From the NCBI GenBank assembly GCA_963818475.1, contig CAWFSF010000006.1:1632001-1696000 (forward strand): 64,000 nucleotides of DNA. Reading direction: 5' to 3'. How positions within the stretch are numbered: the stretch's first letter is position 1; each line of letters begins with the position of its first letter. The DNA is from Nitrospirota bacterium. Its GTDB lineage: Bacteria; Nitrospirota; UBA9217. Positions 1-64,000 of the stretch are shown piece after piece. Position numbers and translations under genes: made by a program. The notes under the pieces were generated by a model, which saw only the letters and a program-made list of their open reading frames with translations, ran no database searches and was not told the DNA's origin.

Positions 1-3000
1 TATTTTGTCCGTGACAAGAGCAACGCTGATGCTTGCGTCGAGGCTTCCGCTGTATGCCACGGTTTTCGTTATCGTCTGGTTTAAATCGCCGGTGCAGGTC
101 GCGGTGTACGTCATAGCGCTGGTTATCTGCTGCGAGTACTGGAACAGCTTTGTTTCTCCGGGAAGCACGATGATTTGCTCTGATGTATCAATATTCGCGC
201 TCCGCACTCCGCATTCCGCGCTCGCTTCTGTTTTGCCGGTGTTCGTAAGCGTCAGGGTCACGGTAAACGGATCGTTCCCGGCCGTATCAGGCGCGGTGAG
301 AGTTGCCGTCACGGACGGTGAGCCAACCTCGTACTGGTCTACTATTTCGGCAAGATTCGATCCGGTCTGCGTTACCGTTCCTGCAAGCGAATAGACTCCG
401 ACAGGTCCCGCAGTGGTTGTCGTGGTAAACAGATAGCTTTCGTTGGCCGGCACATCGACAAGTGCCGTATAAAGAACTTGATTGCCGGCCGTAAGCTGAA
501 TACCGAGCGCCGATGCTGTGATAGATGCCAGGTTTCTCACTTCCCCGGTGATCGTCACCGTCTCGCCGGGTTTGTAAATCTTTTTGTCCGTGCTGAAGGA
601 GAGTATGGTATTCCCCTGGATGACATAGAAGGGATATTCCGAGGTCGCGATGGTCTGCCCGGTGCTGGAGGTCAGCGTGCCCTGCAGGTAGAGCTTGCCG
701 GGAACATCGAGCGTGCCGATCGAATTTGTAAGATTAGAAACCATGCCCTGCGCCAGATGTATCGGCGCGTCGGTCTGCCAGAGGACGTCTCCCGCGTAAT
801 AACCATAGGTAACTTTAATATCGTTAAGAAGAGGAGTAGTTATCGTGTCTGTTGTCGCCAAAGCAGCTTCAACCTCGATCCAACGGCCATTCGGACTGGT
901 TATAGCCGATCCACTGGCTGTGATATAGTCGCTCCACGTTGCGATGGACAATCCAGCGTCGGTGTCAGAACTGCGGGTGCGAAGCTTTATTGATGTGCCG
1001 AGCGGAGTAGTCGTATTGAAGGTTATATTTTCCCAATGAGACTGTTGGCCGCCGTCATATTTAGCGCGCCACGTACCGGATGAAGCATATTTTGTGTTGC
1101 GCGCAGTGAAGTTATCAAAACCTGCGCTTGCGTTTCCATTACTCCCCATCCACACCTTCATAAGAGGTCGCACCGGTTCCGCTGTAAAATTCGCTACGTT
1201 TCCAAGCATGACCCAATTTGTTCCATCATGGTAATACGTGCTAAGCTGGCTGCCTGTTCTGGCAATGCGCAGTTTTCCCGAAGTGTTAGAAGTGGGGACT
1301 TCATCCGTGTTTGCCATCACATCATTGACCTTGATACCTCGCAGATAAAATTCGCCGCTGCTGTTATGCATCCGTTTGATCATCGCAAAATTACCCGAGA
1401 ATTGACCCGCGTCCGCGACAATAGCCAATTCCGGTCCTGTATCTCCAGTGGCATTGGTGCTGAACTCGCTCCAATCAACCTGGATGTCAAAATCGTTCAA
1501 TAAGTAAGACCAGTTCTTTGTTTCTACGTTCTCGCCGTATAAACCGTTATTCACCTTGATATACAGCTTGCCGTTTTGGGTGACAAATGACCCCGAGTTA
1601 TTCCCCCACAGATCGAGCTTTTCCCATCGATCCATATTCAATACTCCGGGATCGTAATTGTCATTAGCCGGCAGCAGCCGCACGGAATCAACCGTCTCGT
1701 TCTTGGTTACAATCCTGCCGGAGTTGATCTTAAAATTATCAAATTTGGCGTTTGCCGAATATCCCTGCCCTCGCCATATCCATAATTGAACGGAGGGTTT
1801 GTCCGCAAACTGTGAATACGTCCTGCTTAACATTTGAGTCCAGCCGGAACCATTCCAGTAGTAAGTCGCAATATTGCTGCCCATTCTCGTAATCCTCAAG
1901 CGGCCGGAGGAAACATAGCTTCCCGCGCCCGCCGAAGCGACCCTGCTTCCGTTTATGTTAATACCGCTTGAATAGCCGCCCGATGACATATTTTTCACAA
2001 AGACCCAGTAAGTACTCGCATATAAAGCGAATTCAGGGCCCTCGTCCAGGGCACTGTTATTCGAATCAAAATCAACCTGAATATCGAAATCACCGTCAAG
2101 CTGCCATAAACTTTTCGCACCGGATGCAGTCGTAGCATCATTTATGTACAGTTTGCCCGACTGAATACTGACATTGCCCCACGAGGACCATTTATTGCTA
2201 TCAAGAGAAGTTTTGTCGAAATCATCATTCGGTATCAGCCAGTCATTCATGCCATATGTGTCTACACCGTTTCTAACCCCCTCTTGAAAATCGTTTTGAC
2301 TCGCCCAGGTCTTCGACTTCTGGCTGTCCCCTGCCGCAGTGACCTGTAAATGCAGGTTTCCATTCTGGAGCGCGGTGCCGGTGTTGGTGATCGCACCGTA
2401 GCTCGTGATATTTTCGGTCGTGAGATAGCTCGGCTTATCGGTCTGGGCTGACAGGCCGGCCTTGATGCCGGCAATCGTGAGGGGCATGCTCACAATTTCG
2501 GTCTTTCCGGTCGATTCATCTTTGTAATTCGCGATGATGCTGTAACTGCCGTCCACCGCGCCGATAGGAATGGCGAGGGATGGTGTAGCGGTCGATCCGG
2601 CCGGTACAATTTGGCTATTGCTTCCCGAGGAAATTAATGCGGCCTTTGAATCGAAGAGATCCAGCGTATACTGAACGGTAGTATCAACTCCCCCGGTGTT
2701 CGAAATAACGGGGCTGATGCTTCCGCCCGCAGTATATGCCGTTTGGTCGAGCGACAGAGACAAAGCGGATTCCGGTATTGTGAACTGCGCACTCTGGACG
2801 GTAGTCGATCCCGACGGCAGGGTGAGCGTTATGGTTGCCGTATGCTGCCCGGCAGTCATAGTATCAGGGATTGCAAAGGAAACCGGTATCTGAACACTTC
2901 CGGCACCCTCGCCCCCTGCGGGAGAGGGGGGAAGCGTTATTGTTTTCGTAAAACCCGCATCCGGGACAGCAAGCGTGATCGTCATGCCCTCCTGGCTGAA

Positions 3001-5133
3001 ATTTCCCGTATTGCTCAGGCTGGTCACGAGATTCGCCGTTTCCCTGATCTTGTACGATGCCTTGTCGAACATCATGGTAGCGTTCACCGTGTTCGGCAGC
3101 TGGATCGTCATCGCCTGCCCGTCCATCGTTTCATCGCTCTGCGTATATGTGAGCGTGTATGCGCCGAACTTAATCGCAGGTAGCGATGGGTCATAAGCAA
3201 GAGTTTTGGTCTCACTTGTTCCCAAACTAAACGACTGCGTCGCGCTGGATATCACCTGGCCGTCGGGGTCCGTGAGGATCACGTTGAGCGCACCGGAGGA
3301 TACGGCGTATGTGCCAGTGTTCGCAAGGTTGAAGGAGACAGTGTTTGCGCCGGTGATGAATGCGGCGGGCAATACGGGGGTCACTGATATCTGGCTCGTG
3401 AATATGCCGAAGTTGGTCGATACATCCCCTAGTTTCGCCGCGTTTGCGTCATAGACCTCCGCCAGGACCGTGTAGAAACCGCGCTGGGGATTTGCGGGCA
3501 GCGCAAAGTTGAGGCTCTGGACAGTCGGGCTTTTTGCGATCAGGCTCAGGTCCAGGCTCGTGTCGAATACGCTCGCGCCGGAGGGATCGCTTACCCGCAC
3601 TTTCAACGTGACCGGATATCCGATCGAGCGATTGTTCCGGATGGTGATGGAAACGCCGGCGGTGTCGCCTTTTCTGTAGATCGCCTTGTCGGTCTGGGCA
3701 AAGACATTCACGAACGCGGGAGGGGTCTTGGACATCATGGGGTTGTAGATCAGGACCCCTCCGGCTGCCAGATCGCCGGTGATGGGCACGTTCCAGTATA
3801 CGTCCCCAGTGGGTCCAGCGGGGGTCCCGACGGTGATGGTTCCGGGATTGACGCCCGTGATCTTGTACGAGCCGTCAGCAGCGGAAATCGCCTGAAGGGT
3901 GTAGATACCCGAAGTCGCCTGTACGGTTACGCCCGCGAAGGGGATATTATTATCAGCATTCCAAACAATGCCCATGACAGTGCCGGATATGGGATTGACG
4001 GACATGCCGACCTTGCCGAGGTTGATGAAGGTGCCTGCGCTGATGGATGCGGTGACGGTGAGCGGCGAATATCCGGCCAAGGAAAGGGTTATCTGCCGGC
4101 TGCCGACCGGGATGCCGGAGAGCGCGAACATGCCGCTTGCGTTCGATGTGGCGGTGTATGATGGATCACCGGTGAGCTGAATGCTGACGCCTGATAGTAG
4201 CGTATTAGTCGTTGCATCTACGATTGTGCCCATAACCGAGCCGGTTGTTGCTGCGGGCGGCGGCGAGGCGGGTATGTGCTCGGAGAGATAGAGCGCCTTG
4301 AGCGCAAGGGCAGTGCTGTAAGGATCGTCGTTCCAGGAACCATTGGATGATTGCGTGGTTGTGAGGTAGTTCAGGGCATTGCCGAGGATCGTCGCGTCGG
4401 TTGATATGCCGACTAATGCGGAATACGCGAGAGATGTTTCATACACAGTGGACGAAGGGTATCCGAACCCACCGTCCGTGTTCTGATGGCTGGAGAGATA
4501 TGCTGTGGCTTTGGTGATGGCTGTGGCAAGGGTCGTGGTCTGGGGAAATTGCTGGAGCGTGGCGGAGACGATGGCGGTCATGTAGACGCTGCTGGAATTA
4601 TCCTTAAAGAAACCCCATCCGCCGTCTGTATTTTGACTATTCGTGAGATAGGCGAGTGCGGTGTTGCTTACTGAGAGGTCGGGGTAGTTCGCGGCCTTGA
4701 GGGCGTGGAGGGCGAGGGCGGTGTCGAGATTATCGCCGAGGTAAGAGTTCTCCCCACCCCATCCGCCGTTAGAATTGCGATACAGGAGCAGAACTTCCAA
4801 TTCGCTTGATATCTCCAGCCCTGCCCGCTTGAGTGCAATGATGCGACGGGAGAGGTAATCCGTCGGGGAAACCATCTGTCCGGTCATCCACTGAAAAGCG
4901 GTCGTATACGCAGGGCTTGACGGTTCGATGGCATAGACCGCGTCGAGTGACGCTGCCGTGGAGTAATATTCCGTGTTATCAACTTCCAACCAGTTACCCG
5001 AGGATGTCTGGGCCGATGTGAGCCAGGAAATGCCACTAGTAATTTGCGGCGCCCCCGCAATGGAAAGAGAGGCAGAGAATAATATTAAAAATGAGGCGAC
5101 GCAAAGACCGAAGCAAGGTGACCTTCTCAACAT
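1..5133 (-). CDS. Giant secreted/surface protein (>1711 aa, runs off the window): prenyltransferase/squalene-cyclase-like repeat domain, carboxypeptidase-regulatory-like domains, MG2/Ig-like repeats and two concanavalin-like domains
   Basis: Manual translation from ATG 5133 (RBS GGAGG): MLRRSPCFGLCVASFLILFSASLSIA signal peptide, then QW-type repeats (QTSSGNW, RNSNGGWG, QNTDGGWG, QNTDGGFG, QSSNGSW). The frame was checked open at 2900, 2230, 200 and 1. It is probably absent from the ORF track because no stop lies inside the window. Confidence 0.85.
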   Translation of the reverse strand, partial: MLRRSPCFGLCVASFLILFSASLSIAGAPQITSGISWLTSAQTSSGNWLEVDNTEYYSTAASLDAVYAIEPSSPAYTTAFQWMTGQMVSPTDYLSRRIIALKRAGLEISSELEVLLLYRNSNGGWGGENSYLGDNLDTALALHALKAANYPDLSVSNTALAYLTNSQNTDGGWGFFKDNSSSVYMTAIVSATLQQFPQTTTLATAITKATAYLSSHQNTDGGFGYPSSTVYETSLAYSALVGISTDATILGNALNYLTTTQSSNGSWNDDPYSTALALKALYLSEHIPASPPPAATTGSVMGTIVDATTNTLLSGVSIQLTGDPSYTATSNASGMFALSGIPVGSRQITLSLAGYSPLTVTASISAGTFINLGKVGMSVNPISGTVMGIVWNADNNIPFAGVTVQATSGIYTLQAISAADGSYKITGVNPGTITVGTPAGPTGDVYWNVPITGDLAAGGVLIYNPMMSKTPPAFVNVFAQTDKAIYRKGDTAGVSITIRNNRSIGYPVTLKVRVSDPSGASVFDTSLDLSLIAKSPTVQSLNFALPANPQRGFYTVLAEVYDANAAKLGDVSTNFGIFTSQISVTPVLPAAFITGANTVSFNLANTGTYAVSSGALNVILTDPDGQVISSATQSFSLGTSETKTLAYDPSLPAIKFGAYTLTYTQSDETMDGQAMTIQLPNTVNATMMFDKASYKIRETANLVTSLSNTGNFSQEGMTITLAVPDAGFTKTITLPPSPAGGEGAGSVQIPVSFAIPDTMTAGQHTATITLTLPSGSTTVQSAQFTIPESALSLSLDQTAYTAGGSISPVISNTGGVDTTVQYTLDLFDSKAALISSGSNSQIVPAGSTATPSLAIPIGAVDGSYSIIANYKDESTGKTEIVSMPLTIAGIKAGLSAQTDKPSYLTTENITSYGAITNTGTALQNGNLHLQVTAAGDSQKSKTWASQNDFQEGVRNGVDTYGMNDWLIPNDDFDKTSLDSNKWSSWGNVSIQSGKLYINDATTASGAKSLWQLDGDFDIQVDFDSNNSALDEGPEFALYASTYWVFVKNMSSGGYSSGININGSRVASAGAGSYVSSGRLRITRMGSNIATYYWNGSGWTQMLSRTYSQFADKPSVQLWIWRGQGYSANAKFDNFKINSGRIVTKNETVDSVRLLPANDNYDPGVLNMDRWEKLDLWGNNSGSFVTQNGKLYIKVNNGLYGENVETKNWSYLLNDFDIQVDWSEFSTNATGDTGPELAIVADAGQFSGNFAMIKRMHNSSGEFYLRGIKVNDVMANTDEVPTSNTSGKLRIARTGSQLSTYYHDGTNWVMLGNVANFTAEPVRPLMKVWMGSNGNASAGFDNFTARNTKYASSGTWRAKYDGGQQSHWENITFNTTTPLGTSIKLRTRSSDTDAGLSIATWSDYITASGSAITSPNGRWIEVEAALATTDTITTPLLNDIKVTYGYYAGDVLWQTDAPIHLAQGMVSNLTNSIGTLDVPGKLYLQGTLTSSTGQTIATSEYPFYVIQGNTILSFSTDKKIYKPGETVTITGEVRNLASITASALGIQLTAGNQVLYTALVDVPANESYLFTTTTTAGPVGVYSLAGTVTQTGSNLAEIVDQYEVGSPSVTATLTAPDTAGNDPFTVTLTLTNTGKTEASAECGVRSANIDTSEQIIVLPGETKLFQYSQQITSAMTYTATCTGDLNQTITKTVAYSGSLDASISVALVTDKI

Positions 5134-5309
5134 GTTTCCTCCTAACAACACTTAGCTTATGATGGAGAATAAATAAAACATTTATATTGTCACGATCCTT
5201 GCTGATCATAAATTCAAGGTCTGAAAACCATTTCAGCAATACAACGCCTGCATCAAAGTCCTCTTTGAATGCAATTCTATTGATAGCAGCAATTTTATTT
5301 CTATCAATA

Positions 5310-6389
5310 TTACTTGCGATCTAAAGCAGCTTTTAATTCTTTTTCATATTCCAGGATTACAGTAACATTGTCTTTTTCTATTTTATTTAAACCTGATTCT
5401 TTAAAGTCAGGCCTCGGCTTGTACCAATCGTATTTTCTAAAATATTTATCAAGCGCTGGATCTTTGAAGATCATTCCATGATAGGCATAAATCGTATTTC
5501 TTAATATCTTTAGCTGCCAAGAAGAGAGAAGTTCCAATTGTGAACGTTCAACAATCTTTTCGGAGTATGCTGGTCCATCCCAAGCCTCCCAATTCGACGT
5601 TACTAAGAATTTGAGGTTTTCATTTTCTTTTGGTTCAATATCTTTAAGAGTATATTCATATTCGTACTCGCCCAGACGCCTAAACTCGAATTTTCTGATA
5701 TTCTGTTCATTTCCGTTCTCGGTAAAGGCAACATCGAGCAGCGTAACCCTAGGAGATGCCTTTACAATAAATCGTGCTTTCCCGATCGTCCCTTTCCAGC
5801 TTTTTCCAGTGCCATACAAATATTCACCTTTATCTTCATGGCGACCACCATATGGTCCCGTGAATTTAACGCGTGTTAATGTTTTTGCATTCCCCTTGAA
5901 TGTAACGTTTTTTACGAGCCAGTGTGTTTCCTCGAGCGGTCCAGATAAGTCTCCTTTTCTTATTTGCGCCATCTGTGCTGAATCTACTTTTTTACGACTA
6001 ATCGTCATCTCACCAGGCATTTCCTTAACATCAACTTTATCGCCGTCAACCCATGTTTCAAAGCTATTAAAATTTATGACACCTCTGAAACCAGGCATAT
6101 AGCCGTAACCACTTTTCGGAAAACCTACTTGAGCGTTCATAGTTTTTCCATAATTAAAAAACTCAAAAGTAGCATCAACAGTATAGGTCTTCTTATGGAG
6201 CTCAATTCTGACAGCCTCAGACTCCATTCTTATAGGCGTTGAATCTCCATCGTACAATTTCAATCCACCACCATATACTTTCAGTAAAGCATCATCGCAT
6301 AAAGCAGGTGATGAAAGCAGTACTATGAGACACATTAAAATTATCCATTGGAATTGACGCAAACATCTAAATAATATATTTGACTGCAT
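5310..6389 (-). CDS. Secreted DUF4424-like protein with C-terminal YARHG-like domain (candidate immunity protein)
   Basis: Signal peptide; C-terminal LRNTIYAYHGMIFKDPALDKYFRKYDWYKP matches the YARHG pattern; markedly AT-rich. Confidence 0.75.
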   Translation of the reverse strand: MQSNILFRCLRQFQWIILMCLIVLLSSPALCDDALLKVYGGGLKLYDGDSTPIRMESEAVRIELHKKTYTVDATFEFFNYGKTMNAQVGFPKSGYGYMPGFRGVINFNSFETWVDGDKVDVKEMPGEMTISRKKVDSAQMAQIRKGDLSGPLEETHWLVKNVTFKGNAKTLTRVKFTGPYGGRHEDKGEYLYGTGKSWKGTIGKARFIVKASPRVTLLDVAFTENGNEQNIRKFEFRRLGEYEYEYTLKDIEPKENENLKFLVTSNWEAWDGPAYSEKIVERSQLELLSSWQLKILRNTIYAYHGMIFKDPALDKYFRKYDWYKPRPDFKESGLNKIEKDNVTVILEYEKELKAALDRK

Positions 6390-6467
6390 AAACCCTCCAA
6401 ATTGCTATTGCCTATTCAGGCCAATCTGACAAAAAAACAGTTTACCACATGTAGACAATATTGCACG

Positions 6468-9400
6468 TTAGTCTTGTATTTCAACTGCATCAGGTACGGG
6501 CCTTCCGATATCGGCCGTAATCCCGCCGGCGCCTGTAAAAGCAGGATGATTCGTATAAGTAATCACAACCTTCTTAAGGCTATCCCCGTTTTTGAAATGT
6601 GAGCTAGTTGCGTGGATAACCGTGTCATCTACAACAATTTCACCTGTATACAGCTTCCCGTAATATATTCCTGTATGTCCATAATTATCACTCCAAAGGA
6701 TATCGCCATCTAATTTTTCATCGTACGGGTGGGTCATCTTTTTATTCAGCAGATACTGATGCTGCCCACTTGCGGTACGTCTTATTCCTCCGAACATTTG
6801 CGTACCATATACAGCAGTAAATACATAATGAACAAGACCGGAGCAATCAAATCCAGTATCTGGATCTGAACCTGCCCTAACATACGGGGTTTCCAATTGA
6901 GCCATTGCATACATAACAATCATTGTTCTACCAAAAATCGTTTTTAGCGCTGAACCGTCACCCCAGAAAAACTGAAAAGGGTCTCTCACAGTTCTAGTTG
7001 GTTGTCGCGTAGTATTTCCGCCTGCTGTACCACTACTGATCATATAACTAGCCGCTCCCGTCGATGGATCGAGAACTATATAACCGATGCCGTTCCAGCC
7101 TTCGTATTGCACGTACGTCTGTGAGACAATGACTTTTTTCTCAGCGTTGACAGCATTCCTGATAGCATCTGAGACTTCCGCAGAAACCTGTATTTGCGTT
7201 AATGTCGTGGATATATTACCGCTATCTATAGTATAAACCGGCACACCTTGCTGATTGGCCAATCTGAGCAACCTTGCTGCCGAAACGGACGGAATATCAT
7301 AAAAAGCTTGCAACACCCTGTCTTCCCATGCAGAGCTTCCGAGTCCTGAAACAATCATAAAATCTCTTGCGCGGTCTTGGCTACCGTCGTATGAAAAAGG
7401 CAAATATTCATTTTTGTCGACATCAATGCCAATTCCACCTTCCGAAATATTGTAAGGTACACCAAAGAGCGAATTCGTGACTGCATGGGAAGTAATCATT
7501 GCCTCAGAAATCCCTTTTACCACAATCATCTGAAAATTCTTAGCATAGAGTTCTTCTTCGAAATTGAGATGATGGAAATACGATATCCCGACGTTATAAA
7601 GCATCTGTCCTAGCAAGTCATCGAGATTAGAACTTCCGATGTTGTTTATAAGTGTCTCCATTTTATCGCCTGCCTGCGTAACAGGAACCTTCTGGGATAA
7701 AATGGCAATTGCCGAATAATCCCCTGTCGTCACTTTATTCGCAACAAATTCCGTTCCTAAATTGGGTATCGTGAAAGTCATATTGAATGTCTGTTCGTGG
7801 CCTAGACCAACCGGATTGCCCGTTGCTAACGTTACGCCATTAATCTTCAATACCACCGTGACATTCAATAAATATGGTGGAACGCTAAGAAGCGTACCAT
7901 ACTGATTTACGAGTAATTCATCTGCCTTTGTGGCGGGAACATATGAAAGAGTTATTCTCTTTCCAGACATCCTGGGATGTTGCCGCCGGGGAATTCGCAT
8001 CGATATAATCGATCAATCTTTTGCTATAATATTGATATGGGCTAATTGTATATGCGGGAAATACGGATTGTAATTCTGGTAGAAGCGTCAGAGACGAAGT
8101 GTCTGCTATGTAATCCTGAATATACTTCACTCCATTAATTTCCATTGCGGCATACAAATCCATGCCACGTTTATAGTCATATTGTTTATAGCTCGCATCA
8201 AGCGGTATCCAAGTATCACCTTGACGATGGACGGCACCACGGCTCGGGATATAGTCGATGAACGCGCTCACGTAAACATGTTCGAGCTGAACAGCCTTAT
8301 ATGTTCCGCCGGAAACAAGCATTTTAGCCGGAATGCCATTAGTGGCGAGAATCGTCCCGACCATCTTCGGATCGGTCACGCCGCCGACCCAGTTCATGGC
8401 TTGTTCGATCGGGATTTCGACTGTGGAATATTCGTAGTGGGAGTAGACACCGGACACGCGGAGCAGAGCAATGAGCAGTGATGCCGTGTCCATATCGTTG
8501 CATATCTTTGACTGGAGGCACTGGTCCGCGCCCTGGATGCTGCCGTAGGTGGGTGCATATTCGATATTATTGCGCACCCATTCGTAGATTTTGAGCGGTT
8601 TTCCACCCAGTTCCTGCGCCTTGGCGCGGATGGCGTCGGTAAATTGTACGTCTGGCGTTTCCGCTAAGTCTTCAGCGGAGGGTTGGACTGTCGCTTGCGC
8701 GAGGAGAAATTGTGATGAATCGGCGAAGGCTACCTGCGAAATTGCCCCCTCACCCCAGCCCTCTCCCACGCTGGGGAGAGGGAGGTTGTTCCCTGCGGTT
8801 CGAGGAAGCTGGAAGGGAGCGTCGCTGGCGATGTCGTTGTAAGCCAATACGATCGATTTTTGCCTGGTTCTTTCACGCAGACTGTAGTCTGCGGCTACAA
8901 TATTACGCAATCCAGCGGGTCTTCTTCCGCTGTGGAAAGTCTCTCTCGAATTCTTCTTTTTTGAGTCTCGGTTCGCGCATCTTCCCTGCAGTCCGCGCTC
9001 TGAAAGGGAGATTATTCGGGTCGAGCTTCTGGTGCCTTGATGGCGCTTTGACCTTTTCAAGATGCAGCCTTGCTGTTTCAATTTTGGCCTTGCGGTCTGA
9101 TCTTGGTCTTTGCCAGCTCGATACCGTCGAGGTTCGCCCTCAGCTCTTTCAGATTATTTTCATAGTGTTTTACGAATTTATAATGCCGGTCGAGGATCTC
9201 TTTCGGAAGCTTTGCGTCTTTAAGCTTCTTCTCCGTGGCGCTGAATTCTTTTTTGAACTCAACATCCGCAGAGTCGATCTCAGCCCTCTTCGTCTTGATA
9301 GATTCCCGTTCCTGCGTATCGTCTTCGCCTTTGTCTTCTTTATCCCTGGCCTTGTCAACATTCTCCCGGATCCCGTCGAGGGCTTTTTCAAACCGTTCCT

Positions 9401-9573
9401 CGGGCCGTCCTTGCCCCTTGCTATTTGCTACTTGATCCTGACCTGGTTCCCGACTTGCGCGCCTCCGGCTCTGCCGCATACGCAACCGCCTGCCATAACG
9501 GCAAAAAACTCCAGCAGAAAAAGAAAAGCGTAATGGCTGAGATGTTTCTTAAGACACGATGGAACGTCCGCAT
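6468..9573 (-). CDS. Secreted transglutaminase-fold protein with C-terminal NlpC/P60 domain (about 1030 aa, several frameshifts)
   Basis: ATG 9573 with GGAGG RBS and signal peptide MRTFHRVLRNISAITLFFFCWSFLPLWQAVAYA. Joins ORFs 9078-9485, 7918-9081 and 6468-8000. Transglutaminase-like IYEWVRNNI...DTASLLIALLR...HVYV...WIPLD; C-terminal GFDCSGLV...GHTGIY...VIHA. Confidence 0.8.
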
Positions 9574-9904
9574 GATTCCTCCACTGATAGGGTGCTGCAA
9601 AAATACGATAACGCTACTAAATACTAGAAAATGTGCATCAAGGTAGCATGGTCTTTGTTACTTGTCACCTGTCAGAAGTGACAGGTATGCAGATATCCTT
9701 CGGAGTACGCCCATTGAGTTGAAATTCCGAGGCGGACACGGCATATACCATCTTCAGATTACAATAGGTATATGCGTATCGCAGTGCAGCTGTTGTATCA
9801 TGGATTACCGTTGCGGTCAATACCCTGAAAATACCCTGAGCCGGGCTATGGAGGTGATAATAATTGCAGTTATAGATGAACTACGATGGGGAATTTACTT
9901 CAAT

Positions 9905-9942
9905 AAAAAAAGGCCCTCTCGGAAAACCGGAGGGCACTTGCT
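9905..9942 (-). terminator. Intrinsic terminator downstream of vapC
   Basis: Minus-strand GC hairpin GCCCTCCGG...GAGAGGGCC followed by a T run. Confidence 0.6.
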
Positions 9943-10054
9943 CTTGGGAACAGTCAAATGTATCTCATGGGGTCGTTCTATCCAAGGCGATTCTCCATGC
10001 TGCGCCGGAGGGGATTCCTATTGCTTCGGTCGGGGTAATGAGAATCGCCTCACA

Positions 10055-10453
10055 TTACCTTTGAAAAAGACTTAGAGGTGAATAACGCGCGATGGAAATA
10101 AAATGAGCGTCTAATGTGAAAACAGGCACTTTGTTCGCAATGGCGATTTCGCCGATCAACAAATCCACGGTTCCAACGGTAATCCCATGCTGAGAGAGAA
10201 CATAACCGAGCTCACCTGCCGCCTTAAAGTACTCATCCTTTACGGTTAAACACTCAATCGACGACAAAAGATCATCAAGAACCGCTGTCTCTTTCTTCGA
10301 TTTTGCACCTCGATACAACTCTGTGGCGATGATCCCCGTATAAACAGGAGCCCCTGTTCTGAGCAACTGTTTAACCGCCATTGACACGCTTGCATTGGCG
10401 TCCCTGAAAAAAGCGATCCAGACAGAAGTATCGACAAGTATTTTACCGCTCAT
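10055..10453 (-). CDS. vapC: PIN-domain toxin, VapC family
   Basis: MSGKILVDTSVWI...ELYRG...DLLI...TLDAHF carries the PIN acidic residues; overlaps the antitoxin stop. Confidence 0.9.
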   Translation of the reverse strand: MSGKILVDTSVWIAFFRDANASVSMAVKQLLRTGAPVYTGIIATELYRGAKSKKETAVLDDLLSSIECLTVKDEYFKAAGELGYVLSQHGITVGTVDLLIGEIAIANKVPVFTLDAHFISIARYSPLSLFQR

Positions 10454-10637
10454 GCCGTGACTTCTCCCAATCAGGAGAAAAATGTAGCTTTCCCTCCATA
10501 CTGATAATATCTTCGAGCTTTTTGCGGCGGATATAGTCCTCCAGAGCGGTAACAATAGCGGCGGTCTTTGTCTTACTCTTGGACAGCTTCATGGTCTTTT
10601 TAACCAGGTCATCAGGTATGTTAAGCGTCGTTTTCAT
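10443..10637 (-). CDS. vapB: VapB-family antitoxin
   Basis: MKTTLNIPDDLVKKTMKLSKSKTKTAAIVTALEDY, a ribbon-helix-helix-like small protein directly upstream of the PIN toxin. Confidence 0.85.
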   Translation of the reverse strand: MKTTLNIPDDLVKKTMKLSKSKTKTAAIVTALEDYIRRKKLEDIISMEGKLHFSPDWEKSRHER

Positions 10638-10667
10638 AGCACCTCCATTACGCATTTCAATACGGTC

Positions 10668-10696
10668 ACTTTACCAACAATTGTCCATACCGTCAA
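10668..10696 (-). promoter_or_regulatory. sigma70-type promoter for vapBC
   Basis: TTGACG-N17-TAAAGT on the minus strand. Confidence 0.5.
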
Positions 10697-10902
10697 TCAA
10701 TTTCATCCATATTTAATCTTTTACCTGCATGACTGTTCATAACTGCTTCGGTCAAGGATATCAGGGTTTTGGGCGGGGTTAATTTCAAGGTATGCCTTTT
10801 ACTACGGCTGGAGTAATGGGAATCGCCCCATTACTTCTGAACATCCGTAAAACGTATTTTTCTCAATGGACGAACTAAAAGTGGAAGTTTCACCTCAAAA
10901 TA

Positions 10903-10938
10903 TAAAAAGGCCCTTCCTATGACCGGAGGGCCTTTGCT
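10903..10938 (-). terminator. Intrinsic terminator after pheT
   Basis: Minus-strand AAAGGCCCTCCGGTCATAGGAAGGGCCTTTTT. Confidence 0.65.
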
Positions 10939-10963
10939 ATAACGATAAAGAAGTTAACGATTT

Positions 10964-12666
10964 CTATGCTTTTTTCTGCCTCAGCGCCAGCAGAACGTCC
11001 AGGCTTATCTCGAAGGCAGCCGAGGGCATGGTGATCTGACGGCGTTCGAGCACCTCAGGCCGCAGCTCGCCGATGAACCCCGCCTCGCGCCCGGACGCAA
11101 CGATCCTGCCGCAACGGCCCGGCAGATAGAGCGGGTGCTCCGCGGGATCAAGCTTATACTCGATGCCCAGGTAATAGAGCAGGATATCGAGGAACGAGTG
11201 CATCTCGGAGAAATTCGCGGTCGGGTGCGAGATGAGCGACGCGAGCAGAAGGTCCGTGCGCGTTCCCATGTTCTGCTCAGGGTCGAGCACGGCCACCTCG
11301 CCGACCTCGAATATGCGATGCGGATAGAACGCCTTCGAGCTTGCCGTCTCGACGCTCAGGATCGACGGGACGACGCGGTTCCTGAGCACCGAATAGGCGA
11401 GCGACATCGGGTTCGCCACTTCGACGAGCTTCTCATCAGGCGACAGCGTATCCTCCAGCTCTTCGCGGGAGCAGAGGATATTGGACATGATCTCCTGGAA
11501 GCCCGACCCGACCATGTTCCCGCGCACCGTGTCCGACAGCAGTTCAAGCGCTGACAACGAGCCGACCGTCGACTGCTGCGGCATGATCGGCTGGAACGAG
11601 CCATATCCCCTGCTGATGGCATAGTCCTCAACGAGGTCCATGGGGTGCATGATATCGTCGCGGTAGGGCGGCACCACGACCGTTACTGCCCCGCTGGAGG
11701 CGGTGACGCGGTGCCCGTAGGCGCTTAAATGCTTTTTCACGTCGGTTAAGAGAAACGTTCTCACCGAGCCCGGCTGAAAATGTTTCGAGCGACACCTTCA
11801 TCTTGACGGAGGTATCATGGGGGAACGATATGCTCTTGCCGAGTTCGGTGGCATAGGGGTACAGGACCTTCACCGGCTCGATGTCGGCGCCGCGGTCGTA
11901 GAAGCTGGCAGCCAGGATATTGAGCGTCAGCACCGTCATCCTGAAATCCGTTCCGGTCACCTCGATCAGCACGCTTCGCGTCGTCGGCTTCACCTCGCCG
12001 ATCTCCGTGCTGTTGATGATCGGCGGGAACGAGAGCACGCGACCCAGGCTGTCGGTCAGGACCGGGTACTCCGGGAAGGACTTCACGATAGTGCCGTAGG
12101 CGATGCCTTTGGGGTGCTGTTCGAGGATCTCGGCAAGCGTCAGCTTCCGGTCCATGCCGAGCGGCGTAAACGATACTGATGACGGCTCTGCCAGGCGGTA
12201 GTCCACGGGAAAGGCGATCTTGTCGAGTTCGTAGATGCCGATCGAGACCGTGGAGCGCTTCCTGCCGAAGATCTCGGCAAGCTTGTCCTGGCTCTGGATC
12301 ATCTGCGCCAGAACATCGCTGCTCATGCGCATGCCGCTGGCAGTACAGGCGGCGATGAAGGGCCGCACGGTCTTCATGCCTTTGGCGACCCGGATCTCCC
12401 GCGTCGCCTTCCTGCCGTGCTGGAAGTAGGGAGAAGCTTCCGGCTTGCCGGCAAGGAAGATCCTGATCTGGCGCGCGATGCCCTCGGCAGACCACAGGTC
12501 GGGCCGGTTGCTGTCGGAAAGCTCGACCTTGAGATCGTCGGTCTCGGCAATGTATTCCTTGAGCTCGGCCTTGGCAAGCATGAGGCTGCTTTTCGAGCGT
12601 CTCAAGGGAAAGTTTCTTTCCGATGAGTCCGTCGAGGTCGCGTTTTTTGATGTCGATAGTAGGCAT
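10964..12666 (-). CDS. pheT: Phenylalanine--tRNA ligase beta subunit, short archaeal/eukaryal type (frameshifted)
   Basis: MPTIDI..., DSNRPDLWSAEGIAR, VLSFPPIINS, YRDDIMHPMDLVED; about 565 aa, with no B2 OB-fold and no C-terminal FDX-ACB domain. Confidence 0.9.
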
Positions 12667-12676
12667 GTTTTAAAAT

Positions 12677-12765
12677 CAGGGTTCAGGGTACAGGGTTTAG
12701 GGGTCAGGGTTAGGTTCTGGTCGTCAGGATCCAGTTTTTACTGAACCCTGAACCCTGTCCCCTGG
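12677..12765. repeat. Heptamer (CAGGGTT-like) periodic inverted-repeat element
   Basis: cagggttcagggtacagggtttaggggtcagggtt ... ctgaaccctgaaccctgtcccctgg, lying between pheS and pheT. Confidence 0.75.
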
Positions 12766-12805
12766 ATCCTTTGGCATTTGGAGCTTATTTGTTATTGAAG
12801 TTTGC

Positions 12806-14374
12806 TTACCCTAGTTGTATCTTCTTCGTCCTTATAAAATCCAGATCGCGCGAGAACAGCTCGCGGATGTCCTGGATGCCGAGAGCGACCATGGCCATGC
12901 GGTCCAGACCGAGGCCCCAGGCGATCACGGGCACATCGACGCCGAGCGGCTTCGTGACCTCCGGCCTGAATATGCCTGCGCCGCCAAGCTCCATCCAGCC
13001 CAGTTCAGGGTGCTTCACATGCAGCTCCACGGACGGTTCGGTGAACGGGAAATAGGCCGGGCGGAACTGGAACTCCCCGGCCTTGGCGATCTCCTGGCCG
13101 AAGAGCTGCAGCAGGCCCAGGAGGGTGGTGAAGTTAATGTCCTCGCCGAGCACAATGCCCTCTACCTGGTAGAAGTCAGGCGCATGCGTGGCATCGACAG
13201 CATCGTAGCGGAAACAGCGGGCGATGGAGAAATACTTCCCCGGGATCTTCGGCCCTGAGGCCAGGGTGCGTGCCGACACGGCCGTGCCCTGGCTCCGGAG
13301 GATCAGCCGTTTTGCGCGCTCGACATCGAAGGGATAACGCCAGCCGGTCGAACCCGTCTTTCCGCCGTCCTTGTGCGCTGCCGCGACCTGCTTTGCAAAA
13401 GGCTCTTCTATTTTTTTGCAGGAAGAAGGCTCTTTCACGAAATAGACGTCGTGAATGTTCCTCGCCGGATGGAACTGCGGCATGAACAGCGCGTCCATGT
13501 CCCAGAACTCGTTCTCCACCAGCGGGCCGCGCATTTCCTCGAACCCCATGCCGATGAACTTGTATTTGACGAAATCGAGGAATTCCTTGTAGGGGTGCTT
13601 CCTGCCGATGCTCTGGCGAGGGGGGTTGAGGGCGATATTATAGGAACGGAACTTTTTATTCTTCCAGGTCCCCTGCTTCAGCATCTCCGGGGTGAGCAAC
13701 GATGCTTCTTCAGCAACAACTCCGCGCTCCCGTGATCAGCCGGAGCATGTCCTTGCCCTCGGGGGTCAGCGAATAGGAGCGGTTCTTCTTTTCGGTGATG
13801 CGGAAAATGCCTTTGGACTTGCCTCGTTTGTGAAAGTTCGCCTGGATGGCAGCCTGATGCGCTTCGGAGAAAGTGATTCCAGCTCCGCCTGTTCTTTCTC
13901 TGATGCGGTCTTGATAAGACCGGACAGGAATTCATAGGCCGTGATATCGGCGCCGGAAACGAGTTCCAGAACGCCGCCCTGAACGATCCGGACAACACCG
14001 GCCTCCCGGAGCCCGCCCATTGCCGAGCTCACTTCGGAAGGTTCCATGCCCCAGCTCTGGATGACATCCTTTACCGTGAACTGTTTGCCCTCGCGAAGCG
14101 CCGTGATGATCCGCATCTCGGGCGTGCCTTTTTCGAGGTAGTCCCTGCCCGTTTCCGTGAGGGTGACGAGCGACGTGATCGATTCGTCCGTCACCAGGAG
14201 CAGGCCCTTGGGCTGGAGCCAGCCCGACGCCATGTCCAGCCGCGACTCATCGAGGCCGGAGCACTGCATGATGTCCGGTGCGGAAAAAGATCCGCCGCGC
14301 TCGAAGCAGAGCAGCACTTTGTGCTCAAGCGGGTGGAGACTTTCGAGCATTGCTATGAGGTCGATTTGTGCCAT
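12806..14374 (-). CDS. pheS: Phenylalanine--tRNA ligase alpha subunit, long archaeal type (frameshifted)
   Basis: N-terminal LHPLEHKVL winged-helix extension; FMPQFHPARNIHD, CFRYDAVDATH, YFPFTEPS, GAGIFRPEV, WGLGLDR; about 520 aa. Confidence 0.9.
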
Positions 14375-14386
14375 ACAGTGCGGCTA

Positions 14387-14415
14387 AGATTACGTGGATT
14401 GATATTTTTTGTCAA
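14387..14415 (-). promoter_or_regulatory. sigma70 promoter of pheS, giving a near-leaderless transcript
   Basis: TTGACA-N17-TAATCT; the -10 element ends 12 nt before ATG 14374. Confidence 0.65.
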
Positions 14416-14461
14416 GAAAAAACAGATTGACTGAGGTCGTAAGCGTATGATAAGGTGAGTT

Positions 14462-14878
14462 ATGGCGAGTATAAAGATAAAACCAGTGTTGAGCTATACA
14501 CTGCTTTGCGATGATGTCCGTCAGGAGCTTGGCGGCAAGTTCAGCCTCATGGGGCTCTTCGAGAGCATCTTCTCAGGCAGCTTCCCGGCGGTCCATCCGC
14601 GGTTTGCCATCGTGAACGAGTGGACCGGCGGCAAGGGCGAGTTCCTCGCAAAGATACGGCTCCTCGCTCCGGACAAAGCACAGGTCCTTTCGGAGTCGGA
14701 GAGCAAGCTGGCGCTGTACAGCGAAACGCAGCGGCATCGGGACATTGCCGTCCGCTTTAACACCACCTTCCCCGCCGCCGGCACCTACTGGGTGGAGATC
14801 CTCCTTGACAACGAGCGCATCAGTCTGGTCCCGCTGATAGTGCAATTGGCCGGGCAGCAGCAACAGATGGTCCACTGA
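14462..14878 (+). CDS. Conserved hypothetical protein (DUF6941-like)
   Basis: LLCDDVRQELGGKFSLMGLF...GTYWVEI pattern. Confidence 0.7.
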   Translation: MASIKIKPVLSYTLLCDDVRQELGGKFSLMGLFESIFSGSFPAVHPRFAIVNEWTGGKGEFLAKIRLLAPDKAQVLSESESKLALYSETQRHRDIAVRFNTTFPAAGTYWVEILLDNERISLVPLIVQLAGQQQQMVH

Positions 14879-14890
14879 GTTCCCCTCTCC

Positions 14891-15508
14891 TCACTCAAGC
14901 GTTATGAACGGCGAACCGCCTTCCTTTGACTTGAGCTCCTGCAGCAGTTTCTCCGCATCTGCCCGATTCGAAAACCGGCCAAGCCGAACGCGGTACCAGG
15001 TGCTCGTGCCCTGATCAAAAGCCACGACAAATGCAGCATACCCCTGTTTCTTCTTGTTCTTCACTTCCTCTTCAGCCAGTCTTTTTTCCGGGTAGGAAGC
15101 AAGCTGTATCGTATAGCGAGGCTGCCCTCCTGCGGTCGGCGCTGGCTTGGGCATTGCTAAAGGCGGAGACGGCTTGAGATCGGCCTTGGTATCAGGCTTC
15201 GGGCGCATCTCTGCCGCAGTTTCCCGCTTAACGGCCTGAGGAGCCGTCTCAGCAGGCCGGGGCTTGACATCGATCGAGACCGTCTTGTTGTCCTTTTCCG
15301 TCAGTGTCTTGTAAAAAGTGAACTCTTCCGGCTTGGGTATCTGCTGCGAGAGCACCTCGGGAAGCGGCGGAAGCGGTTCCCCTGTAGCAGCCGCCTTGGC
15401 CCTGGTCGAACCGATATAATACCCCAGGAAGAAAATGCCGATCATAAGGCCGATGCCGATGGGCACGATCAGAATGCTGGAAATAATGCCGCCTCGCTGA
15501 TTATTCAT
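14891..15508 (-). CDS. SPOR-domain cell division protein (FtsN/DedD-like)
   Basis: N-terminal TM, EFTFYKTL, Pro/Lys-rich linker, YTIQLAS...WYRVRLG. Confidence 0.85.
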   Translation of the reverse strand: MNNQRGGIISSILIVPIGIGLMIGIFFLGYYIGSTRAKAAATGEPLPPLPEVLSQQIPKPEEFTFYKTLTEKDNKTVSIDVKPRPAETAPQAVKRETAAEMRPKPDTKADLKPSPPLAMPKPAPTAGGQPRYTIQLASYPEKRLAEEEVKNKKKQGYAAFVVAFDQGTSTWYRVRLGRFSNRADAEKLLQELKSKEGGSPFITLE

Positions 15509-15631
15509 ATGCTTGCCTTTCTGTCCGCTGCAGCTTCGCAGGATGTTTCTCTATCGTAACCTGCAGCGCGTTATAAAACGAAATAGAGTAGCCCGCACGG
15601 GAATTGAAGCATTCACAAGAAGTCTAAATTT

Positions 15632-15711
15632 ACCACAGAGACACGGAGACACGGAGAAGAACAAGATAAAAATGTATGGCTTTTCTCCGTGCCCTCTGTG
15701 CCTCTGTGGTT
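15632..15711. repeat. Octamer (CACGGAGA) periodic inverted-repeat element
   Basis: accacagagacacggagacacggaga ... tctccgtgccctctgtgcctctgtggt. Confidence 0.8.
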
Positions 15712-15764
15712 ATATCTGACTTATAAAGAGTTCATCTTTGTGTAAAACATTCAGAATACGAGCA

Positions 15765-16823
15765 TTAATTGATGTTCTCTGGACGAATGAACATCGCGTC
15801 GCCGTAGCTGTAAAAACGGTACTGTTGCTCAACCGCCATCTGATATGCCGCCAGGACCCGTTCCCTTCCGGCGAATGCGGAAACGAGCATCAGGAGTGTC
15901 GACTTCGGCAGATGAAAGTTCGTGATGATGCCGTCGACGATCCTGAACGCAAAGCCCGGATAAATGAACAGCCGGGAACTTCCCTCCCCTGCCGCGACCG
16001 TTCCCTCTGCCCGAGCGGCCGTCTCAAGTGTGCGCACGCTGGTAGTCCCGACCGCAATGATACGCCGGCCCTCGCTCCGGGCGCGATTGATCGCGTCGGC
16101 GGCATCAGGAGCGATCTCGAAGCGCTCCGGGAGCATCCGGTGCTCAACGATCTTTTCTGCGCGGACGGGTTGAAACGTGCCGGGCCCGACGTGAAGCGTG
16201 ACCATGGTCGAGCCCACGCCTTTCGCTGCAAGCCTGTCGAGCAAATCGCGGGTAAAGTGCAAACCGGCCGTGGGAGCTGCTACCGCTCCCTCATGGGCTG
16301 CATACACGGTCTGATAGCGGTCCAGGTCCGCCTTCGTAGGCTCCCGCTTGATATAGGGAGGCAGTGGCGTCCTGCCAACGTCGGCGAGGAGGCTCCTGAT
16401 GTCCGGAACGCCATGAAAACGAACACGCTTCGTGCCATCGTCGCCGCTGCTGACGATCTCGGCCTCAACACCAGCGTCAAGGACCAACTGCTTTCCTGCA
16501 GGAACTCCTCCCTTGACCAGAGCGTCCCAGAGATTCAGCCCCTGCTCGGCAAGCAGGAATATCTCGGCCTTGCCTCCGCCTGGCTTTTTTGCAGGCAGCC
16601 TGCAGGGAAAAACCCTGGTATTGTTCAACACCAGCAGGTCGCCGGGGAGGAGATAGTGCTCAATGTCCAGAAAAATGCGATGTTCAACAACGCCGGAGAG
16701 ACGATCAAGGACCATAAGGCGCGAACGGTCCCGCTCTTGAGCAGGCTCCTGGGCAATAAGCGATTCAGGAAGAGCGAAATCAAAATCAGCGAGGGTGAGT
16801 TGGTCTGCGGCCGGGACGATCAT
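15765..16823 (-). CDS. queA: S-adenosylmethionine:tRNA ribosyltransferase-isomerase
   Basis: DFDFALPESLIAQEP, PLPPYI, AVAAPTAGLHF, TNFHLPKSTL, YRFYSYGDAM. Confidence 0.97.
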   Translation of the reverse strand: MIVPAADQLTLADFDFALPESLIAQEPAQERDRSRLMVLDRLSGVVEHRIFLDIEHYLLPGDLLVLNNTRVFPCRLPAKKPGGGKAEIFLLAEQGLNLWDALVKGGVPAGKQLVLDAGVEAEIVSSGDDGTKRVRFHGVPDIRSLLADVGRTPLPPYIKREPTKADLDRYQTVYAAHEGAVAAPTAGLHFTRDLLDRLAAKGVGSTMVTLHVGPGTFQPVRAEKIVEHRMLPERFEIAPDAADAINRARSEGRRIIAVGTTSVRTLETAARAEGTVAAGEGSSRLFIYPGFAFRIVDGIITNFHLPKSTLLMLVSAFAGRERVLAAYQMAVEQQYRFYSYGDAMFIRPENIN

Positions 16824-16850
16824 GGCAGGATAGTACCATAGTTAGGAACA

Positions 16851-16970
16851 ATATCCAAATAACAAATCCTAAATCATAAGTAATCAGCAGGCTCCAAACT
16901 TCAATGGTCCGTTTGGAATCTGATAATTTAGTTTTAGTGTTTATTTGTCATTTAGCATTTGTGATTTGGT
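16851..16970. repeat. Degenerate heptamer (CAAAT-type) inverted-repeat element
   Basis: ccaaataacaaatcctaaatcataa ... atttgtcatttagcatttgtgatttgg. Confidence 0.55.
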
Positions 16971-16977
16971 GCTGGTT

Positions 16978-18109
16978 CTACTCAAGCGACCGTTTCCAGC
17001 CCCGTTCGAGCTCCTCATAGGAGATCATGATACCGCTGCTGACGGCCCTGCCCGTGTCCGCGCCTTTGCCAAGCTCTTCCAGTACGGTCTTGACACGATA
17101 CATACCGAAAGAATCAACCATATACCGGACCGAGGAAAGGCTGAAGAGATAGGCATACATGGCCTGCGTATTACCAAGCCCCATGAACGAGCCCTCGAGA
17201 TTCGAAAGCGAAGGGAGTTTCCCGGCCTGGGCGATTCTTTTAAGCGCTTCTTTCTGGCGGCTGTCGAGCTCCCGGCCTTCGAAAGTACTGCGCCAGTCCT
17301 TCGTTCAGCCAGGTGGGACAGTTCGGCGTGATCGCCCGCATCACCGCATGCGCGTACTCGTGATACAAAAGCTTTCTGAGGCCAGGCGTTTCCTGTTCGA
17401 TGCCGCCGATCGGGATGCGGATCTTTCCGTCGTAGATCCCGCCGCTCCATCCCGGAGCATCGGTCACCTCCTGGAACTGCTGGCCGGAATACAGGACGAC
17501 CTGCAGCTCGCGGTCAGGATAGTACGACAGGCCGCGCCCCACAGAACCGTAGGCATCCTCAAGGATCCTGAGAACGATCCGGCCCGCCTCGATCTTTTCC
17601 CTGCCTTCATACTTTACCAGGAAATGGCTCGTCACATCGCGATTGAAATCCTTTTCTGTCCGGTGCTCCTTGCGGATCCGTTCGAGCCGAGCACGGATAT
17701 CGGCTGCAGCAGGATTAAGTTCCACAGCCTTCTCCCAGTAGGATACTGCGGTCTCGAGATCGTCCCTGCGGTAAAATAGCTCGCCCAGAACCTGGTATGC
17801 GGTCGCATCCCCGGGATTAAGCTCAGCGGCTTTCGTGAGCTCCCGCTCGGCATAGCTATCGTCGCGCAAATGAAAGTATACGACGCCGAGGCCAAGATGG
17901 GCCGTTGCAGAGGAATCATCGTATCGCAGCGACTGCTCGAACGATTCCCGGGCAGCTTGATAATCGACGGCTTTCATCTGATCCATGCCCGTCTTGAGGT
18001 AGCGGGCAGCCGTGTTCTGCTCCGTCGTCTGAGCGTGAGAGGCCGCGGCTCCGGCGATCACTTGCATAAGCGTAAGAACAACGATAGCCGCTCTGAACAT
18101 TTTTCGCAT
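16978..18109 (-). CDS. Secreted TPR protein with peptidase MA-like (HEXXH) domain (frameshift near 17280)
   Basis: Signal peptide, TPR repeats, HEYAH...WLNEGLAQ; the C-terminus continues in ORF 16978-17184. Confidence 0.8.
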
Positions 18110-18157
18110 TAAACAATTCCTCGACCTGGGCAAGCGGTGACCAGCATTCCCGGGCAT

Positions 18158-18556
18158 TTATCCCGCCATCACCTTCACCTGCACACGCCGGTCCCGGGGT
18201 CCGTCGAACTCACAGAAGAATATCGCCTGCCAGGTACCCAGCGCGAGCCGGCCATCCTCGATCATGATGACCTTGGAAACGCCTATAAGGCTCGACTTGA
18301 TGTGCGCAGCCGAATTGCCTTCGCTGTGGCCGTACTGATCGTCAAATGGAATGACCTTGTTCAGCTCCTTCAGGATATCGCGCCCTACATTGGGGTCCGA
18401 ATTCTCGTTGATCGTGATGGCCGATGTCGTATGGGGCACGTAGACATGGCAGATCCCCGAACGCACGCCGCTCTCGGCCACCACCCGCTGGACGCCCGCG
18501 GTGATATCCACGAACTCGGTCCTGGCACTTGACTTTACCCTCAGTTGTTTGATCAT
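18158..18556 (-). CDS. yjbQ: YjbQ family protein (secondary thiamine-phosphate synthase)
   Basis: HTTSAITINEN, HSEGNSAAHIKS, LGTWQAIFFCEFDGPR. Confidence 0.93.
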   Translation of the reverse strand: MIKQLRVKSSARTEFVDITAGVQRVVAESGVRSGICHVYVPHTTSAITINENSDPNVGRDILKELNKVIPFDDQYGHSEGNSAAHIKSSLIGVSKVIMIEDGRLALGTWQAIFFCEFDGPRDRRVQVKVMAG

Positions 18557-18572
18557 GAGAACCCCCTTCTAT

Positions 18573-18673
18573 ATCGGATTTCGGATTGCGGATTTCGGAT
18601 TAACCCCTGATTCTGCCAAAGACTTTTCCGTCCCTGATTTACATTCCGCAATCCGCAATCCGAAATCCGAAAT
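18573..18673. repeat. Heptamer (AATCCGC/AATCCGA) periodic inverted-repeat element
   Basis: atcggatttcggattgcggatttcggatt ... attccgcaatccgcaatccgaaatccgaaat. Confidence 0.85.
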
Positions 18674-18674
18674 T

Positions 18675-20306
18675 TTATATTCCCATATCCTCCCGCCCCC
18701 GGCCGCGTTTTTCTTCGACAATGGGGTAGATGATGTGGGTGATGAGCGAATTTATTCGCGCAATGTTCCCGATGATGTCCAGGTGGATATGGCTTGTTTC
18801 GATCGATTCCCGCAGCCCCTTGCGCAGCCGCTCCAGATGGGCCTGGACAAGTTCACGTTCGAGCTGGCCCAACTCTTCCTTATTCCTCAGGACCCGCTCG
18901 GCGAGATCGCGATCATTATTTGCGAAGGCGGCAATGGCAAAATCGAAGTTCTCGATCGTCTTTTTGTGGAACGAAACGATCTCCGCCATCCCCTCCTGCG
19001 AGAACACGAACCCCTTGGTGATGCGCTTGAGCGCGATCGGCATGATGTTCCGGTCGATGATATCGCCGATATTCTCAAGGTCCCGCGTCACTTCCAGAAC
19101 GGTCATGACGCGGCGTGACTGCGATTCCGTGAGCGTAGAGGACGACAGGCGCGCGATATACAGCCGTATCTGACGGTCCAGCAGATCAACCAGGTTGTCC
19201 TTGTGTTTAATGTCCTCAACGATGGCCGGATCATCACTCTGCAGCCCCCTGATCATATCGGTCAGCATTTCGCGCACGATATCGGAAGTCCGCAGCGCTT
19301 CGCGCGTGGCCTGTCCCAGGGCCAGTGAAGGCGTGCCCAGCACATGGTCGTCAAGGTACATAGGGCCGAACCGTTTTTCCTCGGCTTTTTCAGGAACCAG
19401 TTTCACGAGCAACCGGGCGAACAGCCCGAGGAACGGCAGAAAGACCACGGCCATGATCACATTGAAAAGCGTATTGGCATTGGCGATCTGGCGCATCACA
19501 TCCGGCGTCGTCTGTTCCACCAGCCGTTGATAGGGGTGCAGCAGCGGCAGGAACAGGAGCACGCCGAATACCTTGAACAGCACATGCGCCCAGGCCACAC
19601 GCCGCGCTTCGGCCGGGGAGCGCATGCTCGCGATCAGCGCCGTTGCGCAGGTTCCGATGTTCGCGCCCAGGATGATATGGAGCGCAGACTGCAGCGGGAT
19701 CAAACCGCTCGTTGCAAGGGCCAGGGCGATTCCCATGGTCGCGGCGCTGCTGTGGATAAGGGCCGTGACCGCGGCCGACAGCAGGATGCCGATAAAGGGC
19801 GTGCCGGTGAGGGCGATGAACACGTTCCGGAAGAGCTCGTTTCCCTGGAGCGGCAGCATCGCATCGATCATGATCTTGAGCGAAAGGAAAACGAACCCGA
19901 AGCCGAGAATACCCTGCCCGATATTCTTGTAAAACGTGTTTTTCGTAAACAGGGTGAACGACAGGCCGACCCCGACCAGCAGTACGGCATAATCGTAGAC
20001 GTGAAAAGCGATCAGTTGGACCGTAAGTGTGGCGCCGATGTCCGCACCGAGGATCACGGCCAGGGTCTGCCGGAAGGTCATCAGCCCGGCGCTCACGAAG
20101 CCCACGAGCATCACCGATGTGGCGCTGCTCGACTGGATGAGGCCGGTCAGGAACGCACCAGCCCCCACTGCCGAAAGCCGGTTGCTGGTGAGCGAACGAA
20201 GCAGCGAACGGATCCTGCTGCCCGCCGCGTTCTGCAAACCGTCGTTCAAGAGCTTGATGCCGTACAGAAGAAGAAGAACTCCGCCGAAGAGGCTGATGAC
20301 TATCAT
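18675..20306 (-). CDS. Na+/phosphate cotransporter family protein with PhoU domains
   Basis: IQSSSATS, GADIGAT, HSSAAT and GANIGT repeats; C-terminal DLENIGD PhoU-like region. Confidence 0.92.
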   Translation of the reverse strand: MIVISLFGGVLLLLYGIKLLNDGLQNAAGSRIRSLLRSLTSNRLSAVGAGAFLTGLIQSSSATSVMLVGFVSAGLMTFRQTLAVILGADIGATLTVQLIAFHVYDYAVLLVGVGLSFTLFTKNTFYKNIGQGILGFGFVFLSLKIMIDAMLPLQGNELFRNVFIALTGTPFIGILLSAAVTALIHSSAATMGIALALATSGLIPLQSALHIILGANIGTCATALIASMRSPAEARRVAWAHVLFKVFGVLLFLPLLHPYQRLVEQTTPDVMRQIANANTLFNVIMAVVFLPFLGLFARLLVKLVPEKAEEKRFGPMYLDDHVLGTPSLALGQATREALRTSDIVREMLTDMIRGLQSDDPAIVEDIKHKDNLVDLLDRQIRLYIARLSSSTLTESQSRRVMTVLEVTRDLENIGDIIDRNIMPIALKRITKGFVFSQEGMAEIVSFHKKTIENFDFAIAAFANNDRDLAERVLRNKEELGQLERELVQAHLERLRKGLRESIETSHIHLDIIGNIARINSLITHIIYPIVEEKRGRGREDMGI

Positions 20307-20566
20307 GATGTACTATGCCTAATTTCCCCTGGTTCGTCAACGGGAAACTGACCGCTACCAGGACTTTTGCCTCCCGACGGTTCACTCTGCGATTTTTTTC
20401 CTGATGAAACGATCACGATCATCCACCGGCATATATTTAGCTAATGCGATTGCACCCATCCCTTCGTATAGTGCATAACAATACCTGTCAGGCGGATCGG
20501 CTTGACTGTCTGCAATCGCGAGATATGATAACTACATACGTTGCCGACAGTGTAAGTGAGAATACC

Positions 20567-21499
20567 ATGCAGAAGGCCTTGCAGTGTGCACTTGTTCTTC
20601 TTCTGGCAGGAACGCCGGCCCCTGCAATGCAGGGCATGGCGAAGGCTGCCGCAGAGAATGTGGAGACGCCTGAGGCACAGAGGACCCCACAGTCCGCTTC
20701 TGACGGGGCTGACGGATGGATGCTTCTCTGGAGCCCTCCCGACGAACTCTATCATCGGCCGATCGCGGACCCGCATCGTTCAGGATTCGCGTTCATCTAC
20801 GGTCACTATAGTGATCCGGAGATCTCCCAGGCGGGCGACTCCCGGCTCTTGATCAGGATGGGGGGTAGCTACGGCCTGTTCAGGATCCATCCTCCGGGAG
20901 CGCAGGACAAGGGATACCAGGTCGACATCGGGGCGAACTTTCTCGGGCAGTTCGACGTCGACCACTCCCTGGACAATATCGGTTGGGACGGCATTTATCA
21001 TCTGACGTTCACCTGGGCGGACGGCGAGGGACTAGCGCTGAAGCTCGGAACGCTTCACGACTCGAGCCACGTGGGTGACGAGTATGCGGAGCGAACAGGA
21101 AGGCGGCGGCTCGGATATACGCGGGAAGAAGCGGTGCTGGGCGTGAGCCGGTCCCTTCCGAAGGGGTGGCGCGCCTATGGCGAGGCTGGGCGTGCATACC
21201 ACCGCAGCAACAAAGAAGAGATGGGCCTTTTGCGCGCGCAAGCTGGCGTTGATTACGAATCTCCCTACCGAGTGTGGGGCGGCGCTCTGTCGTGGTATGC
21301 AGCTCTGGACTGCTCCGCCTATCAGGAGAACGAATGGCATGGAAATACCGCACTTCAAGCAGGAGTGGTGCTGCCGCAGGAAGAGACCGGGCGGCGTTAT
21401 CGCTTCGGCATTGAATATTACCGGGGCCGCTCCCCCTTGGGTGAATTCTTCCGGAATAAGGAATCGGTCATCGGGATAGGCTTCTGGTGGGACCTGTAG
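20567..21499 (+). CDS. DUF1207-like outer-membrane protein
   Basis: Signal peptide, IADP, HDSSHVGDEY, YYRGRSPLGEFF, terminal aromatic strand. Confidence 0.75.
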   Translation: MQKALQCALVLLLAGTPAPAMQGMAKAAAENVETPEAQRTPQSASDGADGWMLLWSPPDELYHRPIADPHRSGFAFIYGHYSDPEISQAGDSRLLIRMGGSYGLFRIHPPGAQDKGYQVDIGANFLGQFDVDHSLDNIGWDGIYHLTFTWADGEGLALKLGTLHDSSHVGDEYAERTGRRRLGYTREEAVLGVSRSLPKGWRAYGEAGRAYHRSNKEEMGLLRAQAGVDYESPYRVWGGALSWYAALDCSAYQENEWHGNTALQAGVVLPQEETGRRYRFGIEYYRGRSPLGEFFRNKESVIGIGFWWDL

Positions 21500-21612
21500 A
21501 ACTGCGGTGCAGTGCGCCCGGGATCTTTATAAACAGATCGTGTCGCCTCTTTACGACGGAATCGATACGCGGGCAACGGATCGTTCCCGACACGGGCAGA
21601 ACGATACAGTTG

Positions 21613-21933
21613 TTATCGCTCCAAAGCACCATTCTCTCCACTTTTTGCCGATACGGCGGGCCGCTTTCTCCGGCTGCCGACGATCCTGCTGACAACCATC
21701 GTTACAACCATGCTGATCATTGCCAACACGAGGAAACTCGCGATCATGCCTGCAAGCACGAACAGCCGTATGACTAGATCGGAGCCTGTGGCCTGTCCCA
21801 GCACGGCGCCTGCCGCCTTCATACCGGCGATCCCTCCCAGGAACGAGCCGGGCAGGATCCCGTGCAGGAAGAGGAGAACGAAGACGAGCACGATCCACCC
21901 GCAGCGTCCCACCGATGTCTGTTCATCAGCCAT
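21613..21933 (-). CDS. Small hypothetical membrane protein
   Basis: Hydrophobic 106-aa ORF containing GILPGSFLGG. Confidence 0.55.
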   Translation of the reverse strand: MADEQTSVGRCGWIVLVFVLLFLHGILPGSFLGGIAGMKAAGAVLGQATGSDLVIRLFVLAGMIASFLVLAMISMVVTMVVSRIVGSRRKRPAVSAKSGENGALER

Positions 21934-22299
21934 GTCATCTTTCCAAGAGCAAATTCGCAGTAATATCAGTATGGTGGTGTGATTGTAGCAAATTTGCCAG
22001 AAGATGCAAATTCCTATTTAAATAATCGTTCGCGTTTTAAAACCCCGTTTTAGACGATGTCTTCCCTATCGCCCATCGAGGTCGCGAAGTCATATGTATT
22101 TTCTGGCCACAACGCCACTTCGCGTTAATCGTAGTGCTGAACGGAAAGGTGGAACATGACGTTTTTTATATTGAGTTGAGATCGTGAGGTAAAAAATGAT
22201 GACCACGTATCAAAGAAGGACGACCCGATCCCATCGCCCACCGCAGCCCGGTATGACTTCCCCCTGTTGCGGATTTCTTCACAGCAGTACCGTTGTCAT

Positions 22300-22875
22300 T
22301 CACAGTACGAAAGGAATAAACATCTTCGTCCGTTTCATATAGTCATGGTAAGCAGTGCCGAAATACAGCAGGTTCTCTCGTTCCTCAACCCTGGCGGCAA
22401 TAATGACGCTCAGCGTCGCCACAATGGCAAGAAGACCGGCTTGCCATGAGGGGATAAATAAAAAAGAACCCCAGATCAGCAGAAGGTAGGAAGAATAGAG
22501 CGGATGGCGAACGTATTTATATGCTCCAGACGTGACCAGAACAGTCGTTTTTTCGACCGGGAGCAATGTCGGGTCGTCCCGTTGATTGTCGGGCCTTCCG
22601 TCCCTGTGCAGCAAAAGAAATCCATGGATCCCCAGGATCCCGGAGAGTATCAGGCACGCGATCGCCAGGTAGTGGTGCGTGCTGGACGGTTGATAGGCGC
22701 GAATGTTCAGGTTCAGCAATATGAGCGCCACAACCGCTTCCCAGGCGAAAAACCGGTAAAACCCATGGGAGCGATACCTGCGCAATGATTCTCGTGAAAT
22801 ATGATAAAGCGCAACGGACACGACGACAAAAACAGCAAGCTTGAACATCGTCAGCATAGTATCAAAGCCCTTCAA
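22300..22875 (-). CDS. Isoprenylcysteine carboxylmethyltransferase family protein
   Basis: LVTSGAYKYVRHPLYSS, EEREN..FG..Y..Y. Confidence 0.88.
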   Translation of the reverse strand: MKGFDTMLTMFKLAVFVVVSVALYHISRESLRRYRSHGFYRFFAWEAVVALILLNLNIRAYQPSSTHHYLAIACLILSGILGIHGFLLLHRDGRPDNQRDDPTLLPVEKTTVLVTSGAYKYVRHPLYSSYLLLIWGSFLFIPSWQAGLLAIVATLSVIIAARVEERENLLYFGTAYHDYMKRTKMFIPFVL

Positions 22876-22942
22876 ACTGCGAGATTAGCTGCTAAGGCGA
22901 ATGCATGTAAAGAGCTGTTTATGGTGAACCGAAACAGTCCTT

Positions 22943-25572
22943 TCACAGCTGTGTATCCGCCCTGCGCTTTACAAACTCTTTCTCGTCCTCCGGCGTCCCT
23001 ACCTGCTCATCTAGCTTTGCATCCAAAAGCTCGGCGAGGATCTTTTTGTATTGCGGCCCCGGCGGGATACCGAGCTGTTTCAGATCGTCTCCCGTAAGCG
23101 CCACGGTAACGCCGCGCAGATGGGTTAGGTAGAGAGAGATGTACTTCCTGGCCCGCTCCTGCCTGGCCTTCGCCATCATCAGCAGGATCGACTCAATATC
23201 CAGAGGATGAAGCAGAGCGTACACGCGGCTCGGCGCAAGCAACGGTTCACGCGACAGAATGGGAAGCACATCATGGCAGCGGACCCGTGCCAGCCGGATC
23301 CGCTCCCGGATGCGTACCGGCACAGCCAGCCGTTCAAGCGACTCCTCCGCCTCGGGACCCTTTAGCCGGTCGAGTAAGCCGAGAAAATAGACGAAACCTT
23401 TATCGATCGGTATATCGAGATAGAGCAGCCTGAACCAGGTAAGACTCTCGCTCAGGCCGTCAAAGAGCTTGTCCGTGTTCGGGGTCACCGTGAGCGACGG
23501 GTGGATGAACTTCAGCAGATCGAGCTCCTTCATGCGCTTTAAGCCTTTAATGGGCTCTGCCTCGGCGAACATGAGCACCAGTTCGGTATAGATGCGCTCG
23601 CCCGTGAGCCGGTCGAAGAGCCGCATGGCAACTGCGGTCTTGATCATGTTTTGCGTATGTTTGCTGATCTTGAAGTCGAAGCGCTGTTCGAACCGGATCG
23701 CCCGCAGGACCCGGGTCGGGTCTTCCACGAAGGACAGGTTGTGCAGCACGCGGATGGTCTTTTCCTTGATATCGCGCAGACCGCCGAAGAAATCGATGAG
23801 CTCACCGAACCGTTTCTTCTGCAGCCGCACGGCAAGGGTATTGATCGTGAAATCACGCCGGTAGAGGTCCTTCTTGATGGACGACAGCTCGACTGTCGGC
23901 AGCGCTGCCGGCGATTCGTAATACTCAAGCCGGGCCGTTGCAATGTCTATCTTAAGCCCTTTCGGCAGCACGACCACGGCGGTCCCGAACTTCTGGTGCG
24001 TCCTGAGCCTGCCGCCGGTCTTGTTGGCAAGCAGGCCCGCAAAGGTGATCCCGTCGCCCTCGACCACGATATCGACGTCGAAATTCGGCACGCGCAGGAA
24101 CAGGTCGCGCACGATGCCGCCGACCAGATACACGGGAAAGCCTGTTTCTTCGGAGACCTCTCCGACGATCGTCAATGCATCGCGAACATCCGCGGGGAAC
24201 CGCTCCTCCATAAAGTGTCTGACATTCCTGCGGACCTGACTAACGGCGCCTTCAACGTCTCCGGACAGGTCCTGCAGGCGCTCTTCGTGCAACGAGCGCA
24301 GCAGGTCGGTGCGGGTTATGGCTCCCACGATCGCTCCGCCCCGGTCGAGGACCGGGATGAACCGCTGATGCTCTTCGATCATGATCCGCTCCACCACGTC
24401 CATGGGCATGTCCGGCGCTGCTGCCGGGCCGCCTGAGGTCATGAACGCTTCAACGGGCTGTTCGCCGAGGCCGTGAAAGAGCGCCTTCTGCACAACCTCC
24501 CGCGTTATGATGCCCAGAAACCGTTCTCGCTCCACCACCGGCAGCACATTGACGCTGAAGCGGGTCATGGCCTCGCCTGCCGCGTGAATGGTGCTGCCCA
24601 GGGGAACGGTCTTGACCGGAGCGGTCATGATCTCGCTCGCGATCCTGCCCGGAATGATGTGGCGTTTCAACACATCGATGAGCCGTTCCCGTGCCTGCAG
24701 ATAGGTCATGTCCCGGGCAACGGCAGAAGCAGCAGAGGCATGGCCGCCGCCGCCGAACTCTTCGAGGACCCTGCCGACGTTCACCGCGGGGATCCGGCTT
24801 CGGGCGATCAGATGGGTCTTTGTCTCCCATCTGCACCACGAGAAACAGCGTGTCAAGACCCTGGGTCTCCCTGATCTTATGCGCCAGGTTCGCGAGGTCC
24901 GGCACGTACTGCGGGGTTGCCATGGCCGCGATCACCACGGGAACGCCGTTGATCTCATAGCTTTTTGCAGACGTGACGAGGTCGTTCAGGACCGCGACCT
25001 GTTCGACCGTAAGTTCCCGGGAGAGGAAATCGGATACCACATTCAGATGAGCGCCCTGCGAGATCAGATAGGCCGCAGCCAGGGCGTCCCGTTCAGTGGT
25101 CGATACGAAGGTGAGCGAACCGGTCTCTTCATAGATGCCGAGCGCCAGGATCGTGGCTTCGGTCGGCGTGATCGGGACCTTTCTGCTGCTGCAAAAGCTC
25201 CACCATGATCGTGGTGGTGGCGCCGACCTCCTGCACGACCTCGACGTCGCCCCGGATATCGCCCTCTGCCGCGGGATGGTGATCAAAGACCAGCACGGAA
25301 ACGCCCGGCCTGCCGAGCACTCCGGCAAGCTTGCCGAGCCGGGCCGGATTTCTGTTATCCACGATGATGAGCTTCGTTACGTTTTCGATATCGATGTTCC
25401 TGAGCCGTTCGGTCTCTACGGCATAGAACGCGGACTCCAGGAAAAAATCACGCATGTTCTTTTCCTGCGATCCAGGGAACACGATCGTGGCCTCCGGGTA
25501 GAGCTTTTTTGCCGCGACCATGGAGGCAAGAGCGTCGAAATCAGCGTTCGTATGACTGGTGATGATGTCCAT
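22943..25572 (-). CDS. DHH-CBS-tRNA nucleotidyltransferase (A-adding type; frameshifted)
   Basis: HTNADFDA, FDHH, GGGGHASAAS, a CBS pair, VGGIVRD..DVDIVV, DLYRRDFTIN, EDPTRVLRAIRF. Confidence 0.9.
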
Positions 25573-25577
25573 AGGTC

Positions 25578-25698
25578 AATTTCGAATTGCGGATTTTCAA
25601 TTTCGGATTTCGAATTGCGGATTTCGGATTATACGCCTTGAGCATCATTACCTGTTTCTCCTTCTTTCATTCGCATCCGAAATCCGCAATCCGCAATT
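25578..25698. repeat. Heptamer periodic inverted-repeat element
   Basis: aatttcgaattgcggattttcaatttcggatttcgaattgcggatttcggatt ... atccgaaatccgcaatccgcaat. Confidence 0.85.
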
Positions 25699-25702
25699 CT
25701 CC

Positions 25703-26584
25703 CTATCCTCTCGGATGGTGCTTCTCATGGATCTGCCTGAGCCGCTCCCTCGATACGTGCGTATAGATCTGCGTTGTGGAAATATCGGAATGGCCAAGCA
25801 TGGCCTGCACGGCACGCAGGTCCGCTCCGTTGTCAAGAAGATGGGTGGCAAAGCAATGGCGCAGCGTGTGGGGCGAAATGGAGGAGGTGATGCCGGCCGT
25901 GCGGGCGTGGAGTTTGATCCGCTCCCAGAACATCTGCCGGGTTATCCCCCGGCGGCGAGCGCTGATAAACAAAAATTCGGAAGCGCCGTTTTTCAACAGG
26001 AGCGGCCGCGCACGCTCCAGGTAGCTCCTGACGGCGACTGCGGCTGCTTCTCCCAGCGGCACGGCCCGTTCCCTGGAGCCCTTCCCCATCACCACGAGAA
26101 ACCCCCGTTCGAGGTTCAGGTCCTCTATCCTCAGCCCCACAAGCTCGCTCACCCTGATCCCCGTTGCGTAGAGCAGTTCGAGCATGGCCTTGTCCCGAAG
26201 ACCGAGCAGGGTCGACCGGTCAGGCTGAGCCAGAAGCGCGTCGACCTCGAACATCGAGAGGGTTTTGGGCAGGCGCTTCCATCCCCTTGGCGTTTCCAGG
26301 TTTACGGTAGGGTCGCTCTGCGCCAGGCTGTCGATCTGAAGGAATTTATGGAAGCCGCGCACCGCTGCAAGATTGCGGGCGATCGACGGAGCAGCGATCC
26401 CGGAGCCCGTGAGGTCTGACAGAAAGGCGTTCACGTCGGAGGGAGTGATGTCGTCGGGATCCTTTCCGCGCATGGTGTAAAAGTATTTCTTCAGGTCCCG
26501 TTCATATGATGCCAGCGTGTTGGGAGCAAGGCCTTTTTCCACGGCAAGATATGTTAAAAATCTGGTTTGCAGATCCTGTTCCAT
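25703..26584 (-). CDS. xerD: Tyrosine recombinase XerD
   Basis: LYATGIRVSEL, GKGSRER, SPHTLRHCFATHLLDNGADLRAVQAMLGHSDISTTQIYTHV. Confidence 0.95.
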   Translation of the reverse strand: MEQDLQTRFLTYLAVEKGLAPNTLASYERDLKKYFYTMRGKDPDDITPSDVNAFLSDLTGSGIAAPSIARNLAAVRGFHKFLQIDSLAQSDPTVNLETPRGWKRLPKTLSMFEVDALLAQPDRSTLLGLRDKAMLELLYATGIRVSELVGLRIEDLNLERGFLVVMGKGSRERAVPLGEAAAVAVRSYLERARPLLLKNGASEFLFISARRRGITRQMFWERIKLHARTAGITSSISPHTLRHCFATHLLDNGADLRAVQAMLGHSDISTTQIYTHVSRERLRQIHEKHHPRG

Positions 26585-26639
26585 TCAGCATGCCCCGGAG
26601 AAGAAGATCGCAATTATTATTTCCGATTGTATGTCATTA

Positions 26640-27773
26640 CTACTTAAATAGCAAGCAACGGGGGGAAAAGACTGGGCGCAGAGAGGAAGTTGAACACTGA
26701 GAGAACGGCAGAAACACGGTTTGGGCAAAGCATCGGAATTTCAGCTCAGCAGCGGTCTTACGGGTATCTTTCAAATATTGAAAGACCTCGATCCGCTTGT
26801 TCAACTGGTCCGCCACATAGATCCGGTCCTGCTCATCGATGGAGATGCCGCCGGGCAGGTGCATCTGGCCCGGTTCAGGCCCTATTGAGCCGACATAGAG
26901 AAGCACGTTCCCCTGCTGGTCAAAGACCTGAAAGTTGCTGAACGCCGCATCAGTGACATAAATATGGCCTGCCGAATCCAGGGCGACTCCCTTGGGATTT
27001 GCAAAAAGGCCGGCCCGGTCGCCTACGGCGCCGAACTTGAACAGAAAGGCACCCCTGGCATCGAAGACCTGCACCCGGAAGTTGCCGCTGTCGAGGACAT
27101 ACAGTTTGTCATCTGCACCGATGGCAATGGCGAGGGGCACATTGAACTTTCCGTTGACGTCGCCAAAAGATCCGAAGGTGAACAGCTGCTGCCCCTGTTT
27201 GTCCAGAGCGATGACCTGGTGGCGCTGACGGTCCACCACGTACAGGATGCCGAGCCGCTCGTTGATAGCCAGTGCCACCGGTTTGCCTCTATCAACGGCA
27301 TAGGACGTCCGGTATCTGCCGTTCCCGTCGTAGACCATCACCTTCGCATTGCCGGCATCGGCTACGTAAATAGCGCCCGGAAGCATCTGATACCGCGGCA
27401 ACCGGAAATCGCAGCGTGCCGTCCCCGCCCACGACCCTCATGCGTTTCGCGGTGAGATCAAGGACCTCAACGAACTTCGCGCCGATGTCCGTAGATAAGG
27501 ATCGTCCCGCGAGCTGCAAACACGCTATAGGGGCGTTTCAGCGTATCATCATATTCCTTGCCGAAAAGACGCTCCTTCAGCGAGTAGATTCTGCCGATGT
27601 CGTCTTCAGTATAGATCGACTGGACATATTTGATCTTCGGCTGGCTCGGCGGCGGGGGCCACACCAGGTCGGTAGGTTCAAAACGCTGCACAGCAGGGCT
27701 GCAAGCTGCGCTGATGAGAACGATGCCTGCACAGCGATGCACAATATCGAGAGAGTGTCCGCAAAAAAATCAT
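26640..27773 (-). CDS. NHL-repeat beta-propeller lipoprotein (frameshifted; 3' end uncertain)
   Basis: ISAAC lipobox-like motif, VWPPPP, repeated IYVAD/LYVVD/FNVP blades; ATGA overlap with the upstream gene. Confidence 0.75.
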
Positions 27774-28788
27774 TTTATGTACTGAAACTCCTGGACCCGG
27801 CTATTCATCTGGTCGGCAACGTAGATCATACCGCGGTCGTCTATAAAAATACCCGCGGGCAGCCAGAAATCGCCGACGAGCCTTCCGGTTTTACCCCAGG
27901 TGAGCACCAGCGTTCCCCCGTTGTCGTACATCAGCACATTGCTGCTCGCTTCATCGGTCACCAGCACCCGCCCTTCCGCATCAACCGCGATCCCCAGGGG
28001 CTTCAGCGATGCCGCAGACGCATCGCGGGACAGTTTGAATGAGCGGACATAACGGCCATCCCTATCGTAGATAAGCTACCCGTCTTGCGCCGTCCGTCCA
28101 GAACGTAAACAGCGCCGGTCCGGTCGAGAGCCACTGCCACGGGATATTTCAGTTCCCCGGGGCCGCTGCTCGTCCCAACGTCGTACAGGAACATCCCCAT
28201 ATTATCAAAGACTTTTACCACATGAGCGTGTGCATCAGCCACATAGAGCTTGTTTCGTTTTTTATCGACCGCAAGCCCTGCAGGAAACTGCAGCTCGCCT
28301 TTTTTCCCTATCGTATACAGGTTCCGCCCCTGCAGGTCGTAACCGAAGACCCTGCCTTGCTGGGCGTCAGCCACAAAAATAATACCAGCGGCATCAACAA
28401 CGATGCCGGAGGGATCGAGCAGATTTACCCCATTTGCCTTATCAAGGATCGTCACTGTTCTGGCGCCGCGGTCGAACACGAACACCCGTGCCGGTGGGCC
28501 TGACCGGTCCGTTACGTACACTTTGAAGTCGTCAGCATATACACTGTTCGGCCGCTGAAGAGACAGCTGAAGATCCGAGGTCGTGGGAGCGCTCAAGATA
28601 ATGCCCTCACGCCACCCCTCGCCGGCCAGGCTCTCCTGATTGCGAAGCGTCTCGACGAAGCGCATCCGCGGTCCGGCCGACAACTCCTGCCCGTCGTCGG
28701 CTCCGGCGAGCAGAGTACAACCGCCGACGACCAGGGATACCAGCGCTACGCTGCCTGCCAGCATCAGTGTTGCATTGATTTTCTTCAT
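27770..28788 (-). CDS. NHL-repeat beta-propeller lipoprotein (frameshifted)
   Basis: VGGC lipobox-like motif, NHL repeats; the C-terminus is in ORF 27770-27967. Confidence 0.78.
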
Positions 28789-28845
28789 ATACCGTCTCAT
28801 GGTTCCAGACAGTTCATCGTACTGTCCCCCGAACATCCAAAATTT

Positions 28846-30778
28846 TTAAACTTTTTTCCTGTGGCAAAAACGACACTGATCGAAGCGTCTCCTGCACGCC
28901 AAAGGCAAAGAGATAACTGCTTTCTGCGCTATGCGGTTCGTGACAACTGACACAGGTCAGCGGCTTCCCGCGCCGCGACGGATCACGCTTATATTTTGTC
29001 GGGTGGCTGAGCTTTCTCTTCTTTTTTTTCCCAGTGCCGACCAGAACATGCCGTTCCGTGGCTTTTTCATCGTGGCAGGTCACACACAGGTCCCACACGG
29101 GTTTTCTGAGCCAGGCGGCGTTTTCACTGGCATGGGGATCATGGCAAAGCGTGCAGAAGCCTGCATCAACGGGTCCATGTTTGAACGATCTGCTCATAAC
29201 ATCGTTGTGACACTTAAGACAGGCATCACGTATGGTAGAGCTCTCGACCACCGGCATCTTCGGATCAAAAACCCGGGAACGCGCGGGGCCGTCGTTTCCA
29301 TAGGACAGGTTGATCGTATCAGAGATGGCCCCTTCATCGATTGCATCAAAGATGGTCACTTCTTTGTTCTTATCCTTGCTTTTGACCTTCCTATCCCTGG
29401 TTTTGACGACAAATACCAGGGTCTCAGCACTGTTCGCTTCCATCTCGCCCAGTTCCCACCGCACTTCATCGGCTTTGACTGTCGGGACTACTGCCTTGCC
29501 ACGGTAGTAGCTGCTGCCGGCCACATATTGCATGTTCTTTTCCAGTTTTTCCGTAATTCGGAGCTTTTTTACTACCGGGCCCTGCGCATACTGAAGGCTC
29601 ATGAGCACCTGTTTGCGATTTGTCAGGATCGGGAGCTTTTGACTGTTGACCACCTTGACATCGGCTGGATAGACCACGATTTCGATGCGGTTATTCAATT
29701 CCCGGCCTTCCGGCGTAATGTCAGGGCTCTTGGCAAGCCGGTCGCCCATGCCCACGGCAGTGAAACGCTTCAACGGTATTTCATTCGCTTTGAACAACGC
29801 TGACAGCGTCCGGGCCCGCGCCTGGGTAAGCGCCAGATTACTTTTGAATGGCTGTTTTTTCTCCTTCTGCTTCGGCAGGGGCTTCTTGTCAGTGTGGACC
29901 TCAATGAGCATCCGCTCACCCGGGCTCTGCTTCAGATAGGCGAAGACATCTTTCATCAATTCCCTGGCCTTCTCTTTGTCAGTAAAGGCAGCAGAGAGGG
30001 GATTAAAAAGGCTTTCTGCGGCAAAGGTGAATACCCGGGGTACGACAGGCTGGATCAACTTTGAGGCTTTCCAGGGGTCGACGGCCGCGAACTGGTACTT
30101 TACCGGATAAAGGTCCGGATTATGGCACGACAGGCAATACCAGACCGCTGCTGGTCCGTGGACATGCCGGCCTGTAGGAATGCTCCGATGGCAGGTGTAG
30201 CAGATCGCTTCTTCAGGCTTGTTGGGAGGTGACGCGGGAGAGGTTGCCTCAAGTTGGTGGCAGCCGGAGCAGGCAGCCTCATTGTCCCTTGAGTGAAACA
30301 AATCAGGCGCATATCCCTCAGGTGCCTTCCGTCCGGTATAAAGCTCCACCTTGCTGAAGACGCTGATCTGACGGACCAGAACTTCCTTAAACTCTTTTTT
30401 CAGTTCCGTTCCTTTGTCGTCCTTCTTCCCGGCATCAACAAGGAGCAGGACCTTTACGGTGATGGTGTTCATCCCCGGTTGCAGGTCCAGGCCCTGAATC
30501 GCATGCCGTCCCGAGGAAGTATCAATGACCTCAGATACCGTCCCGCCGACGACTACTTGAAAATAAGGCACCGTTGACCAGTCCGATGCCGGATCAAGCA
30601 CCAGATTTACCTTGTTGCCGACAACAGAGTTCGGCTTCGGATAGATAACAGAAAGCGCCGACGGTTCTGCTGTCGCAGCAGAGGCAACCAGGGCGCTCAT
30701 TATGAACATGAAGAGTGTTCTTAGAACCATCGTGCGCAGGCCCCGACAAGAAGGGTTGAGTTCAGCAGGTGCGATCAT
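28846..30778 (-). CDS. Multiheme c-type cytochrome (about 8 CXXCH) with an internal OmpA/MotB-like peptidoglycan-binding domain
   Basis: CSGCH, CYTCH, CLSCH; then IEVHTD...SNLALTQARA...GMG...NNRIEIVV; then CLKCH, CTLCH, CVTCH, CVSCH, plus CRFCH in a shifted frame ending at TAA 28846. Confidence 0.82.
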
Positions 30779-32130
30779 TTTCCGTTTATCCGCATCTCCC
30801 GTGAATACTTTTTCTCGCCATGACAGCCGGGCGCACAGGTGCCGCCAGTCGCGGTCTTCGTAAAATCGATCGGCATTTTCCATCCGCCTAACACGAGCGT
30901 CTCCCTGATATGCACCGGAGTGCCGTTCGAGGCATGCACCTCATGGCAGGCGCGGCAGGCCCTTCCCTTTCCATTCTTGTTCACATGAAGAAAGTGGAGG
31001 TTCCGCGAGCCATCCCTGAAATTCGTCTCGCTCGTTGTTGTGAGCTTCTTGAACGCCGCCTTGTCATGGCAGCCGAAGCAGAGCGCATAATTTCCTTCGG
31101 CAAAGGGGGTATAGAATGCCGAAGAATAATTCTTTGCCAGTATCCTCCAGTAATCGGAACCATGGGGGTTATGACAGGCGACGCAGTTTCCGCTCTTTGT
31201 CGGGCCATGGCTGTCCTTGTTGGCCGCGAGAAACGACTTCATGTCAATGATCGCACCCTGTCCGGTCGTCAGCTCTTTGTTGTGGCACCCGAGGCAGAGA
31301 TCCATCTCCGCCACAGGAAGAAGCCGGGGCTGATCAGAGAAGTGGGGGTCGTGGCAGTTCATGCAGGCCTTCGCATCGTTCATGGGGCCATGCGGGGAGA
31401 TCGCTTTTTTCACAAGGGCGGTTTCGTTCGGATGGCAGGTGGAACAGACCCCGGGGACCGCATCGATCAGCATGGCTTTATTTGCCGAGCCGTGAGGGCT
31501 GTGGCACTGGGTGCAGGATTGCTTCACCGGGGGATGCACTGTCTTTTTCGTTTTTATGCCCTCCTCCTTGTCCGGATGGCACATAAAACAAAGAGAACTC
31601 TCCTCCTGGATCAGGCGGTTCGGGAAATCGCTCTGGTGATTGTCGTGACAACCTGAACAATCGCCTGCAGCCACGGGAGGGTGCATGTTCGCCTGTTTCA
31701 TCATATCTTCAGGATGGCACTGAAAACAAAGCTTCGGCAGCGCCTCCTTGAGCATTCCCTTATTCGCGGACTGATGCGGGTTGTGGCAGGAGATGCAATC
31801 ACCACCCATGACCGGCGCATGAACCGTTTTCTTTTTATCCTTCGGCTCGTGGCACATATTGCAGAGGTCGGCGCCTTGCTGGGACAAGGTGATCGTCAGA
31901 TTATCCGGATGCTTGGTCTTTTTATTGGTTTCCGCGGTCACCGTGTGGCAGGTCGTACACATGCCCTCTTTCACAGGATTATGCACAAACTTATCCGTCC
32001 CCATCAACGCGTGACAACTGGCGGAGACACAGGTTTCAGTCTGTGCATCAGCTCCTTTTGAAACAGCGATGATCAACGCAAAAGACCACAAAGTGAGAAA
32101 AAATATACTTTTTTTATCTCGCTTAACCAT
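30775..32130 (-). CDS. Periplasmic multiheme cytochrome c (13 CXXCH plus CX4CH and CX3CH)
   Basis: Motifs counted directly in the 451-aa translation; signal peptide; paired CXXCHxxH pattern. Confidence 0.92.
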   Translation of the reverse strand: MVKRDKKSIFFLTLWSFALIIAVSKGADAQTETCVSASCHALMGTDKFVHNPVKEGMCTTCHTVTAETNKKTKHPDNLTITLSQQGADLCNMCHEPKDKKKTVHAPVMGGDCISCHNPHQSANKGMLKEALPKLCFQCHPEDMMKQANMHPPVAAGDCSGCHDNHQSDFPNRLIQEESSLCFMCHPDKEEGIKTKKTVHPPVKQSCTQCHSPHGSANKAMLIDAVPGVCSTCHPNETALVKKAISPHGPMNDAKACMNCHDPHFSDQPRLLPVAEMDLCLGCHNKELTTGQGAIIDMKSFLAANKDSHGPTKSGNCVACHNPHGSDYWRILAKNYSSAFYTPFAEGNYALCFGCHDKAAFKKLTTTSETNFRDGSRNLHFLHVNKNGKGRACRACHEVHASNGTPVHIRETLVLGGWKMPIDFTKTATGGTCAPGCHGEKKYSREMRINGK

Positions 32131-32190
32131 ACTTTCTACTCCCTAGTCATTCACAGGATAACAGGATAATAGTAATCAAACGTCTTTAGG

Positions 32191-32207
32191 TGCAATTAAT
32201 ATGCCCT
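32191..32207 (-). promoter_or_regulatory. sigma54 (-24/-12) promoter of the cytochrome operon
   Basis: Minus strand AGGGCATATTAATTGCA, with exact GG-N10-GC spacing, about 60 nt upstream of ATG 32130. Confidence 0.7.
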
Positions 32208-32286
32208 TAACAGTCAGACGGCAAACGTGCGAACAATTTGAATATCAAGTGTTATTTCGACAAAAAAACCAATCAGCACCCAAGTC

Positions 32287-32325
32287 TTGAGCATAACCGC
32301 TCAAAGCTTGTTCATAACCGCTCAA
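32287..32325. promoter_or_regulatory. Tandem palindromic activator sites (candidate enhancer for a sigma54 activator)
   Basis: TTGAGC-ATAACC-GCTCAA and TTGTTC-ATAACC-GCTCAA, with a 21-bp period. Confidence 0.65.
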
Positions 32326-32411
32326 ATTAAATTGAGAACCGATTGAAAATAATCCGAAATATGACTGCTAAGGCTTGAATGCAATTCAAACATTATTGCT
32401 GCCCTTTTGAA

Positions 32412-34160
32412 TTACTTTCCGCTTGCTGGACCAATGCCCAGCAAGATTGCGTAAAACTTTCCGGCAGCTATGTCATTGATACCTGCAACATCCGGGATCC
32501 TCTCCGGATTGATCTTGGCTGGTTTATTTTTTTGATCCTTGCCCCATACCCATATCGTGCCATCAGACATCAATGCCATGGAATGATACATCCCGGCAGA
32601 GACCCTTTTTATTTTGCTCAAGCCCTCGACCTTGAAAGCCGATGAGCCGTCCGCAACCTTCTTGCCAAGCTGGCTGTACTCGTTCCTGCCCCACGCCCAT
32701 ACACTCCCGTCTGTCTTAAGGGCTAGGGTGTGATTCAGGCCGGCCTGAATATCTACGATACCGGAAAGACCTGCGACCTTGACAGCCTTTAACTGGTTGG
32801 TCTTCGTACCATCGCCCAGCATCCCGTTGATATTCGCACCGAAAGCCCAGACGGTCTTGTCCGATTTCAGCACCACCGTATGTTGCAGACCCGCAGCAAC
32901 ACTGACGGCGTCGGAAATACCCTCTGCCTGCACAGGGCTCACGCGGTCCTTGTTCGAGCCGTCGCCAAGCTGGCCAAATTCGTTCCGGCCCCATGCCCAG
33001 ACCGTACCATCGGACTTGACCGCAACAGAGTGATACATGCCTGCAGCTATCCTCACGACTCCTGACAGGCCGTTGACCCGTACCGGGGTCATGCGGTCAG
33101 CAGTAGAGCCGCTTCCGAGCTGTCCATACGAATTTCCTCCCCACGTCCATACCGTTCCATCAGAAGCGAGCGCGATCGTATGAACCATGCCTGCGGCGAC
33201 ATCAGTGATCTTCCAGAGGTCCTTGACCGCAACAGGAATGCGACTGTCCTGGACAGCGCCGTTCCCCAATTGTCCGTTGGTGTTTCTGCCCCAGGTCCAT
33301 ACAGAGCCGTCGGACCTGAGTGCGATCGCATGTTCGTGACCGGCGGATACCTTTACCACGTTCTCCAGCCCGCCCACGGACAGGAATACATCACGGTCCC
33401 CCGGGGTGCCGTCGCCAAGCTGGCCGAATTCATTCAGCCCTCCGGTCATGACCGTATTCGCCTTCCCCGGCACCCAGCTACGGGCTGGGGGAGAGCCGAC
33501 GCCGGGCTTGCCGAAATCATTCTGTGCTCCGGTTATGGACGCACTCGCCTTGGCCGTCGCAGGCATCGAGCCGCTCCTGACCGGCCAGAGAAATTTGTAG
33601 CTGCAAAAGGACACATAGTCCATCAGCATCTCTCCCGACGCCAGGTCCATGATCCACAGATAATCAATAACGTCCTTTCCCCTGGAGGAGGACCAATAGA
33701 AGTGATTCTGCACATTTTTAAAAGGGTGGCCGACAGGAAGTGCGGGATAGTACCTGGATTTATCAACAAGTGTTTCAAGCTCATCGATCGTTGGAAAACG
33801 CCAGTCGGCGTATCCAAAATTCGGTTTTTTCCCGCTGTTCATGTCCTGGAGATACTGTTTGGCGCCTTCGTTCGGGAGGTGCAGCGTGCTGACATTCGCG
33901 TCTTTGAGCCAGATGAGTCCGGTGTTCTTGTCGAGGATCGTACCATCACCCCTGTCGGTAAAACGCGTACTGACCGGCTCTGCCGACGCTCCCGATTTCT
34001 CGGACTGGACAGGCGGCTGCACAGGGTCGGCGGCCGCCGTTTTTTCCTGGCTTGCTGGTTCCTTGCTTTTTGAAGAGCCCTTTTTGGGTTTTGCGACTGC
34101 TCCAGTCGCCACAAGTGAAGCCATGATAAAACAGACAAAAACAATAACTATTTTACGCAT
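32412..34160 (-). CDS. Secreted DUF1566 (Lcl-like) plus RCC1-repeat beta-propeller protein
   Basis: RFTDRGDGTILDKNTGLIW...WRFPTIDEL...YWSS; about 7 repeats of DGTVWxWGxNxxGQLGxG. Confidence 0.88.
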   Translation of the reverse strand: MRKIVIVFVCFIMASLVATGAVAKPKKGSSKSKEPASQEKTAAADPVQPPVQSEKSGASAEPVSTRFTDRGDGTILDKNTGLIWLKDANVSTLHLPNEGAKQYLQDMNSGKKPNFGYADWRFPTIDELETLVDKSRYYPALPVGHPFKNVQNHFYWSSSRGKDVIDYLWIMDLASGEMLMDYVSFCSYKFLWPVRSGSMPATAKASASITGAQNDFGKPGVGSPPARSWVPGKANTVMTGGLNEFGQLGDGTPGDRDVFLSVGGLENVVKVSAGHEHAIALRSDGSVWTWGRNTNGQLGNGAVQDSRIPVAVKDLWKITDVAAGMVHTIALASDGTVWTWGGNSYGQLGSGSTADRMTPVRVNGLSGVVRIAAGMYHSVAVKSDGTVWAWGRNEFGQLGDGSNKDRVSPVQAEGISDAVSVAAGLQHTVVLKSDKTVWAFGANINGMLGDGTKTNQLKAVKVAGLSGIVDIQAGLNHTLALKTDGSVWAWGRNEYSQLGKKVADGSSAFKVEGLSKIKRVSAGMYHSMALMSDGTIWVWGKDQKNKPAKINPERIPDVAGINDIAAGKFYAILLGIGPASGK

Positions 34161-34378
34161 ATCCTTCCCGCTTTCCTAAAAGGTCGATCGCCGATTGCTT
34201 GTTCAAACGCCCGAGGGAAATTCTCTCAATGACGACCATGAGAACGACCACATCATACACATAATGATGAACAAATGCAAGATTCAGCTTTACAAATGTT
34301 CACTCAATATGTTATTTTGCAAAGTACTGTTCTATTTTTACCGATGCAAAAAACTAAAAATAGGGGAATAAAAAAAAC

Positions 34379-35807
34379 ATGCTCCGAAAAACCTGTTCAA
34401 TCCTGTTTAACGTGTTTTTTATCTCTTTGTCTTTCATCATTTTCGCACAGACCTCGTTTGCAGAGGTAAATGATGACTATGCTCTCAAGATTTCCCTCGA
34501 GAACCAGCTGGAGAAAAAGCTCAAGCAGGTCATCGTGGAGATCACCGGTACGGACAGAGTGGTCATCTTCGTGAACGCCGAACTGTTCTCCGCCCGGGGC
34601 GAGAGAGGCAAAATGCTCGAGAAGAAGAAGACGAACGCGCTGGTGCTTCCCGGAGTCCCGGAAAAAAAGGAGATCGGTTCCGGCCAGTCCGAGATGGTGA
34701 TCGGCGCCGGGAGCAGCAAGTATACGGTCAACAAGATCATCCTTTCCATCTGGATCGACAAGAGCGTGCCCGGGTCCATCGTCGACCTCATCCAGGATAT
34801 CGCCAAGAACGTGATCGGCTTCAATCAGAACCGGGGCGACCAGATCAACGTCAAGAAGGTCGACTTCGAGTCAAAGGGCTTTTTCCGGAGCGCTCTTTGC
34901 GCTGCCGAACTTCTTCTGGCTGATCCTGACGCTGGTCGGCGGCTTCATGCTGGTAACGGTCGGCATGTTCTTCATGGATCCGCTTAAAAAAATCGTGCCG
35001 GCGCTAAAGAACATCGACTGGGGCCTGATCCGCGGAACCGGAGGTTCACCGAGCGGCCGAGCGAACCGATGACATACGAGCGAGAGGTCCTGTCCGGACG
35101 GCCGGCAATCCTAGACAAGGAACCTGCGCCGCTGGCGGGGGCTAAGGATGAAGCCGTTCCCTTCTCCTTCATCCGGGAACGGGACATCCCGTGCCTCGCC
35201 TTCCTGCTGAAGGACAAGACCGCGCAGGACATCGCCATCGTCATCAACTACCTCGACCCGGCCATCGGCATGCGGCTCCTCGAGCTGTTCCCGAAGGACA
35301 AGCAGGTTGAGGTCGCGCTCATCCTCGGCCAGGAAGAGATCAACATGGAAAAGGTGCATGCCCTCGAAGAGATGGTCAAGAGCAGGCTGACCTATGTCGT
35401 CGGCGGCGAGAACAAGCTGATCACCCTGCTCGACATGACCAACGAGGATGTTCGCGACAAGATCGTCAAGACACTGGAGACCAGGGACGCCCAGACCGCG
35501 ACGCGCCTCAAGTCAGAGGATCAAGAGCCTGGAATCGATCATTCGGGAACTGCCTGCTCCCGGCATTCAGACCCTGTACCGGAACATCGATGCCACGCTG
35601 TTCGCCCAGATCCTGAAGGCGTCACCGGAAGACATCCAGCAGAAGGTCATCTCTTCGCTCAGCGCCGGCGCCGCCGAACGGCTCAAGCAGGAAATGGAGC
35701 TGAGCCGACCTCTCTCCGGCGTGCGCCTCCGGAGGGAAAAACAGAACCTGATGGTCCTGGTGCGGCGGCTGATCAGCGAAGGTCTTGTGGAGGTTGAAAA
35801 CAACTAA
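34379..35807 (+). CDS. FliF-RBM3 / TM / FliG middle+C-terminal fusion protein (frameshifted)
   Basis: Signal peptide; LENQLEKKLKQVI..VVIFVNAE..PGV..IGFNQNRGDQINVKKVDF (FliF C-terminal ring motif); TM NFFWLILTLVGGFMLVTVGMFF; PFSFI..LAFLL..QDIAIVINYLDP, VVGG and SLSAGAAERLKQEMEL (FliG). Confidence 0.75.
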
Positions 35808-35808
35808 C

Positions 35809-36631
35809 ATGGAAAAAATGGATAAAATGACCATAATCGGGCTCGTCGCCATCCTGCTGACGATCCTGTATGTACTGGCCGTAGGCAATATCCTGCACAT
35901 GCTCTTCAACCCGCTGGCGCTGATCATCGTGTACGGCGGTACCTTCAGCGCGACCCTGATCGCCTATCCCTGGGCCGTGATCAAGGAGATCGTCCCGTCG
36001 CTGCGGGTCATGCTGTTCCCCAGCAAACATAGCGATCAAGGACATGGAGGACATGATCGCGACGCTTTCGCTCGCTGGCCGAAAAGGCCCGGCGGGACGG
36101 CGTTGAGAGCCTGGCCGGCGAGCTGCCGAAGATCAACGACAAGTTCCTGATCCATGGCATCCAGATGCTCGTTGACGGGCTTGAACACGATGTCATCAAG
36201 GACAACCTCGACCGCGAGATTTTCTATACGCGCCACAACCAGCAGAAGGTCTCGGGCGCCTTCCGGACCATGGCCACGGTCGCTCCCATCTTCGGACTGC
36301 TCGGCACGCTCATGGGCATCGTGGACATGCTGCGGAACCTGTCCAACCCGGCCAGCATGGGCGCCGCCATGTCCAATGCGGTCACGGCGACCTTTTACGG
36401 CATCTTTTCCGCGAACGTGTTCATCCCGATCGCGACCAAACTCTACGGACCACAGCGAGCGCGACATCATCAACAAAGAAATGATCGCCGAAGGCATCAT
36501 GGCGATCCAGCAGGGCGATGTTCCCCTCATCCTGAGGAAAAAGCTGACCGCCTTCATCATGGCCCATATGCAGGCAGAGATCGGATACCGCGTGAACGTA
36601 CATCGTCGACAGAACAGGCTGCCGAGCATGA
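35809..36631 (+). CDS. motA: MotA/PomA-type stator A subunit (frameshifted; 3' end approximate)
   Basis: ALIIVYGGTFSATL, AEKARRDG, FLIHGIQMLVDG, APIFGLLGTLMGIV, ATFYGIFSAN, EGIMAIQQG. Confidence 0.85.
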
Positions 36632-37303
36632 TCGAACAAAGAAAAGAAATCGGCAATATCTGGCTGATCATCTTCTCCGATATCACCACGAACCTGATGC
36701 TCTTCTTTCTCATGCTCTTCGCCATGACGCGCATGACGGCATCGGACAAGCAGATGGTGGTCGCCGGCATGGAGAGCACGGTCGTGAATCAGTCCGCCCG
36801 CGAACAGGCGGAGCTGGAGCGCCAGGCCAAGATGCAGCGCGAAGAAGAGGCGATCAAGCGGCTCCAGCTGGCGGTCGCCGACGGAACGCTTGCGGGAAAA
36901 GCGACGATCAGCGGTGACGGACAAGGCCGTCAATATCGCGCTCAATCCCGAGATCGTTCTTTTCCATCGGCAGCGCCAAACTCAATCCCGGCACGGTCAA
37001 TGTCCTGGAAAGCCTGGTCGGGCCTGATCCAGATGTTCCCCAACGACATCATCATCGAAGGCCATACCGATCACGATACCGGTGCGCGGAGGGGCCTATC
37101 GTTCCAACTGGGAGCTGTCCATTGCGCGGGCCGTCGGGGTCGTCAACTTCTTCACTGCCGGCGGCATCGATCCCCGAAGCAGCTGATCGCCGCCGGCTAC
37201 GGCGAGTTTCATCCTGCCTATCCGAACGATTCGGAAGTCAACCGGGCCAGGAACCGGCGCATCGAGATCACCCTCGTCCGCCAGGCAGAGGAGCACGCAG
37301 TGA
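36628..37303 (+). CDS. motB: MotB-type stator B subunit 1 (frameshifted)
   Basis: WLIIFSDITTNLMLFF TM with Asp; IEGHTD, SNWELSIARA, GYGEFHP, NRRIEI. Confidence 0.82.
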
Positions 37304-37970
37304 TGTCGGTCCTGAAAAAATTCGTACAGTATACGTGAAGAGCACGATGGAGGAGACCGAGCTCTGGATGCTGCCCTACAGCACCCTGATGCTGACGCTG
37401 GTCATCCTTTTCATCATGTTCTACGCCTTTTCCCTGTCCGGTTCCGTGGAATACGAGACCGCGCTCTCCGACCTGGCGTCCACCAACCCGAACGACCCCC
37501 GGGTCAAGCAGATGAAGCAGGAGATCGCGCTGGCGAAGAATATCCGCGATTTCATCGAAAAGAACAAGTTGACGGACAAGATCCAGCTGGTCATGACTCC
37601 GCACTCCATCAAGATCAAGATGGAAAGCTTCGCGCTCTTCGACAGCGGGAGCGCCGACGTGAAGAAGGACATCCTGTTCTTCCTCGACTACCTGAACGAG
37701 CAGTTGAAGCCCATGAACAACATGGTCATCGCCGAAGGGCATACCGATAACGTCCCGATCCACAACCAGCAGTTCGACTCGAACTGGGAGCTGTCATCGG
37801 CCCGTGCCTTCAGCGTCATTTATTTCTTCCTCAATAAAGGCATTGCGCCTGAACGCCTCGTCGCCCATGGCTTCGGCGAGTTCAGGCCTGCCTATACGAA
37901 CGAGACGGAGACCGACCGGGCGAAGAACCGGCGTATCGAGATCACCGTGGTCAGAGGAGCTACAAAGTGA
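37303..37970 (+). CDS. MotB-type stator B subunit 2 lacking the conserved TM Asp
   Basis: WMLPYSTLMLTLVILFIMFYA; LFDSGSA, AEGHTDNVP, SNWELSSARA, GFGEFRP, NRRIEI. Confidence 0.82.
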
Positions 37971-39266
37971 AAAAAATACTTACTCTTGTCATCGGTGCCA
38001 TGCTCTGCATCGCAACCGGTGCCGGGGCCATAACGCCGAAGCAGGTGGAGCGGATCGAGCAGCTGAAGAAGGAGGTCGTCTCGCTCTTTCGGGAGGGCAA
38101 GTTCGAGCAGGCGGCGCCGCTCCTGAACGAGGTCCTGGCCATCGATCCTTTTGACAAGACGGCTGCCCGGTACCTTGCCCTGGCCAAGCAGCAGGCCATG
38201 GAGCCGTACTGCAAGGATGCCGCCGACGCGTTCCAGAATGAGGACTACGCCAAGGCGATCGAGATGTGGGATAAGCTGCTCAAGATGAATCCCGAAGACC
38301 GCCGTCTTCGACAGCCTGATCGATACGACGAAGAACCTGATCACCGACAAGACAACGGCCAAAATGTACCAGCACGCCGAAAAGTTCATCCAGGACGACG
38401 ACTACAAGTCCGCAGTCAACGAACTGGAAAAGATCCTGGCGGTCAGGCCCTACGACCGGCAGGCCAGCAGCCTCCTCAACACTGCCAAGAGCAATGTCGT
38501 CGATGTCCGGACCAAAAAACACTACGATCAGGCCGACGCCTACCTCAAAGAAAAACAATACGACCGCGCCATCGAAGAATGGAAAAAGATCCTCGACATC
38601 GACGATTCCCAGGAAGCCGCCTCACGATACATCGCATCGGCGGTCCGCGAAAAGATGGGCAGCCTCTATGTCGAGGCGAAGCAGGCCTATGAGCGAGGCG
38701 ACTACATAACCTCGCGCGATTCTTACAACAAGATCATTGCGGACAACCCGACAGACCTGGATGTCAAGACGATGATCGCGCGCCTCGACGACGTCATCAA
38801 GGTGTCGCTCAAGATCGACGAGAAAGGCCCGGCCGGCGACATGATGCGCAAGGCAATGACACAGTTCATTGCCGCCGACGGCAACCGCAAAGCATCCATG
38901 GCTGCCGCCTGGTACGCCTTCCAGCTGAACCCGGCACCGCTCACCACCGCGGTCAAAGGATTTCTGGAACTCAAGTACGCTTCTATTTTGACGACCATGG
39001 AAGCGCCGGTCGGCGACATGAACATTATAGACCAGTACCTCTTTACCGCGTTGAACCACATTTATGAAGGCCGGTACGACCTCGCGATCCAGAAGTGCAC
39101 CATCGTCATTGAGCTGCAGCCCAAGAACATTCTGGCGTGGAAGAGGCTCGGATCGGGCTACTATGCGATCGGCAAGAAGGACAAGGCGAAAGAAACCTGG
39201 GAGAAGGCGCTGAAGATGGCGCCTGACGATCCTGAACTGAAGCAGTTCATTCGTCAGGCAAAATAA
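37967..39266 (+). CDS. Secreted multi-TPR protein (frameshift near 38310)
   Basis: GTG start overlapping the motB2 stop; signal peptide; repeated TPR helices; AWKRLGSGYYAIG. Confidence 0.82.
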
Positions 39267-39326
39267 TACAAATAATGCAGACGGAACGCTGATCGTCAGC
39301 CGTTCTGTTCACACGGGACTGCCCGC

Positions 39327-40718
39327 TTAAATAAGCCCGAATCGTTTCATACGACGCCTGAAGGCATCCCGGGGCATTTTCAGCAGCTGGGCAGCTTTGG
39401 TCTGGTTGCCGTTCGCCATGTCAAGCGATTTTCTGACCAGCGCATGCTCAACATCCTCGATCGACAGACCCGACTCGGGAATGACAAAGCCATCCAGGGA
39501 AACAGGCGCGCCCGAGACGCCTCCTGCGGGCGCACCGGTATCAGAAACGCTGTCCAGGAGCTCCTGCGGCAGATGTTCCGGCTGGATCTCGTCCCCGACT
39601 TCCAGGATCATTGCACGCTCGATGACATTCTTCAGTTCTCTCACGTTTCCCGGCCAGGAGTATGCAAGGAGTATCTCTTCTGCGTCCCTGTTGATCCGAT
39701 GAATGTTTTTATGGCACTCCTGGCTGAAATGGTTGATAAAGTGATGTGCGAGCAATAGAACATCACGGCCCCGGTTCCTGAGAGGAGGCAGGGTAATGGG
39801 CACCACCTGCAGGCGATAGTACAGATCCTTCCTGAACTTTCCTTCGCTCATTGCTTTCGATAGTTCCTGGTTCGTTGCCGATACGAGCCGGACATCGACA
39901 GTGATATCCTTTATTCCGCCAACCCGCTTAAAGGTCTTCTCTTCGAGCATTCTGAGCAGCTTTGCCTGCATGCTCATATCCATGTCGCCGATTTCGTCCA
40001 GGAATACGGTGCCGCTGTCGGCGAGCTCGAACAGGCCTTTCTTGGCGGCCTTTGCGTCGGTAAAGGCGCCCTTCTCATGCCCCATAAGCTCGGTCTCGAG
40101 CAGCGTGACCGGCAAAGCGGCGCAGTTGATCGCCATGAACGGCTTGTCCGCCCGCGCACTGCCGTAGTGGATGGCCTTCGCGACAAGTTCCTTGCCCGTG
40201 CCGCTCTCGCCCTGGATCAGCACCGTGGTGGCATCACTTCGGGCAATTTTCCTGATCAGGTTCTTGATCTTGACCATATCATCAGATTCACCCATGATCG
40301 CATCGACCTGTGAGCTGGTTTCCTTCCGGAGTTGTTTGACCTGTGTGCGCAGAGAGCCTGCCTCGAGCGCTTTTTTAATCACAAAGGTTATTTCTTCGAG
40401 ATTGAACGGTTTGCTGATATAGTCATAGGCGCCGAGCTTCAGAGCTTTGACAGCGGTTTCGACCATACCGTAGGCCGTGATCATTATGACCATCAGCCCC
40501 CGCTCCTGCACATGCAGTTTTTCGAGCAGCTCAAGTCCGGTCATTTCCGGAAGCCGGTTATCGAGCAGAATGAGGTCAGGGGTGTCTTCCGTAAGCAGTT
40601 CCAATCCTTTTTCCGCGGACTCTGCCGTGACGACATCGTACCCTTCCTTGACCAGATGCTGTTCCAGCGTCCAGCGAATCAACTTTTCATCATCAATGAC
40701 CAGAATCTTCTGTACCAT
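39327..40718 (-). CDS. sigma54-dependent response regulator (NtrC/AtoC family)
   Basis: Receiver domain, GESGTGKE, GAFTDA, FRKDLYYRL, WPGNVREL, Fis-type HTH. Confidence 0.95.
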   Translation of the reverse strand: MVQKILVIDDEKLIRWTLEQHLVKEGYDVVTAESAEKGLELLTEDTPDLILLDNRLPEMTGLELLEKLHVQERGLMVIMITAYGMVETAVKALKLGAYDYISKPFNLEEITFVIKKALEAGSLRTQVKQLRKETSSQVDAIMGESDDMVKIKNLIRKIARSDATTVLIQGESGTGKELVAKAIHYGSARADKPFMAINCAALPVTLLETELMGHEKGAFTDAKAAKKGLFELADSGTVFLDEIGDMDMSMQAKLLRMLEEKTFKRVGGIKDITVDVRLVSATNQELSKAMSEGKFRKDLYYRLQVVPITLPPLRNRGRDVLLLAHHFINHFSQECHKNIHRINRDAEEILLAYSWPGNVRELKNVIERAMILEVGDEIQPEHLPQELLDSVSDTGAPAGGVSGAPVSLDGFVIPESGLSIEDVEHALVRKSLDMANGNQTKAAQLLKMPRDAFRRRMKRFGLI

Positions 40719-40736
40719 CTATCCTGCTCCTCGCTG

Positions 40737-42227
40737 TTATCCCTTTTGCTCTGACGTCCCCTGCTTCGGATAGGGGAACGTGATCGCGAAGGTCGCCCCA
40801 TTGCCCGCAGAGCTCATGACGCTGATTTCGCCGTTATGCTGTTCAACGATCCGCTGGGTGATCGACAGCCCCAGCCCCGTCCCTTGCTGGCGTGTGGTAA
40901 AGAAGGGGTTAAAGATCCTGTTCAGATTGTCCGTGGAAATGCCTTTACCGCTGTCGGCAAGCATGATCGATACGGATCCGGGAGAGTCCGCCGAAGGGCT
41001 CGCCGATCTGGTCTCTACCGTGAATTTGCCGCCGTTCGGCATCGACTGGATCGCATTCAGCGCAATATTGATCAGCGCCTGCTGTATCAGGTCGGGATCA
41101 AGCGTCAGCCAGGGAAGCCCTGCCGCCAATCTGCGCTCGGTCGTGATGCCTTGTTTGGCGAACTGCGGAGCCAGGAAATCGAGCAGTTTCCCGATCATTT
41201 CGTTGATATCGACCAGCGACATCTTTGGCTCCGGCGGACGGGCGAAGGAGAGCAGATTGCGAACAGCCTTGTCCATCCGTTCCACCTGGGACAAGACCTC
41301 CTCCAGGACGGCCCGCTTCGGTTCACCGACCGGTATCTCTTTTTTCAGGACCTGGATGACGCCTGCAATGCCTGCCAGCGGATTTTTAATCTCATGGGCG
41401 ATGCCTGCCGCCATCTCTCCGATGGAGGCCAGCCGGTCCGCCCGCTTCATTTGTTCAAAATGGTACTGCTCAACCCGCCTGCGGGCGCGCTCAAGCTTCG
41501 ACAGAAGCGAATTAAAGGCTTCGCCGAGACTGCCAATATCGTCGGAGCTTTTCACCTCGACGCGGGCCTCGAGACCGCGTTCGGCACGCTCCATGGTGGC
41601 AATAAGCTCCTGGATGGGGTTGGTAACGAAACGCGTGAGGAACATGGAAAGCGAGATGGCGAGCACTGCCGTGACCCCGAAGGCCCAGAGGAACATCGTT
41701 TTGCTGAGGTCTTCCACCTTTTCCTGGGTCTGCGCCATGGAGACATCAACCGTTAGGATGCCATTCAGCTTGATGATAGAACCGTGGCAGCGATAACAGC
41801 GCTCGTCGTTGTCGATCGGGAACAACACGGAGAAGACGCCCTCGTCCCGACGCTTAATCGGTTTCTTGAACCGTCCCTCAAGGAACCACTTTTGGGTCGA
41901 TGGGTCGACGGACCTCCCAATCATCCCGCGCTTCGAGGATTTAAGGACAACGCCGTTGGGGCTGAAGATCTTCACTTCCTGAATATTATGGTACCCGCCC
42001 ACCGCCTCGATAATATGCTGCACTTCATTGCTCTTGCCGTTCAGCATGGCGTTGGACAGGCTGCGTTCGATGGTATTGGCGATCACCAGCACATTATCTT
42101 CCAAAGCGCCTTCCATCTGCGCCCGCTGGTAGCCGATATTGATCCAGGTCCCGGCACCGATGGTCACGGCGAGGATCGCGGAGACCGAGATGATGATCTT
42201 GCTCTTGAGGCTGGAGATGATCCTCAC
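40737..42227 (-). CDS. Sensor histidine kinase with periplasmic CXXCH and a HAMP domain
   Basis: Two TMs flanking ERCYRCHG; AHEIKNPL H-box; N, G1, F and G2 boxes. Confidence 0.93.
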   Translation of the reverse strand: MRIISSLKSKIIISVSAILAVTIGAGTWINIGYQRAQMEGALEDNVLVIANTIERSLSNAMLNGKSNEVQHIIEAVGGYHNIQEVKIFSPNGVVLKSSKRGMIGRSVDPSTQKWFLEGRFKKPIKRRDEGVFSVLFPIDNDERCYRCHGSIIKLNGILTVDVSMAQTQEKVEDLSKTMFLWAFGVTAVLAISLSMFLTRFVTNPIQELIATMERAERGLEARVEVKSSDDIGSLGEAFNSLLSKLERARRRVEQYHFEQMKRADRLASIGEMAAGIAHEIKNPLAGIAGVIQVLKKEIPVGEPKRAVLEEVLSQVERMDKAVRNLLSFARPPEPKMSLVDINEMIGKLLDFLAPQFAKQGITTERRLAAGLPWLTLDPDLIQQALINIALNAIQSMPNGGKFTVETRSASPSADSPGSVSIMLADSGKGISTDNLNRIFNPFFTTRQQGTGLGLSITQRIVEQHNGEISVMSSAGNGATFAITFPYPKQGTSEQKG

Positions 42228-43195
42228 CCGGCATCCACCTTTCCGATGATCTCCCGGAGGTCTCCGATCTTCTGCTCCCGCATGAAGCCCTCGATGCCGT
42301 TCAGCACGTCAAGCGTGGCGCGCGGGTTGACGAAATTCGCCGTCCCCACCGCCACAGCCGATGCTCCGGCCAACATGAACTCGATGGCGTCCTCGCCTGT
42401 GACGATCCCGCCCATGCCGATGATCGGCAGGGACACGGACCGCGCCACCTGCCATACCATGCGCACGGCAATTGGCCTGATCGCGGGACCGGAAAGGCCG
42501 CCCGTGCAGTTGGCGAGCCGCGGTTTTTTACAGCGAACATCGATGGCCATGCCGAGCAGGGTATTGATCAGGGACAGCCCGTCGCAGCCTGCATCGGCCG
42601 CCGCCCTGGCGAAGGCGGTCACGTCGGTCACGTTCGGCGACAATTTGGCGATGAGCGGCAATCGCGTTGCCTTGCGAACGGCCGAGAGCAGGTCAAAGGT
42701 GGCCCGGAGGTCGGTGCCGAAGGCCATCCCGCCTGCTTTTACGTTCGGGCAGGAGATATTCACCTCGATGCCGGAGATCCCGCTGGCGCCATCGAGACGC
42801 TCGGCCACGCCGACGTACTCCTCGAGGCTGTAGCCGAACATGTTCACGATCACCGCCGTATCGTACTTTCTCAGATAGGGCATTTTCTCGTTGAGGAATA
42901 CATCGACCCCCGGGTTCTCGAGCCCGATGGCGTTCAGCATTCCCGACGGCGTTTCCCAGATGCGCGGCGGCGGGTTTCCTTTGATCGGTTTCAGGGAAAT
43001 ACCCTTGACGATCACGCCGCCCAGCTGGTTCAGATTTACGAACTCGGCAAACTCCTCGCCGTAGCCGAAGGTCCCGGATGCGGTAAGCACGGGATTTTTC
43101 AGCTTGATCCCGGCGAAGGTGACGGAGAGGTCAGGGCTTCCGATTACGGATTTCTGATTGCGGATTGCGGATTTTTTGTCCAGCGTCGTGCTCAC
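42224..43195 (-). CDS. pyrD: Dihydroorotate dehydrogenase B, catalytic subunit
   Basis: ASGTFGYG, GNPPPR, NISCPNV, KLSPNVTD, GGLSGPAIRP. Confidence 0.96.
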   Translation of the reverse strand: MSTTLDKKSAIRNQKSVIGSPDLSVTFAGIKLKNPVLTASGTFGYGEEFAEFVNLNQLGGVIVKGISLKPIKGNPPPRIWETPSGMLNAIGLENPGVDVFLNEKMPYLRKYDTAVIVNMFGYSLEEYVGVAERLDGASGISGIEVNISCPNVKAGGMAFGTDLRATFDLLSAVRKATRLPLIAKLSPNVTDVTAFARAAADAGCDGLSLINTLLGMAIDVRCKKPRLANCTGGLSGPAIRPIAVRMVWQVARSVSLPIIGMGGIVTGEDAIEFMLAGASAVAVGTANFVNPRATLDVLNGIEGFMREQKIGDLREIIGKVDAG

Positions 43196-43207
43196 CTTTC
43201 CACCTTC

Positions 43208-44026
43208 CTACGTTCTCAACTTCAGAAGCACCTGTTCGCTCCAGTCGATCTCCCGCGAATCGAAAACGGGTCCCTCTTTGCATGCCCGCTTGTACCCGCC
43301 TGCCTTCATCGGGATCGAGCATCCCATGCACGCGCCAAGCCCGCAGGCCATGCGTTCTTCCATGGAGACGTGGCAAGGGATCGTATGTTCGGCAGCTATC
43401 CTGCTCACGGCGGCGAGCATGGCATGGGGTCCGCAGGCATAGAGGACAAGATGCGCTTTCTGCTCCATTTTCTTCAGGAAGGCGTTCAGAATATCGGTGG
43501 ACGTGCCCTGCACGCCGGCGCTGCCGTCATCGGTCGCAATATGGACGCGATCCGTGGCTTCTTTGAACGAGCGCACGATGTTCGCAGGAGGAAGGCATTC
43601 TTTGTTTCGTGCTCCAAGAAAAAGGTGGGCGAGCGAACCGGCACGCTGAGCCAGAAAATGCAGCGGCGGGAAACCGCTGCCGCCGGCAACCAGTACGGGT
43701 ATTGTTTTTTTATCCGGCAGGGGGAAGCCTTTTCCGAGCGGGCCGAGCAGACTCAAGGTTTGACCGGTTTTCGCGCCCGTCAGCATCGTGGTGCCTTTGC
43801 CTACAACGCGGTACACGATCTCGATCGATGACCGGAACATGACGGAGGATATGCCGAAAGGACGGGCGAGAAGCGGGTCCAGGGTATCGGATACCCGGAG
43901 CATCACAAACTGGCCGGGGAGGGCCGTTCGCGCCGCTTCAGGAGCTTTGAGAACGAGGCGGTAGTACTCTCGGCCAACAGGCTTGTTCGAGACAATGAGC
44001 GCCTTGTGAAGCCTATTCGATGGCAA
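43208..44026 (-). CDS. pyrK: Dihydroorotate dehydrogenase electron transfer subunit
   Basis: PGQFVML, RPFGI, GPLGKGF, CGP, MACGLGACMGC, CKEGPVF. Confidence 0.93.
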   Translation of the reverse strand: MPSNRLHKALIVSNKPVGREYYRLVLKAPEAARTALPGQFVMLRVSDTLDPLLARPFGISSVMFRSSIEIVYRVVGKGTTMLTGAKTGQTLSLLGPLGKGFPLPDKKTIPVLVAGGSGFPPLHFLAQRAGSLAHLFLGARNKECLPPANIVRSFKEATDRVHIATDDGSAGVQGTSTDILNAFLKKMEQKAHLVLYACGPHAMLAAVSRIAAEHTIPCHVSMEERMACGLGACMGCSIPMKAGGYKRACKEGPVFDSREIDWSEQVLLKLRT

Positions 44027-44491
44027 TCTCGATCTCCTGGATCTCATATTCCACGGTCTTCACCGGCGTCTTGATCGTCACGACATCGCCCACCTTATGG
44101 CTGATAAGCGCCTTGCCCACGGGAGACTGAATGGAGATCTTGCCCAGTTTCAGGTCAGCTTCTTCCTGGCCCACGAGCGTGTATTTCTTGATGCTGCCGG
44201 ACTCCGTATCAGCAAGCGTCACGGTAGCGCCGAAAACCACTTTTTCGTTCGTCAGCTTCGACACGTCGATGATCTGGGCGTGGGCGAGCTTCTGCTCCAG
44301 TTCGCGTTTTTTGGCGTCCAAATGCCCCTGGCGCTCCTTGGCTGCATGGTACTCGGCGTTTTCCGAAAGGTCTCCATGGGCCCGCGCTTCCTCGATGTCC
44401 TTGATGTTCTTGCCCCGCTCCACCTTGACAATGCGGTCCAGTTCCTGCTTGAGCTTATCGTAGCCCGTCTGGGTCATCGGGATTTTCTGTG

Positions 44492-44495
<4 letters not shown>
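44013..44495 (-). CDS. greA: Transcription elongation factor GreA
   Basis: [25 protein letters not shown]. Confidence 0.97.
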
Positions 44496-47786
<3,291 letters not shown>

Positions 47787-47810
47787 GTGCACTTACCCCT
47801 TCTCAATAAT

Positions 47811-47923
47811 TCAAAAATCCTAAATCCGAAATTCTAAACAATCTCGAAAACTTAAAACTGCAAATGTTTCAAACACTCGGATTTCGAGCTTGTTTAGGAT
47901 TTCGATATTCGAGTTTAGAATTT
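47811..47923. repeat. Heptamer periodic inverted-repeat element
   Basis: aaatcctaaatccgaaattctaaac ... gtttaggatttcgatattcgagtttagaattt. Confidence 0.7.
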
Positions 47924-47926
47924 GCC

Positions 47927-48826
47927 TCAATCCAGTTCCTGCACCCATCCGTTCTCCAAACCATACGATTTCCATGATCCGGCAGGCGTCTTCGTACTCA
48001 TCTGTCGTGGTCCTTCGAGAAAGTTCTTTGAACTCAGCTCGCCTTGTATGCCGGAAAGTACTGGGACATGAGGCTGATATACACATCCTTCGATATCTCT
48101 TCAGCCAGGAACTTCATGACGCCCTCGGTTCCCGAAAGCCCGCCGGGCAGCACCAGGTGGCGGATAATGAGCCCGCGCTTCGCTATGCCATGCTCATCGA
48201 GCTGCAAGGTTGCCGACCTGCTGGTACATTTCTCTTACCGCGGCCCGGTTGACCTCGACATAATGCGGCGCAATCGAATAGAGCATCGCAACGCGATCGT
48301 CTGAGTAACGCATGTCCGGGAGGTAGATATCGACGATGCCGTCCAGCAGTCGGAGCGCCTCCACTGAGTCGTAGCCGCTCGTGTTGTACACCAGCGGCAG
48401 CGTGAAGCCGCGTTCCCTGGCGATCGCCCATGCCTTGAGTATCTGGGGCATGAAATGCGTCGGCGTCACCAGGTTGAGATTATGGCAGCCCTGCTCCTGC
48501 AGCCAGAGCATCTGGCAGGCAAGCTCTGCCGGCGTCTTTTCAACACCGTTCCCCATCTGGCTGATGGGGTAATTCTGGCAGTAGACGCACTTCATGTTGC
48601 AGTTGGCCAGAAAGATCGTTCCCGATCCCCTGGTTCCCGACAGCGGCGGTTCTTCGCCATGATGAGCACTGGCGCTCGCAACGACCGGATTCAGACCGGA
48701 CCGGCAAAAGCCTAGTTTATCGTTCTTGAGCCGGTTCACCCCGCATTCGCGGGGACAGACACGGCAGGCTTCGAGGAGCCCGTAGGCAGCCTCGATGCGA
48801 TGTTCTAGTTCGATCTGAGAAACCAT
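47927..48826 (-). CDS. Radical SAM protein, PflX-like (frameshifted)
   Basis: CRVCPRECGVNR, HHGEEPP, GSGTIF, CNMKCVYCQN, NLVTPTH, YNTSGY. Confidence 0.85.
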
Positions 48827-48837
48827 GGAAACCTTTT

Positions 48838-48971
48838 CACCACGGAGACACGGAGACACGGAGAACGACAAAAACTCAATGCTTAACATATAAATCAGAA
48901 ACAAGGAATTTGTTCTTAGACTTAAGACCCCTCGCTTTTGATTTTCTCCGTGTCTCCGTGCCTCCGTGGTA
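48838..48971. repeat. Octamer (CACGGAGA) periodic inverted-repeat element
   Basis: caccacggagacacggagacacggaga ... tctccgtgtctccgtgcctccgtggt. Confidence 0.85.
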
Positions 48972-48977
48972 GAATTA

Positions 48978-50123
48978 CTAGCCTTTGTGCTTCTCCATCA
49001 TATCCACGAACCGCTGGAACAGATAGCGGCTGTCATGCGGTCCCGGCGATGACTCCGGATGGTACTGCACGGAAAAGGCCGGGAGCGTCTTGTGCTGAAT
49101 TCCTTCGCAGGTCTTGTCGTTCAGGTTTTGATGCGTCATGACAACGCTGTCCTTGACCGTTTCCAGGTCAACAGAAAAACCATGGTTTTCTGCAGCGATC
49201 TCGACCTTACGCGTCGAGAGGTCCATGATCGGCTGGTTTCCGCCGCGGTGGCCGAACTTGAGCTTGTAGGTCTTGCCGCCGAGGGCGAGGCCCAGCAGCT
49301 GCTGTCCCAGGCAGATGCCGAAGATCGGTTTTTTGCCGAGCAGCTTTTTGATGTTCTCGATGGCATAGGTGCACGGCTCGGGATCGCCGGGGCCGTTCGA
49401 CAGGAACACGCCGTCGGGGTTCATGGCCAGCACTTCTTCAGCCGGCATGGTTGCCGGAACCACGGTGACATCACAGCCCGCATCCGTGAGCAGACGGAGG
49501 ATGTTGCGTTTGATGCCGTAATCGTAAGCAACCACACGGTACCGTGACGATGTTTTTGCTCCGTACCCGGCGCCGAGGTCCCAGGTGCCTTCGCTCCATA
49601 CATAGGGTTTCTTGCAGGTAACATGCTGCGCCAGGTCGAGGCCGTTCATCTTGGGAAGAGCCTTTGCCTTGGCAACCAGGCTCAATGGATCCAGATCCGT
49701 GGTGGATATCACGCCCGGCTGAGCCCCCACATCGCGGATGTGGCGCGTAAGCGCCCGGGTGTCGATCCCCTGGATGCCGACGATCCGCTTGTCCGTGAGA
49801 TACGTATGAAGGGACCGCTTGGACCTCCAGTTGCTCGGGAAGTCCAGGTACTCCTTCACGATGAATCCTTCGACCCAGGGCCTGGAAGACTCGACATCCT
49901 CATCGTTCGTTCCGTAGTTCCCGATCTGCGGGTAGGTCATGGTGACGATCTGGCCCTTGTAGGACGGATCGGTCAGGATCTCCTGGTACCCGGTCATGCT
50001 GGTATTGAACACGACCTCACCGGTAGCCTCACCCTCCGCTCCGAATGATGACCCTTCGAAGACCCAGCCGTCCGCCAATGCAAGCATCGCTTTTTTCATA
50101 TCTTTCATTGCCTTCCATTCCAT
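48978..50123 (-). CDS. carA: Carbamoyl-phosphate synthase small subunit
   Basis: GEVVFNTSMTGYQE, SNGPGDP, GICLG, QYHPE. Confidence 0.97.
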   Translation of the reverse strand: MEWKAMKDMKKAMLALADGWVFEGSSFGAEGEATGEVVFNTSMTGYQEILTDPSYKGQIVTMTYPQIGNYGTNDEDVESSRPWVEGFIVKEYLDFPSNWRSKRSLHTYLTDKRIVGIQGIDTRALTRHIRDVGAQPGVISTTDLDPLSLVAKAKALPKMNGLDLAQHVTCKKPYVWSEGTWDLGAGYGAKTSSRYRVVAYDYGIKRNILRLLTDAGCDVTVVPATMPAEEVLAMNPDGVFLSNGPGDPEPCTYAIENIKKLLGKKPIFGICLGQQLLGLALGGKTYKLKFGHRGGNQPIMDLSTRKVEIAAENHGFSVDLETVKDSVVMTHQNLNDKTCEGIQHKTLPAFSVQYHPESSPGPHDSRYLFQRFVDMMEKHKG

Positions 50124-50125
50124 AG

Positions 50126-51028
50126 TCAGAATTTATCTCGTATCGTCCCGTTCACATCCACCACTTCCCCGCTCACGCGGTCCCCGTCCACGGTCACCAG
50201 GACATAGTGATGGAAACCGCCGTTCTCGTCCGGCGCGTACAGCGGCGCACCGCCGCCGCCGGCAATGACGTGGGGAATGCCGTCGACTGTCTTGCGGAGA
50301 TACAGGTGCTCATGTCCCAGGAACACCATGGTCACTTTGTGCTTTACAAACAGGGCCTGGAGCCGGTCCCGGTCTTCCTTGTACCGGTCGAGGCTATTGC
50401 CGTAGTGCTTCCCCCTACCCTGCTCGGGATAGAGGGGATGATGGAGAAAAATGAACTTATGCTTCTGCCTGGAGCTTGCAAGGACCTGCTCCAGCCATTT
50501 AAACTGTTCACCGGTGATCTTCTTGTCCTCTCCCTTGATAGAGGAGTCCAGCACGATAAAGAGCGAGTTCCCGGCAACAAAGGAGTAATAGAGTTCGTTC
50601 CCGGGAAGATCCACCTGGTCTTTGTAGGTCTGCTCGCTTCCCACCACCTCAATATGAGCATCGTGATTCCCGACGGTAAGAAAGTGGGGTATCGTCACGT
50701 TCTTCGACATCTCCCGGAACCGTTTCCAGTGCTCAACGCTGCCCGGCTTGCTGATCTGGTCGCCGGTGTTCACCATGAGATCGGGCTTCCGCTCCAGCGC
50801 TGCAGCGATGACCTTCCGGTAGACCGCGTCGCACACCGGGTCTCCCGCACGGTTATCGCCAAGGACCACGAAGGAAAACTTAGGTGGAAGCTTTTCGAGT
50901 GCGGCGAGCTTCTGATAGATCTGCTGGTCCTGGGCAGCAACAGCGACCATACCCAAACCGAAGACAATAAAAAAGACCGCGGTCAGTTTTGCAATCCGCA
51001 ATCCGAAATTCAAGATCCGAAGTTTCAC
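50126..51028 (-). CDS. Secreted calcineurin-like metallophosphoesterase
   Basis: GDNR, TGD, VGNHD, HHP and GHEH motifs. Confidence 0.9.
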
Positions 51029-52290
51029 ACCCTTCCCCCAACGATCGTCCGAACAGCCCTGCCCTTCAGCTTCGTTCCGTTAAACGGCGTATTCTTTGAT
51101 TTTGATTTGAACAGAGATGCATCTACCGTCCACTCGAGGTCCGGATCGATGACCGTAATATCTGCGTCAGCACCTGCCTGGAGCGTTCCCTTTCCGATCT
51201 TGAGCACTGATGCGGGATTCAGGCTGAGCTTGCAGATAACTTCCTGCAGGGTGAGCACCTTTTCCTTCACCAGCTGGAACGAAAGCCCCAACGCTGTTTC
51301 AAGACCCACAATGCCGAAAGGCGCATAATCAAACTCGCCGGACTTTTCGTCCATGCCATGCGGGGCATGGTCGGTCGCGATCACGTCGATGGTCCCGTCC
51401 CTGAGGCCGTCCTTGATAGCCGCAACATCCTCGGCAGTCCTGAGCGGGGGGTTCATTTTTGCCATGGTATTGTAACCCCGCACCGCCTCATCGGTCAAAG
51501 CAAAATAGTGCGGACAGGTCTCTGCCGTGACCTTGACGCCGCGCGCCTTTGCCGCACGCAGCAGGTCCACCGAACCGGCGGTGCTGACGTGGGCGATATG
51601 CACCCTGCTACGCGTCAGCTCGGCAAGCGAGATGTCCCGCGCGGTCATCACATCTTCTGCTGAACGCGGTATCCCGCGGAGCCCCAGTTCGGTCGAGACG
51701 AAGCCCTCGTTCATGACCCCCTTGGCCGAGAGAGAACTGTCCTCGCAGTGCGAGATCACCAGGAGATCGAAGACCTGTGCATACTCCATGGCTCGCCGCA
51801 TGATGGCCGCATTCATCACCGGCCTGCCGTCGTCAGAGACCGCCACGCAGCCCGCAGCGCGCAACTCGCCCATTTCGGACAGTTCTTCGCCTTTCGACCC
51901 CTTGGTGATCGCGCCGATGGGGAACACGCGGGCAGAAGCTTCACGCGCCGCCTGCGACAGGATGAACTCGGTCACCGATCGGTTGTCGTTCACCGGGTTA
52001 GTGTTCGGCATGCAGCAGACCGACGTAAAGCCGCCTGCCTTTGCTGCAGCCGTTCCGGTCGCGATCGTTTCTTTATATTCGAGCCCTGGTTCGCGCAGAT
52101 GAACATGCATATCGATGAGTCCGGGAACGATCAGCTTTCCCGCAGCATCGACCACCTGCGCATCATTAGACGTTATCGAACCTGCTTTACCGAGTTTCGC
52201 GATCTTGCCGTCTGCAATCAGGATGTCGAGCTTTTCGTCAACCTTGTTCGCGGGATCGATGATGTGACCATTTTTGATTATAATATTCAT
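51025..52290 (-). CDS. pyrC: Dihydroorotase
   Basis: [28 protein letters not shown]. Confidence 0.96.
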
Positions 52291-52317
52291 GATTTGACCT
52301 TTTCACCAAAGAAAACG

Positions 52318-52445
52318 TAACCCGGACAAGCCGAAACCCACGGATTTATTTAGCCGCGAATGTACGCTAATGAACGCTAAAAAACAGTATTTATTCTTTT
52401 TATTTAATTCGCGTCAATTCGCGTTCATTCGCGGTTCATTGCTTG
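52318..52445. repeat. About 125-bp element with nonamer inverted repeats, copy 1
   Basis: ccgcgaatgtacgctaatgaacgctaa ... ttcgcgtcaattcgcgttcattcgcgg; homologous to 55411-55533. Confidence 0.8.
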
Positions 52446-52474
52446 GGCGTAACTGACTAAGGCATTTGATTTAT

Positions 52475-52510
52475 GCATTCCGCAATCCGAAATCCGCAAT
52501 CCGCAATCGA
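52475..52510. repeat. AATCCGC heptamer tract
   Basis: gcattccgcaatccgaaatccgcaatccgcaatcga. Confidence 0.8.
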
Positions 52511-52511
52511 A

Positions 52512-53441
52512 TCATGCTTCAGCCTTCGTCCCGCCCGACAACAGGAACATGACCGCCATCCGGACTGCCACGCCGTTCGTGACCTGATCGAGAATGACCG
52601 GCGTGCTGTCCGCCACATCCGATGCGATCTCCACGCCGCGGTTCATGGGGCCGGGATGCATGACCAGCACGTTCTTTGCCGCGCAAGCGAGCCGTGCCTG
52701 GTTCAATCCGTAGAACCGGGCATACTCGCGCACACCTGGAAAGAGGCCCGCGGTCTGACGCTCAACCTGAAGCCGCAGCATCATGATCACATCAGCGCCT
52801 TCAACAGCCCGGTCCATGTCGTAATGGACCTCGACGCCCATGTGCTCGATCCCGCGCGGGATCATCGTGGCCGGGCCGCAGACACGGACCTTCGCCCCCA
52901 TGGCCAGAAGCCCGTAGATGTTCGATCTGGCCACTCTGCTGTGTGCGATATCCCCGACGATCGCGACCGTGATCCCCTTGATGCTGCCGAGTTTTTCACG
53001 CATGGTGAACATATCGAGCAGCGCCTGCGTCGGATGTTCGTGGAACCCGTCGCCGGCGTTGATCACGGCACTCTTAAGTCGCGTGGACAGGAACTCGGGC
53101 GCACCCGAGCAGGGGTGGCGGATGATGATCATATTGCACTTCATGGCCTCGATGTTCCGGGCCGTATCGAGCAGGGTTTCACCTTTGACCACGCTGCTGG
53201 TCGAGGTCGAGATGTTGATCACATCAGCAGAAAGACGTTTGCCCGCAAGTTCAAAGGATGTCCGCGTCCGCGTGCTTGCTTCGTAGAACAGGTTGATTAC
53301 GGTCTTGCCGCGAAGCGTCGGCACCTTCTTGATGTCCCGCTCGGACACGTCCTTGAACGTGGCAGCCGTATCGAGAATAAGTTTGATCTCGTCGGCAGCC
53401 ATGCCTTTTATGCCCAGCAGGTCTTTTGAACTTAAACTCAT
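52512..53441 (-). CDS. pyrB: Aspartate carbamoyltransferase catalytic subunit
   Basis: [24 protein letters not shown]. Confidence 0.97.
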
Positions 53442-53483
53442 GGATCAACCCTTCTAAGCCATAAGATGTTCGTTTTTGAAAAA

Positions 53484-53513
53484 AATCCGCAATCCGAAAT
53501 CCGCAATCCGCAA
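53484..53513. repeat. AATCCGC heptamer tract
   Basis: aatccgcaatccgaaatccgcaatccgcaat between pyrR and pyrB. Confidence 0.8.
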
Positions 53514-53519
53514 TGGTTC

Positions 53520-54062
53520 TTACTCACCGAGGATCACTATCTTCTCATCCCCGCCGTCCTCGACCAGCATCACTTCCACCTTCTCTTTTGCCGAGGTCGG
53601 GAGGTTCTTCCCGACAAAATCAGCGCGGATCGGCAGTTCCCGGTGCCCGCGGTCCACGAGCACGGCAAGCTGGATGCGGTGCGGCCTTCCGTAGTCCATA
53701 ATGCTGTTCAGGGCAGCCCGGATGGTCCTGCCCGTAAAGATCACATCGTCGACGAGCACCATCATCTTGTCCTGTATATCGAAGGTGATGTCCGTGGCCT
53801 GCGGCACCGGCTGGGACTTGCGGGTTGCCAGGTCGTCGCGGTACATGGTAATGTCGAGGCTGCCGACAGGAGGCTCCAGGCCTTCGATCTGCTTGATCTT
53901 GGCTGCCAGCCGCTTTGCGATATGCACACCGCCGCGCTGAATGCCGACAAGGACGAGCTCCTTCGCTCCCTTGTTCTTTTCAAGGATTTCATGTGCTATC
54001 CTCGTAAGAGCCCGGTCAATACCTGCCTTGTCAAGAATAAGGGCCTTTTCTTTTTGATTCAT
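53520..54062 (-). CDS. pyrR: Bifunctional pyr operon regulator / uracil phosphoribosyltransferase
   Basis: [41 protein letters not shown]. Confidence 0.97.
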
Positions 54063-54101
54063 CGCGTTGAACTCCCAGAAGCTAACATATTAAAAAGACA
54101 C

Positions 54102-54134
54102 AAAAAAACCTTCTCTCCAAAATGGAAAGAAGGT
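54102..54134 (-). terminator. Attenuator terminator of the pyr leader
   Basis: Minus strand ACCTTCTTTCCA-TTT-TGGAGAGAAGGT followed by a T run. Confidence 0.85.
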
Positions 54135-54180
54135 ATGCGTGTTTATACAGTACGATATTTTGACGCGGAAATTTTTCATT

Positions 54181-54220
54181 TCATGCCCTTCCTGGCCTCA
54201 CAGGACCAGACTTAAAGAGA
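54181..54220 (-). promoter_or_regulatory. PyrR-binding RNA loop (anti-antiterminator)
   Basis: CUUUAAGUCUGGUCCUGUGAGGCCAGGAAGGG fits the UUUAA and GUCCNGNGAGG PyrR consensus. Confidence 0.85.
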
Positions 54221-54237
54221 ATCAATACAACGGCGAT

Positions 54238-54266
54238 ACAATAACCTAACCGCAGATTTCTGTCAA
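54238..54266 (-). promoter_or_regulatory. sigma70 promoter of the pyr operon
   Basis: TTGACA-N17-TATTGT directly upstream of the PyrR leader. Confidence 0.7.
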
Positions 54267-54548
54267 GAATTTTATTCCCCACTTTTACGGTTTAGTCGCA
54301 GGTCGCATAAAACAATAGGCTGAAAGCGCTACATGCAAACAATAGTATCAGCAAAGTCAGGCAACTCCGCAAAAAGGATTTAACATGAACACATCTTGTT
54401 CCGTATTTGTTGACAAAGAGCACGCCCGTTGATAAATATAAATCAGGTTCATTAAGACACGCAAATGAACGCCTGTTCAGACGACAGGAGAGGGATGAGC
54501 GGGTTTCAAACCCATCCCCTTCGTGCCGGTCCAAAGAAAGGGGAAACT

Positions 54549-54740
54549 ATGTTGATCCGCGTAGTTTACAATGACAATAAATACGATTTTATAAATCCCG
54601 CACGCCTGAATGAGCAGCTTAAGGCTGGCGCCATATCGATGTTCCAGCGCAACAACGGTTGGGTGCGCGTAGGCATAGATCCGCTGAGAGGAAAAAATAA
54701 CGCGCCTCGCGACAAAGCGGACGAGCGCAGGCATTCATAG
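54549..54740 (+). CDS. Small GSU3473-like protein
   Basis: MLIRVVYND...FQRNNGWVRVGIDPLR...ERR; purine-rich RBS. Confidence 0.7.
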   Translation: MLIRVVYNDNKYDFINPARLNEQLKAGAISMFQRNNGWVRVGIDPLRGKNNAPRDKADERRHS

Positions 54741-54801
54741 GCAATAGTGCTGTCGCAGCACAGAAAGAATAACGACAGCCGTTCAGGGAAAGGCCAAGCG
54801 A

Positions 54802-55377
54802 TTATCCCCTTGTCTTTTTCAGCAGCCAGGCGATGTTCTTGCCAAGCGTTTTCATGGTCTGCACGCCTTCGGCATCATTATTCACTTCGCCGGGCTGCCT
54901 TCCCATGCCGATATTCCAATAGCTTGACCCCGGGATGATCATCTCGTTGATGGTAAAGAAATAGTTCAGCGAATTGAAAACATTGATCGCACCTGCTCGC
55001 CTGCAGGCGACCACAGCTGCGCCTATCTTGCGCTTGTACATATCCGCGTTCGCGCGGCCAACCATGCCGCTTCGTTCGATCAGAGCTTTCATCCCTGCTG
55101 AAACATCGGCAAAATACGTGGGCGATCCGAGTAGAATGCCGTCGGCTTCATCCATCTTCTGGATGCACTCGTTCATGATGTCCTTTTCCACGGCACAGCG
55201 TTTGTTTTTCTTTTCGAAGCACTTGTAGCAGGCAATGCATCCCTGAACCGGCTTTCCGGCCAGGGAATAAAGCTCGGTATCGATCCCCTCAGCTTTCAAT
55301 TCATCAAGGACGAGGTTCAAGAGTATCGCCGTGTTCCCGTCTTTTCGTGCGCTACCGTTAAAAGCAATGACCTTCAT
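54802..55377 (-). CDS. Iron-sulfur flavoprotein / NADPH-dependent FMN reductase family
   Basis: NGSARKDGNT, GCIACYKC...C, GSPTYF. Confidence 0.9.
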   Translation of the reverse strand: MKVIAFNGSARKDGNTAILLNLVLDELKAEGIDTELYSLAGKPVQGCIACYKCFEKKNKRCAVEKDIMNECIQKMDEADGILLGSPTYFADVSAGMKALIERSGMVGRANADMYKRKIGAAVVACRRAGAINVFNSLNYFFTINEMIIPGSSYWNIGMGRQPGEVNNDAEGVQTMKTLGKNIAWLLKKTRG

Positions 55378-55410
55378 TTCAAACCTCCTCGAAATACGTG
55401 CAAATATTTA

Positions 55411-55533
55411 TAAGCCGGACAAACTGAAGCTCACGAATATCTTAACCGCGAATTTACGCGAATGAACGCTAATCGAAAAGTCGTTCCATGACCCTAATTA
55501 TTCGCGTGAATTCGCGTTCATTCGCGGTTCATT
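55411..55533. repeat. About 125-bp element with nonamer inverted repeats, copy 2
   Basis: ccgcgaatttacgcgaatgaacgctaa ... ttcgcgtgaattcgcgttcattcgcgg. Confidence 0.8.
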
Positions 55534-55564
55534 GTGTCGTGAATTGCTCTTACAGCTTGAAACG

Positions 55565-56605
55565 CTATCGCGCAAACAGGAACTCTCCCACGTACAGCAG
55601 CAGCAGTATGAACCAGCCTGCGAGGATGATGAATTCCAGCGTCGCCCGGTAGGACACACTGAAATTCTCCGTGGCCATGGTGTACACATCCTCGAGGGTA
55701 TCGAGCTTCTCCTTGATCTCCGTTTTCCAGCTATCCAGATGGAATTTTTTTGAGATCAGGGAATAGAGCTTTGCGGAATACCAGTCCCCGATCAGCTTGA
55801 TGTTCCGTTCCACTGCTTCTGATTCAAGAATGGACTGGGTCCGTATCTCGATGATCTCTTTCACGATCTTCCGTACATCCCGCGACCTGAGGACCGGAAG
55901 CCCTTTTGAGGCGCCCATGAGGCGCAGGGTTTTTTCAAGCCGCACATCAAGATCGTAGTCGAGAATGCGCGATTTCAGGAGTTGGAGGTTCGCGATCTCG
56001 AAGAGTTCGATATTGCTCGCAAAATCACCGGATGAATCGAAGATGAACGCGCCGTCCCAGTCGACGATGGTAATGTCGTTCTTGCCGTACTTCAGGTACG
56101 ATGACAGCGTGGCTTTAACCTCTTCTTCGTCGAGCTCGATCCGTTCGTTTTTGAGGAACGCTGCGATCCTGTCTCCGAAGCGGGACAGATACACTTCCGG
56201 GTCTCCGCTGTATCCGGAGATGCAATAGACGCTGTATTCTTCATCGAACAGCGGATCGCATCCGAACTCACCCAGGATCTTCCTGCACTCATTGATGAGC
56301 CCGCGTTTGAATTCCAGCGTGGTGCCGGACAACAGATCGTCCATGTCCAGCGAAGCCTCAACAACGACCACATCCGGCAAATAAGACTTGACGATAAAGC
56401 GGACCTCGATACCGTCGCATTCCCGCTTTTCGATCCTAATGATCTTCTGTTTCGGGATCACGTCCGGGTAGCTCGGCGCGCTTTTTCCGGTCTTGGTTGC
56501 GACAACCTCCGTGGCCTCAAGGTTCATATCCGTTTCGCCAAAGAGGAAAACAACCAGCCGCCCGGGTACTGATGTTTTTTCTGCATCCATGATCGTAGAC
56601 CTCAT
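55565..56605 (-). CDS. Hypothetical protein with C-terminal TM (RMD1/DUF155-like)
   Basis: DWDGAFIFD, EIANLQLL, GDWYSAKLY and a terminal hydrophobic helix. Confidence 0.65.
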   Translation of the reverse strand: MRSTIMDAEKTSVPGRLVVFLFGETDMNLEATEVVATKTGKSAPSYPDVIPKQKIIRIEKRECDGIEVRFIVKSYLPDVVVVEASLDMDDLLSGTTLEFKRGLINECRKILGEFGCDPLFDEEYSVYCISGYSGDPEVYLSRFGDRIAAFLKNERIELDEEEVKATLSSYLKYGKNDITIVDWDGAFIFDSSGDFASNIELFEIANLQLLKSRILDYDLDVRLEKTLRLMGASKGLPVLRSRDVRKIVKEIIEIRTQSILESEAVERNIKLIGDWYSAKLYSLISKKFHLDSWKTEIKEKLDTLEDVYTMATENFSVSYRATLEFIILAGWFILLLLYVGEFLFAR

Positions 56606-56642
56606 CGTGTTTGGAACAAAGCAGCCATTGAGCGCCTGCGCG

Positions 56643-57419
56643 TTATTTCTTAAAAACCTGCTTCAGCAAATCCGTCACCCGGGCAGCCGGATCCTTTCGT
56701 ATCTTCTGCTCTTCCTGGCCGACCATGGTAAAAAGACCATCTAAAGCCTTGCTCGTAACATAGTGGTCGAGGTCCACGACTTCATTCTTCAAGAGCGGTA
56801 TGGTCCTGGCCTTGTCCATCATTTCCTTGAACGACCGGGTCACACCGACATCGTTCATGGTCGCGGTGACTACCGGTTTGAATGAGCCGTAGATGCGGTC
56901 AAAGGTCTTCGATCTGAGATAGGCGGTCGCCGCCGTATCGTTCCCGCGCAGGATAGCCATCGCATCGGGAATGGTCATCTCCTTCACGGCTGCAACAAAA
57001 AAATCAAGCGCCTGCGGCGCCGCCTTCTCTGCAGCCCGGTTCATGCTGAGAATGAATTTGTCGACGTGCTTTCCCTGGCCGGCCCTTCGCATGACCTTTT
57101 CGATCCTCCCGATCTTTTCCGGGGCCGCGATCCTGATCAGCTGGTTGCCGAAATAGCCATCGACCTTCGAGACCGTCGTGACGCTGTTCCTGGCACCAAC
57201 AGACAACGCCTCTTTTAATCCCGCAGCGATCGTGCTCGCATCAAGCTCACCGGATCCCCCGCTCCGTTGTTCGTTCAACGCTTTTTTTATCCGGTCGCGC
57301 AGACTGGCCTGCACAGGAGCAGCAAGCAGGCAGATGATGAGAACGAGGAGCACCGGCAGAAAACGTTTTTTTTCAGCGGTAGAGGAGCATACGGTACGAT
57401 CGTGCATATTTTCTTTCAT
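56643..57419 (-). CDS. DUF4197 family secreted protein
   Basis: GLKEAL..GA, MNRAAEKA, ALDGLF..EE.KIRKDP.AR; the start was trimmed from the over-extended ORF. Confidence 0.85.
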   Translation of the reverse strand: MKENMHDRTVCSSTAEKKRFLPVLLVLIICLLAAPVQASLRDRIKKALNEQRSGGSGELDASTIAAGLKEALSVGARNSVTTVSKVDGYFGNQLIRIAAPEKIGRIEKVMRRAGQGKHVDKFILSMNRAAEKAAPQALDFFVAAVKEMTIPDAMAILRGNDTAATAYLRSKTFDRIYGSFKPVVTATMNDVGVTRSFKEMMDKARTIPLLKNEVVDLDHYVTSKALDGLFTMVGQEEQKIRKDPAARVTDLLKQVFKK

Positions 57420-57436
57420 CGATAAGGACCGGCCTT

Positions 57437-57940
57437 TCATTCGGGCACCTCCGGAGAATGGGGAAATGTCACTGAGGTCAAGGCCTGTATGCCGAACAAG
57501 ACCAGCGAGGCCAGGCCCCAGGCAAGACCGACGACCACACCTGCGTCCACAATACCGCGCCATGGCTGGTCCAGAAGACGGACGAGCAGCACGAGGACAA
57601 TGATGCCGGCCGTCACCGAGATGGACGTGATCTGCCTCCGGCGCGTGGCATGGAAAAAGCCCATGCAGAAGAGCGGCGCGAAGATAGCGTGGGAGAGGCG
57701 TCCCTGATCCTTGAGATAACGTGCGCGGGCTGCGACGCGCGGCGAGAAACCCTGCTGAAACGCGCGGTACCCTTCGACGTAGGCCATAAAAAAAACAACG
57801 AGCGCCAGCGTGACCGTGTGATACCAGTGAAAATCGAATGAAAAAGCGCTGACCGCCATCGGCGTCAAGCGATAGATGGCGCTCCCGAGCAAGAGGACGA
57901 CCCCTGTCAATCCCCACCATGCACCCAACTTCTTCTGCAT
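57437..57940 (-). CDS. Conserved hypothetical membrane protein
   Basis: YVEGYRAFQQGFSPRVAARA, QPWRGIVDAGVVVGL. Confidence 0.75.
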   Translation of the reverse strand: MQKKLGAWWGLTGVVLLLGSAIYRLTPMAVSAFSFDFHWYHTVTLALVVFFMAYVEGYRAFQQGFSPRVAARARYLKDQGRLSHAIFAPLFCMGFFHATRRRQITSISVTAGIIVLVLLVRLLDQPWRGIVDAGVVVGLAWGLASLVLFGIQALTSVTFPHSPEVPE

Positions 57941-58132
57941 TACGTTCTGTCCCTTTCTGGAAAACCACTTTGATTGGACGAACAGCAGCTTAATTCCGCT
58001 GCATGCCCTTCCTCAAAACATCTCAGTAACTGTACTGGAAATTCGGAAACAGGTCAAGAAAAAGTCCCGTGGCAAAGGTCAAGCCGCAAGGTAAAGGCGG
58101 CGCCTTCAGATGCAGCCTTCAGCACGATCTTT

Positions 58133-58954
58133 CTATCTGAACTGTGATGCCATCCGCTCAAGCAGAAGCCCCCAGGCCTTTTTCCAGGTTGACCACTCAT
58201 GTCCCCCTCCAACCACCACGACGCGGTCAGCCGGCAATACGGTTGCCAGGAGGTCCTGGGCATAGGTAAATCGGTCCCCACGCCCGTACCCCAGATAGAC
58301 GGGAGGATATTCCGAAGCATGGCCCTCATACTGCTTGAGCCATGACCAAAGCTGACGCTCCCAGTCTTTGTCTTTGATAGTTCCCGGGTCCCAGGTGTGC
58401 AATCCACCGGCTTGCTCTATTTCGCGTATGATCGCCCGATCTCCGGCATAGGCGCCGAGCAGTACTACGCCGGAAATATCAGCAGGATATCGGGATGCGT
58501 AAACGATCGATCCATATGCACCCAGTGAGTTTCCCACAAGCCAGATACGGTCATATCCATTTTTTCTTGCAGGATCGACCACATCTCGCTTTAACCGCTC
58601 CATGATCGAGCCGTTCCGGTAGTATCCGAGATGGGCGTTTACACCGATGATATCGGCATACAGGTTCCGTTCCCGAAGCAGGGGAATGAGGCCGTTCCGC
58701 CTAAAGGCATCGTTTGCGTCGCCATTGCCGGGCAGGTAAATGAGAAGGGTGTGGTGCGGTTGTTCAGTACCGGCTAAACGCACTATTTCGATCGGCACGG
58801 TAAGCGGCCTGGAGCAGCCGACCTGAAAAGATGCCAGGATCATGAACGAGTATAAGAGTCCTGACACCCTGCTGAACAAGGACCGGCGGAAGCGTTCCGC
58901 CCTGCGCCGCACTCCCTGACGATCCGCATGTGCCGGCATAGCCGTTAACCTCAT
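58133..58954 (-). CDS. Alpha/beta hydrolase, probable lipoprotein (true start probably downstream)
   Basis: LPGNGD, GNSLG nucleophile elbow, GGHEW. Confidence 0.8.
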   Translation of the reverse strand: MRLTAMPAHADRQGVRRRAERFRRSLFSRVSGLLYSFMILASFQVGCSRPLTVPIEIVRLAGTEQPHHTLLIYLPGNGDANDAFRRNGLIPLLRERNLYADIIGVNAHLGYYRNGSIMERLKRDVVDPARKNGYDRIWLVGNSLGAYGSIVYASRYPADISGVVLLGAYAGDRAIIREIEQAGGLHTWDPGTIKDKDWERQLWSWLKQYEGHASEYPPVYLGYGRGDRFTYAQDLLATVLPADRVVVVGGGHEWSTWKKAWGLLLERMASQFR

Positions 58955-59096
58955 GAATAGTGGGGCAGATCATAAACAATTCGGGACGGCCATCTGAGCA
59001 GGCCGTCCCGTGTGGCATAAGAACACTCGTCCCGCCATGCGAGCGCAGCAGGGAATAACAGAGCTGTTCTACCGTGCGATACTTTTCCCGACGAAT

Positions 59097-59414
59097 TTAC
59101 TTGTGACACTTGGTGCAGTTCTTCGTATCCTTCACGTCAAAGGATTTTTCGCCGTTGTGGCACTTGCCGCAAAAATCTCCTTTTGTAATTTTGGTCATAT
59201 CCATTTTATAGGAACCCTGTGCCATCTGGAAGACCTGATAGTGGCAACCCGAGCACTTCAGCCCCTTGCCCTTCACATGGATCTCATGACTGAATACGAC
59301 CGGAGCGGCCCCTTTGGGCCGTAACGTAAGATCACCGCCGCCAACCATCTCGGCATCCGCATTAAAAGCAAGCATCATGCTGAAAACAAAACACATCGTG
59401 AATATCTTTTTCAT
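59097..59414 (-). CDS. Small triheme c7-like cytochrome
   Basis: Signal peptide, VFSHEIH, CSGCH, CGKCH, CTKCH. Confidence 0.9.
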   Translation of the reverse strand: MKKIFTMCFVFSMMLAFNADAEMVGGGDLTLRPKGAAPVVFSHEIHVKGKGLKCSGCHYQVFQMAQGSYKMDMTKITKGDFCGKCHNGEKSFDVKDTKNCTKCHK

Positions 59415-59576
59415 TCCCCCACCCCTCTCTGAAGAAAGATTTGGACAGCCCTGTCTGCGTTATAGTATAACAGAATTTATTCAAAAACTCGACGCCCGAT
59501 GAAGAAAGTCTTCCTCGCCAAATAAAATCCGCTGACGGTTCAACCACTTCGCAAATGATCGAGCAACTGATCGTGG

Positions 59577-60026
59577 TTATTTCAACTGCAGCGAAGTAAG
59601 TTCCTGATAGGTCAAGACCTTTGACTTTCCGGACCGGGCAGCGACCGAGGCTGCCTGCTCCCTGGTCTTGAACGCAATAATGCCATATCCCATGGGTGTT
59701 TTAATTTCCGGCCCGGAGACGAAGAAGGCGTTCTCGATGACAACAGGCTCGCCCGTGAGGTAGTCATAGACCCGAGCATTGCTGTCAAAGGCCGACATTC
59801 TCATGGCACATTCGCCGTCGCGCCAGAGCATGGAGCACCCGATATCGTCGAACGCCATTGGTTCTATCCCCTCGGTCAGCGTGACCGAATACTTCCTGTT
59901 CGCCTCAGGTATCTTCATATTGCACTTGTTGCACCACGTAGGGGCTTCTTTCTCTGCAGCCGGAACGGCCACCGGCAGAAGTACCATAAACAGCAACAGC
60001 AGAAAAGAAAAGCGTTCCTTGATCAT
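59577..60026 (-). CDS. NosL-family protein
   Basis: CNKCNM, FDDIGC, TPMGYGIIAF. Confidence 0.8.
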   Translation of the reverse strand: MIKERFSFLLLLFMVLLPVAVPAAEKEAPTWCNKCNMKIPEANRKYSVTLTEGIEPMAFDDIGCSMLWRDGECAMRMSAFDSNARVYDYLTGEPVVIENAFFVSGPEIKTPMGYGIIAFKTREQAASVAARSGKSKVLTYQELTSLQLK

Positions 60027-60081
60027 TTAAACCCTCCTTGCCATAGTATCCACGAACGGATTCGCAGAAAATGCCACTGCG

Positions 60082-60592
60082 CTATCCGCTGACGGCTTTC
60101 AAAATTCCCTGCAGCAGCGCAGTCGGTGTGGGCGGACATCCGTGTATAACAGCGTCCACGGGGATAACTTTGTCTATTCCGCCCAGAGAAGCATAGCTCT
60201 CGCCGAAAACGCCCCCGTTGCATCCGCAGTCTCCCACGGCGATCACGAGCTTCGGCGTCGGCGTTGCATCATAGGTCCTTCTGAGCGCGATCTCCATATT
60301 ATGCGTTACCGGACCGGTGACAAGAAGCAGATCGGCAAATCGCGGCGACGCCGTGAAGTGAATGCCGAAGCGCTCGACAGTTATAGATCGGATTATTGAT
60401 CGCATGGATCTCAAGCTCGCACCCGTTGCAGGAGCCGGCATCCACCTGACGGATCGTGAGGCTTCTTTGGAAACGACGCCTGATGACCTCTTCCAGTTTG
60501 ACGCCGATCTTTTCGAGCTCCGGGTCGGTAATGGGAGGCAGTTTTTCCGTGACAATGCCGGTACGGAATATCTGTTTGAGGATCCTGATCAT
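60082..60592 (-). CDS. Hyf/Ehr small subunit, NuoB-like (frameshifted)
   Basis: DAGSCNGCELE, SPRFAD, GDC, GCPP. Confidence 0.88.
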
Positions 60593-60618
60593 AAGACTCC
60601 AAACATATACGAAAAATT

Positions 60619-60748
60619 AACCACGAAGACACTGAGGCACGGAGAAAACAAGAATCCTATGGGGACACGGATTTACACGGAAACATCGGATAAGAAAAAA
60701 TCGTTTTGTTTTCATCCTTAATCCGTTTTTTCCGCGTAAATCCGTGTC
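60619..60748. repeat. Composite octamer/nonamer periodic element
   Basis: accacgaagacactgaggcacggaga, then acacggatttacacggaa ... ttccgcgtaaatccgtgt. Confidence 0.65.
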
Positions 60749-60804
60749 AAAGTTTCAAACCGTCCGTTCAGCGGCGATTGTTATTACAATATGCCGAAAT
60801 TGCC

Positions 60805-62381
60805 TCACAAATCATGCCCCGAATAGGACTGATTAAAGCTTTTGTTGCAGACCGGAAAGTCGGGAACAATGTTCCCGTGGATGCACTGCTCAAGCCCCAG
60901 CCAGTTCAGGCTCGACGGGTCCCTGACCATGCAGCGGTTGATCTCTCCGTTCATGTCCGGACTGCACCCAATAGAGGATCTCTCCGCGCCATCCTTCGAC
61001 CGCAGCGAAACCGGACCGGTCCGGCAAGGGAGAGCCAACGAGTTGCGCTGATCCTGCCTGTCGGGAAGCGACCCCAGCAATTCGCGGATGATCCTGATGG
61101 ACTCGCGCACCTCTTCCACCCTGATCCAGGCCCGTGCATGAACATCGCCGGAGATCAGCACCGGCACATTCACGCTGATCCGGTCATAGGGAGGAAACGG
61201 ATGATGGATGCGGCAGTCAAGGTTCAGACCGCTTGCCCGCGCTACGATCCCGACCACGCCGAGGTCGCGCGCCCGCGCCGGTTTGAGCACGCCCGTGTCC
61301 CGCACCCGGTCTTCCAGGGATGAATTCTCATCGTAGATCACGACGAGCCGTTCGAAATCTTTTTCCAGCCGGTCCAGTTCTTCAAGGATAGCCGCGATAC
61401 CGGAGTCATCGATATCAGTGGTTACGCCGCCCGGCACGATCCGGTCCATCATGAACCGGTGGCCGAAGAGCTTGAGGTTGGTGCGGAGCAGGTGTTCCTT
61501 CAGCCGGTGAAACTGGTACAACAGGATCGCAAAAGCGACATCATTGCAGATAGCGCCCAGGTCGCCGAGATGGTTCGCGATGCGTTCCCGTTCAAGGAAC
61601 AGCGCCCGGAGCCACATGGCCCGATCAGGAAGGATGGTGCCGGTCAACGCCTCCACTGCCCTGGGCATAGGCAAGGCTGTGGGCGACCGTGGTATCGCCC
61701 GACACGCGTGCAGCCAGACGCGCTGCCTCCTGCCAGGAGAGCGACTCGAACCGCTTTTCAATGCCCTTGTGCACGTAGCCCAGCTTTTCTTCAAGATTGA
61801 TGACGTCCTCGCCCATGGCCTGGAAACGGAAATGGCCGGGCTCGATGATGCCGGCATGGACCGGCCCGACCGGGATCTCGTAGATCCCCTCGCCCTCGGC
61901 CCGGATCCAGCGGTACTCTCCGGGGACCCGCGGCAGTTTTGTGGAGGCGTCGAAGGTCTTTCTGAGCGGCCAGGCATCGACCGGCCAGTCCTCGTGCTTG
62001 ATCCAGGGACGGTCGTCCGGATTGCCCACCGGCGTCAGCCCCATGAGGCTCTGGATCTGCCGTTCGAATCGATAGGCGGCAACGAACTTTTTGGTCAGGC
62101 TCGGGAAGGTCGGATCTTCGACAGGCACCTCTGTCTTCACCACGAGGTACTCCCGCTCTCTCCGGTAGCAGGCGTAAACAGCGAACCCTCTGCCCATCAG
62201 CGTCTCATCAGCAGCCCACTCCCCGGCGAGCAGGGCATATTCCTTCTTGAGCATCCGCGCTGTTTCAGCGAACCGTTTCCGCGGTACGACAAGGGACATC
62301 ACCGAAGAAGGAGCAATAGCAGTCATCCTCTTTCGCATCGTCACCGAGCGCAGCCATAACTAGGTTTTTCAATCTGATCAT
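60805..62381 (-). CDS. HyfG/EhrL-like large subunit, NuoCD-like (frameshifted)
   Basis: GPVHAGIIEPGHFRF, LGYVHKGIE, ERERIANH, DFPVCNKSFNQSYSGHDL. Confidence 0.88.
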
Positions 62382-62404
62382 AGTAATCTCGCGAACAAGA
62401 CATT

Positions 62405-62553
62405 CACCACGGAGACACAGAGACACGGAGAAGGACAATGCCGTGTACTGACAATATATAAAGAGCAAAGCCTGATGTTGATGTCATATCAGAACCTTCG
62501 TTGATCCTGCAGGCGCCGTTATCTCTTCTCTGAGTCTCCGTGCCTCCGTGGTA
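62405..62553. repeat. Octamer (CACGGAGA) periodic inverted-repeat element
   Basis: caccacggagacacagagacacggaga ... tctctgagtctccgtgcctccgtggt. Confidence 0.8.
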
Positions 62554-62566
62554 AAAAATGTCTTCA

Positions 62567-64000
62567 TTATTTCAGCAGCACTACTGCCGTCTGGAACCAC
62601 CCGGCAAGGAACTTCGGCATGTACAGGCCGAGCACCAGAACAAGCGCCATGTGCAGCAGCACAGGAATATGAGCGACTTTCAGGTGTTTCTGATAAGGTG
62701 GTATTTCCCCGGATACCATGGGCTGGACCTTCCTGAACAGCGCCGCAAAGGTGACCGCGAGGCCCAGCAGCAGGAACGGGGCCAGGAAAGGCGCGTCCTT
62801 GATGGTCGCCGTCAGGATCAGGAACTCGCTCGTGAATACCCCAAAGGGCGGCATTCCCACGATCGCCATAACGCCCAGCGCCATGCCCCACCCGACAAGC
62901 GGATTGCCGCGGATGAGCCCTTTGATCTTGTCCATTTCCTGCGTCCGGTGCATCTGCGACGCATGGCCCACGGTAAAAAAGATGGCCGACTTGGTCAGGC
63001 TGTGGACCAGCATGTGAAGCAGCGCTCCGAAGGTGGCCACCGGGCCGCCCAGGCCAAAGGCGAAGGTGGCAATGCCCATGTGCTCGATCGATGAATAGGC
63101 GAACATGCGCTTGATGTCCTTTTGGCGCAGGATGGAGAAGGATGCGACCATGATCGAGAGCAGGCCGAATCCCATCATGATATTCCCGGAGTGGTGCGTC
63201 CCGGTTGATCCGTCCACCAGGACCTTGCAGCGGACCAGCGCATAGAGCGCGATGTTCAGCAGAAGGCCCGAGAGCACGGCCGAGATGGGAGTTGGTCCTT
63301 CGCTGTGGGCATCGGGAAGCCAGTTGTGGAGCGGAACGAGCCCGACTTTAGTGCCGTACCCGACCATGAGGAACACAAAAGCAAGAGACAATATGGTCGG
63401 TTCGAGCTGGCTGCTCACCTGTGCAAGGTTCGTCCAGTGGAGTGCGGCGCCGCCTGCGCCCAGTACCTTTTCCGCCGCAAAGTAGAGCAGCACGGTGCCG
63501 AACAGCGCAAGAGCGATCCCCACGCCGCAGAGGATGAAATATTTCCATGCTGCTTCGATCGATGCAGGAGTCCGGTAGAGCGATACGAGGAGGACCGTCG
63601 ACAGCGTGGCAAGCTCCATGGCGATCCAGAGGATGCCGACGTTGTTCGTCAGGAGGCAGAGCAGCATGGCAAAGATAAAGAGCTGATACATGGCGTGATA
63701 GAACCGCATCCTGCGGTGCCCCAATGTCCCGTGCTCGCGTTCACGCCGCATGTAGCGTCTGCTGAAGATGGCGGTGGTCATGGAAACAAATGCAGTAAGT
63801 ACGGACAGGTAGATGCTGAAAGCGTCGACAAAGAAGAAGTCGTTCCAGGCCAGCAACGGGCCCTGTTCGTAGACCTGGAACGCCAGCACAATGCCGGCCG
63901 CGCAGGTCGTTGCGGAGCCGAGGATGTTCACCTCGGGCGCATATTTCCGGTCGCCGATGATGGCCAGCATCAGCGAGGAGATGAGCGGGATGACTAAGAG
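62567..64000 (-). CDS. hyfF: HyfF-like antiporter membrane subunit (5' end outside the window)
   Basis: EAAWKYFILC, GYGTKVGLVPLHNWLPDAHSEGP, AYSSIEHMG. Confidence 0.88.
   Translation of the reverse strand, partial: LLVIPLISSLMLAIIGDRKYAPEVNILGSATTCAAGIVLAFQVYEQGPLLAWNDFFFVDAFSIYLSVLTAFVSMTTAIFSRRYMRREREHGTLGHRRMRFYHAMYQLFIFAMLLCLLTNNVGILWIAMELATLSTVLLVSLYRTPASIEAAWKYFILCGVGIALALFGTVLLYFAAEKVLGAGGAALHWTNLAQVSSQLEPTILSLAFVFLMVGYGTKVGLVPLHNWLPDAHSEGPTPISAVLSGLLLNIALYALVRCKVLVDGSTGTHHSGNIMMGFGLLSIMVASFSILRQKDIKRMFAYSSIEHMGIATFAFGLGGPVATFGALLHMLVHSLTKSAIFFTVGHASQMHRTQEMDKIKGLIRGNPLVGWGMALGVMAIVGMPPFGVFTSEFLILTATIKDAPFLAPFLLLGLAVTFAALFRKVQPMVSGEIPPYQKHLKVAHIPVLLHMALVLVLGLYMPKFLAGWFQTAVVLLK

Follow-up and report, generated by a model that had tools for sequence, protein, structure and literature searches.

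A five-gene operon encoding a FliF-FliG fusion and a flagellar-type stator is a candidate flagellum-independent motor in Nitrospirota and Elusimicrobiota

Operon layout and gene products

The window analyzed here, a stretch of 64,000 nucleotides from a Nitrospirota genome, carries a single string of five genes on the plus strand, running in frame maps from an ATG at 34379 to a stop codon at 39264-39266. The first gene (34379..35807, four frame pieces as assembled) encodes a rotor protein in which a FliF ring-building domain (RBM3), a transmembrane (TM) helix and the FliG middle and C-terminal domains (FliG-MC) are fused. It is followed by a flagellar-type motA with MotA_N and MotA_ExbB domains (35809..36578), by motB1, whose product has a plug, a TM helix with a conserved Asp and an OmpA-like domain (36628..37305, 3' end approximate), by motB2, a second MotB paralogue with plug and OmpA domain (37300..37970, 5' end approximate), and by a gene for a TPR-repeat protein that is predicted to be secreted (37967..39266). 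The 3' end of motA is approximate because the TAG stop of its relatives reads GAG near 36576 in the window. A gap of 1 nt separates the end of the rotor gene at 35807 from the motA ATG at 35809, and the TPR gene begins at 37967, ahead of the motB2 stop at 37970, so that the two genes overlap, as expected from the five tightly coupled genes that a preliminary description had placed at 34379-39266.

Pfam searches were run on in-frame pieces of the frameshifted window copy. The rotor pieces matched YscJ_FliF_C (6.7e-7), FliG_M (2.6e-7) and FliG_C (7.6e-13), and MotA matched MotA_ExbB (1.2e-23) and, just below the cut-off, MotA_N (1.3e-5). MotB_plug was found twice (8.5e-10 and 4.4e-5), OmpA was matched by MotB2 (3e-16) and by a 52-aa piece of MotB1 (0.0019), and the TPR protein matched many TPR families. 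Every family proposed for searching in the preliminary description (YscJ_FliF_C, FliG_M, FliG_C, MotA_ExbB, MotB_plug and OmpA) was therefore matched in the operon, its gene assignments agree with these matches, and the ARRDG motif that it reported is found in the window MotA. Together the results confirm, at the level of sequence, an operon for a FliF-RBM3/TM/FliG-MC fusion, a flagellar-type MotA, two MotB paralogues and a predicted secreted TPR protein.

The fusion protein is arranged as a signal or anchor helix, a periplasmic RBM3-like ring-building domain, one TM helix, a linker, and the FliG middle and C-terminal (torque-helix) domains. PF08345 (YscJ_FliF_C), with a cut-off of 23.8 bits, scored 30.3 bits on the window piece and 24.0 bits on P0001, an intact 473-aa orthologue. 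The predicted monomer model of P0001 (pLDDT 82.5) adopts an alpha-beta-beta-alpha-beta ring-building fold with an insert at residues 32-162, and Foldseek matched the model to FliG MC (7e-10) and to the FliF RBM3/S-ring (3e-4 to 3e-3). The insert in the RBM domain is 44 residues long, carries an invariant LPGVP motif and is modeled with low confidence. FliG_N had no match in P0001, and the flagellar FliG equivalog TIGR00207 reached 66.8 bits against a cut-off of 226.7, with only profile positions 78-324 covered. Similarly, flagellar FliF (TIGR00206) scored 23.1 bits against a cut-off of 129.75, and PF01514 (YscJ_FliF, the RBM1/RBM2 region) gave no match in five holder genomes, operon included. 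The EHPQR motif for FliM binding is not kept (E125 in 6/37, H126 in 0/37, R160 in 2/37), and family-specific invariant residues are present. As judged from sequence and the predicted model, a covalent link within a single chain takes the place of FliG-N and the FliF tail.

Operon MotA scored 35.6 bits with PF20560 (MotA_N) and 88.3 bits with PF01618 (MotA_ExbB). The closest solved structures to P0002, a MotA orthologue, are flagellar MotA/PomA (2e-40 to 1e-22), and all NCBIfam MotA models fell below cut-off, the best at 188.5 bits against 340. The accessible text of PMC7564593 gives two stator-rotor charge pairs for E. coli, R90-D289 and E98-R281. The E. coli numbering was carried over through loci L087 and L088, and the argument on charge pairs depends on this alignment to E. 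coli. On the stator side, the R90 position is Arg or Lys in 33 of 37 proteins and Leu in the other four, the E98 position is acidic in just two of 37, and P173 and P222 are kept in all 37. On the rotor side, the D289 position is Glu in 36 of 37 fusion proteins, the D288 position is Gln in 26 and Glu in 11, the K264 position is Lys or Arg in 33 of 37, the R281 position is Gly in 36 of 37, and the R297 position aligns poorly. By this alignment an R90-D289-type pair is retained, and the E98-R281 pair is lost jointly on both proteins.

MotB1 matched MotB_plug with 41 bits and OmpA with 58 bits, and all 36 MotB1 sequences that cover the position of E. coli D32 have Asp there. In MotB2 the same position is Asp in 20 of 35 sequences, Thr in 12 (all Nitrospirota) and Asn in three; the source lineage has Thr instead of the channel Asp. 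We know of no precedent for a stator with a single Asp. The TPR protein has a hydrophobic N-terminus that, judged by eye, is signal-like.

Conservation and relation to flagella

The preliminary description had staked its reading on a gene order conserved in other genomes. Among 42 distinct fusion-gene loci, which come from Nitrospirota and Elusimicrobiota (Pfam was also run on the Elusimicrobiota loci), motA and motB1 are present in 37 and motB2 and the TPR gene in 36, in the same order. L079 is the sole rearranged locus, and the five loci without motA stop at a contig edge. The five-gene order is kept across the two phyla at 24-40% identity, and the genes are under purifying selection (dN/dS 0.04-0.22 in all pairs). 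Genomes of Elusimicrobiota carry up to four paralogous copies of the fusion. Of eight paralogous loci, three lack a motA within a distance of about 9 kb, and in seven a TPR gene adjoins the fusion gene. A search with a language model also gave leads in further phyla.

The operon is distributed independently of FlhA, a co-occurrence that the preliminary description had singled out for examination. In the Nitrospirota sample the fusion was patchy, being found in 17 of 401 genomes, only three of which also have a classical FliG, and FHIPEP (FlhA) was absent from 12 of the 14 holders tested and present in two. In the Elusimicrobiota sample the fusion is common, with 54 of 151 genomes having it, and four have FHIPEP, with an overlap of two, which leaves 52 of 54 holders without FlhA. 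Across the whole source genome (7 contigs, 91% complete), FliG_C was matched at the operon locus only, and FHIPEP, Flagellin_N, FliMN_C and YscJ_FliF each had zero matches; the operon thus does not supply fliF, fliG and motAB to a flagellum encoded elsewhere in that genome, in line with the original reading. None of the 53 other ORFs in the window belongs to a flagellar or chemotaxis family, which bears out the reported lack of such genes in the 64 kb. G257, a relative with a closed 2.3-Mb genome, has an intact operon and no match to FHIPEP, flagellin, FliMN_C or YscJ_FliF, and no classical FliG was found for it in the phylum scan. FliMN_C was matched in none of five holder genomes.

The flagellated relatives G021, G001 and G273 have, at other places in the genome, a classical FliG in addition to the fusion as well as flagellar MotA paralogues (29-34% identity), and in G021 the operon stands alongside a full separate flagellar set. 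In the MotA phylogeny that had been suggested, a quick tree with a midpoint root and long flagellar branches, all 37 MotAs of the operon group together in a single clade (SH-aLRT 100), apart from the flagellar MotAs of the phylum. Furthermore, literature searches found no description of the five-gene operon, in keeping with the earlier claim of an undescribed system.

The genes next to the operon differ between the phyla. In the window, a gene for a secreted protein with Lcl_C and an RCC1 beta-propeller, identified by Pfam (32412..34160, minus strand), diverges from the operon. Genes of this family neighbor the operon at 11 of 13 Nitrospirota loci and at none of the 30 Elusimicrobiota-type loci, and on this adjacency the propeller gene is a candidate accessory gene linked to the operon. 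At 16-17 of the 30 Elusimicrobiota loci the operon directly adjoins genes for a 26-strand outer-membrane barrel, FecR and Ig-like proteins.

Integrity of the window copy and competing readings

All five genes are intact in three congeners, against which the window copy has about 16-19 single-base insertions (one of them 2 nt) and no single-base deletion; as assembled, it does not translate. The insertions lie near 34885, 35053, 35068 and 35515 in the rotor gene; near 36037, 36071 and 36443 in motA; near 36910, 36940, 37019, 37071, 37168 (2 nt) and 37288 in motB1; near 37334 and 37345 in motB2, the body of which is in one frame; and near 38305 in the TPR gene, with three more at the motA-motB1 junction. 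They are most likely assembly errors and not decay, because the congeners are intact, dN/dS is low, only insertions are seen and the essential pheT of the same window is also split. It is quite unlikely, in our judgment, that the source genome holds a true pseudogene cluster, with genuine frameshifts and a system that no longer works. Such a cluster would account for 16-19 frameshifting insertions packed into 3.4 kb while 38310-43200 has none, and for the replaced motA stop codon. However, dN/dS between the window copy and its relatives (0.06-0.22) is similar to that of intact pairs and therefore does not fit the time needed to build up so many frameshifts. Additionally, no small indel is a deletion or falls in a homopolymer, frameshifts split pheT in two or more places, the source assembly of 7 contigs is 91% complete with 6% contamination, and G003, a second few-contig congener, has three single-base insertions in the neighboring RCC1 gene. 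We consider it highly improbable that the operon is in general a decaying, functionless remnant of a lost flagellar cluster. The four non-TPR proteins are all homologous to flagellar parts, and some databases call the genes FliG and MotA, but this reading is already contradicted by a gene order kept in two phyla under purifying selection, by coexistence with the complete flagellar set of G021 and by the paralogous copies in Elusimicrobiota, and the family-specific invariant residues also speak against it.

The functional alternatives concern what the MotAB unit drives. In a non-rotary force transducer of the Tol-Pal or TonB type, MotAB would pull individual fusion proteins acting like TolA or TonB, with MotB2 in the role of Pal, the TPR protein in that of CpoB/YbgF and the RCC1 propeller in that of TolB. 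An OmpA-like protein without the channel Asp does parallel Pal, the periplasmic TPR protein and the secreted propeller of most Nitrospirota loci are in place, and the barrel, FecR and Ig-like neighbors in Elusimicrobiota fit a delivery of energy to the outer membrane. Nevertheless, the periplasmic domain is predicted to have an RBM3-type ring-building fold and no extended rod like that of TolA or TonB, the partner on the cytoplasmic side is FliG MC, which retains the acid of the torque helix, and the stator is of flagellar type with plug and OmpA domain. Moreover, the operon is not the Tol-Pal system of G000, G257, G011 and G152, because canonical TolQ and TolB are encoded elsewhere in these genomes; in G000 both lie on the contig of the operon (TolQ 208 bits; TolB 405 bits, over cut-off). 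Overall we regard the transducer as unlikely. An anti-phage system akin to Zorya, with a MotAB-type unit at its base, is scarcely credible: both MotBs match PADLOC ZorB models (1e-13 to 1e-23), but such matches are expected of any MotB, the 258-aa MotA has no match in PADLOC to ZorA, a protein with a long cytoplasmic tail, and is nearest to flagellar MotA/PomA, and the fusion and TPR proteins match no defense family at a meaningful level.

A proposed stator-rotor machine and its relation to known systems

We consider it probable that the operon encodes a self-contained, flagellum-independent, ion-driven stator-rotor module. Conserved synteny and independence from flagella support the minimal non-flagellar stator-plus-rotor machine of the preliminary description; ring formation, turning and the process driven are features that we infer for it. 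In the proposed mechanism, five MotA subunits and a MotB dimer would conduct ions, and this dimer may be a MotB1/MotB2 heterodimer, a possibility raised by the loss of the Asp from MotB2 of Nitrospirota. As the MotA pentamer turns, it would push on the torque helix of the FliG-like part by way of the R90-D289-type charge pair that has been retained, and fusion proteins assembled into an oligomer in the inner membrane would thereby be turned or dragged. The TPR protein of the periplasm could bind the rotor protein and serve as its scaffold or as an output adaptor, and work would be passed to lineage-specific envelope partners. More tentatively, and with chances that we judge a little short of even, the operon may represent an undescribed class of machine, a minimal rotary motor whose flagellar-type MotAB stators act on a small ring in the membrane, built from one kind of FliF-FliG chain, and make it turn, with no export apparatus, rod or filament, to power an envelope or surface process.

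To our knowledge, all FliG-MotA torque interfaces known so far are flagellar, and the Ton, Tol, Agl, Gld and Zor motors use other partners. If the proposal is true, this would be the first non-flagellar FliG rotor. It would either descend from the flagellar torque generator, in stripped-down form, or be related to the precursor of that generator and have survived. It would show that the torque generator can work alone, without export apparatus, switch, rod and filament, and may offer a far simpler model of stator-rotor coupling, with one rotor polypeptide, no FliM/N and one of the E. coli charge pairs. The origin of the flagellar motor core would become approachable with living examples. Source databases label some of the operon genes FliG and MotA; these labels would be a systematic mis-annotation that could wrongly suggest motility in metagenome-assembled genomes of non-flagellated Nitrospirota and Elusimicrobiota.

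The operon shares with the flagellar motor core (FliF, FliG and MotA5B2/PomAB) an RBM3-type domain and FliG MC with torque helix, a MotA with cytoplasmic MotA_N domain, R90, P173 and P222, and a MotB1 with plug, channel Asp and OmpA-like anchor. It differs in lacking FliF RBM1/2, the FliF C-tail and FliG-N, so that ring and rotor are one 473-aa chain, in a rotor without the EHPQR FliM-binding motif and in the lost E98-R281 pair. FliM/N, export gate and flagellin were not found in the non-flagellated holders tested, a second MotB and a TPR protein are added in 36 of 42 loci, and the NCBIfam equivalog scores are far below cut-offs.

In Vibrio, MotX and MotY form a periplasmic scaffold of TPR/OmpA type for the stators of the flagellar motor. 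Like the operon, such scaffolds place a periplasmic TPR-type protein and an OmpA-like protein that has no channel function beside a MotAB-type stator. PflA/PflB of Helicobacter and Campylobacter are another scaffold of this kind in an elaborate flagellar motor, according to the available part of PMC12054838. The likeness to both is one of type of part; the operon has no flagellum to scaffold, and its TPR gene is tied most tightly to the rotor gene. The operon resembles Tol-Pal in its 5:2-type ion-driven unit, its OmpA-like peptidoglycan binder and its periplasmic TPR protein, and a neighboring beta-propeller gene adds to the likeness in Nitrospirota. Its A subunit, however, is flagellar-type and not TolQ-type (tolQ, 20 bits against a cut-off of 221), and its transducer resembles FliF/FliG and not TolA. 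ExbBD-TonB, AglRQS-Glt, GldLM and ZorAB likewise have an ion-driven unit of the MotA/ExbB family without a flagellum, and the link of the Elusimicrobiota loci to outer-membrane barrel and Ig-like proteins recalls the motors of gliding and secretion. In contrast to the operon, the A subunits of these four systems are ExbB/TolQ-like or very divergent and have no FliG partner. Finally, the portion of PMC12505986 available to us regards the plug-plus-linker, the OmpA-like domain and the torque-generating interface as specific to the flagellum. The operon bears on this view, since it combines a plug, an OmpA-like domain and features of the torque interface without a flagellum.

Organization and reading frame of the motor operon

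A single coding string runs along the plus strand of the window from 34379 to 39266, with repeated frame changes in the frame maps. On its in-frame pieces the Pfam domains follow the order YscJ_FliF_C, FliG_M and FliG_C; MotA_N and MotA_ExbB; MotB_plug and OmpA, twice over; and TPR repeats. The junctions are tight, with the rotor gene (a FliF-FliG fusion) stopping at 35807, motA starting at 35809 and the TPR gene starting at 37967, where it overlaps the motB2 stop; approximate gene ends were counted by hand from the frame maps and an alignment to congeners. Frame maps, domain order and junctions thus bear out the five tightly coupled motor genes of the preliminary description.

The flanking genes are intact in the frame map and all lie on the minus strand. 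A multihaem cytochrome (30775-32130) and a predicted secreted Lcl_C/RCC1 propeller protein (32412-34160, divergent from the operon) lie on one side, and a sigma-54-type response regulator (39327-40718) and a histidine kinase with a HAMP domain (40737-42227), both convergent with the operon, just downstream on the other. A response regulator and histidine kinase pair also occurs near the operon in G021, a relative with an intact copy, and in G132. No sigma-54 promoter match was found upstream of the operon (34161-34378), and the window as a whole held 19 such matches against 29.7 expected, fewer than chance. One loose match lies at 32191-32206, upstream of the cytochrome gene, where matches of this kind are below chance level. 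At the edge of the window an open-ended ORF (1-5151, minus strand, more than 1717 codons) carries MG2, alpha-macroglobulin TED-like and CarboxypepD_reg domains and continues beyond it; these domains suggest a giant protein of the bacterial alpha-2-macroglobulin-like type.

The frame changes were studied by aligning the locus to three congeneric species (G003, G005 and G001; 84-88% DNA identity), in all of which the five genes are intact at 481-487, 268, 223-230, 233-238 and 441-453 codons in operon order. Relative to these congeners the window genes contain 16 clear frameshifting insertions, fifteen of one base and one of two, and three further insertions fall in the variable motA-motB1 junction. 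There were no single-base deletions and no insertions in homopolymers; the insertions are clustered, with none between 38310 and 43200. Near 36570-36630 the window reads GAG where the relatives have the MotA TAG stop, beside a 3-nt deletion, so that MotA and MotB1 share one frame as assembled.

Several results lead us to regard the insertions in the operon as very probably assembly errors. Comparison of the window copy with its relatives gives dN/dS values of 0.055-0.216, similar to those of intact pairs (0.04-0.14); such values fit poorly with the prolonged neutral decay required for frameshifts in this number. The essential gene pheT (about 10964-12737, minus strand; B3_4, B5 and tRNA_synthFbeta domains) is likewise broken near 11780 and 12590 and reads as three or more frame pieces; indel errors therefore extend beyond the motor operon. 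Furthermore, the assembly comprises 7 contigs at 91% completeness and 6% contamination, and the few-contig congener G003 shows three comparable insertions in its adjacent RCC1 gene.

Conservation and independence from flagella

For protein analyses we used the intact orthologues (P0001-P0005) from G021, whose genome is 100% complete. The 473-aa fusion was modeled from an alignment of 46 family members (pLDDT 82.5) as an N-terminal hydrophobic helix, an alpha-beta-beta-alpha-beta domain (residues 32-162), a single TM helix (176-212), a disordered linker, a FliG middle domain (265-337) and a FliG C-terminal domain (342-464). A 44-residue insert in the periplasmic domain was modeled at low confidence and bears an invariant LPGVP motif. 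In Foldseek searches of the PDB, the C-terminal half matched FliG MC chains (7e-10 to 4e-8) and the N-terminal half matched FliF in its RBM3/S-ring part (3e-4 to 3e-3). The fusion lacks FliF RBM1/2, the FliF tail and FliG-N. MotA is nearest to solved flagellar MotA and PomA structures (2e-40 to 1e-22). None of the operon proteins reached an NCBIfam flagellar equivalog cut-off, the scores being 66.8 bits vs 226.7 for FliG and 188.5 vs 340 for MotA.

We found 88 relatives that share words with the fusion protein; about 77 of them come from Nitrospirota MAGs at 65-78% identity and, where named at all, are called hypothetical protein or FliG. An exhaustive profile-free search returned 1340 representatives at E≤1e-3, of which 87 reached ≤1e-30. 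Many are full-length (450-750 aa), at identities down to 23%, and the sources, where named, were Elusimicrobiota, Endomicrobiales or unclassified bacteria. A language-model protein search additionally pointed to similar proteins of 480-720 aa with FliG_C/FliG_M, in clusters where Cloacimonadota, Bdellovibrionota, Bacteroidota and Thermodesulfobacteriota are the commonest phyla, and on these leads the family may extend well past Nitrospirota and Elusimicrobiota.

Gene order was examined in 42 distinct loci: 12 from Nitrospirota and 31 from a genome-collection scan with a 10-row alignment of the family, nearly all of the latter Elusimicrobiota MAGs, less one duplicate. Six-frame ORFs of these loci were searched with the five G021 proteins. 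motA and motB1 were present in 37/42 loci and motB2 and the TPR gene in 36/42, and in every such locus except the rearranged L079 the order was rotor-motA-motB1-motB2-TPR. The five loci lacking motA are each cut by a contig edge directly after the rotor gene. Pfam searches confirmed the same domains in five Elusimicrobiota loci, two distinct MotB paralogues are retained everywhere, and clustering of all neighbouring ORFs found the five operon genes to be the only ones common to both phyla. The synteny on which the preliminary description depended therefore recurs across two phyla.

The operon is the sole FliG_C match in the source genome. Searches of that genome (91% complete) for FHIPEP, Flagellin_N, FliMN_C and YscJ_FliF gave no matches and were positive in four flagellated controls. 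Likewise G257, a closed single-contig genome with an intact operon, has no classical FliG, FHIPEP, flagellin, FliMN_C or YscJ_FliF; a flagellum encoded elsewhere in the genome, a challenge to the preliminary description, was thus found in neither. The full-length fusion occurs in 17 of 401 sampled Nitrospirota genomes. Only three of these 17 (G001, G021 and G273) also encode a classical FliG (326-354 aa), and FHIPEP was found in two (G001 and G021) of the 14 holders tested, a set outside which G239, G250 and G273 fall. G021 holds both systems: on another contig, a motA of 29% identity is grouped with flhA and the flagellar fliG and flagellin genes. In Elusimicrobiota, 54/151 sampled genomes encode the fusion, often as 2-4 paralogues, and FHIPEP occurs in 4/151, two of which are also fusion holders. 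The fusion therefore mostly occurs without FHIPEP. In a quick maximum-likelihood tree with a midpoint root only, the 37 operon MotAs formed one clade (SH-aLRT 100), separate from the E. coli type and from flagellar MotAs taken from five Nitrospirota genomes.

Interface residues and candidate partners

Residues are numbered as in E. coli K-12 MotA, MotB and FliG. According to PMC7564593, MotA R90 interacts with FliG D289 and MotA E98 with FliG R281. The R90 position is R or K in 33/37 operon MotAs, and the D289 position is Glu in 36/37 fusions, corresponding to the invariant E436 of the 46-row alignment. E98 is acidic in only 2/37 MotAs, and Gly stands in place of its partner R281 in 36/37 fusions. 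As judged from these alignments, one known charge pair (R90-D289) is retained and the other (E98-R281) has been lost jointly from both proteins. The K264 position is K or R in 33/37 fusions, and MotA P173 and P222 are invariant in the family. The FliM-binding EHPQR motif is not conserved in the fusion family, which agrees with the absence of FliM/N.

The channel Asp is present in 36/36 MotB1 proteins. At this position MotB2 has Asp in 20 cases, Asn in 3 and Thr in 12, the last all from Nitrospirota and including the window. Since both MotBs are kept everywhere and the Asp has been lost from one of them in some lineages, the pattern suggests that MotB1 and MotB2 form a heterodimer or that MotB2 serves as a scaffold.

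The TPR protein is the closest companion of the rotor protein, because their pairing persists in paralogous Elusimicrobiota loci (L103-L110). A TPR gene adjoins the fusion gene in seven of these eight loci and lies 3 kb off in the eighth. Five of the loci have motA, and the other three consist of the TPR-fusion pair alone, with no stator genes nearby. Some paralogous Elusimicrobiota rotor genes, of 650-860 codons, also match the TPR profile (genomes G401-G553). A complex prediction for the mature TPR protein, the rotor periplasmic domain and both MotB periplasmic regions, each supplied with an alignment, scored 0.03 against a mark of 0.32 and counts neither way.

Further neighbours differ between phyla. 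Nitrospirota loci have the divergent Lcl_C/RCC1 propeller in 11/13 cases and, in seven, a 104-aa secreted protein without a Pfam family, often beyond the propeller gene, together with multihaem cytochromes. Elusimicrobiota loci have a second operon abutting or preceding the motor genes, which encodes an Ig-like (CARDB) protein of about 580 aa and a FecR-domain protein, each found in 16 loci, and a 638-aa protein found in 17/30 loci; examples of the three-gene set among L056-L086 are L067 (9782-13572) and L086 (5390-7900 and 12655-14598). The 638-aa protein was modeled (pLDDT 83) as an Ig-like domain and a barrel of about 26 strands with an aromatic residue at the C-terminus, and is therefore a predicted outer-membrane protein. 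Structurally it is matched best by MtrB from the Mtr porin-cytochrome complex (E 1.4e-10, TM 0.51), and next by LptD, OprC and ushers. Homologues of the barrel were found in 0/5 Nitrospirota holder genomes, in a search that shows little, having had no positive control.

Multihaem cytochromes lie beside the operon in the window (28817-32130, minus strand), L014 (2129-5315), L053 (4553-6034) and L054 (4758-6239), with paired CXXCH motifs and MtrC/MtrF-like domain matches, one also having an OmpA domain. In G021, G109 and G132 they immediately follow the TPR gene. It is possible that the motor operon is tied to porin-cytochrome conduits; the association may also be coincidence.

Proposed function and relation to known systems

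The data establish the operon's domain composition, its conservation as a unit of five genes, its evolution under purifying selection and its independence from flagella, as well as which interface residues are kept and which are lost together. We consider it likely that the operon encodes a stator-rotor module. In such a module ions would flow through a peptidoglycan-anchored MotA5-MotB2 unit, and the MotA pentamer would turn and push the FliG-like torque helices of a fusion oligomer, probably a ring. The TPR protein may serve as a periplasmic scaffold or output carrier, and the work would be delivered to lineage-specific envelope partners. The main rival, a rather improbable one in our estimate, is a non-rotary force transducer that works in the manner of Tol-Pal. 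Ordinary TolQ and TolB are encoded elsewhere in four holder genomes; therefore the operon is not the Tol-Pal system of these genomes, and we rejected that identity. Zorya was also rejected, as PADLOC found no ZorA among the operon proteins.

We found no published description of such an operon in the full-text literature, a scope that excludes subscription journals and supplements. A FliF-FliG fusion is mentioned neither in the portions covered here of a recent MotAB phylogeny (PMC12505986), whose supplements could list such stators, nor in those of a 2026 preprint (PMC13277936). In its covered portions the phylogeny treats the plug, the OmpA-like anchor and the torque interface as flagellum-specific. 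There is a real chance that the operon represents a new class of machine.
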